DNA of 64,000 nucleotides. Origin: an uncultured Bacilli bacterium. GTDB taxonomy: Bacteria > Bacillota_I > Bacilli_A > RF39 > UBA660. This document shows positions 1 through 64,000 of this stretch, one piece after another. The stretch spans positions 47,644 to 111,643 of the forward strand of contig CALVYK010000001.1 in assembly GCA_944372195.1 (NCBI GenBank), in the 5' to 3' direction. The position numbers were made by a program, and so were the translations under genes. The notes under the pieces were generated by a model, which worked only from the letters and a program-made list of their open reading frames with translations, was not told the origin of the DNA and made no database searches. Each line of letters begins with the position of its first letter. Position 1 is the stretch's first letter.

Positions 1-450
1 ATTGCAATTAAAATAGGATTAATGTTTGATATTGATTTGAAAACAATTAGTGAGGCTATAAAAGAGTATAGTGGCATAGAAGGTAGATTAAATATAATAA
101 AAAATAAATATACAATTATAGATGATAGTTATAATAGTAGTTTTGAATCATTAGTAGGGGGATTAAATTTATTAAGAGGTAATGAATTAAAATATATTGT
201 ATTAGGTGATATGTTAGAATTAGGTAAATATAGTAAAAAATATCATAAAAAAATAAATAAATATTTAAAAAAAATAAAGAATAAAAAAGTATTGTTGTTA
301 GGTGAATATACTAAACAAATAAAAGGCATCCATTTTGATAATATAGAAGAAATAATTGATTATTTAAAACGAAATATAAAAGATGATTGTATTATTTATT
401 TAAAAGGTAGTAGAAAAATGAATTTAGATAAAATAAAAAATACGTTTTAG
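1..450 (+). CDS. murF: UDP-MurNAc-pentapeptide synthetase MurF, C-terminal part (5' end outside window)
   Basis: In-frame from base 1; C-terminal Mur-ligase domain with the MurF signature IIDDSYNSS and the KGSR motif. Confidence 0.7.
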   Translation: MAIKIGLMFDIDLKTISEAIKEYSGIEGRLNIIKNKYTIIDDSYNSSFESLVGGLNLLRGNELKYIVLGDMLELGKYSKKYHKKINKYLKKIKNKKVLLLGEYTKQIKGIHFDNIEEIIDYLKRNIKDDCIIYLKGSRKMNLDKIKNTF

Positions 451-1010
451 CGTATTTTTTTACTTTGTTGTGGTGTCACTTCATGTTCTAATCTATTATA
501 CAATTCTTTATGAAATTGAACTATTTCATTTATTTTAATAAGTGTGATATTAAAATCTCTAACACCATAATATGTGCAAAATAAATTACATAATTTATTT
601 AGTGATTTATTAGTTAATTGAACTTCATTACTAACATCTAATTCATCAGCCATTAAAACAAGCTTTTTTGTTTTATAAATAAGTCTAGAATAACTATATA
701 ATTGATTATATGAAATTCCGTTTTTAATTAAATACTTAATGAAGTCAACATTATCATGATAAACAATATTAGTTGCTAATAAATCTTTAGCTGGATCACT
801 TAAATTTTTATATTTTGCTGTTCTAGATATCTCTCTTGCCCTTGATGTTAAGATTTCTAAAAGTGTGTTTGAATTATCACGATAAGTATGTCTTAAATAG
901 TTTGAATGAAAAGTACTTTCTTTTTTAATTATTTGTAATTCTTCTTCTGTAATTGTTTTTAAATCCTCTCTAGTTGTAATAGTTTTAAAATCTATTCTAT
1001 TTGATGTCAT
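447..1010 (-). CDS. hypothetical protein (possibly DnaD/replisome-organizer-like); start moved to the ATG preceded by AAGGGGGA
   Basis: ORF track 447..1070; internal ATG at 1010 has a strong RBS; no recognisable catalytic motif. Confidence 0.45.
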   Translation of the reverse strand: MTSNRIDFKTITTREDLKTITEEELQIIKKESTFHSNYLRHTYRDNSNTLLEILTSRAREISRTAKYKNLSDPAKDLLATNIVYHDNVDFIKYLIKNGISYNQLYSYSRLIYKTKKLVLMADELDVSNEVQLTNKSLNKLCNLFCTYYGVRDFNITLIKINEIVQFHKELYNRLEHEVTPQQSKKIR

Positions 1011-1105
1011 AAAATTTTCCCCCTTCAAAAATACGTTTGTTATAATAACACAATTTAAAAATATTGTCAAATTTATATTTTTAATATATAATTAATAACT
1101 GGTGA

Positions 1106-2218
<1,113 letters not shown>

Positions 2219-2248
2219 AAATATGATATTATATTAATAGGTGATAGA

Positions 2249-3208
2249 ATGAAAAAATTAAGTGTATTTTTAACTGTTTTATTATTAATTATAGTTGGAT
2301 ATTATGTATATAATAATTATTTTGCTAAAGAAGAAAAAAGTAATTTTTCTAGTTTATTAAATTATTATAGTGAACAAATAAAAACAAATATTAATGAAAA
2401 AAATTATGTGTTAGAAACAACAAAAATAGATAATGATTGGATAAAAGAAAATGTTGATTTAGATATTTCTTGTGATGAGATATATTATTCTAATGATGAT
2501 AAAGTTTTACTTCATAATTGTTATATAGAAAATGAGGGACCTTATTATTATTATGATAAACTATATCAAAAGAATGATGAGTATGATAAATTATATGAAG
2601 AAATCAAAAATGAAAAAGTTGAAGTAGAAAAAGGAAATTTATTAAAAGATTTGGCTACTATTGATTTGTCTTTAGGTATTAACGAAATAGATGAGTGTGC
2701 TTCTTCTGGTATTTGTGCAGTAGGAACTCCTTTTATCATCCAAGTAAATGAAATTGAAACATATAAATTTTATGTTCTATCTGATGATGGAGAAAAATTA
2801 AATTTAATAATGGATAAAAATATAAAAAATATTGTACAATGGGCACCAAATTTTAATTCGGATGGACCGGTAACTGCTTTAGAACAATTACAACAAGAAA
2901 CAAATGATTGGACTAATTTATTAGAAAGAAATTATAAAATATCTGATGAAAATGATGATAAAGCATATCAAGATTTTTATGTTAAATCAAGAGCTATTTT
3001 ACCAACTTATTCTTTGATTTCTAATAATTTAAAGAATAAATTTATTTATGATAATCTATCTGCAACTAGTGGTTATTGGATAACTAAAGCTAGTCCTAAT
3101 AAATCATTTAATGCTTATATTGTAAATAATACTGGTGATATACAATTAGTTGATATTAGTAGTGAAGATTATGGTATCCGACCAGTTATAACAGTCTATA
3201 AGTATTGA
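2249..3208 (+). CDS. membrane-anchored hypothetical protein with C-terminal GIRPVITV (DUF1566/SVRCV-GVRAVI-like) motif
   Basis: N-terminal TM helix; C-terminal motif shared with the repeats in the 38717 gene. Confidence 0.5.
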   Translation: MKKLSVFLTVLLLIIVGYYVYNNYFAKEEKSNFSSLLNYYSEQIKTNINEKNYVLETTKIDNDWIKENVDLDISCDEIYYSNDDKVLLHNCYIENEGPYYYYDKLYQKNDEYDKLYEEIKNEKVEVEKGNLLKDLATIDLSLGINEIDECASSGICAVGTPFIIQVNEIETYKFYVLSDDGEKLNLIMDKNIKNIVQWAPNFNSDGPVTALEQLQQETNDWTNLLERNYKISDENDDKAYQDFYVKSRAILPTYSLISNNLKNKFIYDNLSATSGYWITKASPNKSFNAYIVNNTGDIQLVDISSEDYGIRPVITVYKY

Positions 3209-3257
3209 TTTCAATACTTTTTTTATGATATAATTTAATAGTTAAGGAAGGTTAAAT

Positions 3258-5381
3258 ATGAACGAAAATATAGTAAAAAATACAAGTATAGAATTAAATA
3301 TAAAACCAAAACAAGTAGAAACTGTTTTAAAATTGTTAAGTGAAGGGAATACAATACCTTTTATTGCAAGATATAGAAAAGAAGCAACATGTGCTTTAAA
3401 TGAAGAACAAATTAGAAAAATTAGTGAGATATACGAATATCAAGTTAATTTATTAAAAAGAAAAGAAGATGTTATTAGATTAATTGATGAAAAGGGATTA
3501 TTAACCGATGAATTAAAAAATAGTATATTAAATGCTAGTAAATTAGTAGAAGTTGAAGATTTATATAGACCATACAAAGAAAAGAAAAAAACAAAAGCAA
3601 CAGATGCTATTAATAATGGATTAGAGCCACTAGCTAAAATAATTATGTCTTTTCCTAATAAAGAAATTGATTATTCTAAATTTATTAATGATAAAGTTAA
3701 AACTAACGATGATGCCATAATGGGATCTAAATATATAATTGCTGAATGGATTAGCGATAATGCACATTATCGTAAATCAATTAGAAATTATACATTTAGA
3801 AATGGAATAATTGTTACTAAATTAAAAAAAGATGACGTTGATGAAAATAAAGTTTATGAAATGTATTATAATTATCAAGAAAAAGTGCGTGAAATAAAAC
3901 CCCATCGTGTTTTAGCTATTAATCGTGCTGAAAAAGAAAAGGTAATAACTGTTAATATTGATATTAACAAAGATGATATAATTAACAATTTAAAATCAAA
4001 AATAATTAAAAATGATAAATCAACAGTTACAGATATAGTAATGGATGCTATAAATGATGCTTATAAAAGATTGATAGCTCCATCTATTGAAAGAGAAATA
4101 AGAAGTGAATTAACAGAAAAAGCGGAAGAAGTTGCTATCGATAATTTTGGTAAAAATTTAGAAAAATTATTATTGCAACCACCGATGAAAGATAAAATGG
4201 TTTTAGGTTTAGATCCTGCTTATCGAACAGGTTGTAAATTAGCTGTTTTATCTCCAGTTGGGCAAACTTTAGAAATAGCAGTTATCTATCCTCATGAACC
4301 AGTAAAGAAATATGAAGAAGCTAAAAAAATAGTTTTAGATTTAATTAAAAAATATAATATTGACATTATCGCAATTGGTAATGGCACTGCCTCAAGAGAA
4401 AGTGAAGCTTTTATTGCCGATGTTATTAAAGATTGTGACAGAAAAGTAGAATATATAATTGTAAGTGAAGCAGGAGCGAGTGTTTATTCTGCTAGTAAAA
4501 TTGCTATTGAAGAGTTTCCTGATTTAACTGTTGAAAAAAGAAGTGCAATTAGTATTGGTAGAAGATTACAAGATCCTTTAGCAGAATTAGTTAAAATTGA
4601 ACCGGAAAGTATTGGTGTTGGGTTATATCAACATGATGTTTCAAATAAAAGATTAACTGAAAGCTTAGATTTTGTAGTTAGTAGTGCTGTTAATAAAGTT
4701 GGTGTAAATGTCAACACTGCTAGTCCACCTTTATTTAAATATGTATCAGGTATAACTAAAAAAAATATTGATAAAATATTAGAATATCGTAATAAAAATA
4801 GAATACAAAATAGAAATGAATTAAAAAAATTATTATCTGATAAAACATATGAACAAGCAATTGGATTTTTAAGAGTTGTTGATGGCACTAATCCTTTAGA
4901 TGTAACTAGTATCCATCCCGAAAGTTATGATATTACGTTAAAATTATTGGATATGTTAAATTTAGATATTAAAGATTTAGGTAGTGAAAAGATAAACAAT
5001 TTAAATATTGATGTCGAAGAATATAGTAAAAAACTAAATACTGATATTTATACATTACAAGATATAGTCGATGCTTTAAAGAAACCTAATCGTGATCCAC
5101 GTGATGAAATGCCCAAACCAATTTTAAAAAGTGATATATTACATATTGAAGATTTAAAAGTAGGTATGAAATTACAAGGAACAGTAAGAAATGTTGTTGA
5201 CTTTGGAGTTTTTATTGATATTGGCTTAAAAAATGATGGATTAGCGCATATTTCTAAATTAACTAATAGATATATTAAACATCCAATGGAAGTAGTTAAT
5301 GTTGGTGATATAGTAGATTGCTACGTTGATGATATTAATTTAGAAAAAAATAAAGTTTCATTATCATTGTTAGAAAGGTAA
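3258..5381 (+). CDS. tex: transcription accessory protein Tex (S1 domain RNA-binding)
   Basis: 707 aa; YqgF/HhH/S1 architecture; C-terminal S1 motif GMKLQGTVRNVVDFGVFIDIG. Confidence 0.9.
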   Translation: MNENIVKNTSIELNIKPKQVETVLKLLSEGNTIPFIARYRKEATCALNEEQIRKISEIYEYQVNLLKRKEDVIRLIDEKGLLTDELKNSILNASKLVEVEDLYRPYKEKKKTKATDAINNGLEPLAKIIMSFPNKEIDYSKFINDKVKTNDDAIMGSKYIIAEWISDNAHYRKSIRNYTFRNGIIVTKLKKDDVDENKVYEMYYNYQEKVREIKPHRVLAINRAEKEKVITVNIDINKDDIINNLKSKIIKNDKSTVTDIVMDAINDAYKRLIAPSIEREIRSELTEKAEEVAIDNFGKNLEKLLLQPPMKDKMVLGLDPAYRTGCKLAVLSPVGQTLEIAVIYPHEPVKKYEEAKKIVLDLIKKYNIDIIAIGNGTASRESEAFIADVIKDCDRKVEYIIVSEAGASVYSASKIAIEEFPDLTVEKRSAISIGRRLQDPLAELVKIEPESIGVGLYQHDVSNKRLTESLDFVVSSAVNKVGVNVNTASPPLFKYVSGITKKNIDKILEYRNKNRIQNRNELKKLLSDKTYEQAIGFLRVVDGTNPLDVTSIHPESYDITLKLLDMLNLDIKDLGSEKINNLNIDVEEYSKKLNTDIYTLQDIVDALKKPNRDPRDEMPKPILKSDILHIEDLKVGMKLQGTVRNVVDFGVFIDIGLKNDGLAHISKLTNRYIKHPMEVVNVGDIVDCYVDDINLEKNKVSLSLLER

Positions 5382-5385
5382 TTTT

Positions 5386-5790
5386 ATGAAAAAAATAATT
5401 ATATTTTTAAGTTGTTTTATATTAACAGGTTGTTTTGAAAATAGTGGTTATTTAGTTAAAAGTTGTGAAAAGCAAGAAAAATCTGATGATTTAACTTCGA
5501 CAACTATTTATACGTTTGGTTTTAAAAATGATGTGATTGATGATTTAAAAATTACTTATGATAATATTGGTAGTAGTAATACTATTTCGTCTATTAAATT
5601 ATCACTTGAAACACAAAATAAATTTTCTAATTTAGAATATAATATTTTAGTAGATAATGAAAATGAATATAAAATAGAATATAGTGTACCTTTAGATAGC
5701 AATAAAGAATTATTAGATAAACTTAATGTTAAACAAAGTAGAACAGATTTAGTAAAAACATTAAAAGAATTAGGGTATACTTGTGAGTAG
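5386..5790 (+). CDS. lipoprotein, hypothetical
   Basis: Signal peptide with lipobox LTGC. Confidence 0.5.
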   Translation: MKKIIIFLSCFILTGCFENSGYLVKSCEKQEKSDDLTSTTIYTFGFKNDVIDDLKITYDNIGSSNTISSIKLSLETQNKFSNLEYNILVDNENEYKIEYSVPLDSNKELLDKLNVKQSRTDLVKTLKELGYTCE

Positions 5791-5797
5791 GTGAAAA

Positions 5798-6325
5798 ATG
5801 AAAAAAATATTATTGATACTTTTGTTATTAGTAGGATGTAGCAATAAAAATGATATTGATAAATTTAAAGAAGAATATGAATCTTTAAATGATTCTAATA
5901 TTGAAGTAAATATAGATAGTAATTATAATATTAAATATTTAAGTATTGATGAGGTTGTAACATTTTTAGAAAATGATACAGGTATATTGCTTTTTGGTAT
6001 TTCTAATGATGGCATGACCCGTTCAGTTGTTGAAACATTATTAGAAGTTGCCAAAGAAAATAAATTAAATTTATATTATTATAATCCTAGCAATATAGAA
6101 GAAAATGAGTCTTTCTCCAAAATGATTGGTATATTAAATGATTATCTACAAACAAACGAGGATAATCAAAAGGTGTTATCAGTTCCTGATGTTTATTTTG
6201 TTAAAGACGGTAAAATAATTGGTAATCATTATGGAACAGTTAATTCTAATAATGTTATATTAAATGAAGAAGAAAAAGAAGAGTTATATAATATTTATAA
6301 TAAATTAGCGCAAGGAGTTAAATAA
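5798..6325 (+). CDS. lipoprotein, hypothetical
   Basis: Signal peptide with lipobox LVGCS. Confidence 0.5.
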   Translation: MKKILLILLLLVGCSNKNDIDKFKEEYESLNDSNIEVNIDSNYNIKYLSIDEVVTFLENDTGILLFGISNDGMTRSVVETLLEVAKENKLNLYYYNPSNIEENESFSKMIGILNDYLQTNEDNQKVLSVPDVYFVKDGKIIGNHYGTVNSNNVILNEEEKEELYNIYNKLAQGVK

Positions 6326-6834
6326 TGGAAAAAATAGTTGAGATATTTATAAATTTATTTGGCGGAATAACTAGTATTAGTTATGGTAAAGAGATATTAA
6401 TATTTTTAATATCGATGATGCCGATTTTAGAATTAAGGGGTGGCATTTTAGCTGCAGCTTTACTAAATATGGATCCTAAAAATAGTTTTATTGTTTGTTT
6501 ATTGGGTAATATAATAGTTATTCCAATCGCTTTGTTTTTATTAGAATTGATATTTAAATTATTAAGAAAAATTAATTTTTTTGATAAAATCATAACTAAA
6601 ATAGAAAATAAATGCTTAAGTAAAAGAGAACAATTAGACAAATATGGTTATTTAGGACTGTTGCTGTTTGTTGGCATTCCTTTACCTGGGACAGGTGCTT
6701 GGACAGGATGCTTTTTAGCTTCTCTACTTGGAATGGATAAGAAAAAATCAGCTGTTGCAGCTATATTAGGGGTTTTAATGGCTGGTATAATTATGATGAT
6801 ATTATCATTTGGCGTATTAAAAAAGATTTTTTAA
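6325..6834 (+). CDS. small multidrug-export-like membrane protein (COG2426/PF06695-like)
   Basis: Four TM helices; LELRGGI motif near the N-terminus. Confidence 0.5.
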   Translation: MEKIVEIFINLFGGITSISYGKEILIFLISMMPILELRGGILAAALLNMDPKNSFIVCLLGNIIVIPIALFLLELIFKLLRKINFFDKIITKIENKCLSKREQLDKYGYLGLLLFVGIPLPGTGAWTGCFLASLLGMDKKKSAVAAILGVLMAGIIMMILSFGVLKKIF

Positions 6835-7601
6835 AATAAGAAAAATCTTTTTTGTTTTTCGATTGCTTCTAAAAAATTTGGTGGCATATATTGTTGGTCT
6901 TCAAAATTAAATAATTGATTATACAAATCCCATAGTTCTTTATCTTTTCCTAATGGTGTATTTATCATTATTCTTTTGTTTGAAATAACTGTTGGAATAT
7001 GATAATAAAACATATATAAAACAATTATATTGTACAAAAATAAATCTAATCTTTCATCTAGTGGTAAAATATTTAAATATGTATTAGTTAATGCTTTAGG
7101 AAAACTATCTGTTTTATATTGATTTATTGTCGAATTGTCCAAATCGCATATGTATACTTTATCACTATTAATTAAAATATTAGAAGCATTAAGGTCACCT
7201 ATAATAATGTTATTCTTATGAGCCTCATTTATTAATTGTTTAATTTTTTTTAATATAATAATTTTTTTTTGGCGACTTTTAAATAGAAATTCATCTAAAG
7301 TAGATGATGGAATAAAATCTATTGTGTAACCTCTAAATTCTCCATCTATAAAAATTAATTCTTTTGCTTTAATAAAACTATCACTTAAATTGATAGTATC
7401 CAAGCATTCTAATTTGTTTTTTTTATTTTGAAGAACGCTTAGATCATATTGAGCATATTTTTTATTTTCATTTTTTCTTCTAAATATTTTAAAAACTTTA
7501 TTATTTTTTATATATAATACACTTTCATAACTTAAATTTGTTAAAATTTTCATATTCTGCAATTCAGTCTCAGTAATATTTATAATATTCATAAATCTCA
7601 C
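6831..7601 (-). CDS. phosphotransferase (APH/choline-kinase-like) family protein
   Basis: Brenner-type motif HKNNIIIGDLNASNILIN followed by ICDLD. Confidence 0.55.
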   Translation of the reverse strand: MRFMNIINITETELQNMKILTNLSYESVLYIKNNKVFKIFRRKNENKKYAQYDLSVLQNKKNKLECLDTINLSDSFIKAKELIFIDGEFRGYTIDFIPSSTLDEFLFKSRQKKIIILKKIKQLINEAHKNNIIIGDLNASNILINSDKVYICDLDNSTINQYKTDSFPKALTNTYLNILPLDERLDLFLYNIIVLYMFYYHIPTVISNKRIMINTPLGKDKELWDLYNQLFNFEDQQYMPPNFLEAIEKQKRFFLF

Positions 7602-7725
7602 CTATAAATATTATATCGTAATTAATTGAATTATCAAATGTTATTTATATAATTAATCATTTAAAATTACAAAAATGTCATATTATTTTATTTATATTTA
7701 GTGTATAATTTAGTTGGGTGGAATT

Positions 7726-8391
7726 ATGAAAATATTAATTGTCGAAGATGATGCTACTATAAGAAGTGGTTTAAAATATTGTTTAGAATATGAAAATTTT
7801 GAAGTTGATGAAGCAATAGGTATTGATTGTTTAGATAAATTAGATAATGTTTCTTTAATTTTATTAGATTTAAATTTACCTGATACTAATGGTTTTGATT
7901 TGTTTAAAAAAATAAAAGAAATTAAGAATATTCCAATTATATTTTTAACGGCTAATGATTTGGAACCTTCCATAGTTATGGGATTAGATATGGGAGCCGA
8001 TGATTATGTAACTAAACCGTTTAAAACAAGAGAATTAATATCAAGAATTAAAAATGTTTTAAGAAGAAATAATCATTATGATCTTATAAAAATAAAAAAT
8101 ATTACAATTGATTTAAAACAAGCTAAAGTATTCAAAAATGGAAAAGACGTTAATTTAACAGCTTTAGAATATAAAATATTATTAACTTTGGCTCTTAATC
8201 CTAATCAAGTATTTACTCGGGAAAAGATTTTAGCTGATATTTGGGATGTTAATGAAGAATATGTATATGATAATACTTTAACTGTTTATATTAAAAGAAT
8301 AAGAGAAAAAATAGAAGATGATGTAACTAATCCGAAAATTATTAAAACAGTAAGAGGAATCGGCTATAAAATAGGTGATGAGAGTGAATAA
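7726..8391 (+). CDS. OmpR-family response regulator; start set at MKILIVEDD
   Basis: REC plus winged-helix domains; extended -10 TGTATAAT at 7702-7709 excludes the longer ORF-track start. Confidence 0.88.
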   Translation: MKILIVEDDATIRSGLKYCLEYENFEVDEAIGIDCLDKLDNVSLILLDLNLPDTNGFDLFKKIKEIKNIPIIFLTANDLEPSIVMGLDMGADDYVTKPFKTRELISRIKNVLRRNNHYDLIKIKNITIDLKQAKVFKNGKDVNLTALEYKILLTLALNPNQVFTREKILADIWDVNEEYVYDNTLTVYIKRIREKIEDDVTNPKIIKTVRGIGYKIGDESE

Positions 8392-9541
8392 AAAATATTT
8401 TATTGTTAATTTTATAGCTATTTTGATTATTATACTATTTTATTTTTTAATTTCTAATGTTATTAATAATAATTATGAAAAACAAATAATTGATAATGAA
8501 AGTTATTTAATTGGTAATTTAATAACTAAACATCCTGATTTAAAAGAAGATATAATATCAAGTTATTTAATTAAAGATAATTATGAAATAGGTAATGATT
8601 TAATAAATGAATACAATTTAATTACTATTAAAAATAACAATATTATTATTTTATTATATTGTTTAATAAGTGCTTTAGTATTATTTGTAATTAATTTTAT
8701 TTATATTAGAAATATCTACAAAAAAATAAGTAAAATTGATAAATATATGAACAATATTTTAAATGATGATTATTCAATTGATATTAAAGATTATTGTGAA
8801 GGGGATATTAGTAATTTAAAAAACGATATATATAAAATGACTATTAAATTAAAAGAACAAAGTGAGTTACTAATTAAAGAGAAAAAGTATTTAGAAGAAA
8901 CTTTACAAGATATATCTCATCAAATCAAAACACCTTTAACTAGTATGTATATGATAAATGATATTTTATTTAATTCCAAAGACCAAAATGTTAAAAAAGA
9001 ATTTTTAATAAAAAATAAAAATCAAATTGAAAGGATTGAATGGTTGGTAACTAGTTTACTTAAACTATCAAGACTAGAAAGTGGAACAGTTAAATTAAAA
9101 AAAGAAAAAATAAATTTAAAAGAATTAATAGATAAAGCCATTGAACCAATTAATGTTTTTTTAGAACTAAAAAATATTAAATTAATTAAAAATATCGAAG
9201 ATACTACTATTAATGTTGATATTAATTGGACTGTTGAAGCATTACTTAATATAATTAAAAATGCATGTGAACATACTCTTGATAAAATAGAAATAATAGG
9301 TAGTACTAATCCTCTTTATACCGAAATAAAAATAGTTGATAATGGTGTAGGTATTAGTAAAAAAGATATTAAACATATTTTTGAACGATTTTATAAGGGA
9401 AATCACAATAAAGAAAGTATCGGAATTGGGCTTAATATGTCTAAAAAAATAATTAATCTACAAAATGGTTTAATTGAGGTATCTTCTAAAGAAGGTGTTG
9501 GTAGTACTTTTATAATTAAGCTATATAAAAATAATTTGTGA
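8375..9541 (+). CDS. sensor histidine kinase (two TM helices, HisKA, HATPase_c)
   Basis: H-box LQDISHQIKTPLT, N and G boxes; overlaps the response-regulator stop codon. Confidence 0.85.
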   Translation: MMRVNKKYFIVNFIAILIIILFYFLISNVINNNYEKQIIDNESYLIGNLITKHPDLKEDIISSYLIKDNYEIGNDLINEYNLITIKNNNIIILLYCLISALVLFVINFIYIRNIYKKISKIDKYMNNILNDDYSIDIKDYCEGDISNLKNDIYKMTIKLKEQSELLIKEKKYLEETLQDISHQIKTPLTSMYMINDILFNSKDQNVKKEFLIKNKNQIERIEWLVTSLLKLSRLESGTVKLKKEKINLKELIDKAIEPINVFLELKNIKLIKNIEDTTINVDINWTVEALLNIIKNACEHTLDKIEIIGSTNPLYTEIKIVDNGVGISKKDIKHIFERFYKGNHNKESIGIGLNMSKKIINLQNGLIEVSSKEGVGSTFIIKLYKNNL

Positions 9542-9543
9542 CG

Positions 9544-9569
9544 AAATTGTAATTAATTTAGTCATTTAA
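9544..9569 (+). promoter_or_regulatory. conserved upstream motif AAATTGT(A/C)A(C/T)-N6-AGTCATTTAA (copy 1 of 3); candidate response-regulator direct-repeat site or promoter
   Basis: Near-identical 60-70 nt 5' regions at 9541-9613, 10972-10999 and 14264-14334 precede all three ABC genes. Confidence 0.45.
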
Positions 9570-9613
9570 TTGTAATAATTATTTAATATAATTATCTTGG
9601 AAGGAGAAATAAT

Positions 9614-10297
9614 ATGGAAATATTAAAAGTAGAAAATTTGTGCAAAAATTATGGTAAAGGAGAAACTTTAGTAAAAGCTTTAGATAATGTTAGCTTTTCA
9701 GTTGAAAAAGGTGAGTTTATTGCTATAGTAGGAAGTAGTGGTTCAGGTAAATCAACTTTATTACATATTTTAGGTGGTGTAGATAGACCAACAAGTGGAA
9801 AAGTATTTGTTGATGGAGTTGATGTATATAAATTAAACGAAACTAATTTAGCAATATTCCGTCGTCGTCAAGTTGGTTTAATTTATCAATTTTATAATTT
9901 GATTCCTATATTAAATATTAAAGAAAATATAACTTTGCCAATTTTATTAGATAATAAAAAACCAGATGAAAAATATTTAAATGAATTAATTGAAACATTA
10001 GGATTAAGTAAAAGAGTAAATCATTTACCTAATGAATTATCAGGTGGTCAACAACAAAGAGTTAGTATTGGTAGAGCTTTGATGAATAGACCGGCTTTAT
10101 TGTTAGCTGATGAACCAACTGGTAACTTGGATAGTAAAGCAGGACGTGAAATAATTGAATTATTAAAACTATCTAATCAAAAATATAAACAAACTATTAT
10201 TATGATTACTCATGATCATAATTTAGCTCTATGTGCCGATAGAATAATTACTTTAGAAGATGGTAAAATAATAAGTGATGAAAAAAATAATAAATAA
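9614..10297 (+). CDS. ABC transporter ATP-binding protein (MacB/BceA/LolD type)
   Basis: Walker A GSSGSGKST, signature LSGGQQQRV, Walker B LLLADEPT. Confidence 0.9.
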   Translation: MEILKVENLCKNYGKGETLVKALDNVSFSVEKGEFIAIVGSSGSGKSTLLHILGGVDRPTSGKVFVDGVDVYKLNETNLAIFRRRQVGLIYQFYNLIPILNIKENITLPILLDNKKPDEKYLNELIETLGLSKRVNHLPNELSGGQQQRVSIGRALMNRPALLLADEPTGNLDSKAGREIIELLKLSNQKYKQTIIMITHDHNLALCADRIITLEDGKIISDEKNNK

Positions 10298-10300
10298 TGT

Positions 10301-10329
10301 TTGACAAAATAATTAATTTATAGTAAAAT
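10301..10329 (+). promoter_or_regulatory. sigmaA promoter, module copy 1
   Basis: TTGACA (10301-6), 17-nt spacer, TAAAAT (10324-9). Confidence 0.7.
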
Positions 10330-10335
10330 GTATAT

Positions 10336-10454
10336 AGATATGAATTATTTCATATATTAAAAAAAGAGATACATTTAATTTTGGATGTTAAGTGTTTTCT
10401 CTAATTATGTTTTGTTGAGAAAACACCGTTCAAAGAAGAATCGGTGTTTTCGTT
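10336..10454 (+). ncRNA. plus-strand leader/sRNA copy 1 with hairpin-1, antiterminator and terminator alternatives
   Basis: Hairpin ACATTTAA...TTAAGTGT; GTGTTTTCTC (10398-10407) is complementary to the terminator left arm GAGAAAACAC (10418-10427). Terminator stem GAAAACACCG/CGGTGTTTTC followed by GTTT. Confidence 0.55.
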
Positions 10455-10472
10455 TAAGATTAGTCCTTATTT

Positions 10473-10559
10473 TTAAGGACTAGGATTGTGTAAAGAACAA
10501 TCATAGCAAATGCTACAATTAGTTGCATTATATATCCTTTCTATAGTTTTAATTTCCAT
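10473..10559 (-). CDS. micro-ORF 1 (28 aa) MEIKTIERIYNATNCSICYDCSLHNPSP
   Basis: RBS GGAGGTGAT (10563-71) at consensus spacing; two in-frame paralogs follow; stop codon sits inside hairpin TAGTCCTTA..TAAGGACTA (10461-82). Confidence 0.5.
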   Translation of the reverse strand: MEIKTIERIYNATNCSICYDCSLHNPSP

Positions 10560-10632
10560 AGAATCACCTCCATCTTTAAAATAAATTAAAAATAGAGTAA
10601 AACACCTAACTATTAAACATATCTCTAAATTA

Positions 10633-10661
10633 ATTATAAATTAATTTAATATAAAAGTCAA
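10633..10661 (-). promoter_or_regulatory. minus-strand sigmaA promoter for micro-ORF 1
   Basis: -35 TTGACT (complement of 10656-61), 17-nt spacer, -10 TATAAT (complement of 10633-8). Confidence 0.65.
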
Positions 10662-10690
10662 CTATAAATTAATTATTTTGCGGATTAATA

Positions 10691-10719
10691 TTGACAGTGA
10701 TGTTAATTTATAGTAAAAT
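10691..10719 (+). promoter_or_regulatory. sigmaA promoter of the degenerate module copy
   Basis: TTGACA, 17 nt, TAAAAT. Confidence 0.55.
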
Positions 10720-10734
10720 AAATATATATATGAA

Positions 10735-10797
10735 TTAATTAGTATTATAAAAATTAATTAGATTTGAATTAATCCTTTCTATAAATTTTTTAATCAT
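10735..10797 (-). pseudogene. degenerate, truncated micro-ORF copy (MIKKFIERINSNLINFYNTN)
   Basis: Retains RBS GGAGGTGATC and the conserved start region but is only 20 aa and has no recognisable minus promoter. Confidence 0.35.
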
Positions 10798-10849
10798 AGA
10801 AGATCACCTCCATATTAATGATTTTTGATGATAAAAATTATTAATACAA

Positions 10850-10957
10850 TTATTTCATATATTAAAAAAAGAGATACATTTAATTTGCAACATTAAATGT
10901 TTCCTCTATTTTGTTGGATAAAGAAAACACCATCCTTAAGTTGAACGGTGTTTTTTT
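10850..10957 (+). promoter_or_regulatory. leader copy with a strong intrinsic terminator, 85 nt upstream of FtsX permease 1
   Basis: Perfect hairpin ACATTTAAT..ATTAAATGT, then AAAACACC/GGTGTTTT plus a T7 run (10951-7). Confidence 0.55.
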
Positions 10958-10971
10958 GTTATTTAATATTA

Positions 10972-10999
10972 CAAAATTGTCACTATATAAGTCATTTAA
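10972..10999 (+). promoter_or_regulatory. conserved upstream motif copy 2 (CAAAATTGTCAC-N6-AGTCATTTAA)
   Basis: Same motif as upstream of the ATPase gene and permease 2. Confidence 0.4.
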
Positions 11000-11041
11000 A
11001 AATAATAATATTTTGTTATAATATCTTAAAGGAGTAATATT

Positions 11042-13525
11042 ATGAAAATATTAAATATTTTGACTATTAAACATTTAAAAGCAAATAAAAAAAGAACCAT
11101 TTTAACAATCATGGGAATCATGCTAGCCACTTTTTTAATGATTGAATTAGGGCTATTATTTTCTAGTTTTAGAGATAATGGAATTCGAACAACTATTAAA
11201 TATAATGGAGATTATCATGTTAATTTAAATGTGAAAAAAGAAGATTTAAATTTCATTTCTAAAAATGATAATGTTTTAGATTATAAATATAAGTCTAATT
11301 TAGGATATTCATTATATGAAGGATTACAAAATAAAAAATATCTACAAGTTTTAACAGCGTCTAAAAGTTATTTAGATGATTTAAAGTTAATTGAAGGAAG
11401 ATTACCAAATAATGAAAATGAAGTCATTATTTCAAATAATATTAAAACTGAAGGAAATGTTGATTTAAATGTTGGAGATACTATTAAATTAAATATTGGT
11501 CAAAGACAGTGTGATGGCAAATTATTAGGGGAAAGTGCTTATGTAGTTGAATATAAATATTTGAGTGATGGAACAGTAGAAATTGTAAAAGAAGAACATT
11601 TAATAAATACATCGCCAAAAGAATATAAAATTGTTGGTATCGTTGAAAAAGATATATATGAAGAATATTCTAATCCAGGATATAGTGTATTTACAATTTC
11701 AGAACCTATCGATTTATTAAATGTATATGTAAAATATAAAAATGTTTTTAAGACAATACAAAATAGTGATTCTATTATAAAAAATTTAAATTATGAAAGT
11801 GATTTAAAATATAATGATAGTTTACTTTATTATTATGGAATAGGAGAAAATAATAATTTTATTAAATTTTCAATTTCAATATTACTAATTATTTTAATAT
11901 TAATTACATTTGCAAGTGTTATTGTAATTTATAATGCTTTTGCTATATCAGTTACCGAACGAATAAAACAATTTGGTTTATTTTCAAGTATCGGCGCTAC
12001 TAAGAAACAATTAAGATATACAATATTTTTTGAAGTTTTTGTAGTAGGTACTATTGGTATTGTACTAGGATTAATTTTATCTTTTATTGGTATTAATATT
12101 ATTTTATCAATTATTAATAAATTATTAGTTAATAGTTTATCTATTCCATTAGAATTATCAATATATCCTTTATATATATTGATTTCTCTTATTTTTATTA
12201 TTTTAACTATTGCTTTAGCAGCTTATTATCCTTCTAAAAAAGCGAGTAGAGTAAGTCCTATTGAAGCAATTAGATTAAATAATGAAATTAAAATTAAAAA
12301 GTTCAGAACACCTAAATTAATTCAAAAATTAGGTATTGAAGCAGAGGTTGCTTACAAAAATATGAAAAGAAATAAGAAAAAATATAATATAACTATTTTA
12401 TCATTATTTTTAAGTATTGTTTTATATGTTTCATTTAGTTCGTTTTTAAACTATACAATTGAATCTAGTAAAGATGCTATGGATATTCCAAGTTATGATT
12501 ATTTTGTTAGATTATCTGGTAAAGATAAAAATAAAATAGATGAAATCATTAATCAAGTTTTAAATGTTGAGGGAGTAAAGCAGAATAGTTTAATTGAATT
12601 AAAAACATTAGAATCTGATTTTAATCTAGATTATTATACTGATGAAGTAATAAACGAATTTGGAATAAGTAGTAGTCCTAAACAATATGTTCATTTATAT
12701 ATGTTAGATGATAAAACATATGAACAAGTTAAAAAACAACTTAATATTAAAGATAGACCAATTTTGTTAAATTATTTAGATGAAGAGGGATGGATAAATA
12801 AAGATATCAAAGGCTTTAATTTATATAAAGATATTAGTAGTTTAAATATATATGATAATAATAATAATTTTGTTTTAGATAATATTTATATGTCTGATAT
12901 TAAAATAGAAAATGTTGAACCTTGGATTTATACATATACTTTAATTGTTGATGAAGATACATTTAATAAAATTAAAACCGATGAATATAATATAACATTA
13001 ACTTTAAATGGCGATAATTTTACTAAAGTCGATGAATTATTACATCAAGATATTTTAGATGTTAGTATTAGTACTGATAATATTAAACAAACGATGCAGG
13101 AACAATACAATACTTTATTAGCATATAAAATAATATTATATGGTTTTGTTGTTTTGATAACTTTAATCGGTGTTACTAGTGTTATTAATACAATAAATAT
13201 GAGTGTTACTTTAAGAAGACAAGAATTTGCAATGTTAAGAAGTATCGGTTTAACACCTGAAGGATTTAATAAAATGATAATTTTTGAATGTTTATTATTT
13301 GGTTTGAAATCATTAATTTATGGAATATCGATATCATTAATTATAACTTATTTATTTCATTTAGCATTTAATAAAATGGCAAAAACTAGTTTAATAATAC
13401 CATATACAAGTATAATAATATCTGTATTTAGCATATTTATAATTGTTTTAATGACTATGTGGTACACTACTAAAAAAATAAAAAAAGAAAACATTTTAGA
13501 TATTATTAGAAAAGAAAGTATTTGA
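11042..13525 (+). CDS. ABC transporter permease, FtsX/MacB-BceB family, paralog 1
   Basis: 827 aa; N-terminal TM, two large extracytoplasmic domains and two FtsX 3-4 TM bundles. Confidence 0.85.
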   Translation: MKILNILTIKHLKANKKRTILTIMGIMLATFLMIELGLLFSSFRDNGIRTTIKYNGDYHVNLNVKKEDLNFISKNDNVLDYKYKSNLGYSLYEGLQNKKYLQVLTASKSYLDDLKLIEGRLPNNENEVIISNNIKTEGNVDLNVGDTIKLNIGQRQCDGKLLGESAYVVEYKYLSDGTVEIVKEEHLINTSPKEYKIVGIVEKDIYEEYSNPGYSVFTISEPIDLLNVYVKYKNVFKTIQNSDSIIKNLNYESDLKYNDSLLYYYGIGENNNFIKFSISILLIILILITFASVIVIYNAFAISVTERIKQFGLFSSIGATKKQLRYTIFFEVFVVGTIGIVLGLILSFIGINIILSIINKLLVNSLSIPLELSIYPLYILISLIFIILTIALAAYYPSKKASRVSPIEAIRLNNEIKIKKFRTPKLIQKLGIEAEVAYKNMKRNKKKYNITILSLFLSIVLYVSFSSFLNYTIESSKDAMDIPSYDYFVRLSGKDKNKIDEIINQVLNVEGVKQNSLIELKTLESDFNLDYYTDEVINEFGISSSPKQYVHLYMLDDKTYEQVKKQLNIKDRPILLNYLDEEGWINKDIKGFNLYKDISSLNIYDNNNNFVLDNIYMSDIKIENVEPWIYTYTLIVDEDTFNKIKTDEYNITLTLNGDNFTKVDELLHQDILDVSISTDNIKQTMQEQYNTLLAYKIILYGFVVLITLIGVTSVINTINMSVTLRRQEFAMLRSIGLTPEGFNKMIIFECLLFGLKSLIYGISISLIITYLFHLAFNKMAKTSLIIPYTSIIISVFSIFIIVLMTMWYTTKKIKKENILDIIRKESI

Positions 13526-13550
13526 CAAAATAATTAATCTATAGTAAAAT
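13522..13550 (+). promoter_or_regulatory. sigmaA promoter, module copy 2 (overlaps the permease 1 stop codon)
   Basis: TTGACA, 17 nt, TAAAAT. Confidence 0.65.
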
Positions 13551-13556
13551 GTATAT

Positions 13557-13671
13557 AGATATGAATTAATTCATATACTAAAAAAAGAGATACATTTAAT
13601 TTCCTATGTTAAGTGCTTTCTCTGTTAATTTTTTGGAAAGCACCGTTCAAAGCTGATCGGTGTTTTATTTT
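13557..13671 (+). ncRNA. plus-strand leader/sRNA copy 2
   Basis: Same architecture as copy 1. Carries GTGCTTTC and GAAAGCAC, a compensatory change relative to copy 1; terminator AAAGCACCG/CGGTGTTTT. Confidence 0.55.
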
Positions 13672-13769
13672 AATCTTTGTTTTTTATTGCTAATACTGTA
13701 TAAAATACAATCATAGAAAATATTATAACTAATTGCATTTGAAGTCCTTTCATTTGTTCTGAAGGTCAT
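13665..13769 (-). CDS. micro-ORF 2 (34 aa) MTFRTNERTSNAISYNIFYDCILYSISNKKQRLK
   Basis: RBS GGAGGTGATC; paralog of micro-ORFs 1 and 3 with a C-terminal extension. Confidence 0.45.
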   Translation of the reverse strand: MTFRTNERTSNAISYNIFYDCILYSISNKKQRLK

Positions 13770-13835
13770 AAAGATCACCTCCGTTTTTACTAAAACAGAG
13801 TAAAACACCTAACTATTAAATATATCTCTAAATTA

Positions 13836-13864
13836 GTTATAAATTAATTTGATACAAAAGTCAA
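13836..13864 (-). promoter_or_regulatory. minus-strand promoter for micro-ORF 2
   Basis: -35 TTGACT (complement of 13859-64), 17-nt spacer, -10 TATAAC. Confidence 0.55.
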
Positions 13865-13888
13865 CTATAAATTAATCACTTAATATTA

Positions 13889-13917
13889 TTGACAAAATAA
13901 TTAATCTATAGTAAAAT
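13889..13917 (+). promoter_or_regulatory. sigmaA promoter, module copy 3
   Basis: TTGACA, 17 nt, TAAAAT. Confidence 0.65.
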
Positions 13918-13923
13918 GTATAT

Positions 13924-14043
13924 AGGTATGAATTAATTCATATATTAAAAAAAGAGATACATTTAATTTTGCATGTTAAGTGTTTTCCCTATATTGTTTG
14001 TGTGAAAAAACACCGTTCAAAGTTGAATCGGTGTTTTCATTTA
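13924..14043 (+). ncRNA. plus-strand leader/sRNA copy 3
   Basis: Hairpin-1 plus terminator GAAAAAACACCG/CGGTGTTTTC followed by ATTT. Confidence 0.55.
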
Positions 14044-14059
14044 AGATTAGTCCTTATTT

Positions 14060-14146
14060 TTAAGGACTAGAATTGTATAAAATACAATCATAGCAAATGC
14101 TACAATTAATTGCATTTGAAGTCCTTTCATTTATATTGAAGGTCAT
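14060..14146 (-). CDS. micro-ORF 3 (28 aa) MTFNINERTSNAINCSICYDCILYNSSP
   Basis: RBS GGAGGTGATC (14151-9); stop codon inside hairpin 14048-14069. Confidence 0.5.
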   Translation of the reverse strand: MTFNINERTSNAINCSICYDCILYNSSP

Positions 14147-14212
14147 AAAGATCACCTCCGTTTCTACTAAAACAGAGTAAAACACCTAACTATTAAACAT
14201 ATCTCTAAATTA

Positions 14213-14241
14213 ATTATAAATTAATTTAGTATAAAAATCAA
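14213..14241 (-). promoter_or_regulatory. minus-strand promoter for micro-ORF 3
   Basis: -35 TTGATT, 17-nt spacer, -10 TATAAT (complement of 14213-8). Confidence 0.55.
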
Positions 14242-14263
14242 TTATAAATTAACACAATATGAC

Positions 14264-14290
14264 AAAATTGTCACGGCATTAGTCATTTAA
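14264..14290 (+). promoter_or_regulatory. conserved upstream motif copy 3
   Basis: GACAAAATTGTCAC GGCATT AGTCATTTAA; the downstream 5'UTR is about 85% identical to 9560-9613. Confidence 0.4.
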
Positions 14291-14334
14291 TTGTAATAAT
14301 AATTTAATACAATTATTATGGAGGGAGAAATAAT

Positions 14335-16911
14335 ATGAAAATATTAAATAATTTAACAATTAAACACTTAAAAGCAAATAAAAAAAGAACTATAGTAACA
14401 ATTATAGGTATTATTTTATCAACTGCTTTAATGGTTGGAATTGGATTGTTATTTTCAACAGTAAGAGATAATTCAGTGAAAATGATCATTGAAAATAATG
14501 GTGATCATCACGTGGCAATTGAACTAGAAAAATCTAAATTAGATTTTATTGCTAAAAACGATAGTGTATTAAAATATAAATATAAATCTAGTTTAGGTTA
14601 TTCATTATATGAAGGTATTAATAATGAGTATAAACCTTATATTAAAGTATTAACAGCATCAGATGAATATTTAAATGATTTAAAACTGATAGAAGGAAGA
14701 TTACCTAATAACGAAAACGAAATAGTTATACCTGAACATTTAGAAACTAATGGCGAAGTAAAATTAAATATTGGTGATAAAATTGTTTTAAATATCGGCC
14801 AAAGAGTAGCTAATGATGGAACATTATTGGGCGACACTCCATATGTTTATGAATATTCTTGTGATGAAAATAATGTTTGTACAACAGATGTTAATAAATC
14901 AGATGAACATTTAATTAATACTGTAAAGAAAGAATATACAGTAGTAGGAATTATAGAAAGAGATATTCAAGAAGATTATCAAGATCCAGGATATAATGCT
15001 TTTACATTATCTGAACCTAGTGATTTATTAACTGTTTATGTTAATTATAAAAATATTAAAGATACATATAAAAATACCAAAATTATTGCTAAGAATTTAG
15101 GTAATGAAGAAGTATATGATAATTTATATTATGGTATAAGTTATAATGATAATTTACTGGCATTTTCTGGTGTATCTAATTATAGTAATATGATAGATTC
15201 TATGGCGTTTATTATAATTATAATTCTAGCTTTAGTTTCAATTGCTTGTATTATTGTTATATATAATTCATTTGCTATTTCGGTAATGGAAAGGAAAAAA
15301 CAATTTGGTTTATTTTCAAGTATCGGTGCTACTAAAAAACAATTAAAGCATACTGTATTTTTTGAAGCTTTTATAGTAGGTATTATTGGTATACCATTAG
15401 GTGTTTTATCAGCTTATTTAGGTATTGGAATAGTTTTAATGATCGTTAATAAATTATTACCTAATATGTTTGATTTCCCACTTGCCTTAGCGACATATCC
15501 ATTATTCATTATTATTCCAATAATATTTATGATAATAACAATATTAGTTTCAGCTTTCTTACCAGCTAGAAGTGCTAGTAAAGTAAGTCCTATTGAAGCT
15601 ATTAGATTAAATGATGATATAAAAATAAAATCAAAAAAATTAAAAACACCTAAAATAATTAAATTTTTTGGTGTTGAAGGTGAAATAGCTTATAAAAATA
15701 TGAAAAGAAATAAGAAAAAATATCGAATAACTATAATTTCATTATTTATAAGCATAGTATTATTTGTATCATTTAGTAGCTTATTAAAATATGGATTAAG
15801 AAGTGTTTATGATTATACTGAACTACCAGAATATGAATATACATTTAATATGAGTAGTGATAATAAAGAAAGTATAGATAATATAATTAATCAAGTCTTA
15901 AAAGTAGATGGTATTAGAAAATATAGTATAATTAGACCAATTTATTATTATGCTGATAAAAATGATGATTATTATACAAAAGAATTAAAAGATAGTTATG
16001 ATGAAAGTTCTTTTGAAAATGATGTTATAAATATAATGATTCTTACTTTAGATAATAAATCTTATGAACAATATAAAAAAGAAATCAAATTAAATTCAGA
16101 TTATCCAATTTTATTAAATATATTAAATAAAATAGATTATACAGATAATTCGAGAAAACAAATTAAAATAACACCTTACAATAAAATTACTTCTTTAGAA
16201 ATATTTAGTTATGATAAAAAAGTAAATCATAAATTAGAAAATATATTTATAACTGATATTTTACCATTTGGTGTTGATAATACTTATGTTAATACTATGA
16301 TGTTTGTAGTTAATGAAAGTATGTATAATGAATTAAAATATGATAATAATTATCAATTAGAAATGTGTTTAATAGCTGATAATTATGATGAATTTGATAA
16401 AATGTTAGATAGTGAAAGTAAAGAAAATATTTTAACAGATGATATAAGCATCTATACTATGAATATTAAAAAAGAAATGCAATTATTATCCAATATAGTA
16501 TTTGTTATTAAATTATTATTATATGGTTTTATTAGTTTAGTAACATTAATCGGTATTACTAGTGTAATAAATACTATTAATACTAGTATAGCTTTAAGAA
16601 AAAAAGAATTTGCCGTATTAAGAAGTATTGGACTTACTCCTCATGGATTTAATAAAATGATGTTATTTGAATGTTTATTCTTTGGACTTAAGTCATTATT
16701 ATATGGTTTACCTGTTTCATTTATAGTTATATATTTATTCCATTTATCATTTAATGGTATTGTAGCATTTGATAGTTTGTTAATACCATATGGAAGTATA
16801 TTAATAGCTATATTTGGAGTATTTATTATAGTTTTAATAAGTATGTGGTATGCTACTATAAGAATTAAAAAAGCCAATATTTTAGATGCAATAAGAGAAG
16901 AAAATATTTAA
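14335..16911 (+). CDS. ABC transporter permease, FtsX/MacB-BceB family, paralog 2
   Basis: 858 aa, about 50% identical to permease 1, same topology. Confidence 0.85.
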   Translation: MKILNNLTIKHLKANKKRTIVTIIGIILSTALMVGIGLLFSTVRDNSVKMIIENNGDHHVAIELEKSKLDFIAKNDSVLKYKYKSSLGYSLYEGINNEYKPYIKVLTASDEYLNDLKLIEGRLPNNENEIVIPEHLETNGEVKLNIGDKIVLNIGQRVANDGTLLGDTPYVYEYSCDENNVCTTDVNKSDEHLINTVKKEYTVVGIIERDIQEDYQDPGYNAFTLSEPSDLLTVYVNYKNIKDTYKNTKIIAKNLGNEEVYDNLYYGISYNDNLLAFSGVSNYSNMIDSMAFIIIIILALVSIACIIVIYNSFAISVMERKKQFGLFSSIGATKKQLKHTVFFEAFIVGIIGIPLGVLSAYLGIGIVLMIVNKLLPNMFDFPLALATYPLFIIIPIIFMIITILVSAFLPARSASKVSPIEAIRLNDDIKIKSKKLKTPKIIKFFGVEGEIAYKNMKRNKKKYRITIISLFISIVLFVSFSSLLKYGLRSVYDYTELPEYEYTFNMSSDNKESIDNIINQVLKVDGIRKYSIIRPIYYYADKNDDYYTKELKDSYDESSFENDVINIMILTLDNKSYEQYKKEIKLNSDYPILLNILNKIDYTDNSRKQIKITPYNKITSLEIFSYDKKVNHKLENIFITDILPFGVDNTYVNTMMFVVNESMYNELKYDNNYQLEMCLIADNYDEFDKMLDSESKENILTDDISIYTMNIKKEMQLLSNIVFVIKLLLYGFISLVTLIGITSVINTINTSIALRKKEFAVLRSIGLTPHGFNKMMLFECLFFGLKSLLYGLPVSFIVIYLFHLSFNGIVAFDSLLIPYGSILIAIFGVFIIVLISMWYATIRIKKANILDAIREENI

Positions 16912-16941
16912 AAAAACTAATGGGTTTCCATTAGTTTTTTG
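16912..16941. terminator. bidirectional intrinsic terminator
   Basis: AAAAAACTAATGG gttt CCATTAGTTTTTT. Confidence 0.8.
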
Positions 16942-17092
16942 GTGCATAATCTTAATAATATTAAAAGTATAATAATAGGTGATAAAACAAGAAATAAAAC
17001 AGTTGAAATAGTTAAACCAATTGCAACAATACTTAAATTTTTGATAATATCGCCTCATTTCTAATATAAAATTATAGCACACATTTCTAGTA

Positions 17093-17120
17093 TTGACAAG
17101 TTTTAAAAATATGATACAAT
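17093..17120 (+). promoter_or_regulatory. promoter of the aspS T-box leader
   Basis: TTGACA, 16 nt, TGaTACAAT. Confidence 0.6.
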
Positions 17121-17139
17121 ATATTTAATATTTGTTTGA

Positions 17140-17325
17140 AAGAGTATATATATTGATTAAATAGAGAGCTGGTGTTGGGTGAAAATCAGTTAAGAAATAT
17201 ATAGAAAGACATCAAACTATAAAATAATCGGTTAATCCCGTTAAAGATTTAAGAGCATAGAATTCTATGAAATAAGGTGGCACCGCGATATTATTCGTCC
17301 TTATATTTATAGGATTTTTTTAATT
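17140..17325 (+). promoter_or_regulatory. T-box riboswitch leader (Asp specifier GAC)
   Basis: Stem-I AGAGA; specifier context AAAGACA (GAC 17208-10); T-box sequence AAGGTGGCACCGCG at 17272-87; U-tract 17316-23. Confidence 0.75.
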
Positions 17326-17338
17326 ATGAGGAGGATTT

Positions 17339-19072
17339 ATGAAAGTAAATAATAATACAGATTTTAATATTAAAAATGTAGGTGAAGTAGTAACATTATA
17401 TGGTTGGGTTGCTAAAAAAAGAAATTTAGGTGGTTTAATATTTATTGATTTAAGGGATAGAAGCGGCATTATTCAGTTAGTTGTTAAGCCGGATAATAAA
17501 TATTACGATTTGGCTGAATCTTTAAAAAATGAATATGTTATTAAAGTAGTAGGAAGTATAACTGAAAGAGAAAGTAAAAACAAAATTTTATTAACTGGTG
17601 ATATTGAAGTTATAATTAATGAATTAGAAGTATTAAATACTAGTATCGATTTACCTTTTAATTTAAATGATACTACGGCTTTAGAAGATACAAGATTAAA
17701 ATATCGTTATTTAGATTTAAGAAGAAGTGAAATAAAAGAAAAGTTAGAAGCTAGACATAAAATTACTTTTGCAATAAGAGAATATTTAAATAAATTAAAT
17801 TTCTTAGAAATTGAAACTCCAATTTTATGTAAAAGTACACCTGAAGGAGCAAGAGACTATTTAGTTCCATCTCGTATATTTAATGGTAAATTTTATGCTT
17901 TACCTCAATCACCACAAATATTTAAACAATTATTAATGATTGGTGGTATGGAAAGATATTTTCAAATTGCTAAATGTTTTAGAGATGAAGATTTAAGAGC
18001 AGATCGACAACCTGAATTTACGCAAGTTGATATGGAAATGAGTTTTGTAACTGAAGATGATGTTATGAATCTAACTGAAGGATTAATTGCTTATATTTTT
18101 AAACAAGTAAAAAATATTGATATTAAATTACCTTTAAGAAAAATGAAATATGATGATGCAATAGAATATTATGGATCTGATAAACCTGATTTAAGATTTG
18201 ATATGAAAATTAATGACATAACTGATATTTTTAAAAATACAGAATTTACTATTTTTAAAGATGTATTAAATAATAATGGTATTATTAATTGTTTAGTTGT
18301 TAAAAATAATGCGGATAAATTTTCAAGAAAAGATATTGATAAATTAACTGATTTTGTTAAAACATATAAAGCAAAAGGTTTGGTTTATCTTAAAATAGAT
18401 AATGAAGTAACAGGAAGTATTGCTAAGGTTATCTCTTTAGAAGAATTAAACAATTTGAAATCTAAATTAAATTTAGAAAATAATGATTTAATTTTAATAA
18501 TATCTGATAAAAAACAAGTAGTAAAACAAGCATTGGGTGCTTTAAGATTACATTTAGGTAAACAATTAAATTTAATAAGTGACAATTATGAATTATTATG
18601 GGTTGTTGATTTTCCATCTTTTGAGTATAGTGAAGAAGAAAATAGATATGTAGCTTGTCACCATCCTTTTACCGCTCCAAAAGATAGTGATATCGATAAA
18701 CTATTAACTGATAAAGCTAACTGTTATTCTAAAGCTTATGACATTGTAATTAATGGTTATGAAGCTGGTGGTGGAAGCATTAGAATTCATGATCAAGGAG
18801 TTCAAAAGAAAATGTTTGAAGCATTAGAATTGACAGACGAACAAATTAAAGAAAAATTTGGTTTCTTCGTTGATGCATTAAAATACGGAACACCTCCACA
18901 TGGTGGTTTAGCGTTAGGTTTAGATAGATTAACTATGCTACTTACAAATACAGAAAATATAAGAGATGTTATTGCATTTCCTAAAACTGCTAGTGCATCT
19001 GATTTAATGAGTGAATGTCCAAATGTAGTAGATGAAAAGCAACTAAAAGAGTTAGGTATAAAAACAGTTTAG
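17339..19072 (+). CDS. aspS: aspartate--tRNA ligase
   Basis: Class II aaRS motifs (FRDEDLRADRQPEFTQVD; GGGSIRIH; GLDRL). Confidence 0.92.
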   Translation: MKVNNNTDFNIKNVGEVVTLYGWVAKKRNLGGLIFIDLRDRSGIIQLVVKPDNKYYDLAESLKNEYVIKVVGSITERESKNKILLTGDIEVIINELEVLNTSIDLPFNLNDTTALEDTRLKYRYLDLRRSEIKEKLEARHKITFAIREYLNKLNFLEIETPILCKSTPEGARDYLVPSRIFNGKFYALPQSPQIFKQLLMIGGMERYFQIAKCFRDEDLRADRQPEFTQVDMEMSFVTEDDVMNLTEGLIAYIFKQVKNIDIKLPLRKMKYDDAIEYYGSDKPDLRFDMKINDITDIFKNTEFTIFKDVLNNNGIINCLVVKNNADKFSRKDIDKLTDFVKTYKAKGLVYLKIDNEVTGSIAKVISLEELNNLKSKLNLENNDLILIISDKKQVVKQALGALRLHLGKQLNLISDNYELLWVVDFPSFEYSEEENRYVACHHPFTAPKDSDIDKLLTDKANCYSKAYDIVINGYEAGGGSIRIHDQGVQKKMFEALELTDEQIKEKFGFFVDALKYGTPPHGGLALGLDRLTMLLTNTENIRDVIAFPKTASASDLMSECPNVVDEKQLKELGIKTV

Positions 19073-19120
19073 TTGTTTTTTTTGATATTTTTTTATGGTA
19101 TAATTATATGTAGTTGATGG

Positions 19121-19846
19121 ATGGAGAATGATTATATGAATGGAAAAACAAAAATAGTTCTTAATATATTAATAATGATTCTAATTGGTATAATAATATT
19201 TTTAATACTAAGAAATTTCTTAATTGATAAACAATTAAAGGATGAAATAAATGAGACTTACAATTTGATTATTATGGATAATTATAACTACAAAGATGTG
19301 TATGAAAAGATAGATAATATAGTAACAAAAGAAGGTTATGCTATAGTAGAAGATTCAGCTAAAGATTATTTATTAGATTATTTTTTGGAAGTTTTAAATT
19401 TAGATGAAACTTACGAAAAAGTTGATATTAAAAATATGATATCAATCGAAAATATTAAAAATGATGGTAAAGAATTCAAAACCACTAAACAAACTTTGCG
19501 TGATTTAAAAGAAAATATTGAAAATATCAAAAATGAAATAATAAGTAATTTAAGTAAAGAAAAAATGATGAGTTATATAAATGATAAAAATTTAGATGAT
19601 AGCTACATTAAATTATATGAATCATTAGATTTTATAAAAGATAAAAATATCGAAAAAAGAAAAGCTCAAATAGAAGATAAAGTTAATTTATATTTATCTA
19701 AAATAAATAAAGTAGAAGAAGTAATTGATTTATTAATTAAAAATAGTTGGTCAATCGAAAATGAACAAGTAAAATTCAATGATGAAAAATTAAATATTGA
19801 ATATAATGAGATGGTGAATTCAATATATGAAGAAACCAATAATTAA
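19121..19846 (+). CDS. membrane-anchored hypothetical protein (paralog of 23224..23919)
   Basis: N-terminal TM helix; shared helical-repeat body. Confidence 0.5.
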   Translation: MENDYMNGKTKIVLNILIMILIGIIIFLILRNFLIDKQLKDEINETYNLIIMDNYNYKDVYEKIDNIVTKEGYAIVEDSAKDYLLDYFLEVLNLDETYEKVDIKNMISIENIKNDGKEFKTTKQTLRDLKENIENIKNEIISNLSKEKMMSYINDKNLDDSYIKLYESLDFIKDKNIEKRKAQIEDKVNLYLSKINKVEEVIDLLIKNSWSIENEQVKFNDEKLNIEYNEMVNSIYEETNN

Positions 19847-20444
19847 AATCATAGATGAAATAGATATAATTACTTCGTTAAGCAAAAATATTTTCAGCAA
19901 TGTTAAAATAACTGATAAAGAAGGAAATATTGTTTGTAAAGAAGTATTATATGATAGTTGTATAATTGAAAAAGTAGATTTTACAAAACAAAGTATAAAA
20001 AAATTGGAATTTATTGATTGCAGGTTAATAAATTGTGATTTATCCAATTTAGAATTTGAACAAATATCCATTACCAGATGCGAATTTATTAATTGTAAAA
20101 TGATGGGGACTAATTTTATTGAATCATCGTTATTTGATTGTTTGTTTGATAATTGTGTATGTAGATATATTAATTTTTCTAATGTTAAAATTAAAAATAG
20201 TATATTTAAAGAGACTAACTTTGTTGAATCTAATTTCTTAGAGGTTGTAACTAACAATTTAAGTATTGATAATTGTGATTTTACTAATAGTAGTTTTTAC
20301 AATAATGATTTTAAAAACGTTGATTTTTCGACATCTATAATAACTAATATAACTACTGATTTTAAAAGTATTAAAAAAATGACTGTTAATAGTAAACAAG
20401 CTGTTGATTTGGCTATCCTTTTAGATATAAATGTTAAACTATAA
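19827..20444 (+). CDS. pentapeptide-repeat protein
   Basis: Tandem A(D/N)LxX-like pentads (CDLSNLEFEQISITRCEFINCKMMGTNF...). Confidence 0.65.
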   Translation: MKKPIIKIIDEIDIITSLSKNIFSNVKITDKEGNIVCKEVLYDSCIIEKVDFTKQSIKKLEFIDCRLINCDLSNLEFEQISITRCEFINCKMMGTNFIESSLFDCLFDNCVCRYINFSNVKIKNSIFKETNFVESNFLEVVTNNLSIDNCDFTNSSFYNNDFKNVDFSTSIITNITTDFKSIKKMTVNSKQAVDLAILLDINVKL

Positions 20445-20884
20445 TAATTTTTTATAGTTTTTTTAATATAATTTATTATGAAAAATATATTTTATTTAAT
20501 AATAGGATTTTTTTTAAATATTATCTTTATGGTAATAATATTACCGATTTTAATAATAAATAAAATATTTCAATATTTGAATAATATGCTATTGCTTTAA
20601 AAAAACATAAATAAAAAACAAGTTTTTGATAAAAAGGCAAAATGCCCCTTTCCCCATATGAAGATACATGAGAATAAACTTGTTTATTATGTTCAACTGT
20701 ATAATATTGAATCTTATAATTCTAACGTGAAAAACTTAATTTTTATTAAGAAAAGGACTTATATAGGTCGGCCTTTTTTCTGACAGTTGAAATTTGTAAA
20801 TGTTATTATATATTAGTTTTAGAAAGTTTGCAAGTTAGGTTGCGGACGCAGTCTGCCGTATGTTATAATTAATATGGTGATAGT

Positions 20885-21469
20885 ATGAAAACTATTTTTA
20901 GCATAGTTCTTTTTATTATTTTTTTAATAGGGGTTTATTTTAATAAATATTTAATTTGGATCGATGATTTCGGTTATTCAATTATTTCATTATTTATTTC
21001 TGATACTATGACTAATATAATGAAATTTATTACTTTTTTTGCTGATCCTATTTGGTGTATATTATTTAGTTGCTTAGTTATTATATTATGGAAAAATATA
21101 AGAAAAATCTTTTTGATTAATTTATTATCAGTTTTTATTTTGAACTATATTTTAAAATTGATTTTTTCAAGAGAAAGGCCAATTGATATAAATCTAATTA
21201 CGGAAACCGGGTATAGTTTTCCTAGTGGACATGCCATGATAAGTTTAGCCGTTTACGGATTTTTAGCATATTTGTTATGGAAAAGTAATTATAAATATAA
21301 AAAGATTGGTTCTTCATTATTAATTTTATTAATAGTTTTAATAGGTATCAGTAGGATATATTTGGGTGTTCATTATACTTCTGATGTAATTGGTGGATTT
21401 ATTATATCTCTTAGTTATTTATTATTCTTTATTGATATTATCTATCCGAAAATTAAAAAAATTAATTAA
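20885..21469 (+). CDS. PAP2-family phosphatase (undecaprenyl-diphosphatase-like)
   Basis: Motifs KxxxxxxRP, PSGH and SRxxxxxHxxxD. Confidence 0.8.
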   Translation: MKTIFSIVLFIIFLIGVYFNKYLIWIDDFGYSIISLFISDTMTNIMKFITFFADPIWCILFSCLVIILWKNIRKIFLINLLSVFILNYILKLIFSRERPIDINLITETGYSFPSGHAMISLAVYGFLAYLLWKSNYKYKKIGSSLLILLIVLIGISRIYLGVHYTSDVIGGFIISLSYLLFFIDIIYPKIKKIN

Positions 21470-21538
21470 TTTTGATATATATGCTAAAAACATATATATT
21501 TTTTTTTACATAAATGATATAATTTAAAAAGGTGGAGT

Positions 21539-22396
21539 ATGAGAATAGATAGAAATATATTAATAGCATTTATTTTAAATATCAGTTTTTCGTTATTAGA
21601 AATAATAGGTGGTTTTATTACTAATAGTATTTCTATATTATCAGGAGCAGTTCATGACGTTACTGATGCTATAAGTATAGGTATTTCTTATTTTTTAGAG
21701 AGAAAAAGTAAACATAAATCAAATTATAAATATACTTATGGTTATGTTAGATATTCTATTTTATCAGCTTTTGTAATGACGATTATTTTACTTTGGAGTT
21801 CATTGTTGGTTATATATAATGCTATAAATAGGTTATTTAACCCTATTGATATTAATTATGATGGTATGATTATAATAGCTTTAATTGGTATTTTATTTAA
21901 TATAGTTGCAGTATATAAAACTAGAGTGGGACACTCATTAAATCAAGAAGCAGTAAATTTACACATATTACAAGATGTTTTAAGTTGGATAGTGGTTTTA
22001 ATTGGCTCAATATTAATTAAATTTACCAAAATAAATTATATTGATTCTATTATGAGTTTTATTATTTCAATTTATATAATAATTCATGCTTTAAAACATT
22101 TAAAAATAGTATTAGATTTATTTTTAGAAAAAACTCCAGATAATATAAATATTAAAAAGATAAAAAAGCAATTATTAGAAAATAAAAACATAGTAAATAT
22201 TAATCATATTCATATTTGGAGTATAGATGGATATAATAATTATGCTACTTTACATGTTACTATTAATAATGATGAAGTAGAGAAAATAGAAGAATATATT
22301 AAAGAATATTTAAAAAGCGAAAACATTAGTCATACGACTATTGAAATAGAGAGGAAGAAATATGGAAAAAGTTTATTTTGCAAAAGAAATAAGTAG
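21539..22396 (+). CDS. cation diffusion facilitator family transporter
   Basis: Six TM helices; HD and HxxxD metal-site motifs. Confidence 0.8.
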   Translation: MRIDRNILIAFILNISFSLLEIIGGFITNSISILSGAVHDVTDAISIGISYFLERKSKHKSNYKYTYGYVRYSILSAFVMTIILLWSSLLVIYNAINRLFNPIDINYDGMIIIALIGILFNIVAVYKTRVGHSLNQEAVNLHILQDVLSWIVVLIGSILIKFTKINYIDSIMSFIISIYIIIHALKHLKIVLDLFLEKTPDNINIKKIKKQLLENKNIVNINHIHIWSIDGYNNYATLHVTINNDEVEKIEEYIKEYLKSENISHTTIEIERKKYGKSLFCKRNK

Positions 22397-23213
22397 TGAA
22401 AGTTTGATTAAAATTTATGAAAAATTAGGACGTAAATTAGAGGGGAGAGTTGCAGTTAAAATTTCAACTGGTGAAGCTGGTAATAATCATTATTTAAAAC
22501 CTAGTTTAATTAATGATTTAATTAAAAAGTTAAATGGAACAATAGTTGAGTGTAATACTGCTTACGAAGGAAAAAGAAATAATACTAAAGATCATTTAGA
22601 GACAATTAAAGAACATGGATTTACTGATGTTGATTTGTTAGATATTGATGGTGATATATCAATACCTGTTATTGGCGGTAGACATTTAAAAGAAAATTAT
22701 GTTGGAAAGCACATTGAAAATTATGATTCAATGTTGATGTTATCTCATTTTAAAGGTCATCCAATGGGTGGATTTGGTGGCGCATTGAAAAATATGTCTA
22801 TCGGTCTAGCATCATCTAGAGGTAAAGCATGGATTCATAGTGCGGGAACAAAAAGAGATAACATTCGGACAACACCACAAGTTGATTTTATCGAATCAAT
22901 GGCCGAAGCTGATAAAGCAGTGGTAGATTATTTTAAAAATATAGTTTATATTAATGTTGTTAATAATATATCAGTTGATTGTGATTGCGTGGCAAATCCA
23001 GAGCCACCTTGCATGCATGATATTGGTATATTGGCCTCATTTGATCCTGTAGCATTAGATCAAGCTTGTTTAGATTTGATTTATAACTCTAACGACTTGG
23101 GAAAAGATCATTTTATTGAAAGAGTTGAATCAAGAAAAGGTAAAGTTATTTTAGATCATGCTGAAGAATTAGGTATTGGTAGTAAAGAATATCAATTAAT
23201 AAATATAGATTAA
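22362..23213 (+). CDS. DUF362-like protein
   Basis: VYFAKE N-terminus and Cys cluster DCDCVANPEPPC. Confidence 0.45.
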   Translation: MEKVYFAKEISSESLIKIYEKLGRKLEGRVAVKISTGEAGNNHYLKPSLINDLIKKLNGTIVECNTAYEGKRNNTKDHLETIKEHGFTDVDLLDIDGDISIPVIGGRHLKENYVGKHIENYDSMLMLSHFKGHPMGGFGGALKNMSIGLASSRGKAWIHSAGTKRDNIRTTPQVDFIESMAEADKAVVDYFKNIVYINVVNNISVDCDCVANPEPPCMHDIGILASFDPVALDQACLDLIYNSNDLGKDHFIERVESRKGKVILDHAEELGIGSKEYQLINID

Positions 23214-23223
23214 GGGAGTATAT

Positions 23224-23919
23224 ATGAAAAAAGTATTAATTATAATTGGCATAATAGTTGCCATAGCAGTAGTATTAATTACCACTTTAATTATAAAAGA
23301 TTTAAATCAAGAAGAAAAATTAAGACAAGAGTTAAATGAAATAGATAGTTTAATTAATTTTGATGAATTTGATTATGATGTAGTAAATGAAAGATTGGGA
23401 AAAACAATTAGTAGTGGTTATTATTTAGTTGTAGAAAAAGCTGCTAAAAAATATTTAAAAGATACAATTGATACAACATTAAATTATGTTAACATAGTTA
23501 CAAATGAAAAATTTTCTAATATTTTAACCATAGAAAATTATCAAGAAGATGGTCCTGATTTTATTAATACAAAATTATATATTAAAGACACAAAACAACA
23601 AATAGAAAACAATAAAACTGCAATATTAAAACAATTTGATAATGAAACTGTTTTATCATACGTTGAAAATAAAAATTTAGATTCATATTATATTGATTTT
23701 TATAAAAGTTTAGCTTTTTCAAGTGAAGCTGAAATTACTAAAAACAAGCAAGAAATAGAAGATAGTATAAATGATGTTATTAATACGTTAAACGTATATG
23801 ATGAAGTAATTGATTTTTTAATTGCTAATAAAAATGATTGGACAATAGATGGTGAATATATAGTTTTTTCTAACAATGAATTAAGTGATCAATATAATGA
23901 ATTGTTATTAAAATTATAA
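23224..23919 (+). CDS. membrane-anchored hypothetical protein (paralog of 19121..19846)
   Basis: N-terminal TM helix; similarity across the body. Confidence 0.5.
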   Translation: MKKVLIIIGIIVAIAVVLITTLIIKDLNQEEKLRQELNEIDSLINFDEFDYDVVNERLGKTISSGYYLVVEKAAKKYLKDTIDTTLNYVNIVTNEKFSNILTIENYQEDGPDFINTKLYIKDTKQQIENNKTAILKQFDNETVLSYVENKNLDSYYIDFYKSLAFSSEAEITKNKQEIEDSINDVINTLNVYDEVIDFLIANKNDWTIDGEYIVFSNNELSDQYNELLLKL

Positions 23920-23967
23920 TGAAAAATTAATTATATTATGCAATTTACTAAAAAGGAGTTGATATAG

Positions 23968-24813
23968 TTGAAAAAATCAAAGAAAAAAATACTAAATATA
24001 AAAAAGATAAATAATAAATTTGCAATTACTAATATAATGTGTTTTGTAATATTATGTATAGTATTTTCTTTGGCTGTATCTGGAATTAAAAAACTGGAAA
24101 TTAATGACGCTAAACTAAAATTATCAGATAAAGATGTTGGTAATGAAATAAATCAAGAAGAAGTGAATAACGATGACATAGACTTAGCGTTTGTGTATGT
24201 TGGTTCAAAAGAGACACCTCAAACACTTCCTGGTAAGGGTGCAGGCTATTATGTTCAAAATGTAAGTTGTAAAAATGGAACAGCAAAATGGAGTAATGAT
24301 TTATGGTCTTTAACTAATGTTAGCGTTGAAAATGGCAAACAAATGGCTTGTTTACTAACATTAGGGGATACCGCTACATATGATGATACAATTGATCAAA
24401 GCTTTTCAAATTTGAAACCAGAAAATATTGTTTCTGGAGTTCAAATTGGTGATATTATTGGAACGGGTGAGAGACAAAAAACACTAATAGCGGCAGTATA
24501 TGTAACTAGCGCTAATACTTATGGTGATTTTTATAATGGTTCTTATTATGTCAGGTATGTTAAAAATAATGAATGGAGTGGAGCGGTTTATAATACAACG
24601 GGAAGAACATTGATTGCTTCATCGTTTATAGCTTTTTCAGATTGTGGATTTAGAATTAACGGAGTTCAATATGTTGGCCTTCATGGAAGTGGTAATTTTT
24701 CTATAATTAGTGGAAATCTTGGAAATATTGCGTTGCAAAATGTTTCAGGAATTGCTAGTGCTATGGGTGATGGTGAAAATGGAATTATTTATATTTTTGG
24801 AGAGGTACGTTAG
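23968..24813 (+). CDS. membrane-anchored protein with a C-terminal about 210-aa cassette domain (TTG start)
   Basis: RBS AAAAGGAG; C-terminal 24181-24813 about 85% nt identical to 27161-27794. Confidence 0.6.
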   Translation: MKKSKKKILNIKKINNKFAITNIMCFVILCIVFSLAVSGIKKLEINDAKLKLSDKDVGNEINQEEVNNDDIDLAFVYVGSKETPQTLPGKGAGYYVQNVSCKNGTAKWSNDLWSLTNVSVENGKQMACLLTLGDTATYDDTIDQSFSNLKPENIVSGVQIGDIIGTGERQKTLIAAVYVTSANTYGDFYNGSYYVRYVKNNEWSGAVYNTTGRTLIASSFIAFSDCGFRINGVQYVGLHGSGNFSIISGNLGNIALQNVSGIASAMGDGENGIIYIFGEVR

Positions 24814-24956
24814 AATTACTAGGAATTTTAATCAAATAATTTTAAATAATAAATTAAAAAGATTATTTTTATTTAATAAAAAAACATGTTATTTATTTGT
24901 ATGATAAATATAAATAGTTATGTAAAAAATAATCATGAAATAGTTAAGGAGAGAGT

Positions 24957-27794
24957 ATGAAAAAAATCACTAACAAATTTATAAATAATACTATATATGC
25001 GCAAAAAGGGTTTACCCTAATAGAATTATTAGGCGTAATAATAATACTAGCAATAATAGCTTTAATAACATATCCAATAGTAGATAAATCAATTCAAAAA
25101 AGTAGAGAAAGTGCTTTGGAAAGAACAATCGAAAACATAGAAAAATCAGCCTATAATTATAGTGTTGAATATGATTTAGGTTATCCAAGAGAACAACAAA
25201 TATTAGAATTAAAAGAATTGGCTAACAAAGGATTTATAAGTGATAAAGAACATATCAATCCAGTAACCAATAATGAATTGGAGGGATGTGTGTTATATAG
25301 ATGGAATGAGGCAACTAGTCAATATTATTTTAAATATGCTGAACCATGCGTAAGAACAGAAATCGCACCAACAATGACATTAGTTTATGATAAAGAAAAT
25401 ATAAATGAAAATGACTGGCTAAATAAAAATATAATGGTAAATATAAATGGGACAGGCACAAAATATTATTATTGTATAGGAAATACAGAATGTGAGCCAA
25501 ACATAGAAGAAAATAAAACAAATGGAACAAAAATAATAATAAATGAAGGAACAAATGTATTGTGTGCCAAAGCAGAAAATGCATATGGCGAAAGTAAAGT
25601 AGTATGTACAGAGGAATTAAATTTAGATAAGACAGCGCCAAATATAGAAGGAATAGGGGATAAAACAGTTCAAAGGAATACGAATGTAGATTTAATAACA
25701 GGAGTAACATATAACGATGCATTATCAGGAATATCAGGCGAATTAATAATCGAGCCAACAATTGTAGATACATCAGTAACTGGAACAAAAGTAGTAAAAT
25801 ATAAAATAACAGATAAAGCAGGAAATACAAAAGAAGCAACAAGAAATATCATAGTGGATGCCCCAGCGCCAACAATAACATACAATTTAGTTGATAGCAG
25901 TTCTGTAAATAGTAATGGCTGGGCAAAGAGTAATTTCTTTGTAAGAGCAATAATCACAGATAATAGCGGAAGTGGAATCAATATTGCCAAAAGTTGTTCA
26001 AGTAATAGTTCAAGTGAATGTACGCCAAGCGCAAGCTTTACATCAATAACAAAAGACTTCTATATTCAAACTGAAGGAAATAATAGAATATGTATCGAAG
26101 TAACAGATAATAATAATAAAACATCAAAAGTATGTAGTAGTACCTACAAACTAGATAAGACATTACCAAATATAGCTGGAGTAGCTGATAAGACAGTACA
26201 AAGAAATACAACAGTAGACTTGAAAGCAGGAGTAACATATAGTGATGCATTATCAGGCATATCAGGAGATTTGATAATAGAACCTTCAAGTATAAGTACA
26301 TCAGTAACAGGAACAAAGACAGTAAAATATAAAGTAACAGATAAAGCGGGAAATACAAGAGAAGTTACAAGAAATATTATTGTCGATGCAGCCGCACCAA
26401 CAATAACATATAAATTAGTAGATAGTAGTTCAATAAATAGTAATGGCTGGGCAAAGAGTAATTTCTTTGTAAGGGCAACGATTACAGATAATAGTGGAAG
26501 TGGAATCAAGACTGCAAAAAGTTGTTCAAGTAATAGTTCGAGTGAATGTACGCCAAGTGCAACATTTACCGGAACAACCAAAGACTTCTATATAGAAGTA
26601 GAAGGAAATAATAGGTTATGTATCGAAGTAACCGATAATAATAATAAAACTTCAAAGCTTTGTAGTGATACCTATAAACTAGATAAGACAGCACCAACAG
26701 CCGGAACTGCAACATTTACAGGTACATTAGGAAGTAATAGTTGGTATACAAGTAATGTAACAGTAAATAAAGTAAATGGAAGCGATAGTTTATCAGGACA
26801 TTCAAGTACAACAAGTAATATAAGCAGTATAACATCAAATACAAGTGGAACAAAAGTAACAATAACAACAACAGATTTAGCCGGAAATAGTTCAACTAGA
26901 AATTATACAATAAAAGTTGATAAAAATAGTCCAACGATAACAGCAAAAAGTGGAACAGTAAGTATCACAGAGGGTGATAGCAATCCAACAAGTAATTACT
27001 TTACAGTAAGTTATGGAATAAGTGGCGGAAGTTTAAGTTGTAGTCCAACTAATACAAGTGGTTTGACATATGGAACAAGAACAGTTACATGTACAGCAAC
27101 TGGAGGTAATGGCAAAAAAGTTACTGCTACAAAACAAATTGAAGTCAATTACGGAGATATAAATTTATCATTTAAATACGTTGGCTCAAAAGCAACTCCA
27201 CAAACTCTTCCAGGAAAAGGAAATGGATACTATGTTCAAAATGTAAGCTGTGAAAATGGAACAGCAAAATGGAGTAATGATTTATGGTCTTTAACTAATG
27301 TTAGTGTTGAAAATGGTAAAATGATGTCATGCGTATTAACATTAGGCGATACTGCTACATATGATGATACAATTGATCAAACTTATTCAAATTTAAAACC
27401 TGAAAATATAGCTTCAGGAGTTCAAGTCGGTGATATTCTCGGAACTGTTGAAACACAAAAAACTTTAATTGCAATCATATATATAAATGGTTCAAAAACA
27501 TACGGCACTTTTTACAATGGTTCTTATTATGTGGCATCTAATAATATTGGACAATGGGGTGGTGCAGTTAGCAATCCAACCGGAAGAACATTAGTTGCTA
27601 CATCATTTATTTCTATGTCAGATTGTGGATTTAGAATTAATGGAGTTCAATATGTTGGCCTTTTTGGATTTGGTAATTTTACTGTAACTAGTGGCAAAAT
27701 AAACAATGTTATATTACAAAATGTTTCTGGTGTTACCAATTCTTTAGGCAATGGTGAAAATGGAACAATTTATATTTATGGGGAAGTACGCTAG
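24957..27794 (+). CDS. giant type-IV-pilin/pseudopilin-like modular protein with tandem Ig-like repeats
   Basis: Class III signal KGFTLIELLGVIIILAIIA; two 528-bp tandem repeats 25623-26150 and 26151-26678; C-terminal cassette. Confidence 0.75.
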   Translation: MKKITNKFINNTIYAQKGFTLIELLGVIIILAIIALITYPIVDKSIQKSRESALERTIENIEKSAYNYSVEYDLGYPREQQILELKELANKGFISDKEHINPVTNNELEGCVLYRWNEATSQYYFKYAEPCVRTEIAPTMTLVYDKENINENDWLNKNIMVNINGTGTKYYYCIGNTECEPNIEENKTNGTKIIINEGTNVLCAKAENAYGESKVVCTEELNLDKTAPNIEGIGDKTVQRNTNVDLITGVTYNDALSGISGELIIEPTIVDTSVTGTKVVKYKITDKAGNTKEATRNIIVDAPAPTITYNLVDSSSVNSNGWAKSNFFVRAIITDNSGSGINIAKSCSSNSSSECTPSASFTSITKDFYIQTEGNNRICIEVTDNNNKTSKVCSSTYKLDKTLPNIAGVADKTVQRNTTVDLKAGVTYSDALSGISGDLIIEPSSISTSVTGTKTVKYKVTDKAGNTREVTRNIIVDAAAPTITYKLVDSSSINSNGWAKSNFFVRATITDNSGSGIKTAKSCSSNSSSECTPSATFTGTTKDFYIEVEGNNRLCIEVTDNNNKTSKLCSDTYKLDKTAPTAGTATFTGTLGSNSWYTSNVTVNKVNGSDSLSGHSSTTSNISSITSNTSGTKVTITTTDLAGNSSTRNYTIKVDKNSPTITAKSGTVSITEGDSNPTSNYFTVSYGISGGSLSCSPTNTSGLTYGTRTVTCTATGGNGKKVTATKQIEVNYGDINLSFKYVGSKATPQTLPGKGNGYYVQNVSCENGTAKWSNDLWSLTNVSVENGKMMSCVLTLGDTATYDDTIDQTYSNLKPENIASGVQVGDILGTVETQKTLIAIIYINGSKTYGTFYNGSYYVASNNIGQWGGAVSNPTGRTLVATSFISMSDCGFRINGVQYVGLFGFGNFTVTSGKINNVILQNVSGVTNSLGNGENGTIYIYGEVR

Positions 27795-27892
27795 ATTTTA
27801 TACTAGGAAGAATATTTTAGTAAATATTTAAAAGTTTGATTATAGCAAATAATTGGTTAAAATATAAAAGAATACATATAAATACTTGACAA

Positions 27893-28040
27893 ACATATAA
27901 TAAATGGTATAATTATATACGAAATGAAGAAGGAAAGCGAGTATTCTCCACCTGATAGCACATTAGCTATGGGTTATAAGCCATTTATTTTGCGTTTATA
28001 AAAGGTGGATACTATATTTGTGTCTACTTTTTTATTGTTG
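27893..28040 (+). promoter_or_regulatory. infC-rpmI-rplT leader (putative L20-autoregulatory structure) with promoter TTGACA..TATAAT
   Basis: Promoter cTTGACAaacatataataaatggTATAAT; long-range helix TCCACCT...AGGTGGA. Confidence 0.45.
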
Positions 28041-28049
28041 GAGGTGTCA

Positions 28050-28583
28050 ATTATCGCAAATAAAACAAAAGATTCATTAATTAATGAACAAATTAAAGCT
28101 AAAGAAGTTATGGTAATCGGTCCTAAAGGAGAACAATTAGGAACTAAAAATATTAAAGATGCATTAACTTTAGCTAATTATGCAGGATTCGATTTAGTTT
28201 TAATTAATCCTAATGGTAATCCACCAGTTTGTAAGATAATGGATTACAATAAATTTAAATATGAAAATAAAAAAAGAACTAAAGAGAATTTAAAAAAACA
28301 AAGAGAAGCAAATTTAGAAATGAAAGAGTATCGTTTATCAGTAACTATCGATGTTCATGATTTTAATACTCGTGTTAAAAATAGTGCGAAGTATTTAGAA
28401 AAAGGACATAAGGTTAAAGCAACGATAAGATTTAAAGGAAGAGAAATGGCTCATCCAGAATTAGGAAAAGATGTTTTAATGCGCTTTGCTACTGCACAAG
28501 AAAGTGTAGCGATTATTGAACAACAACCTAAATTAGAAGGTCGTATCATGTCGATGATATTAGGGCCAAAGAAGGAAAAATAG
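28050..28583 (+). CDS. infC: translation initiation factor IF-3, non-AUG (AUU) start
   Basis: Conserved N-terminus IANKTKD..VMVIGPKGEQLG begins right after RBS GGAGGTG (28040-6); the ATG ORF (28005) would start inside the leader. Confidence 0.8.
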   Translation: MIANKTKDSLINEQIKAKEVMVIGPKGEQLGTKNIKDALTLANYAGFDLVLINPNGNPPVCKIMDYNKFKYENKKRTKENLKKQREANLEMKEYRLSVTIDVHDFNTRVKNSAKYLEKGHKVKATIRFKGREMAHPELGKDVLMRFATAQESVAIIEQQPKLEGRIMSMILGPKKEK

Positions 28584-28595
28584 GAGGAATTTTAT

Positions 28596-28784
28596 ATGCC
28601 AAAAATGAAAACACATAAAGGTACTAGTAAAGTATGTAAAGTAAGACCAGGTGGAACAATTAAAATTGGTCATCCTGGAACAAGACATAACACAGGAAAG
28701 AAAAATGCTGCAAGCAATAGAGTAGGTAGAACAGCTTCTACTTTAAACAAAAGTGATTACAAAAGAATTAAGGATTTAATATAA
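28596..28784 (+). CDS. rpmI: 50S ribosomal protein L35
   Basis: MPKMKTHKGTSKR-type sequence. Confidence 0.9.
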   Translation: MPKMKTHKGTSKVCKVRPGGTIKIGHPGTRHNTGKKNAASNRVGRTASTLNKSDYKRIKDLI

Positions 28785-28795
28785 GGAGGTAAATT

Positions 28796-29314
28796 ATGGC
28801 AAGAGTTAAAGGTGGAACTATTAGTCGTGCAAGACATAAAAAAGTAATGAAACAAGCTAAAGGTTACTTTGGTAGTAAACATAGATTATATCGTACAGCT
28901 AATGAACAAGTAATGCATTCTGGTAAATATGCTTACCGTGATAGAAAACAAAAGAAAAGGGATTTCCGTAAATTATGGATTACAAGAATTAATGCAGCTT
29001 GTAGACAAAATGATATTAGTTATTCTAAATTTATCAATGGTTTAGCTAAGGCAGAAATTGATATTAATCGTAAAATGTTAAGTGAAATAGCTATCGATAA
29101 TCCAGCTGCATTTACAGAATTAGTTAATACTGCTAAAAATGCTTTAGAAGGCAAAGTAGAAAAAACTACTAAAGCTGTAAAAAAAGAAACTAAAGAAGTT
29201 AAAAACGATTTATCTAGTAAGACAGTTGCTGAATTAAGAGAATTAGCTAAAGAAAAAAAAGTTGAGGGATATTCAACAATGAAAAAAGCTGAATTATTAG
29301 AAGCTTTAAAATAA
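28796..29314 (+). CDS. rplT: 50S ribosomal protein L20 with an about 55-aa C-terminal extension
   Basis: L20 core MARVKGG...; tail ...[30 protein letters not shown]. Confidence 0.88.
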
Positions 29315-29386
29315 TTGTTAATTAATTTTAACAATTTTTTTATTGTCTTATTACAATATTTATTATATAATTGTAATGGTGATACT

Positions 29387-30100
29387 ATGAAAATAATAAA
29401 GTGGCCAATAATTTATTTTGTATTTCAATTTGCTTTAATTTTTTTATTAGCTTATACCTATATTTCATCTGGTAATGATGTTAATTTATTTAATGAATAT
29501 TTAACTAGTAAACAAATTTATTTAGCGCTTATTTTGGCTATTATATTTATACCATTGTTAATAAAAGATTATAAAAAAGTTAATTTTGATAAAAAGAATA
29601 AAATTAATTATTTGCAATTAATTTTAATTGGAATAATTTTAAGTTTAATTTATAATGTTTTTGCTTACTATTTTAATTTTTTATTAAAAACTTCATTATT
29701 TGATAATAACAGCAATTTAATTGTTACTTTGATTTCAACGGGTTTAATAGGACCTATTATTGAAGAGTTGATGTTTAGAGGCATAATTTATACTGAATTA
29801 AAAAATAAATTTTCAAATATGAAATCTATATTAATAACAACTGCCTTTTTTGCGCTAATTCATATTAATATTATTCAGATTTTATATGCTTTTGCATTAG
29901 GTTTTATATTGATATATGTATATGAGAAATATAAAAATATTAAAGCTCCAATTATATTACATATGGCAAGTAATATAACAACCACTTTATTTTTACCTAT
30001 TTTAATTCAAAATAATTTAATAATAAATTATAGTGTATTTTTAATTTGTTTAATTTTATTAATAATTATAAAGAAATACACTAAAATATTTAAGATGTGA
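29387..30100 (+). CDS. CPBP (CAAX) family intramembrane metalloprotease
   Basis: Motifs EELMFRG and FALIHI; the first 24 codons of the ORF-track frame lie within the likely promoter region (TATAAT at 29365-70). Confidence 0.65.
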   Translation: MKIIKWPIIYFVFQFALIFLLAYTYISSGNDVNLFNEYLTSKQIYLALILAIIFIPLLIKDYKKVNFDKKNKINYLQLILIGIILSLIYNVFAYYFNFLLKTSLFDNNSNLIVTLISTGLIGPIIEELMFRGIIYTELKNKFSNMKSILITTAFFALIHINIIQILYAFALGFILIYVYEKYKNIKAPIILHMASNITTTLFLPILIQNNLIINYSVFLICLILLIIIKKYTKIFKM

Positions 30101-30122
30101 TATAATTGTTGTAGGTGAGTTT

Positions 30123-30620
30123 ATGAAGAATTTATATATAGATTTTGATGGAGTAATAATGGATACAATAAGTGTTACTTATGATATGTTAGATAGATTA
30201 GAAGTTGATAGAAAAGATTCAGATAAAATGAAAGAATTTTTTTCAAATTTAAATTGGAAACAATTACTTACTTTGACACCTATTATTAACGATGCATTTA
30301 ATTGTTTAAAAAAGATATTTGCTTCTAATAAGTTTAACGTTGCAATACTTACGCATGTTAATTCATTAGATGAAGCAGTAGCTAAGATAAATTATATTAG
30401 AAAATATTTTAAAGATGTAACAATTATTCCTGTTCCAAGAGAAATATCAAAAACAAAAATATGTTTAAGTAAAGATGCTATTTTAATTGATGATTATTCT
30501 GGTAATTTAAAAGAATGGGCAGCAGAAGGTGGAATTGGAGTTCAATTTTCAAGAGATTTAACTAAAGATAAAGGATTTCCTGTTATCGATAAATTAGATA
30601 AAGTAATAGATATGTTTTAG
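30123..30620 (+). CDS. HAD-family 5'(3')-deoxyribonucleotidase-like protein
   Basis: DFDGV motif at the N-terminus. Confidence 0.6.
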   Translation: MKNLYIDFDGVIMDTISVTYDMLDRLEVDRKDSDKMKEFFSNLNWKQLLTLTPIINDAFNCLKKIFASNKFNVAILTHVNSLDEAVAKINYIRKYFKDVTIIPVPREISKTKICLSKDAILIDDYSGNLKEWAAEGGIGVQFSRDLTKDKGFPVIDKLDKVIDMF

Positions 30621-30632
30621 GAGGAGTTATTT

Positions 30633-32225
30633 ATGGAATTATTTATATTATCTTTATTAAGTATGTTTTTATATGTATGTTTAGATTTAAAAAAATCTTT
30701 TCATATGTTACAACAAAATTGGTATAACGATGGAAATAGATATTTAAAATGGATTAACAACAACAGTAGATTTGTATTTTTATGGTTTGATTACTTATAT
30801 GTGTTTATTGTATTATTAGGGGTGTTTATAAATAATAATATTTTAAGTATTATTGTAACAATTTATTATTTGATTATATCTATTATTTTATATAATCGAT
30901 ATAAACACGAGCAAGTAAAAAAACCTCTTGCTTTTACTAGTAGAATTAAAAGAATGTGTGTTACTATTTTAATTATTTATAGTATACCAATTGTAACAAT
31001 TCTATTAACGTTTTGTTCGCAAAATGTATATTTATATTATTTTATAATAGGAAGTTTAATTTATTTTAATTATTATATAGTTTATTTAGCTAATATAATA
31101 AATAAACCAGTTGAAAAATTTGTATATTTATATTATAAAACTAAAGCAATTAAAAAATTAAAATCATTATCTCATATGAAAGTTGTAGCTGTAACAGGAA
31201 GTTATGGAAAAACTAGTACTAAAAATATTATAAGTGATATTTTAAATGTTAGATATATGGCTTTTCCAACACCTAAAAACTTTAATACTAACTATGGATT
31301 AATCAGAACAATTAATGAATATATTGATAAATATAATGATTATTTTATAGCTGAATTAGGAGCATTTAGAAGAGGAGATATTAGATCACGTGCTAGTATT
31401 GTTAAACCTAAGTATGGTGTATTAACTAAAATTGGAACTGCTCATTTAGATACTTTTGGTTCTATTGAAAATACAACAAAAACTAAATTTGAATTAATCG
31501 AATATTTACCTAAAGATGGAGTAGGATTTCTAAATATTGATGATGAGTTACAGGTAAATTATAAATTAAAAAACAATATTAGAATAGTTTGGTATGGATT
31601 ATCTGATAAAGCTGATGTATATGCTACAGATATTAAATATTCAAATAAAGGAATGAGTTTTAAAGTTCATTTTAAAGGTGATAAAAAATCTTATGAGTTT
31701 ACGACAAAATTATTAGGCGAGGCTAATGTTTATAATATTTTAGCTGGTATTGCCGTTGGTAAAGAATTAGGATTAAATATTGAAGAATTACAAAAAGGTG
31801 TATTACAAATTAAAACAATTGAACATCGATTAGAAATGAAAAAATATGGTAATATCACTTATATAGATGATGCTTATAATTCTAATCCAGTTGGTTCTAA
31901 AATGGCTTTAGATGTTTTAAAACTAATGCCAGGCAAAAAAATCATTATTACTCCAGGTATGGTTGAAATGGGCGATAAACAATACGAAGTAAATTATAAT
32001 TTTGGTAAATTTATAGCTGATAGTGTTGATTTAGCAATTTTAGTAGGAGCTCATCAAACTAAACCAATTCAAGATGGTATTAAAGATTCTAAGTTTGATG
32101 ATGATAAATTAGTTATTGTTAATGATGTAAAAGAAGCTATTAACATTGCTCAAAATTATTATAAAGGTAAAGAAGTTTATATTTTATTAGAAAATGATTT
32201 GCCAGATTTATTTAATGAAAAATAA
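30633..32225 (+). CDS. MurF-like Mur ligase with an N-terminal polytopic membrane domain
   Basis: About 170 aa with 5-6 TM helices replace the usual UDP-binding domain; P-loop VAVTGSYGKTSTK; MurF signature DDAYNSNP. Confidence 0.7.
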   Translation: MELFILSLLSMFLYVCLDLKKSFHMLQQNWYNDGNRYLKWINNNSRFVFLWFDYLYVFIVLLGVFINNNILSIIVTIYYLIISIILYNRYKHEQVKKPLAFTSRIKRMCVTILIIYSIPIVTILLTFCSQNVYLYYFIIGSLIYFNYYIVYLANIINKPVEKFVYLYYKTKAIKKLKSLSHMKVVAVTGSYGKTSTKNIISDILNVRYMAFPTPKNFNTNYGLIRTINEYIDKYNDYFIAELGAFRRGDIRSRASIVKPKYGVLTKIGTAHLDTFGSIENTTKTKFELIEYLPKDGVGFLNIDDELQVNYKLKNNIRIVWYGLSDKADVYATDIKYSNKGMSFKVHFKGDKKSYEFTTKLLGEANVYNILAGIAVGKELGLNIEELQKGVLQIKTIEHRLEMKKYGNITYIDDAYNSNPVGSKMALDVLKLMPGKKIIITPGMVEMGDKQYEVNYNFGKFIADSVDLAILVGAHQTKPIQDGIKDSKFDDDKLVIVNDVKEAINIAQNYYKGKEVYILLENDLPDLFNEK

Positions 32226-32251
32226 GACATATTAAGATTTATGTCTTTTTT
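32224..32251 (+). terminator. intrinsic terminator
   Basis: AAGACATA ttaagat TATGTCTT TTTT. Confidence 0.7.
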
Positions 32252-32301
32252 GTTTACGATTTTGTTTACGATTTGACAATTTTAAAAATTAATATTATAA
32301 T
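32251..32301 (+). promoter_or_regulatory. Fic gene promoter with tandem 11-bp direct repeat TGTTTACGATT x2
   Basis: Repeats at 32251-61 and 32264-74; TTGACA (32273-8), 17-nt spacer, TATAAT (32296-301). Confidence 0.55.
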
Positions 32302-32328
32302 AATCACTCAAAAAAGGGGGGAACCTTT

Positions 32329-33132
32329 ATGGAAAATAGTTTACGTGATTTAATAGTTTTAATATTTGAAGGTTATCTAAAAAGAAAGGGTGAACATCGA
32401 TTATATAAAAAAGACAGTTTAATTCCTGAACAAATAATTTCTATGTATTATCAATCTAATAGTGATCCACAATTTAATACTATTTATTATAATTTTAAAA
32501 GAAATTATTTATATAATGAAAGCCGAATTGATGAAACAATTACAGAAGAGGAAAGAAAAGGATTATCTAAGGTATATGATTATATAAGAGATTATGATTT
32601 TAGTAAGCAAAAATTTGATATATTTGTTGAAGCAATGAAAATACATATGCTTTTATATTCAGAATGTCCACATCCTGAATTTGGTGGTCAATTAAGAAAT
32701 GATAGTGTTATTTTAAATAAAGAAATGATTGAAGTACCACCAGCAGATGAAGCTAAAAAATATTTTCAATCATTTATAGGCAAAAAACTACCAGAAGTTG
32801 ATTTTAAAAATTCTGTTTCCATTTTTGATTACATTAATTCATGTATTTATATTACTACTGAATTAATTAAGGCTCAACCATTTACTGATGGTAATAAACG
32901 TACATTTAGAGCATTATTAAATTTAATGTTTAAGCAATATAATTTACCACCCGTTTATGTTAAAACAAAAGAAAGAACTGAATATAAAGATGCTTTAATG
33001 AAAGCCATGAAGAAAAAAGATTATACTTCATTAAATCAATTTTATTATTATAAGATATGTGATTCAATTTATGATTTAGATATTTCTGAAGAATTAAAAC
33101 CAGAACAACCAAAAAATTTAGTAAAAAAATAA
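32329..33132 (+). CDS. Fic/DOC family protein
   Basis: Fic-like motif PFTDGNKRTFRAL. Confidence 0.65.
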   Translation: MENSLRDLIVLIFEGYLKRKGEHRLYKKDSLIPEQIISMYYQSNSDPQFNTIYYNFKRNYLYNESRIDETITEEERKGLSKVYDYIRDYDFSKQKFDIFVEAMKIHMLLYSECPHPEFGGQLRNDSVILNKEMIEVPPADEAKKYFQSFIGKKLPEVDFKNSVSIFDYINSCIYITTELIKAQPFTDGNKRTFRALLNLMFKQYNLPPVYVKTKERTEYKDALMKAMKKKDYTSLNQFYYYKICDSIYDLDISEELKPEQPKNLVKK

Positions 33133-33155
33133 AAACTCTATTTAAGTAGAGTTTT
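33132..33155. terminator. bidirectional terminator
   Basis: AAAACTCTA tttaag TAGAGTTTT. Confidence 0.7.
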
Positions 33156-34544
33156 TAAGTGCTTTTTAACTTCATCAATATCACAAAATTCAATTATTTT
33201 ATCTTTTAATATTTGATAGTTTTCACTACCTTTACCAATTATTAAAACTATATCATCTTTTCGAGCAATATTAATTGCTTTTTTTATTGCTTCACTTCTA
33301 TCTAAAATAATTTCATAGTTTTTATAATCTTTAACCTTACTAACTAAATCATTGGCTATATCCATAGGATCCTCATTTCTTGGATCTTGACTAGTTACAA
33401 TAGCATAATCACAATTAGTTATAACATTATATCCTTTACTAGGTCTTTTAGATCTATCTCTTTCTCCTGGTTCAGAAAAAACAACAATTAATTTATTAAA
33501 TACTAAACTATTAATAAATTCCAATAATTTACTTATACCATTTGGAGTATGTGCATAATCAACAATAACTTTGAAATTTTGCCCCATATCAATATTTTCT
33601 AATCGGCCACTGATTTTAATATTTTTAACTTTAGCTATTAATTCATTTAAGTCGTACCCTAAACTAACTAAAGCAAGTAGGGCAGCACTTAAATTGTAAA
33701 CATTAAACATAGCTATTAAAGGACTTACTATTTTATATTCTTTATTTTGATAAACAATTGTAAACGTTGTTTTGTCAATATCTAGTTTAACATCTTTAAA
33801 GTATAAATCATTGTCACTACCTTTACCATATGTATATATTTTTTTACAATGTTTAGCTACTTCATTAAAATGTTCATCATCTTTATTTAAAATACAAGGA
33901 CCTATCGTATTATCAAATAATTTACATTTACAGTTAATATAATTTTCTAAAGTTTTATGAGTATTTAAATGTTCTTTTGTAATGTTTGTTATAATACTAC
34001 AATTAAATTTAATTCCATCAATTCTATTATAATAGAGAGCTTCACTAGATACTTCCATACTAACATTTTTAATACCATTTTTAACCATATCATAAAATAA
34101 TGGTATTGTTTTGTCTAAGCCTGGGGTCGTATTAAGTGTTTTTTCTTTATAATTATTATAGTTAATTCCATTTGTTCCTATATAAGCACAATTAGATAAT
34201 AGTTCATAAATAATTGTTGCAACAGTTGTTTTACCATCAGTGCCGGTTATTCCTATCATATTTAATTTTTTAGTAGGGTAATCATAAAATTTATTTATAA
34301 TTTCAACATAAGTTTCATTCGGATTATCTACTTTAATAATAGGAACTTTTTTATTTCCAATATCTTTTTTAACTATAACTGCGCTAGCTCCTTTATTAAT
34401 AGCATCATCAATAAATAGGTGTCTATCCATTGTTTTAGTATCAGTACAAATAAATAAATCACCTTTTTTAATATTTGCTGAACTTGTTTTAATACCAGTT
34501 ATATCTATATCATAATCACAATTTATTAATTCTTTTAATTTCAT
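33138..34544 (-). CDS. second MurE-type Mur ligase (UDP-MurNAc-L-Ala-D-Glu : amino acid ligase paralog)
   Basis: P-loop IGITGTDGKTTV; complete three-domain MurE fold; motif DPRNEDP rather than the canonical DNPR. Confidence 0.75.
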   Translation of the reverse strand: MKLKELINCDYDIDITGIKTSSANIKKGDLFICTDTKTMDRHLFIDDAINKGASAVIVKKDIGNKKVPIIKVDNPNETYVEIINKFYDYPTKKLNMIGITGTDGKTTVATIIYELLSNCAYIGTNGINYNNYKEKTLNTTPGLDKTIPLFYDMVKNGIKNVSMEVSSEALYYNRIDGIKFNCSIITNITKEHLNTHKTLENYINCKCKLFDNTIGPCILNKDDEHFNEVAKHCKKIYTYGKGSDNDLYFKDVKLDIDKTTFTIVYQNKEYKIVSPLIAMFNVYNLSAALLALVSLGYDLNELIAKVKNIKISGRLENIDMGQNFKVIVDYAHTPNGISKLLEFINSLVFNKLIVVFSEPGERDRSKRPSKGYNVITNCDYAIVTSQDPRNEDPMDIANDLVSKVKDYKNYEIILDRSEAIKKAINIARKDDIVLIIGKGSENYQILKDKIIEFCDIDEVKKHLKTLLK

Positions 34545-36262
34545 TTTTTCACCTTCTTAATTATTATTATAGCACATACACTAGCAAGAAAAATAATTAT
34601 ATAATTATTGTTTATATTTGTTTGTGCTTCTTCCACTATAAAATTTTCGTATTCATTAATTAAATTATTTATGTTTTCTACATTTCCATCAAAATTAATA
34701 AAATAATTTTTAACTTCATTATTAATACTATCATAATTTTCATTATCTTTATATTTATTATAAACATCAATTAAGTTATTTATTTCATCCGGTATTTCAT
34801 ATAAAGATGGGGCAATATCAGGTGTTTTATAATAATTAGTTGCATTTTCATAAGCGCTAGCTATTTGATATAAAGTTGTTTCGGTTTGACTCATTATTTC
34901 TAATCCATATGGTAAATCATTATAATATCCCATAGGAACACTAATAGCAGGATAACCAATTAATGGAGCTGTACTAGAACTTGCTGTATATATCTGTTCA
35001 TATTTAGCTTCTTCATTAGTAAATAGTTTAGTTTTTAAAGTAGGGTAGATAATAGCATCATAATTTTTAAATCTATTATTTGCAGTTTTAATATTATTAT
35101 TACGAATACTTATATAATTTTTATAACTATCAGTTAGTTTATAATCGTTGTTACAATAATATCCATTATATCCTTCAATATTTTGTGTGTAGCCACCATT
35201 TTTAATTAAATCATCTAAACTTTTTATTTTACTTGATGTTCCTTTTAAATATTCGTTAAAGTTATAACACATTGTAGTTGCATCAAATTTATAAGTTAAG
35301 GAAAAACTATCTATATAAGTTATTTCAGCTCCTAATTCTTTTAATTTATCAATTGCCTCATTCATCATATCATAAATAAATTGATCTGTTTTACCATAAG
35401 TAATACTAGTATTATTAGTATTAGGATTCATAAATCCAGATACAACAGCAATTTTAATACCATTTAAATCTTTATTTAAACAATCCTCATATTTAATATC
35501 TTTATCATCTAAAATATCTAAAATAACTGCATTATCACTTACATATTTAGTTATAACACCAACAACGTCTCTTGTTTCTTCAAATTTAATAACACCACTA
35601 GTGTTTATTAGATCATAAGATGGTCTTAAGCCAACAACACCATTGGCACTACTAGGAACTCTAATTGAACTACCTGTATCAGTTCCTAGTGCATAGACAG
35701 CTAGATTAGCAGCTACTGAAACTGCACTCCCACCTGATGAACCATAAGCTGAATAATTTGTATTAAAGGCATTATAAGTATAACCAAAACTGCTATGAGT
35801 GTATGATGCATTAAAAGCAAATTCATCCATATTAGCTTTGCCGATTATAATTGCACCATTATCGATTAATTTTTGAACGGCATAACTATTTTCATAAGGG
35901 TAAGAATCTAATAAAGCTTTAGTACCATTAGTTGTTGGAAGTCCTTTAACATCAATATTATCTTTAACGATAACAGGTAGTCCAAATATTAAGCTTCTTC
36001 TTCCTTTTTCTTGATATTCTATATCTAATTTTTTAGCTTCTTCAATTGCATTTTCATTAATTGTAATTAAAGCATTATATTGCTCATTATATTCATTGAT
36101 TCGATCTAAATATAATTTGACTATTTTTTCATAAGTTAAATAACCTTGATCAACATATTCTTGTATTTCATATATATTTAATTCATTAATATCGATTATT
36201 GCTTGTTCTAATGCATTAATTTTAAAAGGAATTAATAATAAAAGTAATAAAAGCTTTTTCAT
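34541..36262 (-). CDS. secreted or membrane-anchored amidase-signature (GatA-like) enzyme
   Basis: Signal peptide, C-terminal TM helix, AS motif GGSSGGSAVSVAA...GTDTGSSIRVPSS; stop codon overlaps the MurE-like start (ATGA). Confidence 0.75.
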   Translation of the reverse strand: MKKLLLLLLLIPFKINALEQAIIDINELNIYEIQEYVDQGYLTYEKIVKLYLDRINEYNEQYNALITINENAIEEAKKLDIEYQEKGRRSLIFGLPVIVKDNIDVKGLPTTNGTKALLDSYPYENSYAVQKLIDNGAIIIGKANMDEFAFNASYTHSSFGYTYNAFNTNYSAYGSSGGSAVSVAANLAVYALGTDTGSSIRVPSSANGVVGLRPSYDLINTSGVIKFEETRDVVGVITKYVSDNAVILDILDDKDIKYEDCLNKDLNGIKIAVVSGFMNPNTNNTSITYGKTDQFIYDMMNEAIDKLKELGAEITYIDSFSLTYKFDATTMCYNFNEYLKGTSSKIKSLDDLIKNGGYTQNIEGYNGYYCNNDYKLTDSYKNYISIRNNNIKTANNRFKNYDAIIYPTLKTKLFTNEEAKYEQIYTASSSTAPLIGYPAISVPMGYYNDLPYGLEIMSQTETTLYQIASAYENATNYYKTPDIAPSLYEIPDEINNLIDVYNKYKDNENYDSINNEVKNYFINFDGNVENINNLINEYENFIVEEAQTNINNNYIIIFLASVCAIIIIKKVKK

Positions 36263-36329
36263 TTACAATCACCACACTTATTTTACCACACTTTTTCAAT
36301 AATTGAATAGAATAAAATAGGTGATTATA

Positions 36330-37634
36330 ATGAATATTAAAGATGATTCAAGAAAAGTAAATAAAGGTGACATATTTGTTGCTTTAAAAAAAGTTAATGA
36401 TGGTCATAAGTATGTATTGGATGCTATTAAAAATGGGGCTAGTAAAGTAGTAGTTAGTGATGGTGATTATGAAGTTGAAACGCTAAAAGTAAAAGATACT
36501 CATGAATATTTAGTAAATTACTTATATGATAATTATTATGATAAGATAAAAAATTTAAAATTAATTGGGATGACTGGAACTAATGGTAAAACGACAACCT
36601 GTTTTTTGATATATCAAGCTTTAAATAAATTGGGTATAAAGTGTGCATATATTGGAACAATTGGCTTCTATTTAGATAAAAAAATTAAACCATTAAATAA
36701 TACTACTCCAGATATATTAGAAATATATGAATTATTGTTAGAATGTGTAGATAATGATTATGAATATGTAGTAATGGAATGTAGTAGTCATGCACTAGAT
36801 ATGCATAGATTAGATAAATTAGAATTTAAATATGGGATTTTTTCTAACTTAACTCAAGATCATTTGGATTATCATAAGACTTTAGAAAATTACATAAAAG
36901 CTAAACAAAAACTATTTGATAAAGTAACTATTAAAACATTTGTTAATAGTGATGATAAATATAAAGATTACTTTATTAGAGATAACACAATAACATATGG
37001 TTTAAATGGAGATTATAAATTAAGTGATATAAATCTTAAGGAAAGAACTTTTAAAGTTAATAATATTACTTATAAAACTAATTTAATCGGGGAACATAAT
37101 ATATATAATTTATTAGTTGTAATAGCCTTATTAAGTGAATTAAAATTAGATACCAAAGTAATAGAAGAACTAACATGTCCTCCTGGTAGAATGGATATTG
37201 TGAATTATAAAGACAATATGATTGTAATAGATTACGCTCATACACCAGATGCGGTTAGTAAAATATTAGATTCTATTAAAGAATTAAATTTTAATAAAAT
37301 TATAACGATAATTGGGTGTGGTGGGGATCGAGATAGTTTTAAAAGACCAATTATGAGCAAAATTGCTTGTGATAATAGTGATCATGTCATTTTTACAAAT
37401 GATAATCCAAGATATGAAAATCCTAATAATATTATTAGTGATATGTTACATAATCTTGACAAATTTAATTATGAAATTATCTTAAATCGTGAAAAAGCAA
37501 TCATAAAGGGTATACAAAGGTTAGAAAAAAATGATATACTATTAGTGCTTGGAAAAGGACATGAAAATTATCAAATTATAAATGGAGTAAAACATCATTT
37601 TGATGATAAAGAAATTGTACTAAAAAATATATAA
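36330..37634 (+). CDS. murE: UDP-MurNAc-L-Ala-D-Glu--2,6-diaminopimelate ligase
   Basis: IGMTGTNGKTTT and the meso-DAP signature DNPRYENP; start moved to the ATG preceded by TAGGTGA. Confidence 0.85.
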   Translation: MNIKDDSRKVNKGDIFVALKKVNDGHKYVLDAIKNGASKVVVSDGDYEVETLKVKDTHEYLVNYLYDNYYDKIKNLKLIGMTGTNGKTTTCFLIYQALNKLGIKCAYIGTIGFYLDKKIKPLNNTTPDILEIYELLLECVDNDYEYVVMECSSHALDMHRLDKLEFKYGIFSNLTQDHLDYHKTLENYIKAKQKLFDKVTIKTFVNSDDKYKDYFIRDNTITYGLNGDYKLSDINLKERTFKVNNITYKTNLIGEHNIYNLLVVIALLSELKLDTKVIEELTCPPGRMDIVNYKDNMIVIDYAHTPDAVSKILDSIKELNFNKIITIIGCGGDRDSFKRPIMSKIACDNSDHVIFTNDNPRYENPNNIISDMLHNLDKFNYEIILNREKAIIKGIQRLEKNDILLVLGKGHENYQIINGVKHHFDDKEIVLKNI

Positions 37635-37648
37635 GTGGAGATGATTAT

Positions 37649-38638
37649 GTGTTAATTTTAGCAAAAGCGGTACTAGCATTCATGATAGGGTTTATATTAT
37701 CAATTATATTTGGGGTAATTTTAATACCATTATTGAAAAAATTAAATATAAAACAAACGGTAAGTATATTTTTATCTAAACACAAGGACAAAGAAGGAAC
37801 ACCAACAATGGGAGGATTAATATTTATAATTCCAACTATTTTATCAGCTGTTATTTTGCTTTTAACTAATAAATTAGAAATGACTTATAATTTAGGTATT
37901 GTTTTATTTGTTTTTTTAGCTTATGGATTATTAGGATTTATCGATGATTATTTAATTATTAGAAGACATAATAATTTTGGCTTAACAGAATTACAAAAAC
38001 TAGTAGGTCAAATATTAATAGCAATTGTATTTTTTATTTTATTTAGAGCAGGTGGTAGAGAGCCGGTATTAGAAATATATACATTTAATTTAACTATACC
38101 TTTAGGTTGGTTTTATTGGGTATTAATTTTACTTATGTTAGTAGCTACTACTAATGCAGTTAACTTAACAGATGGTTTAGATGGTTTAGCTGGTGGTTTG
38201 TCAGCAATTGCCTTTTTAGCTTTTGGGATGATAGCTTGGGCATCACTTGGGATTGAAGGTAATGAAGATATTGGTGTATTTTGCTTCATATTAGTGGGAG
38301 CTTTAATAGCATTCTGTTTCTTTAATACATATCCTGCTAAAGTGTTTATGGGTGACACTGGATCTTTAGCATTAGGTGGTACATTAGCTGCTGTATCAAT
38401 TGTTTCAAGTCATGAATTAACTTTAATAGTTGTAGCCGGTGTATTTGTAGTTGAAACTTTAGTATGCATTATTCAACGAGTATCAGTAAGATTTACGGGT
38501 AAAAGAATATTTTTAATGACACCTTTACATCATCATTTTGAAAAACTAGGTTGGCAAGAATTAGATATAGTTAAAATGTTTTGGTTTTTTGGAATTGTTT
38601 TAGCTGCAATAGCAATATTATGGGGTGTTTGGATGTAA
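37649..38638 (+). CDS. mraY: phospho-N-acetylmuramoyl-pentapeptide transferase (GTG start)
   Basis: Ten-TM MraY motifs (NAVNLTDGLDGLA; HHHFE). Confidence 0.9.
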   Translation: MLILAKAVLAFMIGFILSIIFGVILIPLLKKLNIKQTVSIFLSKHKDKEGTPTMGGLIFIIPTILSAVILLLTNKLEMTYNLGIVLFVFLAYGLLGFIDDYLIIRRHNNFGLTELQKLVGQILIAIVFFILFRAGGREPVLEIYTFNLTIPLGWFYWVLILLMLVATTNAVNLTDGLDGLAGGLSAIAFLAFGMIAWASLGIEGNEDIGVFCFILVGALIAFCFFNTYPAKVFMGDTGSLALGGTLAAVSIVSSHELTLIVVAGVFVVETLVCIIQRVSVRFTGKRIFLMTPLHHHFEKLGWQELDIVKMFWFFGIVLAAIAILWGVWM

Positions 38639-38663
38639 AAACTGCTTAAAACAGTTTTTTTTA
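38637..38663 (+). terminator. intrinsic terminator after mraY
   Basis: AAACTG cttaaaa CAGTTT TTTTTT. Confidence 0.65.
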
Positions 38664-38716
38664 TTGCAATTAATTAAAAAAAATTGTATAATTAATTAAG
38701 AATAGGAGCTGTTAAA

Positions 38717-40402
38717 ATGAAAAATATAACCAAAAATTTACAAAAAGATGCTTTTACCTTAGCAGAATTGATAGGTGTTGTAATAATATTAGCAATAATA
38801 GCTTTATTAGCATTTCCGCCTATATTGAATGCAATTCGACAAACAAAAGGGAAAATAAGTGATGCAAGTAAAGAAATATTATATAATGCGACAGGGCTTT
38901 ATGTTAGTGATAACCTTGACTATTATCCTAAGTATAATGGGAATACTTATTGTGTAACTATAAATGAGTTGACTAAAGGTGAATATTTACCTACTAAAGT
39001 ATATGATTCAGTAACTGGTAATGAAATCTCACAAGATAGTATGATAGAAGTAAATGTTGATAATGGTATTTATAATTACAATTTAAATAATGAATGTGAA
39101 GAATATTACAAATATGGCCCATTGACAAAAGTTTTATTAGGACAATATAATGAATCAAATACAACTGGATTAGTAAAAGATAGCTCAAACGAAAATTTAT
39201 ATTATTATACTGGGACAAATGAACAAGTAGCTAATAATTATTTATGGTATGGCGGCCATCAATGGCGAGTATTAGAGTTTAATATAGATGAAAATACTTT
39301 AACTTTAATAACACAACAGCCATTAACAGCAATCCAACCCGCTAGTTCTGCTTGGGAAACCAAAGAAGCATATGAATCAAGCTATATCAATACATGGTTA
39401 AATGATTACTTTTGGAATAGTTTAGATAGTAGCATACAAAATAATATATTAGATAGTATATTTAATGTTGGAATATATACTGATGTCGATGAGATAATGG
39501 CAATTAATAAAGTAGGACTATTAGATGAGGAACAATATAAAAGAGCAGGAAATACAGATTCATTTTTAGATATAAAAGATCATTTTTGGTTAGGTAATAG
39601 ATATGTTTCGTCTTACGTTCGCTGCGTCTACAACGATGGTCGCCTCTTCCGCACTTCCGTTTCGTCTGCGTTTGGCGTGCGTGCAGTTATAAAAATTTCT
39701 GATATAACCATCACTGAAGGGGATGGTACTCTTACAAGCAATTATCAAGTAGCAAATAAAGCAACAGATACTAATAATGTACAAGTAGGAGAATATATCA
39801 ATGTGCCATATAGTGGAAGTGACAGTGCTTGTGGAAGTGATAATATGTGCACATTTAGAGTAGTAAGTAAAGATAGTGATAGTATTAAAGTAGTACTAAA
39901 TGGATTACTTCCAACAGCAAGTGCATATGGAAGTTCAACAACAATAAGTACGAGTCATACAATATATACCCCACTGAATACATTTGTTGAAGGAATAAGT
40001 GACACATATCGATATACCGGAAATAAAATATTCTATATAGGAGATTATCCATCTGGTTCAAATTATAAAGATGTACAAAATGAAATATTGGGAGCAAGTG
40101 TGGGATTACCAACAGTAGGAGAAATGTTTAGTGGCAATGACATTGATTTAAGTACATCAAGTACCAAAACATTTGTTGATATAAATACAATCGAAAATCC
40201 AACTGTATCAAATTACTATTGGACAATGAATGGATATAGTTCGTCTCTCGTTCGCAGCGTCCACAGCAATGGCCACCTCAGCGACAATAGTCCTTCGGTT
40301 GCGTTCGGCGTGCGTGCAGTTATATATTTGAAGTCAGGGACTTCAGCCATAACCTTCACAGGGGGAGATGGAAAAGCTCAAAAGCCTTATACTTTAGATT
40401 AA
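38717..40402 (+). CDS. pilin-like (prepilin N-terminal) secreted protein with two GC-rich SVRCV/GVRAVI (DUF1566-like) repeats, inserted in the dcw cluster
   Basis: N-terminus AFTLAELIGVVIILAIIALLAFPP; own promoter TTGCAA...TGTATAAT; repeats at 39601-39682 and 40241-40323. Confidence 0.7.
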   Translation: MKNITKNLQKDAFTLAELIGVVIILAIIALLAFPPILNAIRQTKGKISDASKEILYNATGLYVSDNLDYYPKYNGNTYCVTINELTKGEYLPTKVYDSVTGNEISQDSMIEVNVDNGIYNYNLNNECEEYYKYGPLTKVLLGQYNESNTTGLVKDSSNENLYYYTGTNEQVANNYLWYGGHQWRVLEFNIDENTLTLITQQPLTAIQPASSAWETKEAYESSYINTWLNDYFWNSLDSSIQNNILDSIFNVGIYTDVDEIMAINKVGLLDEEQYKRAGNTDSFLDIKDHFWLGNRYVSSYVRCVYNDGRLFRTSVSSAFGVRAVIKISDITITEGDGTLTSNYQVANKATDTNNVQVGEYINVPYSGSDSACGSDNMCTFRVVSKDSDSIKVVLNGLLPTASAYGSSTTISTSHTIYTPLNTFVEGISDTYRYTGNKIFYIGDYPSGSNYKDVQNEILGASVGLPTVGEMFSGNDIDLSTSSTKTFVDINTIENPTVSNYYWTMNGYSSSLVRSVHSNGHLSDNSPSVAFGVRAVIYLKSGTSAITFTGGDGKAQKPYTLD

Positions 40403-40431
40403 ACTGATAATAATGATTTATCAGTTTTTTT
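40401..40431 (+). terminator. intrinsic terminator
   Basis: AAACTGATAA taatgat TTATCAGTTT TTTT. Confidence 0.75.
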
Positions 40432-40504
40432 GTCTGTTAATGTAACATTTTAATATTTTAAAAATCATATAATTATGATATAATTGAAAATAAGGAAGTG
40501 AAAT

Positions 40505-41587
40505 ATGAAAGTTATTGTAAGTGCAGGTGGAACAGGTGGGCACATTTATCCTGCTTTAGCTATCATAAATAAAATAAAAGAAAGAGAACCTAATAGTGAG
40601 TTTTTATATATAGGTACTCACAATAGAATGGAAAAAGATATAATACCAAAATATAACATTCCTTTTAAACAAATTGAAATATATGGATTTAATAGGAAAC
40701 GTTTATTAAAAAATATAAAGACAGTTAAATGCTTAATAAAGGCAAATAAAGAGTGCAAAAAAATAATTAAATCTTTTAATCCTGATATAGTAATTGGTTT
40801 TGGAGGATATGTTACAGCGCCAGTTATTAAGATGGCTAAAAAGTTAGGATATAAAACATTTATTCATGAACAAAATAGTATTCCAGGTAAAGCTAATTTA
40901 TATTTAAGTAACTACGCCGATTTAATAGGTGTTTCATTTAAATCAAGTAAGGAATATTTTCCAAAAGATAAAACTATTCTAACAGGCAATCCTTGTGGGG
41001 AAGATGCCAAAAATGTGAAAGCTTGTGACAAAAAAGAATTTAATTTAAGCGAAAATAAAAAGTTGGTTTTATTTGTTATGGGATCATTAGGGGCTTCAAC
41101 TGTAAACGATTTTTTAATAAAAACAATGTCTTTATTTAATAACAAAGATTACGAAATATTGTTTGTTACTGGTAAAAATGATTATGAAAAAATAAAACAA
41201 ATTAATTTTCCAAGAAATATAAAAGTGGTTCCTTATATTGATAATATGAAACGAGTGATGAAAAAAACTGATGTTATGGTTACAAGAGCAGGAGCTAGTA
41301 CATTAAGTGAAATAATTTCTTTACAAATACCAAGCATAATTATTCCAAGTCCATTTGTACCTAATAATCATCAGTATAAAAATGCTTTAGATTTAGTAAA
41401 TAATGATGCTGCTATTATGATTGAAGAAAAGAATTTAAAGGGTGATATAATCGTTAGAACTATTGATAATTTAATAAATGATGAAAATAAACTATTAAAA
41501 ATGAAACATAATTTAGAAAAGTTACAAGTTAACAATAGTGCAACTATAATATATGAGAATTTAAAGAAAATAATAGATAGGAAGTAA
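40505..41587 (+). CDS. murG: UDP-GlcNAc:lipid I GlcNAc transferase
   Basis: N-terminus SAGGTGGHIYPALA. Confidence 0.9.
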   Translation: MKVIVSAGGTGGHIYPALAIINKIKEREPNSEFLYIGTHNRMEKDIIPKYNIPFKQIEIYGFNRKRLLKNIKTVKCLIKANKECKKIIKSFNPDIVIGFGGYVTAPVIKMAKKLGYKTFIHEQNSIPGKANLYLSNYADLIGVSFKSSKEYFPKDKTILTGNPCGEDAKNVKACDKKEFNLSENKKLVLFVMGSLGASTVNDFLIKTMSLFNNKDYEILFVTGKNDYEKIKQINFPRNIKVVPYIDNMKRVMKKTDVMVTRAGASTLSEIISLQIPSIIIPSPFVPNNHQYKNALDLVNNDAAIMIEEKNLKGDIIVRTIDNLINDENKLLKMKHNLEKLQVNNSATIIYENLKKIIDRK

Positions 41588-41591
41588 AATA

Positions 41592-42482
41592 ATGATTGAA
41601 AAATTAAAAAAATTAAAAGTTGGTAAAATTATTACTGATCCTAAGATGAGTAATTATACTACTTATAAAGTTGGAGGCAATGCTTTAGCAATTGTTTATC
41701 CAAATCATTTAAATGATTTGATCAAATTATTAGATTTTTTAAAAGAAAATGATATAAAACATAAAATATTAGGAAATGGTTCTAATTTAATTTTCTCTGA
41801 TGAAACTTATGATGGTGTATTAATTAAACTAACTGAATTTAACAACTTAGAAATAGATGATACAGTTATTACAGTAGGAGCCGGTTATAATTTACCTAAA
41901 TTATGTATGAAAGTAGCTAAATTAGGATTAGCTGGTTTAGAATTTGCGGCGGGTATACCTGGCACAATTGGAGGCGCTGTTTTTATGAATGCAGGCGCTT
42001 ATAAGTCTGATATGGGGTACGTTGTAAGTGAAGTTAAAGTAATAGATGAAAATTTAAATGTTAAAACACTTTATAATAAAGATTTAGATTTTCATTATCG
42101 CAGTAGTTATTTGCAAAAGCATAGAGATTTAATTTGTATTGAAGCAAAGATAGTTTTACGAAAAGGTGATGCTAAGGCAATAATGGATGTTATAGCGGAT
42201 AGGAAACAAAGAAGATTACTAACTCAGCCTTTAGAATATCCTTCTGCAGGAAGTGTATTTAGAAATCCTAAAAATGATTATGCCGGAAGATTAATAGAAG
42301 AATTAGGATATAAAGGGAAGAATATTGGTGGAGCATATGTTTCGGAAAAACATGCTAATTTTATTATCAATAAAGGTAATGCGACAGCTAGTGATGTAAG
42401 AAATTTAATTTGTGAAATCAAAGAAAAAGTAAAAGAAAAATATAATATAGATTTAATAGTAGAACAAGAATTTGTAGATTAG
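41592..42482 (+). CDS. murB: UDP-N-acetylenolpyruvoylglucosamine reductase
   Basis: FAD-binding and MurB C-terminal motifs (GNGSNL; SAGSVFRNP). Confidence 0.9.
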   Translation: MIEKLKKLKVGKIITDPKMSNYTTYKVGGNALAIVYPNHLNDLIKLLDFLKENDIKHKILGNGSNLIFSDETYDGVLIKLTEFNNLEIDDTVITVGAGYNLPKLCMKVAKLGLAGLEFAAGIPGTIGGAVFMNAGAYKSDMGYVVSEVKVIDENLNVKTLYNKDLDFHYRSSYLQKHRDLICIEAKIVLRKGDAKAIMDVIADRKQRRLLTQPLEYPSAGSVFRNPKNDYAGRLIEELGYKGKNIGGAYVSEKHANFIINKGNATASDVRNLICEIKEKVKEKYNIDLIVEQEFVD

Positions 42483-42490
42483 AGGTAATT

Positions 42491-43162
42491 ATGAAAAGTA
42501 AAAAGAAAAAAAGAAAAATTAGATATGATCGAATTTTTATATTTTTAGTTATTATAATTTTTATAGTAATTTCTTTTGCTTTTCTTTTTAATTTAAAAAT
42601 ATCAAATATATATATATTAAATAATAGTTTTTTAACTGATCAAGAAATAATTGAAATAGCTGGCATTAGTGATTATCCAGAAACTTTAAAAAATTTAAGT
42701 GTTCAAATTGAAGATAGATTAAAAAACAATATATATATAAAAGATGTAAAAGTTTATAAAAAAGGTTTAACCAAAGTATATATTGATGTTGTTGAAAATA
42801 AACCATTGTTTTATTACGAATCATCTAAAAAAACTATTTTAATGGATGGAAAGGAAACAAATGAAAAATTTGTTGTACCAACAGTTATCAACTATATTAC
42901 AGATAATTATTATGATGCTTTTATAAATGAAATGGCAAATATTGATGAAGATGTTTTGAAAAGAATATCTGAGATTCAATTTTCACCTAATGATGTTGAT
43001 GATAATCGCTTTTTATTAACAATGACAGATGGAAATTATGTTTATGTTAATATCAACACCTTTAATAAATTAAATAAATATATTTCAATTATAGAAGAAT
43101 TACCAAATAAAAATGGTATATTATATTTAGATTATGGTAATAATTTTGAAATTATTGAATAA
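42491..43162 (+). CDS. divIB: cell division protein DivIB/FtsQ
   Basis: Single TM helix plus POTRA-like region; position in the dcw cluster. Confidence 0.7.
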   Translation: MKSKKKKRKIRYDRIFIFLVIIIFIVISFAFLFNLKISNIYILNNSFLTDQEIIEIAGISDYPETLKNLSVQIEDRLKNNIYIKDVKVYKKGLTKVYIDVVENKPLFYYESSKKTILMDGKETNEKFVVPTVINYITDNYYDAFINEMANIDEDVLKRISEIQFSPNDVDDNRFLLTMTDGNYVYVNINTFNKLNKYISIIEELPNKNGILYLDYGNNFEIIE

Positions 43163-43216
43163 TAATCTTTTCTTTTTTTAAAAAATATTGTATAATTAAT
43201 GATAGTAGGTGAGTGC

Positions 43217-44437
43217 ATGCGACATATATATACTTGTATTGATATTGGATCAGATAGTATTAAAATTATAGTATGTGAATTATATCAAAATAGATATAAT
43301 CTTTTAGCGAGTTCTACTATAAAATCAAAAGGAATAAAAAAAGGATTAATCACGGATATAAACGAAGCTAAAAATTGTATAAAAAGTGGTTTTGATGAAT
43401 TAGAGACTATGTTAGGTTTCAAAATAAAAAAAGTAATTGCAATTATTCCAAGCTATTTTTCTGAATTTAATATGATTAAAGGTGAAGTTGTAATTAATGA
43501 TGTAGTTAGAGGAAGCGATATCATAAAAGTACTACAGACTGCTATGAAAGAAAATGATCCTACAAAAGAGATGGTAACAATTATTCCAATCGACTTTACA
43601 ACTGATAATGAAGTAACCAAATTTCCTTTAGGAAAAACATGTTCACTTTTAAAATCTAGGGCAATTATGGTTACAACTCCAAAAAAGAATATTTATTCAG
43701 TTATTAATCTGTTAAATAGCATGGGAATTGAAGTTATTGACATTTCTTTAGGCTGTATTGGTGATATTAATACTTTTATGGATGAAAAAATAGAAAAATG
43801 TATAAGTGCCGTTATAAATATCGGTGCTGAAAAAACAGAAGTTTCGTTATATAATAAAGGTATTATTGTAAAACATGGCATTATAAATATGGGAAGTAAA
43901 AATGTTGATCATGATATCTCGTATATGTATAAAGTTGATTTAGAAACGGCTAAGATGCTAAAAGAAAAATTTTCATCAGCCAGTCGTACTAGTGCATCTT
44001 TAAATGAAACAAAAGAAGTAAAATGTAAGGATGGACAAGTTATAAATATAAATCAGTATGAATTAAGCGAAATTGTAATTTCAAGATTAGATGAAATATT
44101 AACTTTAGCTAATCAAGAAATTAATAAATTAACTTCACACAAACCAGAAATTATATATATTACTGGTGGTATTACTAATATGAATAATTTTCAGCAATTT
44201 AGTAGAGAAAAACTAGGAAAGTGTGTTATAATAGGAAGTGTAAATTTAATTGGTTTAAGAAACAATAAATTTTCATCAGCTATTGGTAATATTATATATT
44301 TTGTAAATAAACTTAAATTAAAAGGAAAAGATTATTCAATGATTACGAATGATGAAATGGAAATTTTATCAACACCTAGAAAGAATACGAACGATTCTAT
44401 GTTAGGGAAGATATTTGGATATTTCTTTGGCGAATAA
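43217..44437 (+). CDS. ftsA: cell division protein FtsA
   Basis: Actin-like fold (IDIGSDSIKI); -10 TGTATAAT at 43187-94 places the transcription start after the ORF-track start. Confidence 0.88.
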   Translation: MRHIYTCIDIGSDSIKIIVCELYQNRYNLLASSTIKSKGIKKGLITDINEAKNCIKSGFDELETMLGFKIKKVIAIIPSYFSEFNMIKGEVVINDVVRGSDIIKVLQTAMKENDPTKEMVTIIPIDFTTDNEVTKFPLGKTCSLLKSRAIMVTTPKKNIYSVINLLNSMGIEVIDISLGCIGDINTFMDEKIEKCISAVINIGAEKTEVSLYNKGIIVKHGIINMGSKNVDHDISYMYKVDLETAKMLKEKFSSASRTSASLNETKEVKCKDGQVININQYELSEIVISRLDEILTLANQEINKLTSHKPEIIYITGGITNMNNFQQFSREKLGKCVIIGSVNLIGLRNNKFSSAIGNIIYFVNKLKLKGKDYSMITNDEMEILSTPRKNTNDSMLGKIFGYFFGE

Positions 44438-44449
44438 GGGAGGATATAC

Positions 44450-45496
44450 ATGTTTGGATTAGAAATGGATCAATTAGCTAATATAAAAGTAATCGGTGTT
44501 GGTGGTGGTGGTAATAACGCTGTAAACCGTATGATAGAATCAGGAGTGCAAGGTGTTGACTTTATAGTTGCTAATACAGACTTACAAGTTTTAAATAAGT
44601 CAAAAGCGCCTGTTAAAATACAAATTGGTACAGATTTAACTAATGGCTTAGGTGCTGGTGCCAATCCGCAAATAGGAAAAGAAGCTGCTTTAGAAAGTAA
44701 AAATGATATCGAAGAAGCTTTAAAAGGTGCTGATATGGTATTTGTTACTTGCGGTATGGGTGGTGGAACAGGTACTGGAGCAGCACCTGTCATTGCCGAT
44801 ATTGCTCAAAGCTTAGGAGCTTTAACAGTAGGTATTGTTACTAAACCATTTAGCTTTGAAGGTAGAAAAAGAATGCAACAAGCTGTTTCAGGTTTAGAAG
44901 AATTAAAGAAACATGTTGATACTTTAATTGTTATACCAAATGATAGATTAAGAGAAATAATCGATAAAACTACACCTTTATTAGATTCATTTAAAGAAGT
45001 TGATAATGTATTAAGAAGAGGTGTTCAATCAATAAGTGACTTAATCGCTGTAGCAGGGTTAATTAACTTGGACTTTGCTGATGTTAAAGCTGTTATGGAA
45101 AAAAGAGGAAATGCTTTAATTGGTATTGGTATGGGTGTTGGTGAAGATAGAGCTAAAGAAGCCGCTTTACAAGCTGTATCTAGTCCATTATTGGAAACAG
45201 GTATAAGTGGAGCAACTGATGCAATTATAAACGTAACAGGTGGCGCCAATTTAACTTTATTTGAAGTAGAAGAAGCTGCTGAAGTTATAAGACAAAATGC
45301 TAATACCGATATTAATACAATATTTGGAGCGGTTATTAATGAGAATTTAAATGATGAATTGATCGTAACTGTTATTGCAACTGGTTTTGAAGAAGAAAAA
45401 CCAGCCCTTCATTCTTATCAAACTACAACTTATAGTACTGATGACGATTCAGATGATGCTGATGTTCCATCATTCTTAAGAAATAGAGGATTTTAA
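44450..45496 (+). CDS. ftsZ: cell division protein FtsZ
   Basis: Tubulin signature GGGTGTG; N-terminus [15 protein letters not shown]. Confidence 0.95.
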
Positions 45497-45520
45497 AGTT
45501 TAAGAAATTAAACTTTTTTT
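45495..45520 (+). terminator. intrinsic terminator after ftsZ
   Basis: AAGTTTAA gaaa TTAAACTT TTTTT. Confidence 0.75.
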
Positions 45521-45570
45521 GTTCAAAATTTTTAATAGAAAATTAAATAAAATAGGAAATTGCAAAAAAA

Positions 45571-45636
45571 CTGCAATTTTTTTTAAATCTTGCAGGAAAT
45601 CACCATACTTTTTGCTAATAAAACTAATAGGAGGTG
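45571..45636 (+). repeat. 65-bp direct repeat A (copy of the bacteriocin-transporter leader)
   Basis: TGCAATTTTTTTTaaatCTTGCAGGAA...AGGAGGTGA; about 75% identical to 46506-46573. Confidence 0.6.
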
Positions 45637-45681
45637 ATTTAAATAAAAAAATTTTATACCGCAAGACATGAACCTATTTTT

Positions 45682-46470
45682 ATGTATGCTGCAGTTAAAA
45701 AACAATTCTTAATAGCTATTTTAGAGCCAATATTAGATAAAAAAATTGAAGATTTAGAACTGTTAAATCCAAATTTAGTTCAAGATTATTTTAGATTAAG
45801 AGGGCAAAGATTAGATTTGTTAGTAAAAACAAAAGATGAGGTAATTAATGTTGAATTGAATACTAATTATAGTGAAGAAATAAAAATAAGAAATTTACAT
45901 TACATTTTTAAGTTAGCAAGCCTTAATACAGAAAGAGGGAATAAATACAAAGTAGGTTATTCGATAATTCAAGTAAATCTAAATTTTTATAATAGTAAAT
46001 ACGAAAAAAGTATCTACACATTATATGATAAAATAAATAAAATAGAATTAACCGATTATATAAAAATATATAATGTAGGTATAGACAAATACATAAAAAA
46101 CTATTATAATAATGATAAGAAGTTTACTAAAGGTGAAGAAGCATTAATCATGCTAGATTTGGGTAAACAAGGTTTAGAAGAATTATCAGAAAAGAGTGAT
46201 ATAGTGAATAATTTTAAAGAAGAAGTAATAAAAGCTAACAATGATGAGTTTATAGTAGATTGGATAAGTCGTGAAGAGGAGCAAAAGCAATATGAAGAAG
46301 TAATGTATGAAAAAGGACTTAATCAAGGATTATCTGAAGGAAAACAAGAAGGAATTGAACAGACTAAAATTGATGTGGCAAAAGAAATGTTAGAATTAAA
46401 TATGGATTTAGAAACAATAAGTAAAGTAACTAAATTAGCTAAAGAACAAATTGAAAGTTTAAAAAATTAA
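45682..46470 (+). CDS. Rpn/YhgA-like PD-(D/E)XK recombination-promoting nuclease / putative transposase family protein
   Basis: RLDLLVK...INVELN core and the charged C-terminal repeat region typical of Rpn-family proteins. Confidence 0.55.
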   Translation: MYAAVKKQFLIAILEPILDKKIEDLELLNPNLVQDYFRLRGQRLDLLVKTKDEVINVELNTNYSEEIKIRNLHYIFKLASLNTERGNKYKVGYSIIQVNLNFYNSKYEKSIYTLYDKINKIELTDYIKIYNVGIDKYIKNYYNNDKKFTKGEEALIMLDLGKQGLEELSEKSDIVNNFKEEVIKANNDEFIVDWISREEEQKQYEEVMYEKGLNQGLSEGKQEGIEQTKIDVAKEMLELNMDLETISKVTKLAKEQIESLKN

Positions 46471-46505
46471 CAAAAAATTAAAAAAACAAAAAAATTTCAT
46501 TTTAT

Positions 46506-46573
46506 TGCAATTTTTTTTATTTTCTTGCAGGAATTCGATATAGCCTTGGCTAATATAACTAGTAGGGAGGTAA
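46506..46573 (+). repeat. 65-bp direct repeat B (native leader of the bacteriocin ABC transporter)
   Basis: TGCAATTTTTTTTattttCTTGCAGGAA...GGGAGGTA immediately before GTG 46578. Confidence 0.6.
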
Positions 46574-46577
46574 AAAA

Positions 46578-48614
46578 GTGTTTAAAAGAATTAAGCAAGA
46601 AGGTTTTAAAGATTGTGGTCCAAGTAGTTTACTTACTATAATTAAACATTACAAAGGTTATATTGACATAAATGATTTAAAAGAAATGTGTAAAACAGAT
46701 AAATCTGGAACAACTGCCTATCATTTAATTGAAGCTAGTAAAAAACTAGGATTTGAAAGTTATGGTATTAGATGTAATTTAAACGATTTAAAAAAAGAAA
46801 ACGTAATACTTCCTTGTATTGCTCATGTAATTATAAATAACTCCTACAATCATTATGTTGTAATTGAAAAAATAGATTTTAAGAAAAAAAAGCTATTAAT
46901 TAACGATCCAATTGGAAAACGTAAATTTTGCTCGTATGAAGAATTTGATAAAATATTTAATAATATTTTGATTTATTTATACCCTATAAAAAAAATAATA
47001 AATATCCCTAATAATTCATATATAAAATTTTTTCAAGAAATAATAAAATCCTCAACAAATCAATTGGTTCAAGTTATTGTTATATCTATTTTTATTACAA
47101 TATTTTCTATTATCTCATCATTTTATATGCAATACATGATCGATAATATTATGTTTTCTAAGCAAAAAATTATACTTATTTTTATAATCTTTTTAATTGT
47201 TTATTTACTTAAAATCATATCAGATTTTTTTAGAAATAAAATTTTGATTATAATTAATCAAAAAGTTGATTTTAATCTTACTTTTAATACTTTTAAACAA
47301 ATTATTAACCTTCCTTATCGTTACTATAAAAATAATACAACTGGTGAAATAATATCAAAAATAAATGATCTAGAAGCTGTAAGAGAAGTGATTTCTAAAG
47401 TAGCTTTGAGTTTATTTATTGATTTGCCTTTAACAATTTTATCTTTAATAATTATGTATATGTTAAGTGATACTTTATTTTTCATAAGTTTAATTATTAT
47501 GCTTTTATATTTATTTATAATTATTATATTTCAAAATAAATTTAATAATTTAATAGATGAAGCAACACTAGATAAAGCATCTGTTACATCATACATGGTT
47601 GAATCTATTAATGGCTATGAAACAATAAAAGGATGTAATATGGAAGGTAAAATTATTCATAATTTTGAAGATAAATATGCTACTTATTCTAATAAAATAA
47701 ATGAATTAGATAGTTGTTACAATTATCAATATTTGCTAAAAGAATTAATAAATAATATAGGTTTTATAATTATTATATTAGTTGGAATATTTTTAGTAAT
47801 GGATAATAAAATAACACTTGGTTCATTATTGTCATTTAATTCTTTACTTATTTATTTTTTAAGTCCTATTAGAAACATTATTGATTTAGATAATAATTTA
47901 AGACAAGCTAAAATATCTATTAAAAAAATATTATATTTATATTATAAAAAAAATAATTTTCAATTTGAACAAGTTATAGGAGATATAGAATTTAAAAATT
48001 TAACTTATAGTTTTGATGACGTAAATAATGTTTTATCTAATATTAATTTAAAAATTAAAAATAAAAGTAAAGTTATGGTATTAGGAAGTAGTGGTAGTGG
48101 GAAAAGTACTTTATTTAAAATTTTAAAACAAAATTATGAAATTAAAAGAGATAAAGTATATATTAATGGTGTTGATATTAACGATTACAAATTAAATAAT
48201 ATTGTTTATGTATCACAAAATGAAATATTATTTTCTGATACAATTGAAAATAATATTGGTAACGATATTTATAAAGTATCTAAAATATGTTTGGTTGATG
48301 AAATAGTAAAAAAAACACAATTGGGTTATAAAACTTTGATTGAAGAAAATGGTTTTAATTTATCGGGTGGTGAGAAACAAAGAATTATTTTAAGTAGGGC
48401 TTTAGCTAATCCTTTTGATATTTTAATAATAGACGAAGGATTAAGTCAGGTTGATACAAATATGGAAAGAGTAATTATAAAAAATATTTTAAAAGAATAT
48501 CAAGATAAAACAATAATTTTTATATCACATAGATTAGATAATATTGATTTATTTAATCAAGTTATAAAAATAGAGAAAGGAAAAATAATTGATGATTTAT
48601 CCAAAAATATATAA
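46578..48614 (+). CDS. peptidase C39 bacteriocin-processing/secretion ABC transporter (GTG start)
   Basis: C39 motif KDCGPSSLLTI; six TM helices; Walker A GSSGSGKST; signature LSGGEKQR. Confidence 0.88.
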   Translation: MFKRIKQEGFKDCGPSSLLTIIKHYKGYIDINDLKEMCKTDKSGTTAYHLIEASKKLGFESYGIRCNLNDLKKENVILPCIAHVIINNSYNHYVVIEKIDFKKKKLLINDPIGKRKFCSYEEFDKIFNNILIYLYPIKKIINIPNNSYIKFFQEIIKSSTNQLVQVIVISIFITIFSIISSFYMQYMIDNIMFSKQKIILIFIIFLIVYLLKIISDFFRNKILIIINQKVDFNLTFNTFKQIINLPYRYYKNNTTGEIISKINDLEAVREVISKVALSLFIDLPLTILSLIIMYMLSDTLFFISLIIMLLYLFIIIIFQNKFNNLIDEATLDKASVTSYMVESINGYETIKGCNMEGKIIHNFEDKYATYSNKINELDSCYNYQYLLKELINNIGFIIIILVGIFLVMDNKITLGSLLSFNSLLIYFLSPIRNIIDLDNNLRQAKISIKKILYLYYKKNNFQFEQVIGDIEFKNLTYSFDDVNNVLSNINLKIKNKSKVMVLGSSGSGKSTLFKILKQNYEIKRDKVYINGVDINDYKLNNIVYVSQNEILFSDTIENNIGNDIYKVSKICLVDEIVKKTQLGYKTLIEENGFNLSGGEKQRIILSRALANPFDILIIDEGLSQVDTNMERVIIKNILKEYQDKTIIFISHRLDNIDLFNQVIKIEKGKIIDDLSKNI

Positions 48615-49047
48615 TAACTTCTCTTATATTTTAAATAAAAAAACATCACTATCAATCTTTTTATGGATAATATTATTAATTATAAGTTTGATTATATTTA
48701 TAATTATCTCTTTAAAATATGAGTATTATTTATATCAATCATATTTTGGATATGTAAAAAAAATAGATGATTCATTTTATACATTTATTTATGTTCCAAA
48801 AGATAAAGTAAATGAATTATCAAGTAGTAATTTATTAGTGGATAATAGTGATTATAGTTTTGAAATTGTTTCAATAAGTGAAGAATATTTTATTATTGAT
48901 AATAAAACTTGTTACCAAGTAATATTAGATTTTGATTTGAAAGATGAATATCAGATTGAAAATAATATTATTGATATCGTTTTAAAAAATAATAGAACAA
49001 CACTTTATCAAGAATTAAAGAAAGGAATAAAGAAATGGAAAAGTTAG
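48589..49047 (+). CDS. short bacteriocin-secretion accessory protein (HlyD/LcnD-like N-terminal part only)
   Basis: Single TM helix then a beta-rich region; 152 aa, against about 450 aa for canonical accessory proteins. Confidence 0.45.
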   Translation: MMIYPKIYNNFSYILNKKTSLSIFLWIILLIISLIIFIIISLKYEYYLYQSYFGYVKKIDDSFYTFIYVPKDKVNELSSSNLLVDNSDYSFEIVSISEEYFIIDNKTCYQVILDFDLKDEYQIENNIIDIVLKNNRTTLYQELKKGIKKWKS

Positions 49048-49169
49048 AAACTAAAGAATTACAAAAAATATCCGGTGGCGGATTAGGTTTAGGTTTATTA
49101 ATAGGAGCTGGTGTTATATTTTTAATCGGTGTTATTGATGGCTATATAAGGCCACTAAAATGTAACTAG
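49035..49169 (+). CDS. double-glycine-leader bacteriocin peptide 1 (MEKLETKELQKISGG | GLGLGLLIGAGVIFLIGVIDGYIRPLKCN)
   Basis: Canonical LxxxELxxIxGG leader; GxxxG-rich hydrophobic core. Confidence 0.8.
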   Translation: MEKLETKELQKISGGGLGLGLLIGAGVIFLIGVIDGYIRPLKCN

Positions 49170-49179
49170 GAGGTGAAAT

Positions 49180-49341
49180 ATGTTAGAAAAAGAAGAATTG
49201 TTACAAATAGTAGGTGGAATTAGTATTACAGGTAGCTTATTAAGTTCAATTTATAAAGGAATTAATTCGATAATGGATGTGGGAAGAAGTTTAGGAAGCG
49301 CAATTAGAAGAGCAATATCAGGTTCAATGTGTCCAGTATAA
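49180..49341 (+). CDS. double-glycine-leader bacteriocin peptide 2 (MLEKEELLQIVGG | ISITGSLLSSIYKGINSIMDVGRSLGSAIRRAISGSMCPV)
   Basis: RBS AGGAGGTGA; GG leader. Confidence 0.8.
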   Translation: MLEKEELLQIVGGISITGSLLSSIYKGINSIMDVGRSLGSAIRRAISGSMCPV

Positions 49342-49484
49342 TAAGAAATCATTATAAACAAATCATATTAACTGTTATAATAATTTGTTTATTGCCTTTA
49401 TTTCCTATATGTGTCGAAATAATATTTAAGTTTGGTAATTTAATAGGTTCTTCTATTAGATGTTTAACTTCTTGTCCAGTATAA
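49329..49484 (+). pseudogene. degenerate third bacteriocin-like ORF or small hydrophobic immunity-like peptide (possible GTG start)
   Basis: C-terminus ...FKFGNLIGSSIRCLTSCPV is homologous to the peptide 2 C-terminus GRSLGSAIRRAISGSMCPV; no GG leader, no RBS. Confidence 0.3.
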
Positions 49485-49590
49485 AAGAATGACAAAAATC
49501 ATTCTTTTTCTTTATTTTTAATAAAAAACTATTGTAAAATAAAGAAAAAGGTGATATAATCTCAAGTAGTTGTGTGGAAGGAGGGATCAT

Positions 49591-49782
49591 ATGTCAAAAG
49601 TTGTAGTTAAAAATGGTAATGTTGATGGTGCATTAAAAATGTTTAAACAAAAAAATGTTAAAGATGGCCTCCTAAAAGAAGTAAGAAAAAGAGAACACTA
49701 TAGTAAACCAGGAGAAAGAAGAAGAGAAGCTAAAAAAGAAGCTATTAAAAATAGTCGTCGTCGTGAAAGAAATTATAATTAA
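49591..49782 (+). CDS. rpsU: 30S ribosomal protein S21
   Basis: MSKVVVKNG...; RBS GGAAGGAGGG. Confidence 0.9.
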   Translation: MSKVVVKNGNVDGALKMFKQKNVKDGLLKEVRKREHYSKPGERRREAKKEAIKNSRRRERNYN

Positions 49783-49819
49783 GCCTTTGGGCTTTTTTAA
49801 TATAAGAAAGGGATAATAT

Positions 49820-50263
49820 ATGAAAGAAAAAATAATGATCGATTTAAAAAATGCAATGAAAAATCAAAACAAAGATTTATTAAATGTTGTAAGAATGGTT
49901 AAAGGAGCTATTCAATTAGAAGAAATTAATAAAAAAAGAGAATTAACTGATGATGAAGTAGTAACTGTAATAGCTAAACAAATTAAAACAAGAAAAGAAA
50001 CTATTAGTGATTTAGAAAAAAGTGGTAGAACTGATTTAATTAAACAAGCAGAAAAAGAAATAAGCATTTTAGAAAAATACATGCCTGCTATGATGAGTGA
50101 AGAAGAAATTAATAAAGTTATTGATGAAGTATTTAATGAAGTAAATCCAACAAGTCAAGCTGACACAGGAAAAGTTATGGGTAAAATTTCTCCTTTATTA
50201 AAAGGTAAAGCTGATATGTCATTAGTTAATAAATTAGTAAAAGAAAGATTAAATAATTTATAA
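49820..50263 (+). CDS. GatB/YqeY domain protein
   Basis: YqeY-like sequence; conserved location after rpsU. Confidence 0.75.
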   Translation: MKEKIMIDLKNAMKNQNKDLLNVVRMVKGAIQLEEINKKRELTDDEVVTVIAKQIKTRKETISDLEKSGRTDLIKQAEKEISILEKYMPAMMSEEEINKVIDEVFNEVNPTSQADTGKVMGKISPLLKGKADMSLVNKLVKERLNNL

Positions 50264-50332
50264 AATTGTATGAAATATTACAATTTTTTTATTTTTTATT
50301 TAAAAAATGATATAATGTAATAGGTGATAAAA

Positions 50333-51657
50333 ATGTATGATAATAAAAAAATGTTTATTTTAGGTATGGCAAGATCTGGTTATGAAGTAGCTAAAGTACT
50401 AGCTAAACATAATTGTGATATTGTTATTACCGATATGAAAGAACAAGATGAAGAAAAAGTAAAAGAATTAAAAGAGTTGGGAGTTAATTTAATAATAACT
50501 GATAAACCAGCAGATTTATTAGATGATAGTTTTAGTTATGTTGTTAAAAATCCTGGAATTAAATTAGATCATCCTGTTTGTTTGAAAGCTAATGATTTAA
50601 ATATTCCAATTATTAATGAATTAGAAGTAGCTTATCATTATTTACCTAAAAATGTAAAAATAGTAGGTATTACAGGAAGTAATGGTAAAACAACAACAAC
50701 AACATTAACTTATAACATATTAAAAGAAGCAGGATTACCTGTTCATTTAGGTGGCAATATTGGTTATCCTATGTGTTCATTATTAGATAGTGTTAAAGAA
50801 AACGATATTTTAGTTTTAGAAGTTTCAGGTCATCAAATGCATGATTTTAAAGATTTTAAAATTGATATTGGTGTCTTAACTAATTTAACTCAGGTTCATT
50901 TAGACCATTTTGGAACTTATGAAAATTATATTAAAAATAAAGTAAAAATATTTAATCATCATACTAGTAATGATATTGCCATATTAAATGGTAATAACAT
51001 AGATGTATTAAATAATACAAAAGATATAAAATCTAAAAAAATATATTTTTCAGCTTCTAAAGAATGTGATGCTTGTATCAAAAATGATGCTATTTACTAT
51101 AAAGAAGAAATTATAAAACTAAATGAAATAAAATTAAAAGGTAATCATAACTATGAAAATATTATGTGTGCGGTTATTGTAGCTAAACAATTTAATGTTT
51201 CAAATGAAATAATTAAAAAAGTATTAAGTAGTTTTGGTGGAGTAGAACATAGATTGGAATATGTAAGAACATTAAATACAAGAGAATTTTATAATGATTC
51301 AAAAGCAACTAATGTTGTTTCAACTATTATTGCCTTAGATTCATTTAACAAACCAACTTATTTATTATTAGGTGGGTTAGATAGAGGACATTCTTTTGAT
51401 GATTTATTACCACATATGAAAAATGTAAAAGCTGTTGTTTGTTATGGACAAACTAAAGATAGAATATTAGATTTCTGTAATAAAAATAATATTACTTGTT
51501 ATAAAAAAGACAACTTAGAAGAATCAATAAAAAAAGCTTACGAATTATCAGTTGATAACAGTGTTATCTTGTTAAGTCCAGCCTGTGCCTCTTGGGATCA
51601 ATACGCTAAATTTGAAGATAGAGGAGATGAGTTTAAGAAAGTAGTGAATAGTTTAAA

Positions 51658-51661
<4 letters not shown>
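50333..51661 (+). CDS. murD: UDP-N-acetylmuramoylalanine--D-glutamate ligase
   Basis: GITGSNGKTTTTTL; start set after -10 GATATAAT (50309-16) and RBS TAGGTGA. Confidence 0.88.
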
Positions 51662-53342
<1,681 letters not shown>

Positions 53343-53395
53343 TTCCTTTTTTTTATTAAATATGGTATAATTTTAATTGTAGAAGGTGAATTAAA

Positions 53396-55594
53396 ATGAC
53401 TAAGAAAAAGGTAAGAAAAGAAGTAAAGAAAGATAATAATGCTAAAGTTGAAATATATGGAATATTACTTATTTTAGCTGCTATAATAGGCTGCTGTAGA
53501 TTTGGACTACTAGCTAATATTATAGTCGGATTTTCTGGATTCTTAGTTGGAGTTTTATGGTCTATCTTATTAATAATAGTAGGTATTATTGGGGGATATA
53601 TGATTGTAAAAAGAACCAAACCAGATTTGTTGACGAGTAAATTAATTGGACTATATATAATTGTTTTAGGTATATTATGTTTATTTCATTTAGGGTATAT
53701 AAAACAGTTAGCTATCAATGATACTATTAGTTATGGAACTGTAATTGAAGAAACATTTAATAATTTAAATTATTTTATCGATGGTACTATGGATATTCAA
53801 GGTGGGGGAATGATAGGCGCGTTACTTAGTGTATCTATGGTAAAATTAGTGTCATTACAAGGGGCTAATGTTGTTAGTGTTGCTTTAATAATTTGTGGTT
53901 TTATAATGTTTACAGGTATTACTATTTACGATATTATTAAATCTTTAGAAAATGGTGTTAAAAAGACTGTTCAAGGAACAGTTAATTTAGCTCATAAAAC
54001 TAAAGATAAAGAACATATCAAAAAAGTTGAAGATGAATACGAAAAAGATGATAAGATCGTGATTTCTAGTATGGATGAGATAATTCAAAATGATGAACCG
54101 AAAAAAGATGATATTGAGACAATTGAATTAGATGAAATAAAAGATGTTGGAAATACTAACGTTAATTACAAATATCCACCAATAAGTTTGCTTTCAAAAC
54201 CAGCAAGAAAAAATAATAAAGAAAATCAAGAAGCTATCAAAGATACAGTTGATATTCTACAAACAGTTTTTCATGATTTTGGTATTGAAGCTAAAGTTGT
54301 GGCAATAAATATCGGACCTGCGGTAACACAATATGAATTAGATATTAAAGCAGGAACAAAGTTAAGTAGAATAGTAAGTTTGGATAAAGAAATTGCTTTA
54401 GCGTTAGCTGCTAAAAGTGTTCATATTCAAGCACCTATTCCTGGTAAAAAAACAGTTGGTGTCGAAATACCAAATAAATCAGTAACGATGGTTAGTGTAA
54501 GAGAAATATTAGAAAGTGTTCCAAAGGGAATGGAAGATTCTAAATTATTAGTTACATTAGGTAAAGATATAATGGGGAAACCAATTTTTTGTGAAATAAA
54601 TAAAACGCCACACTTATTGGTAGCAGGTTCTACCGGTTCTGGTAAATCAGTTTGTATCAATAGTATGTTGATATCAATATTGATGAGAACTAAACCAGAT
54701 GAGGTTAAATTAGTATTAGTAGATCCTAAAAAAGTTGAATTATCAATGTATAATGGAGTACCACATTTACTAACGCCAGTTGTAACTGACCCTAAAAAAG
54801 CTAACATAGTACTTAAAAAAATAGTTGCTGAAATGGAACACAGATATGATTTGTTTGAACAATCAGGAACTAAAAATATAGCTGGGTATAATGCTTATTT
54901 AGACAAAAAGAATACAAATGGTGATATTAAAAAACTACCATATATTGTTGTAATAATCGATGAATTAGCTGATTTAATGTTAGTAGCAGCTAAAGAAGTT
55001 GAAGAATCTATTATGCGTATCACACAAATGGCAAGAGCGGCAGGAATTCATTTGATAGTAGCAACTCAAAGACCATCTACTGATGTAATTACCGGTGTCG
55101 TTAAAGCTAATATACCTTCTCGTATTTCATTTGCTGTATCTTCAAGTATCGATTCAAGAACAATCTTAGATATGACAGGTGCTGAAAAATTGTTAGGTAA
55201 AGGAGATATGCTATTTTTACCACAAGGAGAAAATGTTCCTATAAGAGTTCAAGGTACATTTATATCTGACGAAGAGATTAAAGCTGTTGTTGACTATACT
55301 ATTTCACAACAAAAAGCAAGATATGATGAATCATTAACAATTGATTCTGAAGAAGTTAAAGGTGCAACTACGATGACCAATGATGCAATGGAGGAACCTT
55401 TATATAATGAAATTGTTGAATTTGTTGTTACTCAAGGTAAAGCGAGTGCCTCTTTATTACAAAGAAGATTTAGATTAGGATATAATAGGGCAGCAAGAGC
55501 AATCGATTTATTAGAGGAAAGAGGCATAATCGGTCCTTCTAATGGTTCTAAGCCTAGAGAAGTATTAGTCAAATTAGAAAAGAATCAGGAATAA
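53396..55594 (+). CDS. ftsK: DNA translocase FtsK/SpoIIIE
   Basis: N-terminal TM helices; motor domain with GSTGSGKS; gamma domain. Confidence 0.9.
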   Translation: MTKKKVRKEVKKDNNAKVEIYGILLILAAIIGCCRFGLLANIIVGFSGFLVGVLWSILLIIVGIIGGYMIVKRTKPDLLTSKLIGLYIIVLGILCLFHLGYIKQLAINDTISYGTVIEETFNNLNYFIDGTMDIQGGGMIGALLSVSMVKLVSLQGANVVSVALIICGFIMFTGITIYDIIKSLENGVKKTVQGTVNLAHKTKDKEHIKKVEDEYEKDDKIVISSMDEIIQNDEPKKDDIETIELDEIKDVGNTNVNYKYPPISLLSKPARKNNKENQEAIKDTVDILQTVFHDFGIEAKVVAINIGPAVTQYELDIKAGTKLSRIVSLDKEIALALAAKSVHIQAPIPGKKTVGVEIPNKSVTMVSVREILESVPKGMEDSKLLVTLGKDIMGKPIFCEINKTPHLLVAGSTGSGKSVCINSMLISILMRTKPDEVKLVLVDPKKVELSMYNGVPHLLTPVVTDPKKANIVLKKIVAEMEHRYDLFEQSGTKNIAGYNAYLDKKNTNGDIKKLPYIVVIIDELADLMLVAAKEVEESIMRITQMARAAGIHLIVATQRPSTDVITGVVKANIPSRISFAVSSSIDSRTILDMTGAEKLLGKGDMLFLPQGENVPIRVQGTFISDEEIKAVVDYTISQQKARYDESLTIDSEEVKGATTMTNDAMEEPLYNEIVEFVVTQGKASASLLQRRFRLGYNRAARAIDLLEERGIIGPSNGSKPREVLVKLEKNQE

Positions 55595-55653
55595 AAAAGA
55601 ATTTTTAAAAACTATAAATTTATGTTATAATATCTGCAATTAGGGGGGATTTT

Positions 55654-56619
55654 ATGCAAGATTTTAAATATCTTAATTTGTTAGAAAGAAGAAAACTAGC
55701 TATAGAAGAACTAGTTAAATATTATTCTGAATTGCGAAAATATGAGTATCACAAGGGAGAAAAATTAAATTTTATTGAACTTAGAAAAAAATTGCATTTT
55801 ATAATATCTTTGATTTTAATAACAGATCAATTGATATCAAAAGAAAAAATTCATATTGTAAATGATTTGCATTATTCAAATAGTGACAAGCCTAAAATTT
55901 ATGCTTGCACTCACATTGGTGGAAACGATATACAAAGGACTTTTCAAGTAATTAAACAACCAGCTTACTTAATGTTAGGCGATCCAGGAATACTATATCG
56001 AAAAATGATTTATTTAGGTCTTAAATTAAATGGTGTAATACCATTAGAAACGGCTGATAAAGAAGATCGAAAAATAGCTTATAATAGAGCTGTCGAATTG
56101 TTAGAAAATGGCGGAAATTTATTAATATATCCTGAAGGTGCTTGGAATGTTTCACCTAATTTGTTGGTAATGAAAATTTTTAATGGTACAGTTCGCATGG
56201 CTCAACAAACTGGTGCAGAAATAATTCCTATTGCAGTTGAGCAATATGATAATGATTTTTATTTTAATATAGGTAAAAATTATACAATTTCTAAAGATAC
56301 AACTAAATCAATAAAAGAATTAAATGATGAATTAAGGGATAAATTGGTATCATTAAAATGGGATATTATTAGTACTCAACCAGAATTAAAAAGAGATGAA
56401 ATTGCAGATAATTATTTAGAAAAATTTCAAAGTGAAATTGTTGAAAGATGTAATTATGGTTATGGATTTTCTTTAGAAGATGCGTTAAGAGAAAGTTTTC
56501 ACGATAAAAATATTACATCAGAAGAAGAAGTTTTCTCTTTTATGAAAACTTTAAAAATTGATAAAAATAATGCATTTTTACTTAGAAATAAAAAGAATTT
56601 GTTAAAAAAAGATAATTAA
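55654..56619 (+). CDS. lysophospholipid acyltransferase (PlsC family)
   Basis: HIGGND (Hx4D) and YPEGAW motifs. Confidence 0.65.
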   Translation: MQDFKYLNLLERRKLAIEELVKYYSELRKYEYHKGEKLNFIELRKKLHFIISLILITDQLISKEKIHIVNDLHYSNSDKPKIYACTHIGGNDIQRTFQVIKQPAYLMLGDPGILYRKMIYLGLKLNGVIPLETADKEDRKIAYNRAVELLENGGNLLIYPEGAWNVSPNLLVMKIFNGTVRMAQQTGAEIIPIAVEQYDNDFYFNIGKNYTISKDTTKSIKELNDELRDKLVSLKWDIISTQPELKRDEIADNYLEKFQSEIVERCNYGYGFSLEDALRESFHDKNITSEEEVFSFMKTLKIDKNNAFLLRNKKNLLKKDN

Positions 56620-56630
56620 GGAGAAATAAA

Positions 56631-58547
56631 ATGGAAGCATTATTATTGCCAATTGTTGGTTTATTAATTATATTAACTCTTACATTTTTGTTTTATTCTA
56701 AAAAACATATTCATAATGAAGAAGTAAATATTTATTCGAAACTTTTGATATTAAATATTATATTTATCATTGTAGGTATAATTGCTTTCGCTATAGCAAA
56801 ATTGGCAAATGATATGTTTTTAGTAAAAATATTTCAAAAGATATATATGAGTATATTGATTTTATTGAATTATTTTTCTCTTAAATATTGTTTTATGATA
56901 TTCAGCGTTAAAAAAACAAAAATAATTAATTTAACTCTCAATATTTTAACTGCATTAGCAATTTTATTAGTTTTTGCTTTACCGCTAAATGTAATATACT
57001 ATGATAATGTATTAGATGGTGAAGGATTGTCTTACGATATTGCTATAATTTATTCGGTAATAACATTTTTAAATTTTGTTATTTTAAGTTTATATTTGTT
57101 TTTCAAAAAAAATCGTATAACAAAATTGATTCCATTTTTAATATTAATTTTGTTATATATTATTGGATTTGTTTTAAGAGGATTTTATCGAGAATTGATT
57201 TTTGAAGGATTTTTTTACTCTTATATTTTACTCATTATGTATCATACGATAGAAAATCCTGATGTTAAAATAATTAATCAATTGAATTTGGCAAAAGATC
57301 GAGCTGAAAAAGCTAATCATGCTAAAAGTGATTTCTTATCTAGTATGTCACATGAAATAAGAACTCCTTTAAATGTTATTGTTGGATTAAGTGAAGATTT
57401 ACTCAGTTATAATAATTTGCCAAGTGAATTTTCAGAGGACTTAAATGATATTCAAAATGCTTCATCAGCATTATTAGAGATAGTTGGTAATATTTTAGAT
57501 TTAAATAAAATAGAAGATGGAAAAGTTGATGTGATTGATCAAACTTATGATATTAGGCTAGAAATTAATAAAATTATAAAATTAGTATCAACCAGAATTG
57601 GTGAAAAACCAATTACATTAAATGTAAATATTGATGATAATGTTCCATTTGAGTTAATAGGTGATATTGGTCATGTGAAATCAATTTTGAATAATTTATT
57701 AACTAATGCAATTAAATATACCGAAAAGGGTAATGTAGAATTAAATGTAAGTTGTAAAAATGATAATAATGTTTGTAATTTAACTATGTCTGTTAAGGAT
57801 ACAGGTAAAGGTATTAAGGAAGAGAACCTAAGTAAATTGTTTACTAAATTTAATCGTCTTGACGAAGAAAGGAATACAACTATTGAAGGTACAGGATTAG
57901 GATTAGTAATAACTAAATCTTTAGTTGAATTAATGAATGGTAAAATAGATGTTAAAAGTCAATTTGGTCAAGGATCTATATTTACAGTTTGGTTGCCTCA
58001 AAAAATTAAATCTTTTAAGAAAAGTTCATCAGACCCTGTTAATAATTTAAATAATGATTATAATATTAATTTTGGCCATAAAAAAATTTTGGTTGTTGAT
58101 GACAATAAATTAAATATTAAAGTTGCTAGAAAGGCATTATCGACTTTTAATTTTGATATTGATGAATGTTATGATGGATTAGAATGCTTAGAAAAAGCTA
58201 ATAATAATCAATATGATTTAATTTTTATGGATATAATGATGCCTAACATGAATGGTGAGCAAACTCTTGCCGAGCTAAAGAAAAATCCAAATTTCAATAC
58301 TCCTGTTATTGCTTTGACAGCTGATGCTATTTCTGGTTCAAAAGAAAAATATATTTCACAAGGCTTTGTTGATTATATAGCTAAACCATTTAGTAGAAAT
58401 CAAATAAAAGAAAAGTTAAATGAGATTTTTAAAAATGATCAAAATTTATCAAATCAAGAATCAGCAACATACGTATTTGATTCTAAAAATAATGAAGAAT
58501 ATATAATTACAGATGGTAAAAAAGAGGATATAACAAAAAAAATATAA
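56631..58547 (+). CDS. hybrid sensor histidine kinase / response regulator with a 6-TM N-terminal sensor
   Basis: HisKA H-box SHEIRTPLN; HATPase_c; C-terminal REC (VVDDN...DLIFMDIMMP). Confidence 0.85.
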   Translation: MEALLLPIVGLLIILTLTFLFYSKKHIHNEEVNIYSKLLILNIIFIIVGIIAFAIAKLANDMFLVKIFQKIYMSILILLNYFSLKYCFMIFSVKKTKIINLTLNILTALAILLVFALPLNVIYYDNVLDGEGLSYDIAIIYSVITFLNFVILSLYLFFKKNRITKLIPFLILILLYIIGFVLRGFYRELIFEGFFYSYILLIMYHTIENPDVKIINQLNLAKDRAEKANHAKSDFLSSMSHEIRTPLNVIVGLSEDLLSYNNLPSEFSEDLNDIQNASSALLEIVGNILDLNKIEDGKVDVIDQTYDIRLEINKIIKLVSTRIGEKPITLNVNIDDNVPFELIGDIGHVKSILNNLLTNAIKYTEKGNVELNVSCKNDNNVCNLTMSVKDTGKGIKEENLSKLFTKFNRLDEERNTTIEGTGLGLVITKSLVELMNGKIDVKSQFGQGSIFTVWLPQKIKSFKKSSSDPVNNLNNDYNINFGHKKILVVDDNKLNIKVARKALSTFNFDIDECYDGLECLEKANNNQYDLIFMDIMMPNMNGEQTLAELKKNPNFNTPVIALTADAISGSKEKYISQGFVDYIAKPFSRNQIKEKLNEIFKNDQNLSNQESATYVFDSKNNEEYIITDGKKEDITKKI

Positions 58548-58560
58548 CTTTATATGTGAG

Positions 58561-59178
58561 TTATATTTTTCTATATAATCCTATTGCTTTGCCTAAAATA
58601 GTGACATTATCCATAATAAATGGTTCCATAGTATCATTTTCAGGTTGTAATCTAAAATGATCTTTTTCTTTATAAAATGTTTTTAATGTTACTTCGTTTT
58701 CATCAGTCATGGCTACAACTATTTCTCCGTTATTTGCAGTATTTTGCCTTTCAACAATAACAATATCTCCATCTAATATTCCGGCGTTAATCATACTTTC
58801 ACCACTTACTAATAATGTAAATACATCTTTGTTTTTAGGTATTAAATATGATGGTAAACTAAAGTATTCATCTGGCCTTTCGATTACCTCAATAGGATTA
58901 CCAGCTGTAATTTTACCAAGTAGTGGAACTTCAGTAATTAATTCATTTTTAATTTCATATTCGTTATCAACTAAAATTTCAATAGTCCTATTTTTGCTTT
59001 CTTCTTTTTTAATATATCCTTTTTTTTCTAAATTATTTAAATGAACTTGAACAGTAGCTGTACTTGATAAGTTCATTTCTTGACATAATTCTCTAACTGT
59101 TGGCGCATATCCATGGCTAACAACATATTTTTTTATAATATCTAGCATTTTTTCTTGCTGATTAGTTAATTTTTCCAA
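58561..59178 (-). CDS. lexA: LexA repressor
   Basis: N-terminal winged HTH; S24 peptidase Ser (GESM) / Lys dyad. Confidence 0.9.
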   Translation of the reverse strand: MEKLTNQQEKMLDIIKKYVVSHGYAPTVRELCQEMNLSSTATVQVHLNNLEKKGYIKKEESKNRTIEILVDNEYEIKNELITEVPLLGKITAGNPIEVIERPDEYFSLPSYLIPKNKDVFTLLVSGESMINAGILDGDIVIVERQNTANNGEIVVAMTDENEVTLKTFYKEKDHFRLQPENDTMEPFIMDNVTILGKAIGLYRKI

Positions 59179-59267
59179 GTTGAGTACCTCCTTTTAACTT
59201 TCTATTAACATCTTAACATATAATTTTACATTTGTCAAACAAATTTTCGTTTTTTTATAAAAATGTG

Positions 59268-59296
59268 TTGACACGAATATTTGTTCGTGATAGAAT
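59268..59296 (+). promoter_or_regulatory. sigmaA promoter with embedded LexA (Cheo/SOS) box
   Basis: TTGACA (59268-73), CGAATATTTGTTCG (59274-87) in the spacer, TAGAAT (59291-6). Confidence 0.75.
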
Positions 59297-59319
59297 TAAA
59301 TCATGAAAGGAATGGTGCT

Positions 59320-59502
59320 ATGGAATATTATACAGTTAAAGATCTGCAATTGTTAACAGGATATAGCAAGAAAAAAATTTGTTCAATTATCAAAAAATTA
59401 AACAAAGAGAAATTAGAACATTATAAAAAATATAATCCTGTTATATTTGATGACAAAATTGAAAAAATTTATTTTATTAAGAGAATGGAGTTTGAATTAT
59501 GA
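59320..59502 (+). CDS. small HTH-like protein, putatively LexA-regulated
   Basis: Divergent from lexA; RBS AAAGGA; the ORF-track start at 59281 lies inside the promoter. Confidence 0.5.
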   Translation: MEYYTVKDLQLLTGYSKKKICSIIKKLNKEKLEHYKKYNPVIFDDKIEKIYFIKRMEFEL

Positions 59503-59639
59503 AAGAAATGTTAAAAAATAAAACTATTATTGCCTTTGTTGTTATTATGTTAGGAATAACTATTATTAGTACGCCTAGTACCAAGTTAGAACAAACTAAA
59601 GATATTACAGAAGATTATGTATCTTACAATTTAAAATAG
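59499..59639 (+). CDS. 46-aa single-TM peptide MKEMLKNKTIIAFVVIMLGITIISTPSTKLEQTKDITEDYVSYNLK
   Basis: ATGA overlap with the upstream ORF; single TM helix. Confidence 0.4.
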   Translation: MKEMLKNKTIIAFVVIMLGITIISTPSTKLEQTKDITEDYVSYNLK

Positions 59640-59709
59640 TGAAAACTATTTTTTTTATTGACCATTTATTAAAAAAAATGTATAATTGTATTATAATTGG
59701 AGGGATACA

Positions 59710-61476
59710 ATGCTAGGTAATATAATTGGGGTAGTAGAAAATCAAGTTTTATTAAAATTAGCTATCGATCTAAACAAATTTGAAAATTTAATTAACATTC
59801 ATGTTATTATGGATGATGGAACTAGGAAAATAGTAGGGGAAATAATCGATATAAAGGATAATATTGCCTATATAAACTTATTAGGGGAAATAATTGATAA
59901 TAAGTTTGTATTTGGAGTTATGGTAAAACCATCTTTTAATTCAGTTGTAAAACTTATTTCTAAAGAAAAAATACCAATGATAGTTGGGGTTGAGAATTAT
60001 CAAGAAAATATTGATATTTATTTGGGGAATAGTCCAATCTATCAAGGGGTAAAAATAGGAGCTAATATTAATAAATTTTTCAGTAATCATTTTGCTATTT
60101 TAGGCTCTACTGGTTCTGGTAAATCATGTGGTGTTGCACGAATAATTCAAAATATATTTGATAAGAAAAGATTTATTCCTTATCGCGCCAGTTTATTTAT
60201 ATTTGATGCATATGGTGAATATCACAATGCATTTAAAAATATAGGTGGCGAAGAAATATCTTTTAAATCATACACAACAAATTTAAACTTTAGTGAAACT
60301 GAAGTATTAAGAATACCAACATGGTTATTAGGTGTTGACGATTTAGCACTTTTATTAAATGCTGATAATTTGTCACAATTGCCAATTATTGAAAAAGCTT
60401 TAAAATTAGTAAATATTTTTACTAGTAATGGTGAAAATGTTATCAAATTGAAAAATGATATTATTGCTAGAGCTCTTTTAGATATTTTATCAAGTGGTAA
60501 TTCACCAGCCCAAATAAGAGATCAAATATTTTCTATTTTATCATATTATAATACGCAAGAATTAAATTTGGAAACTCCTATTTTTCAGCCTGGATATACT
60601 AGGCCACTAAAACAATGCCTTTTAATTGATGCAACTGGTAAAATAAGGGAAATGGAGTTATTAACCAATTTCATTCAAAAATTTATTCAAAACGATTTAA
60701 ACATAACTATTCCTGATGAAGAATGTATGTATACACTAGAAGATGTTGAAAAAGCGCTAGATTTTGCTCTTATTAGTGAGGGAACTTTAAATAGTGAAAA
60801 GATATATGAAGATTCAAACACTTTAAAGGTAAGATTACACTCTTTGGTTAATAGTGAGGCAAGAAAGTATTTTGAATATGATAAATTTGTTACAAGAGAG
60901 CAATATATTAAAGAGTTATTAACTGCACCAAATGGTAGAAAAGCTCAAATAATTAATTTTAATATTAACTATATCGATGATAGATTAGCCAAAAGCATAA
61001 CTAAAATTTATTCAAAATTATTATTTGATTATGCTAAAGAATTAAGAAATAGGGCAACAATGCCATTTCATATTATTTTAGAAGAAGCTCATAGATATGT
61101 TCAAAATGATAATGACATAAATTTACTAGGGTACAATATATTTGATCGTATAACAAAAGAAGGTAGAAAATATGGTGTAATGTTAGGCCTTATTAGCCAA
61201 AGACCTAGTGAATTATCAGAAACTTCATTATCACAATGTAATAATTTCTTAATATTTAAAATGTTACATCCTGTTGATGTTGAGTATATTCAAAAAATGG
61301 TTCCTAATGTAACCAGTGAAATTATAAAAAGATTAAGAATTTTACAACCAGGAAATTGTATAGCTTTTGGTACTGCATTTAAAGTGCCAGTAATGATAAA
61401 AATGGATATGCCTAACCCTATGCCATCTAGCAGTAGCTGTGATATTAGCAATACTTGGTTTATTGAAAAAAAATAG
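59710..61476 (+). CDS. HerA-like (DUF87) P-loop ATPase/helicase with N-terminal HAS-barrel
   Basis: Walker A GSTGSGKS, Walker B ILEEAHRY; start at MLGNIIGVV after RBS GGAGGGA. Confidence 0.7.
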   Translation: MLGNIIGVVENQVLLKLAIDLNKFENLINIHVIMDDGTRKIVGEIIDIKDNIAYINLLGEIIDNKFVFGVMVKPSFNSVVKLISKEKIPMIVGVENYQENIDIYLGNSPIYQGVKIGANINKFFSNHFAILGSTGSGKSCGVARIIQNIFDKKRFIPYRASLFIFDAYGEYHNAFKNIGGEEISFKSYTTNLNFSETEVLRIPTWLLGVDDLALLLNADNLSQLPIIEKALKLVNIFTSNGENVIKLKNDIIARALLDILSSGNSPAQIRDQIFSILSYYNTQELNLETPIFQPGYTRPLKQCLLIDATGKIREMELLTNFIQKFIQNDLNITIPDEECMYTLEDVEKALDFALISEGTLNSEKIYEDSNTLKVRLHSLVNSEARKYFEYDKFVTREQYIKELLTAPNGRKAQIINFNINYIDDRLAKSITKIYSKLLFDYAKELRNRATMPFHIILEEAHRYVQNDNDINLLGYNIFDRITKEGRKYGVMLGLISQRPSELSETSLSQCNNFLIFKMLHPVDVEYIQKMVPNVTSEIIKRLRILQPGNCIAFGTAFKVPVMIKMDMPNPMPSSSSCDISNTWFIEKK

Positions 61477-61492
61477 CGATTTTTCGCTATTT

Positions 61493-61699
61493 TTAACTTA
61501 AATATTGTTTAATTTGACTTAGATTTTTATTAGTAATTTTCGCTATTGTTTTTAAATCTAAAGAGCAATTGATCATATTATTTATTAATTTAGTCATTGT
61601 CTCTTCTTTACCAATATTGATTCCCTCCTTATAATAATATAATAACTCATTTATCTCATTTTCTGTTAAATGAGCTTTTTTTAATATAAACTTTTCCAT
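61493..61699 (-). CDS. small putative HTH protein
   Basis: 68 aa, helix-rich, no recognisable domain. Confidence 0.35.
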   Translation of the reverse strand: MEKFILKKAHLTENEINELLYYYKEGINIGKEETMTKLINNMINCSLDLKTIAKITNKNLSQIKQYLS

Positions 61700-61851
61700 A
61701 ATATTCCTCCTTCATATCTAATTATAAATAAATTGAAAAATTAATCAAATAACCAATTTTATAAATTGATTTTAAAAAAACTCTAATTTTAATAATTGAT
61801 TAGAGTAATTTTAAATATTATAATAAATTTATTCTTATTTGTTAAACTAAT

Positions 61852-62772
61852 TTACAAATTTGTATAATCTCCTTGAAAAATGTTATTTTTATTCATATAT
61901 TTGTCTATACCATTTAAAACATCTATTTTTTTTAAAGTCCATTTTGGTTCTATTAAATCTTCTTTTTTAGGATCACCAGTTAATCGATGGATAACTATCT
62001 CTGGTCTTAAATATTTTAATTGTTCACAAACAATTTCAATATATTGATCTTTAGTTAATAAAGGAAATGGATTTTTTTGATAAACTTTTTCTAATTTTGT
62101 ATTTTTTAAAATATGCAACATATGAATTTTAATTCCTTGAATGTCCAATTTATTTAAAAATTTTACTGTTTCGATCATCATTTCTTTTGTTTCATAAGGC
62201 AATCCATTAATTATGTGAACTACGACATTGATGTTTTTTTCTCGTAATTTGTTAACCATATCGACAAAACATTCTAAACTATGACCTCGATTTATTAATA
62301 AAGCTGTTTTTTCGTGAATAGTTTGCAAACCTAGTTCAATTGTAAGAAATGTCTTTTTATTTAATTCACTTAAATATTCTAAACATTCATTTGAAATTGA
62401 ATCTGGTCTCGTAGCAATAGCTAGTCCTATTACATCATATAATTTTAAAATTGTTTCATATTTTTCTTTTAAAATGTTTAAAGGGGCATATGTGTTAGTC
62501 CTTGCTTGAAAATACCCAATGTATTTGCCTTGCCATTTACTCATTAATTTCTTTCCTTTGTTAAATTGAGTAATTAAGTCATCATTTTTATTTCCAGCAT
62601 ATTCGCCACTTCCTAAGTCGCTACAATAAATACATCCGCCACTTTTTAAATGGGGACAACTAAAACCGGCATTTAAACTTATCTTAATAATTTTTTCATT
62701 AAATTTATTTTTATAATAATAATTTAATGTATGATATCTTTTATTGTCTAAAGAATATTTAAATTTCATCAA
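61852..62772 (-). CDS. TIGR01212-family radical SAM protein
   Basis: Atypical cluster CPHLKSGGCIYC; elongator/YhcC-like fold. Confidence 0.75.
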   Translation of the reverse strand: MMKFKYSLDNKRYHTLNYYYKNKFNEKIIKISLNAGFSCPHLKSGGCIYCSDLGSGEYAGNKNDDLITQFNKGKKLMSKWQGKYIGYFQARTNTYAPLNILKEKYETILKLYDVIGLAIATRPDSISNECLEYLSELNKKTFLTIELGLQTIHEKTALLINRGHSLECFVDMVNKLREKNINVVVHIINGLPYETKEMMIETVKFLNKLDIQGIKIHMLHILKNTKLEKVYQKNPFPLLTKDQYIEIVCEQLKYLRPEIVIHRLTGDPKKEDLIEPKWTLKKIDVLNGIDKYMNKNNIFQGDYTNL

Positions 62773-62877
62773 ATCACCACATCTATTATATCATTTTGTA
62801 AAAATATTGTGAAATTTTGGTAAAATTATTTAATATTTATATATTTTTTGATATAATTAACGTGGAGGTTAAGGAAA

Positions 62878-64000
62878 TGAAAAAATATGATTTATTAAAA
62901 GTTCTTGGGATAACTTTATTAATCGTTGCTTTGATAAGTTGGGTTATTCCAGCGGGTATTTATTCTAATGGATCATTTACATCAATGGAAACAATAGTTC
63001 CAATTGGATTATATGATATTGTTAGAATGCCTGCAATCACTATAGCGACTTTTATTCAATATGGTATATTGTTTTTAGCTATAGGTGGATTTTATGGTGT
63101 TTTGAATAAAACTGGAGTATATTCAAAACTAGTTGATAACATTGCTGATAAGTGGAAGAAAAAACGTGAAAAATTTATGATAATAACTGTCATTGTTTTT
63201 GCTTTATTATCTTCAGTATTAGGATTAAATAGTGTTATATTTATTTTAGTACCATTCTTTGTAGCTGTTTTGTTGAAATTAGGTTATAGTAAAATTAATG
63301 CTTTAGCTATGACAGTTGGCTCTATGTTAGTAGGCCAAATTGGTACGACACTAGGATTTGGAACATGGGGATATTTAAAAATTGTTTTTGATCAATTAGG
63401 TGATGGTCTTTCAATGTTCAGTCTAATTTTAGTTAGAATTGTTTTATTTGTAATTGCTACAGCACTTTATATTTTACTTATAAGTAAAAATACTAAAGAA
63501 GTAGTTACCGATAAAAAAGAAACTAAAAAAGCAAGTAAAGAAACACCTAAAAAAGAAATTTCAATTCCTTTATATTCTAAATTTGAAAATAAAAAAGGAA
63601 CAATGCCATTGGCTGTTATATCTATAATTATATTCGTATTCTTTGTTATTGGTGTATACAATTGGTATTACACATTTAACATCGACATATTTAGCAATAT
63701 ATATGAATCTATTACATCAGTTTCTATTGATGACTTTAAAATATTTGCTAATATATTAGGAACAACTTCTGAAATTGGTTATTGGGGAAATTATGATATT
63801 TCTACATTGTTAGTGATTTTCTCATTAGTTATTGGATGGGTTTATAGTGTCAAAATAAGAGATATTGTTGATGGCTTTATGGATGGAATGAAACAAATGT
63901 TAATTCCTGCTATTTATGGTATGTTAGCATCAATTATTTTTGCTGCATTCTTAAATTTATCAAGCAATTTTGTATTTACAATTGTTAATAATCTTGTATC
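62878..64000 (+). CDS. YfcC-family membrane transporter (3' end outside window)
   Basis: RBS GGAGG; polytopic membrane protein with YfcC-like N-terminus. Confidence 0.6.

What the first reader, a model, noticed from the sequence alone, without database searches (positions are those of the whole stretch)
10336..10362. Near-perfect 18-bp palindrome at the transcription start of every leader copy (ATATGAATTAATTCATAT)
Immediately downstream of each -10 element lies a palindrome.
- Copy 1: ATATGAATTATTTCATAT.
- Copy 2: ATATGAATTAATTCATAT at 13558-13575, which is perfect.
- Copy 3: GTATGAATTAATTCATAT at 13926-13943.

The position overlapping +1 is typical of a dimeric repressor operator. Alternatively it could form a 5' stem-loop that stabilises the RNA. 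It is conserved more strongly than the surrounding sequence.
Basis: seen in the sequence. Interest (0 to 1): 0.55.

Follow-up and report, generated by a model that had tools for sequence, protein, structure and literature searches.

The report
5' hairpin of a small RNA
The AT-rich palindrome is most likely not a repressor binding site but the first hairpin of a conserved, unannotated ~110-base small RNA that faces a tiny hydrophobic-peptide gene, which looks like a toxin–antitoxin pair inserted several times in an antibiotic-peptide resistance locus of an uncultured gut bacterium.

Summary
Each starts 9 nt after a near-consensus TTGACA-17-TAAAAT promoter. A fourth unit carries the palindrome split by a 107-nt insert.

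Two claims fail. The palindrome is not better conserved than its flanks; it is the most variable part of an ~85-nt conserved block. AT-rich palindromes of this size are also common in this 22-25% GC window.

Homologues from other uncultured Bacilli/Mycoplasmatota MAGs and metagenome contigs keep a hairpin at the same position. They change its sequence, loop and arm spacing:
- ATGAAG-GAAA-CTTCAT
- ATGCAA-GAAA-TTGCAT
- ATGAG-CAAGA-CTCAT
- AAGAAC-TTGGTT-GTTCTT

These include compensatory and G·U changes. That fits an RNA stem-loop, not an operator for one conserved dimeric repressor.

The hairpin is SL1 of a ~110-nt RNA (SL1, SL2, terminator). This RNA converges on a 22-aa hydrophobic-peptide gene and shares a bidirectional terminator with it, a par-like type I toxin-antitoxin layout.

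The locus response regulator has its own GraR/BceR-type box elsewhere. No transcription start, stability effect or toxicity has been measured. The result is ordinary in kind, but the RNA/peptide family appears undescribed.

The parts
10301..10329 (+). Promoter of small RNA copy 1 (TTGACA-17-TAAAAT). The -35 box starts 4 nt after the ATPase stop codon.
   Evidence: 11/12 match. The hexamers are invariant in 43 distinct units while the spacer varies.
10338..10355 (+). SL1 of small RNA copy 1, which is the flagged palindrome (7-bp stem ATATGAA/TTCATAT, loop TTAT).
   Evidence: forms in the MFE and centroid folds; pairing kept with compensatory changes.
10337..10451 (+). Predicted small RNA copy 1 (~115 nt). 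It consists of SL1, an A-rich linker, SL2 (10365-10402) and an intrinsic terminator (10419-10451).
   Evidence: Covariance-model hit 124.8 bits. Fold z = -5.5. RNAalifold recovers SL2 and the terminator.
10460..10528 (-). Candidate toxin ORF 1, MQLIVAFAMIVLYTILVLKNKD (22 aa), preceded by a GAAAGGA Shine-Dalgarno.
   Evidence: 16 distinct peptide variants, 15 of them clear relatives with a hydrophobic core and a charged KNKD-type tail.
10473..10559 (-). Overlapping out-of-frame leader ORF 1, behind the strong SD GGAGGTGA (10564-10571). The SD is sequestered in hairpin 10568-10597.
   Evidence: The leader ORF is not conserved as a protein: it is only 4 codons long in L136.
10633..10661 (-). Promoter of toxin mRNA 1 (TTGACT-17-TATAAT), convergent with the small-RNA promoter.
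   Evidence: 11/12 match.
10691..10954 (+). Split or degenerate unit. It has a promoter (10691-10719), the left half of SL1 (10728-10740), a 107-nt insert with SD and leader-ORF remnant (10741-10847), the right half of SL1 (10848-10860), then SL2 and the terminator. There is no toxin ORF.
   Evidence: 85.1 bits. The same split unit occurs in L001, L002, L005, L007, L016, L028, L031 and L048.
13522..13550 (+). Promoter of small RNA copy 2. The permease-1 stop codon TGA lies inside the -35 TTGACA.
13559..13576 (+). SL1 of copy 2 (the perfect palindrome).
13558..13666 (+). Predicted small RNA copy 2.
   Evidence: 114 bits. Fold z = -5.05.
13670..13753 (-). Candidate toxin ORF 2 (MKGLQ-MQLVIIFSMIVFYTVLAIKNKD). 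The 22-aa core runs from the second ATG at 13738. The leader ORF is 13665-13769, the SD hairpin 13779-13800 and the promoter 13836-13864.
13889..13917 (+). Promoter of small RNA copy 3.
13926..13943 (+). SL1 of copy 3 (GTATGAATTAATTCATAT). The first pair is G·U in RNA.
   Evidence: SL1 is in the centroid structure.
13925..14037 (+). Predicted small RNA copy 3.
   Evidence: 122.3 bits.
14047..14130 (-). Candidate toxin ORF 3 (MKGLQ-MQLIVAFAMIVFYTILVLKNKD). The leader ORF is 14060-14146, the SD hairpin 14156-14177 and the promoter 14213-14241.

Best explanation
The palindrome is the DNA image of SL1, the 5'-terminal stem-loop of a ~110-nt small RNA.

How the RNA is made and folds:
- It is transcribed from the strong TTGACA-17-TAAAAT promoter.
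- Transcription is predicted to start 0-2 nt before the hairpin.
- The RNA folds into SL1, an A-rich linker, SL2 and an intrinsic terminator.

Its genomic partner:
- The RNA runs towards a convergently transcribed mRNA.
- That mRNA encodes a 22-aa hydrophobic peptide and a short overlapping leader ORF.
- The strong Shine-Dalgarno of the leader ORF is locked in a hairpin.
- The two transcripts share one bidirectional terminator.

The most likely mechanism is a type I toxin-antitoxin-like pair of par-like layout, with the small RNA as the antitoxin. SL1 would cap the RNA's 5' end. That would limit 5'-end-dependent decay (RNase J/Y-type) and so set the level of the antitoxin RNA.

Shown here: the anatomy, the conservation of the fold, and the compensatory changes. 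Inferred: the transcription start, the stabilising role, the toxicity of the peptide, and the site where the two RNAs pair.
For: 1. Position. The hairpin starts 9 nt after the -10 hexamer in the main type and in L019, L021, L064 and L136, and 10 nt after it in the L145 group.

2. Pairing is kept while the sequence changes:
- main type ATATGAA-TTAW/TTGT-TTCATAT
- L019/L025 ATGAAG-GAAA-CTTCAT
- L021 ATGAAA-GAAA-TTTCAT
- L064/L140/L150 ATGCAA-GAAA-TTGCAT
- L136 ATGAG-CAAGA-CTCAT, although its promoter and downstream core are nearly identical to the main type
- L145/L075/L132/L091/L045 AAGAAC-TTGGTT-GTTCTT
.

3. Pair counts.
- On a hand-anchored alignment, 93.7% of cells pair and 4 of 6 pairs change on both sides. 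In 500 shuffles, 0 reached the observed covariation score and 0-2 reached the other measures. Slid controls pair in 25-56% of cells.
- On a covariance-model alignment of 55 distinct sequences, helix 1 pairs in 95.2% of cells and 6 of 7 pairs change on both sides.

4. G·U variants on the + strand: G1·U18, G7·U12 in L018, and A to G in L132.

5. Folding. SL1 + SL2 + terminator is the MFE fold in five of six diverged homologues and is in the centroid of the sixth, with z from -3.9 to -6.5.

6. Module anatomy: convergent near-consensus promoters, a shared terminator, SD-sequestering hairpins and conserved hydrophobic 22-aa peptides.

7. Toxin-antitoxin-like asymmetry. All 39 distinct toxin units have a convergent small RNA. 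Small-RNA-only units exist, and no toxin-only unit was seen.

8. Published background. 5' stem-loops protect bacterial RNAs, and RNase J1/Y prefer accessible 5' ends (PMC7509114). The par system combines convergent promoters, a bidirectional terminator and an SD-sequestering 5' stem-loop (PMC7472228).
Against: - No transcription start, transcript or half-life data exist for this uncultured organism.
- The stem is weak (-3.7 to -6.1 kcal/mol alone) and almost all A-U.
- Hairpins of this size are common in this AT-rich DNA.
- The number of independent compensatory events is small, about 4-5 lineages.
- The SL1 alignments were anchored on the structure (A3, A4) or fitted to it (A7), so they lean towards pairing.
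- Two variants break a pair as A·C on the + strand (L001 position 12; window 13576). The G·U asymmetry is therefore only about 4 to 2.
- The region where the small RNA pairs with the toxin mRNA, beyond the shared terminator, could not be identified.
- The peptides match no known toxin family.
Confidence: 0.6

Rival explanations
1. Operator: the palindrome is bound at +1 by a dimeric DNA-binding repressor, possibly the locus response regulator, which shuts off the promoter.
For: There is dyad symmetry directly downstream of the -10, overlapping the predicted +1. Symmetric changes of both arms would also preserve a DNA palindrome.
Against: - Arm sequence, loop and arm spacing differ between homologues: 4 nt in the main type, 5 in L136, 6 in L019, L064 and L145. 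The centres (GAAA, CAAGA) are asymmetric, which does not suit one conserved dimer.
- L136 keeps the promoter and downstream core almost unchanged but has a remodelled palindrome.
- In the window there are no further copies at other promoters.
- No regulator gene travels with the module. L019 and L064 sit in unrelated contexts.
- The locus response regulator has a GraR/BceR-type box upstream of its four genes.
- G·U variants break DNA symmetry.
Confidence: 0.08
2. Target-recognition element: SL1, rather than or as well as stabilising the RNA, pairs in trans with the translation-initiation region of the toxin mRNA (SD and AUG of the leader ORF). This would be analogous to the DRa/DRb interaction of par RNA II.
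For: In some modules the SL1 arms are complementary to GGAGGUGAU(U/C)UUCAUG-type initiation regions. Examples are window copy 1 (E = -10.3, z = -2.3) and L019+1655 (E = -13.0, z = -3.6). In DNA terms this is an imperfect direct repeat.
Against: - The result is inconsistent. Across distinct modules, E ranges from -3.5 to -13 and z from +0.8 to -3.6.
- The perfect-palindrome copies (window copies 2 and 3) score at chance.
- The L064 arms (AUGCAA) do not covary with its initiation region, which stays GAUUUCUAUG.
- Any A/U-rich sequence pairs loosely with a purine-rich SD through G·U pairs.
Confidence: 0.15
3. Leader or attenuator: the promoter, palindrome and terminator form a cis-regulatory leader that controls read-through into the downstream transporter gene.
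For: The RNA has mutually exclusive pairings. The SL2 3' arm and tail (GUGUUUUCUC) can pair with the 5' strand of the terminator (GAGAAAACAC), like an antiterminator. This complementarity is kept when the terminator sequence changes in the L145 group. In L003 and L004 the unit lies directly upstream of the permease gene.
Against: - In most units the terminator is followed by a convergent gene on the other strand.
- The transporter genes have their own promoters with a response-regulator box.
- The same unit occurs in unrelated contexts (L019, L064).
- There is no Rfam match.
Confidence: 0.05
4. No specific function: an AT-rich palindrome that happens to lie in a repeated unit and is copied along with it.
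For: Such palindromes are frequent here. The three window copies are not independent. One lineage tolerates a 107-nt insertion in the loop.
Against: Hairpin potential is retained at the same position in at least five diverged lineages, with different sequences and compensatory changes. The split unit has also lost its toxin gene, so it may be a decaying copy.
Confidence: 0.1

Closest known systems
par (RNA I/Fst - RNA II) type I toxin-antitoxin loci of Enterococcus faecalis pAD1 and their chromosomal relatives
   Same: - Convergent promoters.
- A small RNA and a toxin mRNA sharing one bidirectional intrinsic terminator.
- A 5' stem-loop in the toxin mRNA that sequesters the Shine-Dalgarno.
- A small hydrophobic peptide with a charged C-terminal tail.
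- A chromosomal copy lying between paralogous transporter operons (PMC7472228; window anatomy).
   Different: - The peptide lacks the Fst PXXXG(C) motif and matches no Pfam or NCBIfam toxin family.
- No clear DRa/DRb-type repeats give complementarity at the initiation region.
- The small RNA is ~110 nt with three stem-loops, not ~40-65 nt.
- There is an extra overlapping leader ORF.
- The small RNA and the toxin 5' UTR are paralogous: the same sequence in the same sense.
hok/mok/sok of plasmid R1
   Same: A leader ORF with the strong ribosome-binding site overlaps the toxin ORF out of frame, suggesting translational coupling. The toxin mRNA 5' element is complementary to its own 3' end, giving a fold-back. 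This comparison rests on established knowledge of hok/sok.
   Different: The small RNA here is not encoded antisense to the leader-ORF initiation region; it overlaps the mRNA only at the terminator. There is no Hok-family sequence match. The host is Gram-positive-type.
5'-terminal stabilising stem-loops (E. coli ompA 5' UTR; B. subtilis aprE and ermC leaders)
   Same: A short hairpin within a few nucleotides of the predicted 5' end, kept by compensatory changes. This class is known to protect RNAs from 5'-end-dependent decay (Emory 1992 and Hambraeus 2002, as cited in PMC7509114).
   Different: Here it sits on a non-coding small RNA. It is much weaker (about -4 to -6 kcal/mol). Neither the 5' end nor any effect on half-life has been measured.
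GraR/BceR-type response-regulator operators (ACAAA-TTTGT; TGACA-N4-TGTCA)
   Same: These are also AT-rich inverted repeats in a Bce-type locus.
   Different: That motif is a different sequence. It lies upstream of the -35 of the regulator, ATPase and permease genes (7667, 9539, 10969, 14260), not at +1 of the small-RNA promoter.

Membership tests
Dimeric-repressor operator at +1 | Half-site sequence and spacing conserved among homologous promoters | tested here: not met
   Arm sequences differ and the spacing is 4, 5 or 6 nt. The centres GAAA and CAAGA are asymmetric.
Dimeric-repressor operator at +1 | Further copies at other promoters (a regulon), or a linked regulator gene | tested here: not met
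   In the window the motif occurs only inside the repeat units. The modules occur in unrelated gene contexts. The locus response regulator has a separate GraR/BceR-type box. Only 64 kb of the genome could be searched.
Dimeric-repressor operator at +1 | Specific protein binding | not testable with these tools
   Needs EMSA or pull-down.
5'-terminal stabilising RNA stem-loop | Base pairing maintained by compensatory changes | tested here: met
   (4-6 pairs change on both sides; 94-95% of cells pair). Caveat: the alignments were anchored on or fitted to the structure, and the independent events are few.
5'-terminal stabilising RNA stem-loop | Hairpin within a few nucleotides of the RNA's 5' end | tested here: inconclusive
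   The distance from the -10 to the first paired base is constant at 9-10 nt, which predicts a 0-3 nt 5' overhang. No transcription start data exist.
5'-terminal stabilising RNA stem-loop | Removing the hairpin shortens the half-life | not testable with these tools
   Needs a rifampicin chase with SL1 mutants.
par/Fst type I toxin-antitoxin | Convergent promoters and a shared bidirectional intrinsic terminator | tested here: met
   The feature list comes from PMC7472228.
par/Fst type I toxin-antitoxin | Intramolecular 5' stem-loop sequestering the toxin SD | tested here: met
   CTCTGTTT/AAACGGAG hairpins at 13779-13800 and 14156-14177, and a longer version at 10568-10597. They are kept with different loops in L019, L064 and L145.
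par/Fst type I toxin-antitoxin | DRa/DRb direct repeats giving complementarity over the toxin initiation region | tested here: inconclusive
   Complementarity between SL1 and the initiation region is seen in some modules only (z from +0.8 to -3.6). No consistent site emerged.
par/Fst type I toxin-antitoxin | Fst-type toxin (PXXXG(C) motif, Pfam Fst_toxin) | tested here: not met
   The peptides contain no Pro or Gly in the hydrophobic core. There is no Pfam or NCBIfam hit at E up to 1 and 10 respectively.
Type I toxin-antitoxin (general) | The peptide is toxic and the RNA neutralises it | not testable with these tools
   Only indirect support: all 39 distinct toxin units have a small RNA, and orphan small RNAs exist but no orphan toxin.
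Known RNA families (Rfam 15) | Match at the gathering score | tested here: not met
   The only hit in the window is a T-box at 17128. At E up to 10 only chance-level hits appear, for example rli28 at 22.6 bits against a gathering score of 45.
Transcription attenuator or riboswitch leader | Terminator followed by a co-oriented regulated gene with no promoter of its own | tested here: not met
   What follows is a convergent gene or a new promoter with a response-regulator box.

The most novel reading that the evidence does not exclude
The hairpin caps the antitoxin RNA of a previously undescribed type I toxin-antitoxin family. Its features would be:
- a 22-aa toxin;
- a mok-like overlapping leader ORF;
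- par-like convergent transcripts with a shared terminator;
- a small RNA and a toxin 5' UTR that are paralogous, each carrying a copy of the terminator's 3' strand. That would allow fold-back or strand exchange.

The family is amplified in tandem inside a BceRS-AB-type antimicrobial-peptide resistance locus of uncultured Mycoplasmatota-like gut bacteria. There the small-RNA promoters overlap the stop codons of the transporter genes. Induction of the transporter could therefore change the antitoxin-to-toxin balance.
Probability: 0.3. Interest if true: 0.55.

Novelty: new member of a known kind. Interest (0 to 1): 0.38.

Why it matters
- The palindrome should not be pursued as a response-regulator operator or used to define a regulon. 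The likely operator of this Bce-type locus is a different inverted repeat.
- The repeated 'leaders' are better read as a family of small-RNA and small-peptide modules that annotation pipelines, Rfam, Pfam and NCBIfam all miss.
- If the peptide is toxic, this adds a type I toxin-antitoxin family from a poorly known, uncultured, very AT-rich gut lineage.
- It would also be a case where such modules are embedded between the genes of an antimicrobial-peptide resistance transporter.
- The hairpin itself is a textbook kind of element.

Tried and rejected
- **Rfam.** The gathering scan of the whole window and the E ≤ 10 scan of 10200-14400 found no family for either strand. The only sub-threshold match to the toxin mRNA, rli28, is at chance level.
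- **Pfam and NCBIfam on the peptides.** Nothing was found beyond a 14.5-bit match to a mycoplasma membrane-protein model.
- **blastn against plasmids and phages.** A whole module gave no match in either collection.
- **Viral contig scan with the core motif.** It gave 4 hits, none passing the family filter used.
- **Metagenome scan.** It still yielded L048, L064, L128, L136, L140, L150 and, through nhmmer, the L145 group.
- **Search for the RNA-RNA interaction site.**
  - Whole-RNA duplex prediction gave long, non-specific A/U duplexes.
  - SL1 against the toxin initiation region gave inconsistent results.
  - By eye, I compared the SL2 loop with the toxin start codon. UUGCAU pairs with AUGCAA in copy 3 but is mismatched or absent in other modules, so I rejected it.
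- **MAFFT and RNAalifold on unanchored sequences.** These misalign SL1 between lineages, so SL1 is absent from that consensus. I therefore used N-padded anchored alignments and a covariance model.
- **Alternative genetic code (UGA = Trp).** I rejected this because the 827- and 858-aa permease ORFs are intact under table 11.
- **First automated count of orphan units.** It was too noisy and I replaced it with a marker-based count.
Full report
**1. Observation**

The three palindromes exist:
- ATATGAATTATTTCATAT at 10338-10355
- GTATGAATTAATTCATAT at 13926-13943

Each lies 8 nt downstream of the -10 hexamer of a TTGACA-17-TAAAAT promoter that matches 11 of 12 consensus positions.

A fourth unit has the same promoter at 10691-10719, but its palindrome is interrupted. 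The left half is at 10728-10740 and the right half at 10848-10860, with a 107-nt insert between them.

The three copies are not independent. They belong to a ~375-nt repeat unit present three and a half times between the genes of a two-component/ABC-transporter locus.

In this 21-30% GC window such palindromes are not rare. There are 4 perfect 18-mers and 50 with at most one mismatched pair. Markov simulations gave 2.2±1.3 and 38±6.5. There are also 39 perfect 7-bp/4-nt hairpins against 19.8±4.6 expected.

The claim that the palindrome is better conserved than its surroundings is wrong. In 43 distinct close homologues it has 5 variable columns of 18. The promoter hexamers, the 8-nt discriminator and the downstream AGAGATACATTTAATT block are essentially invariant. 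The imperfect form is the majority (21/43), and the variation lies at the two central positions.

**2. Context**

The locus encodes these genes:
- an OmpR-type response regulator (7714-8391)
- a histidine kinase (8375-9541)
- an ABC ATPase (9614-10297)
- two paralogous FtsX-type permeases (11042-13525 and 14335-16911)

This is a BceRS-AB-like module.

Each of the four transcription units is preceded by the inverted repeat TGACAAAATTGTCAC or a close variant, at 7667, 9539, 10969 and 14260. That is 4 matches against 0.58 expected. The motif is the GraR/BceR-type operator, ACAAA-TTTGT or TGACA-N4-TGTCA (PMC3128592). The locus regulator therefore already has a plausible operator, and it is not the flagged palindrome.

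**3. What the repeat unit is**

On the + strand the unit reads, in order:
- the promoter
- the palindrome
- an A-rich linker
- the invariant AAAGAGATACATTTAATTT
- a second hairpin
- a G+C-containing hairpin followed by a T-run

On the - strand, converging on the same hairpin, there is:
- a second near-consensus promoter (TTGACT-17-TATAAT)
- a 5' UTR
- a strong Shine-Dalgarno (GGAGGTGAT) buried in a hairpin, which the scanner listed as 'terminator-like' at 13779-13800 and 14156-14177
- a short ORF starting 6-8 nt after that SD
- out of frame with it, a 22-aa hydrophobic ORF with its own GAAAGGA SD

Among 39 distinct units the peptide occurs in 16 distinct variants, 21-22 aa long. Fifteen are clear relatives, such as MQLIVAFAMIVLYTILVLKNKD and MNLIIIFAMIVFYTVLAIKNKD. 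One (MEYLIMTLLIILAMDKFLNNKR) is divergent. All have a hydrophobic core and a charged tail.

The upstream ORF is not conserved as a protein. It is only MIIK in L136.

The terminator is palindromic and has T-runs on both strands, so it serves both transcripts.

This layout matches the par/Fst type I toxin-antitoxin loci: convergent promoters, a shared bidirectional terminator and an SD-sequestering 5' stem-loop (PMC7472228). It adds a hok/mok-like overlapping leader ORF.

**4. Relatives elsewhere**

Exact-pattern scans with the invariant 19-mer, which lies outside the palindrome, found the unit in several sources:
- MAGs labelled uncultured Bacilli
- an 'uncultured Tenericutes' MAG
- Candidatus Faecisoma merdavium (Mycoplasmatota incertae sedis)
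- metagenome contigs

Most close copies sit in the orthologous Bce-like locus, whose proteins are 83-99% identical. The number of units there varies. In L003 and L004 the ATPase-permease gap holds only the + strand unit, with no peptide gene.

Diverged copies lie in other contexts:
- three modules in L019
- L025
- L021, with a truncated peptide gene
- L064, L140 and L150
- L136, where the module is upstream of the ATPase homologue

.

An nhmmer search of the fetched loci revealed a still more distant group: L145, L075, L132, L091 and L045.

There is no match in the plasmid or phage collections. There is also no match in Rfam, Pfam or NCBIfam.

**5. The test of the palindrome**

All lineages keep a hairpin at the same place, starting 9-10 nt after the -10. 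They do not keep the same sequence.

| Lineage | 5' arm - loop - 3' arm |
|---|---|
| main type | ATATGAA - TTAT/TTAA/TTGT - TTCATAT |
| L019/L025 | ATGAAG - GAAA - CTTCAT |
| L021 | ATGAAA - GAAA - TTTCAT |
| L064/L140/L150 | ATGCAA - GAAA - TTGCAT |
| L136 | ATGAG - CAAGA - CTCAT |
| L145 group | AAGAAC - TTGGTT - GTTCTT |

L136 is telling. Its promoter and downstream core are almost identical to the main type, yet its palindrome is remodelled.

Pair counts support a helix:
- On an alignment anchored by hand on the hairpin (N-padded, A4), 93.7% of cells pair. Four of six pairs change on both sides. In 500 shuffles, 0 reached the observed covariation score and 0-2 reached the other measures. 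Slid controls pair in only 25-56% of cells (one search gives the smaller set).
- On an alignment made with a covariance model built from main-type sequences only (R1), helix 1 pairs in 95.2% of cells over 55 distinct sequences. Six of seven pairs change on both sides.

Both alignments lean towards the structure, and the independent events number only about four or five lineages. I therefore treat this as good but not overwhelming support.

Features that separate an RNA hairpin from a protein operator:
- The distance between the arms is 4, 5 or 6 nt.
- The centres are asymmetric, and GAAA is a GNRA tetraloop.
- Several variants are G·U on the + strand (G1·U18; G7·U12 in L018; A to G in L132).

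Two variants are A·C on the + strand, so this last argument is weak.

**6. The RNA as a whole**

Six diverged homologues fold into the same three-part structure. SL1 sits at the very 5' end. SL2 has an outer AGAGA/UCUCU helix, an inner ACAUUUAA/UUAAGUGU helix and a variable 7-9 nt loop. The terminator follows. z-scores range from -3.9 to -6.5.

RNAalifold recovers SL2 and the terminator. In SL2 it reports only one-sided, wobble-compatible changes. The model-based count agrees: helices 2 and 3 show no both-sided changes, while the terminator has three pairs that change on both sides.

SL1 alone is weak, at -3.7 to -6.1 kcal/mol.

**7. Mechanism**

I consider the following sequence of events most likely:
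1. RNA polymerase starts at the purine 7-8 nt after the -10.
2. The first 18-20 nt then fold into SL1, leaving 0-2 unpaired 5' nucleotides.
3. A 5'-terminal hairpin hinders 5'-end-dependent decay. Such protection by stem-loops, and the 5'-end preference of RNase J1 and RNase Y, are established (PMC7509114).
4. This would raise the steady-state level of a small RNA that acts as the antitoxin of the convergent peptide gene.

The antitoxin role is supported only indirectly:
- the par-like anatomy;
- an asymmetry typical of toxin-antitoxin systems. All 39 distinct peptide units are paired with a small RNA. Small-RNA-only units and units with truncated peptide genes exist. No peptide-only unit was seen.

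I could not find the contact site between the two RNAs beyond the ~33-nt terminator overlap.

The possibility that SL1 itself pairs with the SD/AUG region of the leader ORF is kept as a rival. It fits window copy 1 (E = -10.3) and one L019 module (E = -13.0, z = -3.6). It does not fit the perfect-palindrome copies or L064.

**8. Comparison and novelty**

The hairpin is a member of a well-known class, the 5'-terminal RNA stem-loops.

The module works like a par-type type I toxin-antitoxin system, but I do not file it as an Fst-family member:
- The peptide lacks the PXXXG motif and any family match.
- The DRa/DRb repeats are not evident.
- The small RNA is larger.

The RNA and peptide family itself appears to be undescribed in the libraries searched.

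**9. Verdict**

- The operator reading is unlikely (about 0.1).
- The RNA stem-loop reading is likely (about 0.6-0.7 for 'transcribed 5' hairpin', lower for the specific stabilising role).
- The finding is ordinary in kind.
- It has moderate interest because it exposes an unannotated toxin-antitoxin-like family embedded in an antimicrobial-peptide resistance locus.

Noticed in passing
window 7667-7681, 9539-9553, 10969-10983, 14260-14274: The GraR/BceR-type inverted repeat (TGACAAAATTGTCAC and variants) lies upstream of the response-regulator, ATPase and both permease genes. It is the likely operator of the locus regulator and implies four separately controlled promoters.
   Followed up: partly
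window 10691-10954 (insert 10741-10847): One small-RNA unit has a 107-nt insert exactly in the SL1 loop. The insert carries a Shine-Dalgarno and a remnant leader ORF on the - strand. The same split unit is conserved in L001, L002, L005, L007, L016, L028, L031 and L048, so it is old. It may be a mini-insertion (AATT on both sides) or a rearranged, decaying module.
   Followed up: partly
window 10386-10402 / 10605-10620 / 10442-10451; L145 4440-4640: The small RNA (SL2 3' arm and tail, UUAAGUGUUUUC) and the toxin 5' UTR (UUAGGUGUUUUAC) both copy the 3' strand of the shared terminator (CGGUGUUUUC). In the distant L145 group all three change together to UAGAUGUUU. This suggests a conserved alternative pairing: a fold-back or antiterminator, or strand exchange between the two RNAs.
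   Followed up: partly
window 10295-10306 and 13520-13527: The small-RNA promoters abut or overlap the stop codons of the transporter genes. The TAA of the ATPase lies 4 nt before TTGACA, and the TGA of permease 1 lies inside TTGACA. Transcription of the transporter genes must therefore run into the small-RNA unit and probably ends at its terminator.
   Followed up: no
L004 6209-6349 (- strand): One strain variant has a ~40-nt internal duplication that fuses the leader ORF and the toxin ORF into a 46-aa ORF. Gene callers annotated it. The 22-aa ORFs themselves are never called.
   Followed up: no
L003 5684-5925, L004 3336-3573, L008 ~2120-2356, L009, L018, L128: The number of modules between the ATPase and permease genes varies between closely related genomes, from a small RNA alone to one and a half modules. 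This indicates recent gain or loss by recombination between the repeats.
   Followed up: partly
window 17128-17305 (+): A T-box leader (115 bits) lies upstream of the 577-aa ORF at 17339-19072.
   Followed up: no
window 24001-28000 and 32001-36000: There is a local rise in G+C to 0.30 and, further on, a stretch with negative GC skew in an otherwise positive-skew window. This may reflect a block of genes on the other strand or foreign DNA.
   Followed up: no
window 34592, 41702, 63472: Three other perfect 18-nt palindromes occur in the window. They are unrelated to the repeat unit and were not examined.
   Followed up: no

What the first reader, a model, noticed from the sequence alone, without database searches (positions are those of the whole stretch)
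23968..27794. Giant pilin-like adhesin with 528-bp tandem repeats, sharing a 630-bp C-terminal cassette with the adjacent gene
The 945-aa protein starts with a canonical type IV pilin leader (KGFTLIELL). It contains two tandem repeats of exactly 528 bp (25623-26150 and 26151-26678, about 80% identical, with a partial third copy), each encoding 176-aa Ig-like modules.

Its last 210 aa (27161-27794) are about 85% nt identical to the C-terminus of the upstream membrane-anchored gene (24181-24813). Long direct repeats in adjacent same-strand genes allow deletion or duplication, or cassette exchange, that could vary the displayed domain. The intervening ORF 24710-24904 is probably not real.
Basis: seen in the sequence. 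Interest (0 to 1): 0.6.

Follow-up and report, generated by a model that had tools for sequence, protein, structure and literature searches.

The report
Giant modular pilin with swappable tip
A 945-residue pilus-subunit-like protein of an uncultured low-GC gut-type bacterium carries a long stalk of Ig-like domains ending in a rare two-part tip domain. The small membrane-anchored protein encoded next to it carries the same tip, and related genomes show that such tips and stalk repeats have been exchanged and gained or lost over evolutionary time, not switched in this genome.

Summary
BIG (24957-27794) has a prepilin leader. It holds two in-frame 528-bp tandem repeats that are 83.5% identical. 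It also holds a ~640-nt 3' cassette that is 78% identical to the 3' end of SMALL (23968-24813).

BIG is a modular type IV pilin. Its parts are a pilin module, seven Ig-like domains and a two-part tail (casA + casB) with no known family. It belongs to a multi-copy family in uncultured low-GC Bacilli.

The family's conserved carrier ends at one sharp junction (aa ~732). Beyond it, unrelated tail classes follow:
- A relative is 92% nt identical to BIG up to exactly that junction and then carries another tail.
- Close homologues have 0, 2, 3 or 4 stalk repeats.
- A syntenic locus lacks both SMALL and the repeats.
- Three casA-casB tail types each occur on both a pilin and a SMALL-type carrier, and casA clusters by tail type, not by carrier.

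Cassette exchange and repeat gain or loss therefore hold on an evolutionary timescale. In this genome the copies are old (dS 0.6-0.8) and under purifying selection (omega ~0.2). SMALL is an intact gene, not a silent cassette, so an active switch is not supported. The adhesin function is inferred. I rate this a new variant of a known kind, of moderate interest.

The parts
23968..24813 (+). SMALL: 281-aa protein with a Lys-rich N-terminus, one hydrophobic anchor, a linker and then the casA+casB tail
   Evidence: ORF. The gene caller's product P0001/P0131 has the same length. No Pfam or NCBIfam hit, not even a prepilin hit at E<=10. Omega is 0.22 against the BIG tail.
24019..24087 (+). SMALL hydrophobic segment FAITNIMCFVILCIVFSLAVSGI, a predicted signal anchor; cleavage as a signal peptide is not excluded
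   Evidence: Read from the sequence. It is homologous to the 'KGFA(I/V)SGIIYS...' N-termini of P0002 and P0139 but lacks Gly-1 and Glu+5.
24172..24471 (+). casA copy in SMALL (aa 69-168)
   Evidence: 84% aa and 82% nt identical to BIG casA; dN 0.09, dS 0.92.
24472..24810 (+). casB copy in SMALL (aa 169-281)
   Evidence: 64% aa and 74% nt identical to BIG casB; dN 0.24, dS 0.65.
24814..24956 (+). AT-rich spacer with the BIG ribosome-binding site (AAGGAGAG). The first ~35 nt still resemble the sequence after the BIG stop codon. No terminator-like hairpin was found.
24710..24904 (+). 64-aa GTG ORF, probably spurious
   Evidence: It overlaps the end of SMALL in another frame and runs into the spacer. 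No support was found for it.
24957..27794 (+). BIG: 945-aa modular type IV pilin
   Evidence: P0004 is the identical protein in the public collection.
24957..25010 (+). 18-aa prepilin leader ending in Gly18, followed by F19-T-L-I-E23
   Evidence: PF07963 and TIGR02532 above their cut-offs; positions.
25011..25361 (+). Pilin module (aa 19-135): hydrophobic alpha-1N plus a globular head with Cys111 and Cys131
   Evidence: Weak ComGC and GspG matches over aa 16-97. PDB pilin matches over aa 13-79. Cysteine positions. Conserved in 112 of 122 collected proteins.
25362..25622 (+). Stalk domain Y0 (aa 136-222, four Cys)
   Evidence: Related to the second half of each repeat.
25623..26150 (+). Tandem repeat 1: X1 (PF16403 Ig-like) plus Y1 (four-Cys domain)
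26151..26678 (+). Tandem repeat 2: X2 plus Y2
   Evidence: dS against repeat 1 is 0.61 and omega is 0.17.
26679..27152 (+). Last two stalk domains, X3 (aa 575-654) and Z (aa 655-732). They are conserved in 120 of 122 collected proteins and end at the carrier/tail junction.
27153..27452 (+). casA in BIG (aa 733-832): small five-stranded beta domain with a conserved Cys765-Cys792 pair
   Evidence: AF2 gives pLDDT 75-95 for tail residues 1-70. Invariant C35 and C62 in alignment A5.
27453..27791 (+). casB in BIG (aa 833-945): terminal domain of unknown fold, the part that differs between strains

Best explanation
BIG is a modular type IV pilin. An N-terminal pilin module lets it be processed by a prepilin peptidase and inserted into a type IV (Com-like) filament, probably as a low-abundance or tip subunit. 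The assembly machinery is encoded elsewhere in the genome.

Fused to the pilin module is a stalk of about 600 aa made of seven Ig-like domains (Y-[X-Y]x2-X-Z). The stalk projects a two-part terminal module: casA, a conserved small disulphide-containing beta domain, and casB, a variable end domain. This module is most likely the ligand-binding (adhesive) part.

SMALL displays a diverged copy of the same casA-casB module directly on the membrane through a plain N-terminal anchor. The cell therefore shows one binding specificity at two distances.

The locus is a product of module shuffling. In this family the carrier and the tail are separate evolutionary units joined at one domain boundary (aa ~732). 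Tails move between pilin carriers and SMALL-type carriers. Whole 528-bp X-Y units are gained or lost in register, which changes stalk length.

Shown: the anatomy, family membership, the junction, the exchange events and the selection regime. Inferred: filament incorporation, tip location, adhesion, and the division of labour between SMALL and BIG.
For: Pilin identity:
- PF07963 and TIGR02532 score above their cut-offs, and ComGC, GspG and PDB pilins match over aa 13-97.
- In a related metagenomic contig, a gene whose carrier part is 92% nt identical to BIG's (about 91-100% aa) sits next to a T2SSE/PilB-type ATPase and two small GF(T/I)xxE pilins.

Stalk:
- PF16403 matches the first half of each repeat. 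Internal similarities are X1/X2/X3 and Y0/Y1/Y2, and each Y domain has four conserved Cys.

Family and junction:
- 374 homologues were found.
- The constant region is present in 120 of 122 collected proteins, then discrete unrelated tail classes start at the same position.
- There are about 10 loci in one MAG.

Exchange:
- L061 is 92% nt identical to BIG from 18 nt before the ATG to nt 27148, the junction. Its flanks are unrelated, and its tail is 72% identical to that of the window's second pilin.
- L058 against the L001 BIG gene is 96-98% identical for most of the first ~840 nt, then 82-88%, then has an unrelated casB.
- casA identity clusters by tail type: window BIG-SMALL 0.86, L001 pair 0.99, P0123-P0139 0.74, against 0.59-0.72 between the three tail types.

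Gain and loss:
- The syntenic locus L060 (housekeeping genes 86-89% nt identical) has BIG without SMALL and without the repeats.
- The homologues carry repeat units A-D, A-B-C or A-B-C-D.

Both tail copies are functional:
- Omega is 0.10-0.37.

Ligand-binding tails in the family:
- Other tail classes are DUF6273, an ALK/LTK glycine-rich domain, or weakly FGE-sulfatase-like.
- DUF6273 is described as a C-type-lectin-like domain of putative phage receptor-binding proteins (PMC10743442).
- Modular pilins with adhesive modules are established (PMC8179133).
Against: - No type IV pilus machinery lies in the 64-kb window. BIG sits between housekeeping genes.
- The casA-casB tail has no Pfam, NCBIfam or PDB sequence match. 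casB could not be modelled (pLDDT <50), and Foldseek against the PDB found nothing. A binding function is therefore only argued by analogy.
- The SMALL-BIG pairing in one locus was seen only here and in L001.
- L001 is a 2.9x-coverage short-read contig with a 1,208-nt exact repeat and may be partly misassembled.
- SMALL-type genes also occur alone.
- A 945-aa subunit may be too bulky to polymerise.
Confidence: 0.6

Rival explanations
1. BIG is a membrane-anchored fibrillar adhesin, not a filament subunit. The prepilin-type N-terminus serves only as a membrane anchor. BIG and SMALL are then the long and short versions of one surface adhesin, and stalk repeats set the display height in the manner of Periscope proteins.
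For: - There is no pilus machinery in the window.
- The stalk-plus-tip architecture with variable repeat number matches fibrillar adhesins and Periscope proteins.
- The same tails occur on plain signal-anchored carriers.
Against: - The full class III signal (Gly-1, Phe+1, Glu+5) and the pilin head with a Cys pair are conserved across hundreds of homologues. A plain anchor would not need them.
- A near-identical carrier sits beside an assembly ATPase and minor pilins.
Confidence: 0.2
2. The locus is an active variation system. SMALL acts as a donor or partner cassette, and recombination between the direct repeats (cassette copies 2,981 nt apart, tandem units 528 nt apart) frequently switches or deletes the displayed domain or changes stalk length within a population.
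For: - Direct repeats lie in same-strand neighbouring genes, with identical runs of 52, 28, 40 and 23 nt.
- In L001 the two tails are 96-100% identical, as expected after recent conversion or duplication.
- Repeat number and tail identity vary among close homologues.
Against: - In this genome the copies are 16-22% diverged, with dS of 0.6-0.8, similar to or above the between-species dS of flanking genes (0.41-0.73). They are under purifying selection.
- The longest identical run is conserved in all orthologues, so it does not mark a conversion tract.
- SMALL is an intact, anchored protein, unlike silent pilS-type cassettes.
- A second sample carries the same SMALL region at 99.3% identity with the same arrangement over 1,164 nt.
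- A crossover between the cassettes would delete the whole pilin carrier rather than vary it.
Confidence: 0.1
3. BIG is a polymorphic toxin or effector delivered by a pilus-type system. The variable C-terminus is the toxic or effector domain, and SMALL is a related orphan or protective module.
For: - The architecture of a conserved N-terminal part, a sharp junction and a polymorphic C-terminus resembles polymorphic toxins.
- Some family members carry PT-HINT or Hint domains.
Against: - No toxin family matches the window tail or the main tail classes.
- The HINT-bearing members have little or nothing after the HINT domain, and no toxin domain was detected there.
- The gene downstream of BIG is infC, not an immunity candidate.
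- SMALL carries the same domain rather than a distinct binding partner.
- The recognisable tail classes are lectin-like or binding folds.
Confidence: 0.05

Closest known systems
Modular type IV pilins, such as Streptococcus sanguinis PilB (vWA module) and PilC (lectin module), and CofB of ETEC (Raynaud et al. 2021, PMC8179133)
   Same: [quoted passage not shown] These are widespread in monoderms, and binding is the usual role of the added module.
   Different: - BIG has a seven-domain Ig-like stalk between the pilin module and the functional module.
- BIG (945 aa) and its homologues (up to 1,509 aa) exceed the 860-aa extreme cited in that survey.
- The family is multi-copy per genome, and interchangeable tails join at a fixed junction.
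- The same tail is also carried by a non-pilin membrane protein encoded next door.
- The tail belongs to no described family.
Periscope proteins and fibrillar adhesins (SasG, Rib, Sgo_0707, CdrA; Whelan et al. 2021, PMC8201768; Monzon et al., PMC8286594 and PMC9210967)
   Same: A stalk of tandem Ig-like domains encoded by long DNA repeats projects a terminal binding domain. Repeat number differs among relatives.
   Different: - The anchor is a prepilin N-terminus rather than an LPXTG or outer-membrane anchor, and the adhesive domain is C-terminal.
- The repeats are only 83.5% identical at DNA level and are old (dS 0.61). Periscope repeats are highly identical and change number between similar strains.
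- Variation within the species was not shown here.
Neisseria pilE/pilS antigenic variation
   Same: Pilin-related sequence is duplicated nearby in direct orientation. The C-terminal, exposed part is the part that varies.
   Different: pilS copies are silent, promoterless and lack the N-terminal coding part, and conversion is frequent. SMALL is an intact gene with its own anchor, under purifying selection and about 22% diverged from BIG.
Polymorphic toxin systems with orphan C-terminal cassettes (CDI, Rhs)
   Same: A conserved N-terminal carrier meets polymorphic C-termini at a sharp junction, and extra copies of the C-terminal module lie nearby.
   Different: There is no toxin domain and no immunity gene. 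The extra copy lies upstream and is a complete anchored protein.

Membership tests
Type IV pilin (class III signal peptide protein) | Short basic leader ending in Gly, then Phe/Met at +1, Glu at +5 and about 20 hydrophobic residues | tested here: met
   BIG reads MKKITNKFINNTIYAQKG|FTLIELLGVIIILAIIALITYP. PF07963 scores 29.2 bits (cut-off 21.2) and TIGR02532 26.9 bits (cut-off 16.3).
Type IV pilin (class III signal peptide protein) | Globular pilin head after alpha-1, often with a C-terminal disulphide loop | tested here: inconclusive
   Sub-threshold ComGC and GspG matches over aa 16-97. Cys111 and Cys131 are present. The head is conserved in 112 of 122 collected proteins. No structure was predicted for this part.
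Type IV pilin (class III signal peptide protein) | Processed by a prepilin peptidase and polymerised by a dedicated ATPase and platform machinery | not testable with these tools
   No such genes lie in the window. In the related contig L061, a T2SSE ATPase and two small pilins flank a gene whose carrier part is 92% nt identical to BIG's.
Modular pilin (sense of Raynaud et al. 2021) | An N-terminal pilin motif plus at least one extra domain not specific to pilus biology | tested here: met
   The prepilin motif is followed by PF16403 Ig-like domains and a C-terminal module. The definition is in PMC8179133.
Periscope protein | Long, highly identical tandem DNA repeats encoding stalk domains | tested here: inconclusive
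   Two 528-bp units encode two domains each, but they are only 83.5% identical, with dS 0.61.
Periscope protein | Repeat number varies between closely related strains | tested here: inconclusive
   Homologues with about 87-100% aa-identical N-terminal domains have 2, 3 or 4 units. The orthologue in a sister species has 0. These are paralogues or other species. No within-species comparison was possible.
pilE/pilS-type cassette variation | The donor copy is silent (no start, no N-terminal coding part) and there are recent conversion tracts | tested here: not met
   SMALL has an RBS, a start codon, an anchor and omega 0.22. dS between the copies is 0.76. The 52-nt identical run is conserved in all orthologues.
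Polymorphic toxin system | A C-terminal toxin domain and an adjacent immunity gene | tested here: not met
   No toxin family matches at E<=1. The downstream gene is infC.
Type IV pilin (applied to SMALL) | Class III signal peptide | tested here: not met
   SMALL, P0002 and P0139 get no NCBIfam prepilin (TIGR02532) hit even at E<=10, and SMALL gets no Pfam hit at E<=0.01. SMALL reads ...NNK|FAITN, with no Gly-1 and no Glu+5.

The most novel reading that the evidence does not exclude
The tails of SMALL and BIG are kept matched by selection because the two proteins work as a pair. One possibility is that the tails bind each other homotypically, giving self or kin recognition or pilus-to-cell docking between sister cells. 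Another is that they act in sequence: the pilus-borne tail captures a ligand at a distance and, after retraction, hands it to the membrane-borne copy.

The hint is that three different tail types each exist on both carrier types. In casA the window pair is much closer at non-synonymous sites (dN 0.09) than either copy is to the orthologue (dN 0.19-0.22), although dS is saturated (0.92).
Probability: 0.12. Interest if true: 0.7.

Novelty: new variant of a known kind. Interest (0 to 1): 0.42.

Why it matters
Uncultured, low-GC gut-type Bacilli are known almost only from metagenomes, so how they attach to hosts, food particles or other microbes is open.

This locus shows that they invest in many very large pilin-fusion proteins built like a kit: one conserved carrier, a length-adjustable Ig stalk and interchangeable end domains. 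The same end domains are also mounted on simple membrane anchors.

That widens the modular-pilin concept by combining it with stalk-length variation and tail shuffling at a fixed junction. It also gives a defined set of small, unannotated domains (casA and at least three casB types) to test as new binding modules.

It does not point to a new molecular mechanism, and no programmed switch is indicated.

Tried and rejected
1. Searching the 5.8-billion-protein collection with SMALL and with a cassette alignment gave only P0001, P0002 and P0123. It even missed BIG itself, so the word index under-reports and absence there is weak evidence.
2. The exhaustive profile search was diluted by pilin N-termini that entered the profile (352 positions). 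It still yielded P0139 and distant casA proteins.
3. The look-up of encoding contigs had no record for P0003, P0005 or P0006. The cluster members P0124 and P0137 worked instead.
4. Scans of the JGI metagenome and viral contigs with the cassette found nothing.
6. The weak PilY2 hit (E 0.77) and the FGE-sulfatase hit (E 0.079) are treated as noise or leads only.
7. A recent gene-conversion tract was rejected, because the 52-nt identical run is conserved across orthologues.
8. The polymorphic-toxin and pilS-like readings were rejected (see the membership tests).
9. A DGR link was considered because DUF6273 tails are DGR targets in phages, but no reverse transcriptase lies in the window.
Full report
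OBSERVATION

Two same-strand ORFs occupy the region. SMALL lies at 23968-24813 (281 aa, TTG start). BIG lies at 24957-27794 (945 aa).

BIG begins MKKITNKFINNTIYAQKG|FTLIELLGVIIILAIIALITYP. This matches the prepilin cleavage/methylation motif above the curated cut-offs: PF07963 at 29.2 bits against 21.2, and TIGR02532 at 26.9 against 16.3.

Direct-repeat search and pairwise alignment confirm a gap-free 528-nt tandem duplication at 25624-26150 and 26152-26678. It is 83.5% nt and 82% aa identical.

They also confirm a cassette at 24160-24846 that aligns to 27141-27832. It is 78% nt identical over 700 columns and 73% aa identical over 213 codons, and the similarity runs about 35 nt past both stop codons. 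Otherwise the description holds.

ANATOMY OF BIG

Internal BLAST and Pfam scans of the pieces give this layout:
- leader, aa 1-18
- pilin module, aa 19-135, with Cys111 and Cys131
- Y0, aa 136-222
- X1-Y1, aa 223-398
- X2-Y2, aa 399-574
- X3, aa 575-654
- Z, aa 655-732
- casA, aa 733-832
- casB, aa 833-945

X domains are PF16403-type Ig-like domains, at 27.0 and 29.7 bits against a cut-off of 27. Y domains have no Pfam match and carry four conserved cysteines each.

The '176-aa Ig-like module' is therefore a two-domain unit. The 'partial third copy' is the old X3 domain, which is 39.5% aa identical to the first half of a repeat.

ANATOMY OF SMALL

SMALL has a Lys-rich N-terminus, one hydrophobic segment (aa 18-40), a 28-aa linker and then casA-casB. 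Its similarity to BIG starts exactly where BIG's constant part ends.

SMALL and its relatives P0002 and P0139 give no NCBIfam prepilin hit even at E<=10, and SMALL has no Pfam hit at E<=0.01. P0002 and P0139 read 'NKGFA(I/V)SG', which is pilin-like but lacks Glu+5. The window protein has also lost the Gly. I treat SMALL as a signal-anchored surface protein. Cleavage by signal peptidase is not excluded.

CONTEXT AND ORGANISM

The window is 21-31% G+C in 2-kb windows, mostly 22-25%. It is made of housekeeping genes:
- upstream of the pair: aspS, a PAP2 gene, a cation-efflux gene, a DUF362 gene and a 231-aa membrane protein
- downstream: infC-rpmI-rplT, then Mur ligases and a dcw-type cluster

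It holds no pilus machinery and no reverse transcriptase.

Related loci carry record titles such as 'uncultured Bacilli bacterium', 'uncultured Tenericutes bacterium' and 'Acholeplasma sp. CAG:878'. From memory, not tested here, such genomes fall in the GTDB order RF39.

A second pilin-fusion gene (38717-40402, 561 aa, with a DUF6273 hit) sits between mraY and murG.

THE FAMILY AND ITS JUNCTION

BIG has 374 homologues at E<=1e-3, and P0004 is the identical protein. I split BIG into segments and searched the 122 proteins collected up to then: the 120 best BIG homologues plus the two SMALL-type proteins P0001 and P0002.
- Pilin head: found in 112.
- X3-Z region: found in 120.
- casA and casB: found only in P0004, P0009 and the SMALL-type proteins.

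Mapping the end of domain Z in each homologue shows that conservation stops at one position ('...TATGGNGK..T..K.I.V|'). After it come discrete, mutually unrelated tail classes:
- a ~380-aa 'SGANxPELLNNMIPIKY...' class, which is weakly FGE-sulfatase-like
- ~230-aa and ~425-aa DUF6273 classes
- repeat-rich classes
- an ALK/LTK glycine-rich class
- HINT-ending forms
- the rare window class

One MAG (E07__bin197) has about ten such loci. The same tails also occur on short pilins without a stalk, for example L028 43-1545.

DIRECT EVIDENCE OF MODULE EXCHANGE

(a) The L061 gene (P0124, 1,509 aa) is 92% nt identical to BIG from 18 nt upstream of the ATG to window nt 27148, which is the junction. Its flanks are unrelated. 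Its tail is 72% nt identical to the tail of the window's other pilin, at 39134-40150. That locus also encodes a T2SSE-type ATPase and two small GFxxxE pilins.

(b) L058 (P0009) and the BIG gene of L001 are 96-98% nt identical over most of the first ~840 nt, then 82-88%. Their casB parts are unrelated.

(c) casA is followed by at least three casB types, and each type occurs on both carrier types:
- window type: BIG and SMALL
- casB': L001 BIG and P0002
- casB'': the 321-aa pilin P0123 and the 251-aa SMALL-type P0139

casA identity groups by tail type (0.86, 0.99 and 0.74). Between tail types it is only 0.59-0.72, whichever carrier is compared.

More distant casA domains sit in signal-anchored proteins ahead of class-1 or DUF6273 tails.

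GAIN AND LOSS AT THE SAME LOCUS

Contig L060 is syntenic: PAP2, cation-efflux gene, DUF362, 231-aa gene, then BIG. Its housekeeping genes are 86-89% nt identical to the window's. There BIG is 594 aa with the window-type tail. It directly follows the 231-aa gene, with no SMALL and no X-Y repeats. Relative to L060, the window has extra segments at 23938-24938 and 25646-26679.

Homologues whose N-terminal domains are 87-91% (head) and 99-100% (Y0) aa identical to BIG's carry repeat units A-D (window and P0006), A-B-C (P0005) and A-B-C-D (P0003). These are in-register gains or losses of whole units.

L001 shows yet another arrangement: BIG, a truncated DUF362, a SMALL-type gene, a second truncated DUF362 and the 231-aa gene. 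It contains a 1,208-nt exact repeat. It is a 2.9x-coverage short-read contig, so I use it with caution.

AGE AND SELECTION

NG86 estimates:

| Comparison | dS | omega |
|---|---|---|
| Repeat 1 vs repeat 2 | 0.61 | 0.17 |
| BIG tail vs SMALL tail | 0.76 | 0.22 |
| casA only (dN 0.09) | 0.92 | 0.10 |
| casB only (dN 0.24) | 0.65 | 0.37 |
| Flanking genes, window vs L060 | 0.41-0.73 | 0.06-0.21 |

The duplicates are therefore about as old as, or older than, the species split. Both copies are kept by purifying selection.

The longest identical runs are 52 and 28 nt in the cassette and 40 and 23 nt in the tandem repeat. The 52-nt run encodes NGTAKWSNDLWSLTNV and is nearly invariant in all orthologues. 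It reflects constraint plus AT-biased codon use, not recent conversion.

A second sample holds the SMALL region at 99.3% identity over 1,164 nt with the same arrangement.

One unexplained detail remains. In casA the window pair is much closer at non-synonymous sites than either copy is to the L060 orthologue (dN 0.09 against 0.19-0.22), while dS is not lower. With only 100 codons this is suggestive at most.

THE TAIL

There is no Pfam, NCBIfam or PDB sequence match for the tail.

AF2 with a 14-sequence alignment models casA as a five-stranded beta domain with pLDDT 75-95 and an invariant Cys pair. casB stays below pLDDT 50. Foldseek against the PDB finds nothing below E 0.5. The cassette is absent from the JGI metagenome and viral collections.

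MECHANISM

Best reading (confidence 0.6): BIG is a modular type IV pilin. A type IV/Com-like filament presents a stalk-borne terminal binding module. SMALL presents a diverged copy of the same module at the membrane. The locus records carrier/tail shuffling and stalk-unit gain and loss.

Shown: the architecture, the family, the junction, the exchange events and the selection regime. Inferred: filament incorporation, tip position, adhesion and cooperation between SMALL and BIG.

Rivals:
- a membrane-anchored fibrillar adhesin that only borrows a pilin-type anchor (0.2)
- an active recombinational switch (0.1)
- a polymorphic toxin (0.05)

COMPARISON WITH KNOWN SYSTEMS

The closest known class is modular pilins (PMC8179133). 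Membership is met on the defining sequence features.

The stalk resembles Periscope proteins and fibrillar adhesins (PMC8201768). However, the repeats are less identical and older, and within-species length variation is untested.

pilE/pilS-type variation and polymorphic toxin systems each fail a defining feature.

DUF6273 tails in paralogues link the family to lectin-like receptor-binding folds (PMC10743442).

VERDICT

The feature is real. It is a new variant of a known kind: a giant, stalked modular pilin with a novel two-part tail, in a family with interchangeable tails that are shared with non-pilin anchors.

Interest is 0.42.

Noticed in passing
window 38717-40402 (+): A second modular pilin of 561 aa (leader ...KDA|FTLAELIG, with a DUF6273 hit at aa 206-251) sits inside the cell-wall/division cluster between mraY (37649-38638) and murG (40505-41587). 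Its tail is 72% nt identical to the tail of the L061 giant pilin, whose carrier is 92% identical to BIG.
   Followed up: partly
window 24001-28000 and 38001-40000: Both pilin-fusion genes lie in stretches of 29-31% G+C, against about 22-25% around them. This may reflect their Thr/Ser/Gly/Asn-rich composition or a different origin; I did not separate the two.
   Followed up: no
window 28796-29314 (+): The ribosomal protein L20 gene encodes 172 aa. A C-terminal extension matches the Rho N-terminal domain (PF07498, aa 138-171, E 1.4e-10), which is an unusual fusion.
   Followed up: no
window 27886-28032: A perfect sigma-70 consensus promoter (TTGACA-16-TATAAT with an upstream TG) at 27886-27913 is followed by a terminator-like hairpin at 28000-28032. 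The hairpin overlaps the listed GTG start of infC (28005). This could be the leader or attenuator of the infC-rpmI-rplT operon, and the true infC start may lie further downstream.
   Followed up: no
L001 1181-2388 and 2733-3940: A 1,208-nt exact duplication comprises the tail, a spacer and the C-terminal half of a DUF362 gene. Both DUF362 copies are truncated. This is either a real rearrangement of the locus or an artefact of a 2.9x-coverage short-read assembly.
   Followed up: partly
window 23224-23919 (+), L060 6221-6916, L001 3979-4674: A 231-aa membrane-anchored protein with no known family lies immediately upstream of the pilin locus in the window and in L060. In L001 it lies at the end of the rearranged locus. 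It is 84% aa identical to its L060 orthologue (omega 0.21). Its role is unknown.
   Followed up: no
window 11042-13525 and 14335-16911 (+): Two large paralogous FtsX/MacB-type permeases (827 and 858 aa) lie in tandem downstream of a two-component system and an ABC ATPase.
   Followed up: no
window 45682-48614 (+): A PD-(D/E)XK transposase-family gene is followed by a C39-peptidase ABC exporter (bacteriocin-type). Both lie directly after ftsZ.
   Followed up: no
P0053, P0059, P0072-P0074 (family members outside the window): Some giant pilins of this family end in a PT-HINT/Hint domain with little or nothing after it. This hints at autoprocessing or a split tail.
   Followed up: no
P0224 (265 aa, found): This protein has a multi-pass hydrophobic N-terminus fused to the casB' domain of L001. 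It is either a third kind of carrier or a chimeric gene call.
   Followed up: no

What the first reader, a model, noticed from the sequence alone, without database searches (positions are those of the whole stretch)
30633..36262. Accessory Mur-ligase cluster: membrane-anchored MurF-like ligase, a second MurE and a translationally coupled secreted amidase
Besides canonical murF (window start), murE (36330) and murD (50333), the region encodes two further Mur-ligase family members.
- A MurF-type ligase (DDAYNSNP signature) whose N-terminal substrate-binding domain is replaced by about 170 aa with 5-6 TM helices.
- A second complete MurE-type ligase (33138-34544), co-oriented and coupled by an ATGA overlap to an amidase-signature enzyme. 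The amidase carries a signal peptide and a C-terminal anchor, so it is extracytoplasmic.
- A Fic-family gene lies between them.

Extra Mur ligases are expected in organisms that build non-canonical stem peptides (for example B-type peptidoglycan in Erysipelotrichia). A Mur ligase fused to a polytopic membrane domain is unusual. It hints at action on a membrane-associated, possibly lipid-linked, substrate.
Basis: partly seen in the sequence, partly recalled or inferred. Interest (0 to 1): 0.75.

Follow-up and report, generated by a model that had tools for sequence, protein, structure and literature searches.

The report
Membrane-embedded MurF paralogue plus amidase–MurE2 operon
A low-GC gut bacterium carries, beside its normal cell-wall genes, a MurF-type ligase whose nucleotide-binding domain is replaced by a membrane domain. 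It belongs to a large, uncharacterised Firmicutes family. Next to it lies a conserved operon pairing an exported amidase with a second MurE, which points to an unstudied membrane-level branch of cell-wall precursor synthesis.

Summary
Window 30633-32225 encodes a 530-aa protein with five N-terminal transmembrane helices followed by MurF-like central and C-terminal Mur-ligase domains. A degenerate Fic gene follows. On the other strand, an exported, C-terminally anchored amidase-signature enzyme overlaps a complete second MurE by ATGA. A normal three-domain MurF, MurE1 and MurD exist as well.

The membrane MurF is not an artefact. The membrane domain always occurs fused to the ligase (1103 cluster representatives, at least 583 GTDB species of Bacilli and Clostridia). 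The family is a clade sister to all canonical MurF. In most genomes it sits between an alpha/beta hydrolase (67/79 loci) and a special Ddl-family ligase (62/79). Both partners are missing here.

The amidase-MurE2 pair is a separate conserved operon, repeatedly found near the membrane MurF in related Bacilli.

My best reading is that the ligase adds D-Ala-D-Ala (or D-Ala-D-X) to MurNAc-tripeptide held at the membrane, probably lipid-linked. The membrane domain replaces the UDP-binding domain exactly where lipid II would leave the bilayer. MurE2 (QDPR instead of DNPR) probably adds a non-DAP residue. B-type peptidoglycan is unsupported. No biochemistry exists.

The parts
30633..32225 (+). Membrane-embedded MurF-family ligase ('TM-MurF'), 530 aa
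   Evidence: Intact ORF. Pfam Mur_ligase_M and Mur_ligase_C. TIGR01143 murF at 221.7 bits, below the 288.6 cut-off, matching model positions 70-392 only. MurF structures are the top 10 Foldseek hits. Full-length homologues at 57-95% identity.
30633..31100 (+). Five-helix transmembrane domain (aa 1-156) replacing the UDP-binding N-domain. It has two conserved basic cytoplasmic loops, aa 21-47 (HMLQQNWYN..RY.KW) and aa 89-108 (KKPL..T.R..R).
31191..32156 (+). Mur-ligase central (aa 187-375) and C-terminal (aa 398-508) domains with P-loop TGSYGKTS and MurF-type DDAYNSNP
30123..30620 (+). 165-aa ORF 12 nt upstream of TM-MurF. It carries a HAD-like DFDGV motif (read by eye) and no family hit. It occupies the position held by the alpha/beta hydrolase in most relatives.
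   Evidence: No Pfam or NCBIfam hit. Orthologues at 91% identity in L007 and 78% in L008. Position -1 is an alpha/beta hydrolase in 67/79 loci.
32273..32301 (+). Perfect TTGACA-17-TATAAT promoter-like site ahead of the Fic gene
   Evidence: 12/12 match. The total number of promoter-like sites in the region is not above the shuffled expectation.
32329..33132 (+). Fic/Doc-family gene with a degenerate motif QPFTDGNKR (catalytic His replaced by Gln). Probably not part of the ligase system.
   Evidence: PF02661 at 30.2 bits. Motif conserved in the L007 orthologue. Found only in L007 among all loci searched.
33138..34544 (-). MurE2, a complete three-domain MurE paralogue with an altered amino-acid pocket (QDPR, SSE, SEPGERD)
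   Evidence: NF001126 at 436 bits, above the 373 cut-off. 38% identical to MurE1. Motifs conserved in four orthologues. Best solved relatives are the Lys-adding MurE of T. maritima and S. aureus.
34541..36262 (-). Exported, C-terminally membrane-anchored amidase-signature enzyme. First gene of the amidase-MurE2 operon (ATGA overlap at 34541-34544).
   Evidence: PF01425 at 282.8 bits. K100/S175/S199 invariant in 12 homologues. Signal-like N-terminus and TM plus basic tail conserved. Overlap and RBS read directly.
36330..37634 (+). MurE1, housekeeping-type meso-DAP MurE (DNPR), first gene of murE-mraY-...-murG-murB-ftsQAZ. Context only.
   Evidence: NF001126 at 479.5 bits. Motif. Start codon and SD. 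Downstream genes.
1..450 (+). 3' end of the canonical three-domain murF. Context only.
   Evidence: TIGR01143 match to model positions 268-417. Full 413-aa gene at L004:3952-5193, 317.3 bits, above the cut-off.

Best explanation
The region joins two independent, conserved peptidoglycan-precursor modules next to the murE1-mraY cluster. An unrelated degenerate Fic gene lies between them.

Module 1 (30633-32225) is an active ATP-dependent amide ligase of a distinct MurF-like subfamily.
- Shown: its UDP-binding N-domain is replaced by a five-helix membrane domain whose basic, conserved loops face the cytoplasm beside the catalytic cleft.
- Inferred: it adds D-Ala-D-Ala, or another D-Ala-D-X dipeptide, to a MurNAc-tripeptide held at the membrane. 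The most likely acceptor is the undecaprenyl-pyrophosphate-linked form (lipid I/II lacking its terminal dipeptide). This would be a completion or repair route parallel to the soluble MurF.
- In most carriers a dedicated Ddl-family ligase would supply the dipeptide, and a cytoplasmic alpha/beta hydrolase would trim or edit the terminus. In this lineage those partners are not adjacent, and the enzyme would use the cell's general D-Ala-D-Ala pool.

Module 2 (33138-36262, minus strand) is an operon.
- An exported, membrane-tethered Ser-cisSer-Lys amidase is translationally coupled to MurE2.
- Inferred: the amidase acts on wall or environmental muropeptide amides outside the cell, either editing the product or releasing building blocks for salvage.
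For: Module 1, shown:
- All Mur-ligase catalytic motifs are conserved across members that are 34-59% identical.
- MurF is the nearest family by profile, by sequence against the PDB and by fold.
- The N-domain is absent and replaced by five TM helices.
- Loop conservation (46% and 43%) equals that of the catalytic domains (48% and 46%), while the TM domain as a whole is 32%. The loops carry 4.7 and 7.7 Lys+Arg on average, so they lie on the same side as the ligase.
- The domain is always fused to the ligase: every full-length protein among the 150 listed hits of the N-terminal profile is 515-559 aa.
- The family forms a monophyletic clade, sister to canonical MurF.
- It coexists with a full canonical MurF in this organism.
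- It is under purifying selection: 79% identity to L007, against 75-80% for MurE1, MurE2 and the amidase.

Module 1, peptidoglycan context:
- A Ddl-family gene sits at +1 in 62/79 loci.
- A VanX-like M15 dipeptidase lies downstream in both Bacillaceae loci (clustered, family assigned for L059). L059 also has a class B PBP.
- A PBP5-type carboxypeptidase and a LiaF-like gene lie in L003.
- A murE1-type gene lies directly downstream in L018 and L055.

Module 1, lipid-linked inference:
- In MurE and MurF complexes the pyrophosphate lies at the boundary between the N-domain and the middle domain. MurT, which acts on lipid II, lacks that domain because it would clash with the membrane (PMC6113224). 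Here the membrane domain is attached at that same boundary.

Module 2:
- The ATGA overlap and RBS are present.
- The amidase-MurE2 pair is conserved in L007, L088, L089 and L170.
- The pair lies within 5 kb of a TM-MurF in the window, L007, L088 and L089.
- The amidase lies beside ftsW-mraY-PBP in two further genomes.
- The amidase catalytic triad is invariant and its export signals are conserved.
- MurE2 has QDPR where MurE1 has DNPR, and its best solved relatives are Lys-adding MurEs.
- The related orders RF39, RFN20 and ML615J-28 are predicted to have m-DAP-type peptidoglycan pathways with missing steps and a possible need to scavenge muropeptides (PMC10868615).
Against: - No biochemical or genetic data exist for any member in the papers searched.
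- The acceptor (lipid-linked or UDP-linked) is inferred from architecture alone. I could not inspect model coordinates to see whether the conserved loops line the active-site cleft.
- Adjacency to Ddl and to murE-mraY fits an ordinary, membrane-tethered MurF equally well.
- I could not determine whether distant carriers also keep a canonical MurF.
- The usual partners (hydrolase and Ddl-like ligase) are absent from this window, so the module may work differently here.
- MurE2 still scores best on a DAP-ligase model (NF001126 at 436 bits, against 317 bits for the Lys-ligase model) and keeps the Arg of DNPR.
- The amidase substrate is unknown. Its nearest solved relatives are GatA and generic amidases.
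Confidence: 0.4

Rival explanations
1. TM-MurF is an ordinary D-Ala-D-Ala-adding enzyme acting on soluble UDP-MurNAc-tripeptide. The membrane domain only tethers it next to MraY to channel the pentapeptide precursor, and the conserved loops take over UDP binding. In many carriers it, together with the adjacent Ddl, may be the housekeeping pair.
For: - MurF-specific motifs are conserved, and MurF is the nearest family by profile and by fold.
- A Ddl-family gene is adjacent in 62/79 loci, recalling the ddl-murF operons of Firmicutes.
- A murE-type gene lies directly downstream in L018 and L055, and the gene lies near murE1-mraY here.
- The adjacent Ddl keeps the Lys-Tyr of dipeptide-forming ligases and passes the Ddl subfamily cut-offs.
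Against: - This organism also has a complete canonical MurF that passes the curated cut-off.
- The family is an old sister clade of all canonical MurF, not a derivative of a local one.
- The whole UDP-binding domain is gone.
- The partner Ddl is a distinct subfamily with a conserved Gly/Lys-rich omega-loop insertion and a C-terminal tail.
- The Bacillaceae loci sit among accessory genes (VanX-like dipeptidase, an extra PBP, siderophore genes), not in core cell-wall operons.
Confidence: 0.3
2. The TM-MurF, Ddl-like ligase and hydrolase (with an M15 dipeptidase in some genomes) form a Van-like precursor-reprogramming or stress module. It installs an alternative stem-peptide terminus (D-Ala-D-X), with TM-MurF as the dedicated adding enzyme. 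This would parallel the murF genes found inside some van clusters.
For: - murF genes inside van clusters are documented: vanXmurFvanKWARS in Desulfitobacterium (PMC4229326) and MurF near van loci in Ktedonobacteria (PMC9689679).
- The Ddl partner has a remodelled omega loop, the element that closes over the second-substrate site (the loop's role is my own knowledge).
- A VanX-like M15 dipeptidase sits at +2 in L058 and L059, and L059 also has a class B PBP.
- An ECF sigma factor, a PBP5-type carboxypeptidase and a LiaF-like gene lie in L003.
Against: - No VanH, VanT, VanR or VanS was seen in the loci whose genes were annotated.
- The M15 dipeptidase is present in only a few loci.
- The Ddl keeps the Tyr typical of dipeptide rather than depsipeptide ligases.
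- None of these partners is in this window.
- No member was found on plasmids.
Confidence: 0.15
3. TM-MurF does not act on peptidoglycan precursors. Together with the ATP-grasp ligase and the hydrolase it builds or turns over a peptide on another membrane-bound acceptor, such as a lipid head group or a polymer. This would resemble membrane-anchored PgsB/CapB, cyanophycin synthetase (ATP-grasp plus Mur-like domains), or MprF with its alpha/beta hydrolase.
For: - It scores below the MurF cut-off and lacks the UDP-binding domain.
- The combination of a Mur-like ligase, an ATP-grasp ligase and a hydrolase recurs in non-peptidoglycan systems (my own knowledge). Cyanophycin synthetase appears among the fold hits.
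- The 5-TM domain has no recognisable relative.
Against: - MurF is clearly the nearest family. Cyanophycin synthetase and MurT score far lower (43 and 35 bits, against 222 bits for murF), and no PgsB/CapB model is hit at all.
- The MurF-type DDxYNxNP motif is invariant.
- The gene is repeatedly linked with murE, mraY, PBPs, a DD-carboxypeptidase and a D-Ala-D-Ala dipeptidase.
Confidence: 0.1
4. One reading: the extra ligases build a non-canonical (B-type) stem peptide, as in Erysipelotrichia.
For: - There are two extra Mur ligases, and MurE2 has an altered specificity pocket.
- Some carriers are labelled Erysipelotrichaceae.
Against: - MurE1 has the meso-DAP motif DNPR, and a standard MurD is present.
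- TM-MurF is spread over Bacilli and Clostridia irrespective of wall type, including Bacillaceae and Lachnospiraceae.
- The related uncultured orders are predicted to have m-DAP-type walls (PMC10868615).
- Nothing found here suggests a ligase for the alpha-carboxyl of D-Glu.
Confidence: 0.04

Closest known systems
Canonical MurF (UDP-MurNAc-tripeptide:D-Ala-D-Ala ligase; TIGR01143; PDB 1GG4, 4QF5, 4CVK)
   Same: The central ATP-binding and C-terminal domains, P-loop, His/Glu/Lys catalytic motifs and the DDxYNxNP signature are shared. MurF is the top sequence and fold neighbour.
   Different: There is no N-terminal UDP-MurNAc-binding domain; a five-helix membrane domain stands in its place. The score is below the curated cut-off (221.7 against 288.6). 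The family is a separate clade sister to all canonical MurF. It is 28% identical to the host's own MurF.
MurT of the MurT/GatD lipid II amidotransferase
   Same: MurT is a Mur-ligase homologue that lacks the UDP-binding N-domain and works on a lipid-linked precursor at the membrane. MurF is its closest structural relative (PMC6113224).
   Different: MurT is soluble, needs the glutaminase GatD, has a Cys4 zinc ribbon and the DUF1727 C-domain, and amidates D-Glu. Here the MurT models score only 35 bits against a cut-off of 800. No GatD is adjacent, and the protein is itself membrane-integral.
Accessory murF genes of van clusters (for example vanXmurFvanKWARS of Desulfitobacterium hafniense)
   Same: A second MurF is genetically tied to a Ddl-family ligase and, in some genomes, to a VanX-type dipeptidase.
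   Different: The papers I read do not mention a membrane domain in those MurFs. Here there is no VanH or VanRS, and in this window no Ddl or VanX at all.
MurD-FtsW and other natural Mur chimeras
   Same: A Mur ligase is fused to a polytopic membrane protein of the same pathway (PMC10214165).
   Different: In those chimeras a complete ligase is fused to a known protein. Here a domain is replaced, and the membrane part has no recognisable homologue.
MurE of Thermotoga maritima (L/D-Lys) and Staphylococcus aureus (L-Lys), compared with MurE2
   Same: They share the full three-domain MurE architecture and are the best solved relatives, at 264 and 249 bits. MurE2 has Asp at the second motif position, as in T. 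maritima DDPR.
   Different: MurE2 has QDPR, SSE in place of SSH, and SEPGERD. It still scores best on a DAP-ligase NCBIfam model. It is coupled to an exported amidase.
Amidase-signature enzymes (GatA; peptide amidase Pam of Stenotrophomonas)
   Same: The fold family and the Lys-cisSer-Ser triad are shared, with identical spacing K100/S175/S199.
   Different: It scores below every equivalog cut-off (GatA 229 against 481). It has a signal peptide, about 90 extra residues and a C-terminal membrane anchor, and it is linked to murE2 and the dcw genes.

Membership tests
Mur ligase superfamily (TM-MurF) | Central ATP-binding domain (PF08245) plus C-terminal domain (PF02875) with P-loop GxxGKT/S | tested here: met
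   144.6 and 43.1 bits, both above the gathering scores. TGSYGKTS is invariant.
MurF proper (TIGR01143) | Whole-protein score at or above the curated cut-off | tested here: not met
   221.7 bits against a cut-off of 288.6, with only model positions 70-392 matched.
MurF proper (TIGR01143) | N-terminal UDP-MurNAc-tripeptide-binding domain | tested here: not met
   Alignments to all solved MurF start at chain residue 75-120. Residues 1-178 are TM or linker helices.
MurF proper (TIGR01143) | MurF-type C-domain signature DDxYNxNP | tested here: met
   DDAYNSNP is invariant among close members (57-82% identical). D413, N416 and N418 remain invariant across members down to 34% identity.
MurF proper (TIGR01143) | Falls inside the canonical MurF clade | tested here: not met
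   NJ tree of 328 columns: TM clade recovered 100/100, canonical clade 99/100, and the two are sister groups. The method is distance-based only.
MurF proper (TIGR01143) | Ligates D-Ala-D-Ala to UDP-MurNAc-tripeptide | not testable with these tools
   Needs an enzyme assay.
MurT (lipid II isoglutaminyl synthase subunit) | Match to the MurT models and a GatD partner | tested here: not met
   NF052464 scores 35.2 bits against a cut-off of 800. No GatD-like gene was seen in the loci whose genes were annotated.
PgsB/CapB and cyanophycin synthetase | Match to the family models | tested here: not met
   Cyanophycin synthetase scores 42.8 bits against a cut-off of 850. No PgsB/CapB model is listed at E<=0.001.
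van-type resistance cluster | VanH/VanT, a Van ligase, VanX and VanRS at the locus | tested here: not met
   None is present in window 28000-39000. VanX-like and Ddl-like genes occur only in other carriers.
MurE (MurE2) | Three Mur domains and a score above the curated cut-off | tested here: met
   NF001126 at 436.4 bits, above 373. TIGR01085 at 417 bits, above 257. PF01225, PF08245 and PF02875 all match.
meso-DAP-adding MurE (MurE2) | DNPR motif | tested here: not met
   QDPR in all four MurE2 orthologues. MurE1 has DNPR.
Amidase-signature family (PF01425) | Family score and the Lys-cisSer-Ser triad | tested here: met
   282.8 bits. K100, S175 and S199 are invariant.
GatA (Glu-tRNA(Gln) amidotransferase subunit A) | Equivalog cut-off, cytoplasmic location, GatB/GatC partners | tested here: not met
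   229 bits against a cut-off of 481. The protein has a signal peptide and a C-terminal anchor. No gatB or gatC is adjacent.
Fic AMP-transferase / Doc kinase | Active-site motif HxFx(D/E)GN(G/K)RxxR with the catalytic His | tested here: not met
   QPFTDGNKRTFR in the window and QPFNDGNKRTFR in L007. The Pfam score of 30.2 is only just above the cut-off of 24.
B-type peptidoglycan pathway | A ligase acting on the alpha-carboxyl of D-Glu; position 1 Gly/Ser; cross-link through D-Glu | not testable with these tools
   No sequence marker is known to me. Muropeptide analysis is needed.

The most novel reading that the evidence does not exclude
Firmicutes possess a previously unrecognised membrane-level step of peptidoglycan precursor synthesis. 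A membrane-integral MurF-type ligase, with its own Ddl-family dipeptide synthetase and a hydrolase, completes, repairs or re-edits the D-Ala-D-Ala terminus on undecaprenyl-pyrophosphate-linked precursors (lipid I/II) rather than on the UDP-linked nucleotide. In reduced-genome gut Bacilli it is combined with an exported amidase and a second MurE to build walls from scavenged or alternative building blocks.
Probability: 0.3. Interest if true: 0.85.

Novelty: new variant of a known kind. Interest (0 to 1): 0.66.

Why it matters
MurF is taught as the last soluble step of peptidoglycan precursor synthesis. After MraY, the only known peptide changes on the lipid carrier are amidation (MurT/GatD) and branch addition.

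A widespread Firmicutes family in which the MurF catalytic core is welded to a membrane domain at the point where lipid II leaves the bilayer suggests something new. The D-Ala-D-Ala terminus, the target of vancomycin and the donor for transpeptidation, might be installed or repaired on lipid-linked intermediates. The family spans at least 583 species, and most members have their own Ddl-type ligase and hydrolase.

That would bear on tolerance to D-cycloserine, glycopeptides and carboxypeptidase attack. It would also bear on the design of MurF inhibitors, and on how reduced-genome gut Bacilli with incomplete pathways still build a wall.

The hypothesis is directly testable. Cultured carriers exist (Eubacterium yurii ATCC 43715, Aquibacillus kalidii, Pseudalkalibacillus, Sporosalibacterium). 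If the enzyme turns out to be only a tethered MurF, it still shows that the N-domain is dispensable.

Tried and rejected
- Assembly or fusion artefact: rejected. Full-length homologues cover 100% of the query on many independent contigs, and the N-terminal profile finds only about 515-559-aa full-length proteins or fragments.
- GTDB scan with the N-terminal alignment alone failed for lack of a conserved stretch. The full-length alignment worked.
- Plasmid carriage: only canonical MurF was found in PLSDB, and no hit covered 80% or more of the query.
- Metagenome scan with the amidase alignment: the patterns were too generic and returned only about 30%-identical amidases. The scan was wasted.
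- Testing whether distant carriers also keep a canonical MurF: the best 120 hits to the canonical MurF reach only 64% identity, and none shares a long contig with a distant TM-MurF. The question is unresolved.
- MurT/GatD-like amidotransferase model for the amidase plus MurE2: rejected. The positive-inside topology puts the amidase domain outside the cell.
- Regulatory RNAs: only a T-box before aspS, and none near the cluster. No intrinsic terminator-like site lies in 29200-36500.
- Literature: seven full-text searches found no description of a transmembrane MurF. One was swamped by muscle MuRF papers.

Full report
**What is there.** The window is about 24% G+C. Between 28 and 39 kb it carries, on the plus strand:
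- infC, rpmI and rplT;
- an Rce1-like CAAX protease (29315-30100);
- a 165-aa ORF (30123-30620);
- the 530-aa ligase (30633-32225);
- a Fic-family gene (32329-33132).

On the minus strand lie an amidase (36262-34541) and a second MurE (34544-33138). The plus strand then continues with murE1, mraY, a pilin-like gene, murG, murB, ftsQ, ftsA and ftsZ. murD lies at 50324. The 3' end of a canonical murF lies at 1-450.

Contigs carrying a Tgt protein identical to the window's supplied the whole canonical murF. It is 413 aa and scores 317 bits on TIGR01143, above the cut-off of 288.6.

**The membrane MurF.** Pfam finds only the central and C-terminal Mur-ligase domains. NCBIfam ranks murF first but below its cut-off, and only from model position 70 onward.
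- All solved relatives found by sequence are MurF, aligned from chain residue 75-120 onward. The UDP-MurNAc-binding N-domain is missing.
- The AlphaFold2 model (pLDDT 84.5) has helices up to residue 178 and then a Mur-ligase fold. MurF structures are its ten best Foldseek hits.
- Hydropathy and charge give five transmembrane helices with the N-terminus outside.
- The two long loops (aa 21-47 and 89-108) are rich in Lys and Arg (family means 4.7 and 7.7), so they lie in the cytoplasm with the ligase.
- These loops are as conserved as the catalytic domains (46% and 43% against 48% and 46% identity). The membrane domain as a whole is only 32%.
- Residues invariant across members that are 34-59% identical include Q27, Y31, T102, R104, R107, P159 and E161.
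- The membrane domain has no Pfam family and no solved structural relative.

**It is a family, not an accident.**
- The protein database holds many full-length homologues; the best 120 listed are 57-95% identical.
- A profile of the membrane domain alone finds 1103 cluster representatives. Every full-length one among the 150 listed is 515-559 aa, so the domain is always fused to the ligase.
- A scan of one genome per GTDB species found at least 583 carriers. They include uncultured low-GC Bacilli (among them Clostridium sp. CAG:1000 and 'Tenericutes' MAGs), Erysipelotrichaceae, Aquibacillus, Pseudalkalibacillus, Eubacterium yurii ATCC 43715, Sporosalibacterium, Lachnospiraceae, Oscillospiraceae and Peptococcaceae.
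- In a distance tree of the ligase part, the membrane forms are monophyletic (100/100). They are sister to a clade holding canonical MurF of E. coli, Streptomyces, Fusobacterium, Bacillaceae, Clostridia and this organism (99/100).

**Its usual company.** I called ORFs in 79 carrier loci and clustered them.
- The gene upstream is a 245-260-aa cytoplasmic alpha/beta hydrolase in 67 loci. The gene downstream is a 390-410-aa Ddl-family ligase in 62 loci (Pfam labels).
- That Ddl passes the subfamily cut-offs only narrowly. It is a distinct type with a conserved Gly/Lys-rich insertion in the omega loop after an invariant Asp-Lys-Tyr, and a conserved C-terminal tail.
- In the two Bacillaceae loci the same downstream gene follows; in L059 it is a VanX-like M15 dipeptidase, and L059 also has a class B PBP.
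- One Bacilli locus adds an ECF sigma factor, a PBP5-type carboxypeptidase and a LiaF-like gene.
- In L018 and L055 the gene is followed directly by a murE1-type gene.
- Neither the hydrolase nor the Ddl is anywhere in this window. The 79%-identical relative L007 also lacks both next to the gene. In both, position -1 is the 165-aa ORF with a HAD-like DFDGV motif and position +1 is Fic.
- The gene is nevertheless as well conserved as its neighbours: 79% identity to L007, against 75-80% for MurE1, MurE2 and the amidase.

**The amidase-MurE2 operon.**
- The amidase stop and the murE2 start overlap (ATGA), with GAAGGTG upstream.
- The amidase has the amidase-signature triad K100/S175/S199, invariant in twelve homologues.
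- A signal-like N-terminus and a C-terminal helix with a basic tail are conserved across homologues down to 54% identity. By the positive-inside rule the catalytic domain lies outside the cell.
- The amidase-MurE2 arrangement recurs in L007, L088, L089 and L170.
- In L089, murE2 converges on a membrane MurF. In L088 the full hydrolase, TM-MurF and Ddl cassette lies 4 kb away.
- In two other genomes the amidase stands beside ftsW-mraY-PBP. In one it is alone.
- MurE2 keeps all three domains and the catalytic residues. It differs consistently from MurE1 in QDPR for DNPR, SSE for SSH and SEPGERD for GCGGDRD.
- Its best solved relatives are the Lys-adding enzymes of T. maritima and S. aureus. Its best NCBIfam model is still a DAP ligase.

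**Fic.** The gene has a perfect TTGACA-17-TATAAT site of its own. It reads QPFTDGNKR where the catalytic His should be, in both orthologues. Among all loci searched it was found only in the nearest relative. I treat it as an unrelated insertion.

**How it most likely works.**
- Shown: the protein is a conserved, membrane-integral protein with an intact MurF-like catalytic core, it is a paralogue of the host MurF, and it is genetically tied to D-Ala-D-Ala metabolism and cell-wall genes.
- Inferred: it ligates D-Ala-D-Ala or D-Ala-D-X to a MurNAc-tripeptide.
- Further inferred: the acceptor is lipid-linked.
- The argument for the lipid-linked step is architectural. In liganded MurE and MurF the substrate pyrophosphate sits at the boundary between the N-domain and the middle domain. 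MurT, which acts on lipid II, lacks the N-domain because it would collide with the membrane (PMC6113224). Here the bilayer-spanning domain is attached at that same boundary, and it contributes conserved basic loops that could hold a pyrophosphate.
- The hydrolase and Ddl partners fit a module that trims and rebuilds the peptide terminus.
- For the second module I infer an alternative position-3 ligase coupled to an extracellular amide hydrolase acting on wall or scavenged muropeptides. Related uncultured Bacilli orders are predicted to have incomplete m-DAP pathways and a possible need for scavenging (PMC10868615).

**What is known.**
- Accessory murF genes occur in van clusters (PMC4229326 and PMC9689679).
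- Natural Mur chimeras include MurD-FtsW (PMC10214165).
- None of seven full-text searches found a description of a transmembrane MurF.
- Source databases annotate family members simply as MurF or as 'Mur ligase middle domain protein'.
- I rate it a new variant of a known kind. It is interesting mainly as a testable lead to a lipid-level ligation step.

**Limits.**
- The tree is distance-based.
- I had no access to model coordinates.
- Whether distant carriers retain a canonical MurF, and whether this organism keeps the Ddl-like and hydrolase partners elsewhere in its genome, remains open.

Noticed in passing
L009:5709-6914 and position +1 of 62/79 carrier loci (for example L058:11573-12766, L059:11590-12804): A distinct Ddl-family subfamily always sits next to TM-MurF. 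It has a conserved Gly/Lys-rich insertion of about 15-20 residues in the omega loop after an invariant DKY, and a conserved C-terminal extension (SF..NIL...GG.KG.K). It passes the Ddl subfamily cut-offs only narrowly.
   Followed up: partly
L059:13104-13829 and 14730-16808; L058:12927-13649: In the Bacillaceae carriers the cassette of hydrolase, TM-MurF and Ddl-like ligase is followed by a further shared gene. In L059 it is a VanX-like Peptidase_M15 D-Ala-D-Ala dipeptidase, and the L058 gene clusters with it. L059 also has a class B PBP.
   Followed up: partly
window 38717-40402 and 24957-27794: Two large proteins have pilin-like N-termini. The second matches the N_methyl motif and has Ig-like domains. 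The first has DUF6273 and a pilin-like N-terminal helix read by eye, and it is inserted between mraY and murG inside the dcw cluster.
   Followed up: no
window 32273-32301 and 32329-33132: A 12/12 consensus sigma-70 promoter-like site lies directly upstream of a Fic/Doc-like gene. That gene's active-site His is replaced by Gln (QPFTDGNKR), and the change is conserved in the L007 orthologue.
   Followed up: partly
window 30123-30620: A 165-aa ORF carries a HAD-like DFDGV motif but matches no Pfam or NCBIfam family. It lies 12 nt upstream of TM-MurF, in the slot that holds the alpha/beta hydrolase in other lineages. This may be a non-orthologous replacement of one hydrolase by another.
   Followed up: no
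window 17128-17305: A T-box leader (115 bits) lies upstream of aspartyl-tRNA synthetase (17339-19072). It is the only Rfam match in the window.
   Followed up: no
window 45682-46470 and 46578-48614: A PD-(D/E)XK transposase-like gene and a C39-peptidase ABC exporter (bacteriocin-type) lie immediately after ftsZ. They separate the dcw genes from murD.
   Followed up: no
window 8375-9541, 11042-13525, 14335-16911: A histidine kinase is followed by two very large FtsX-domain permeases (827 and 858 aa). This may be a Bce-like antimicrobial-peptide sensing and detoxification module.
   Followed up: no
L004:3952-5193 (canonical murF) compared with window 30633-32225: Across what appear to be the same relatives, the membrane MurF is more conserved (next identity tier about 82%) than the canonical MurF (about 74%).
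   Followed up: partly
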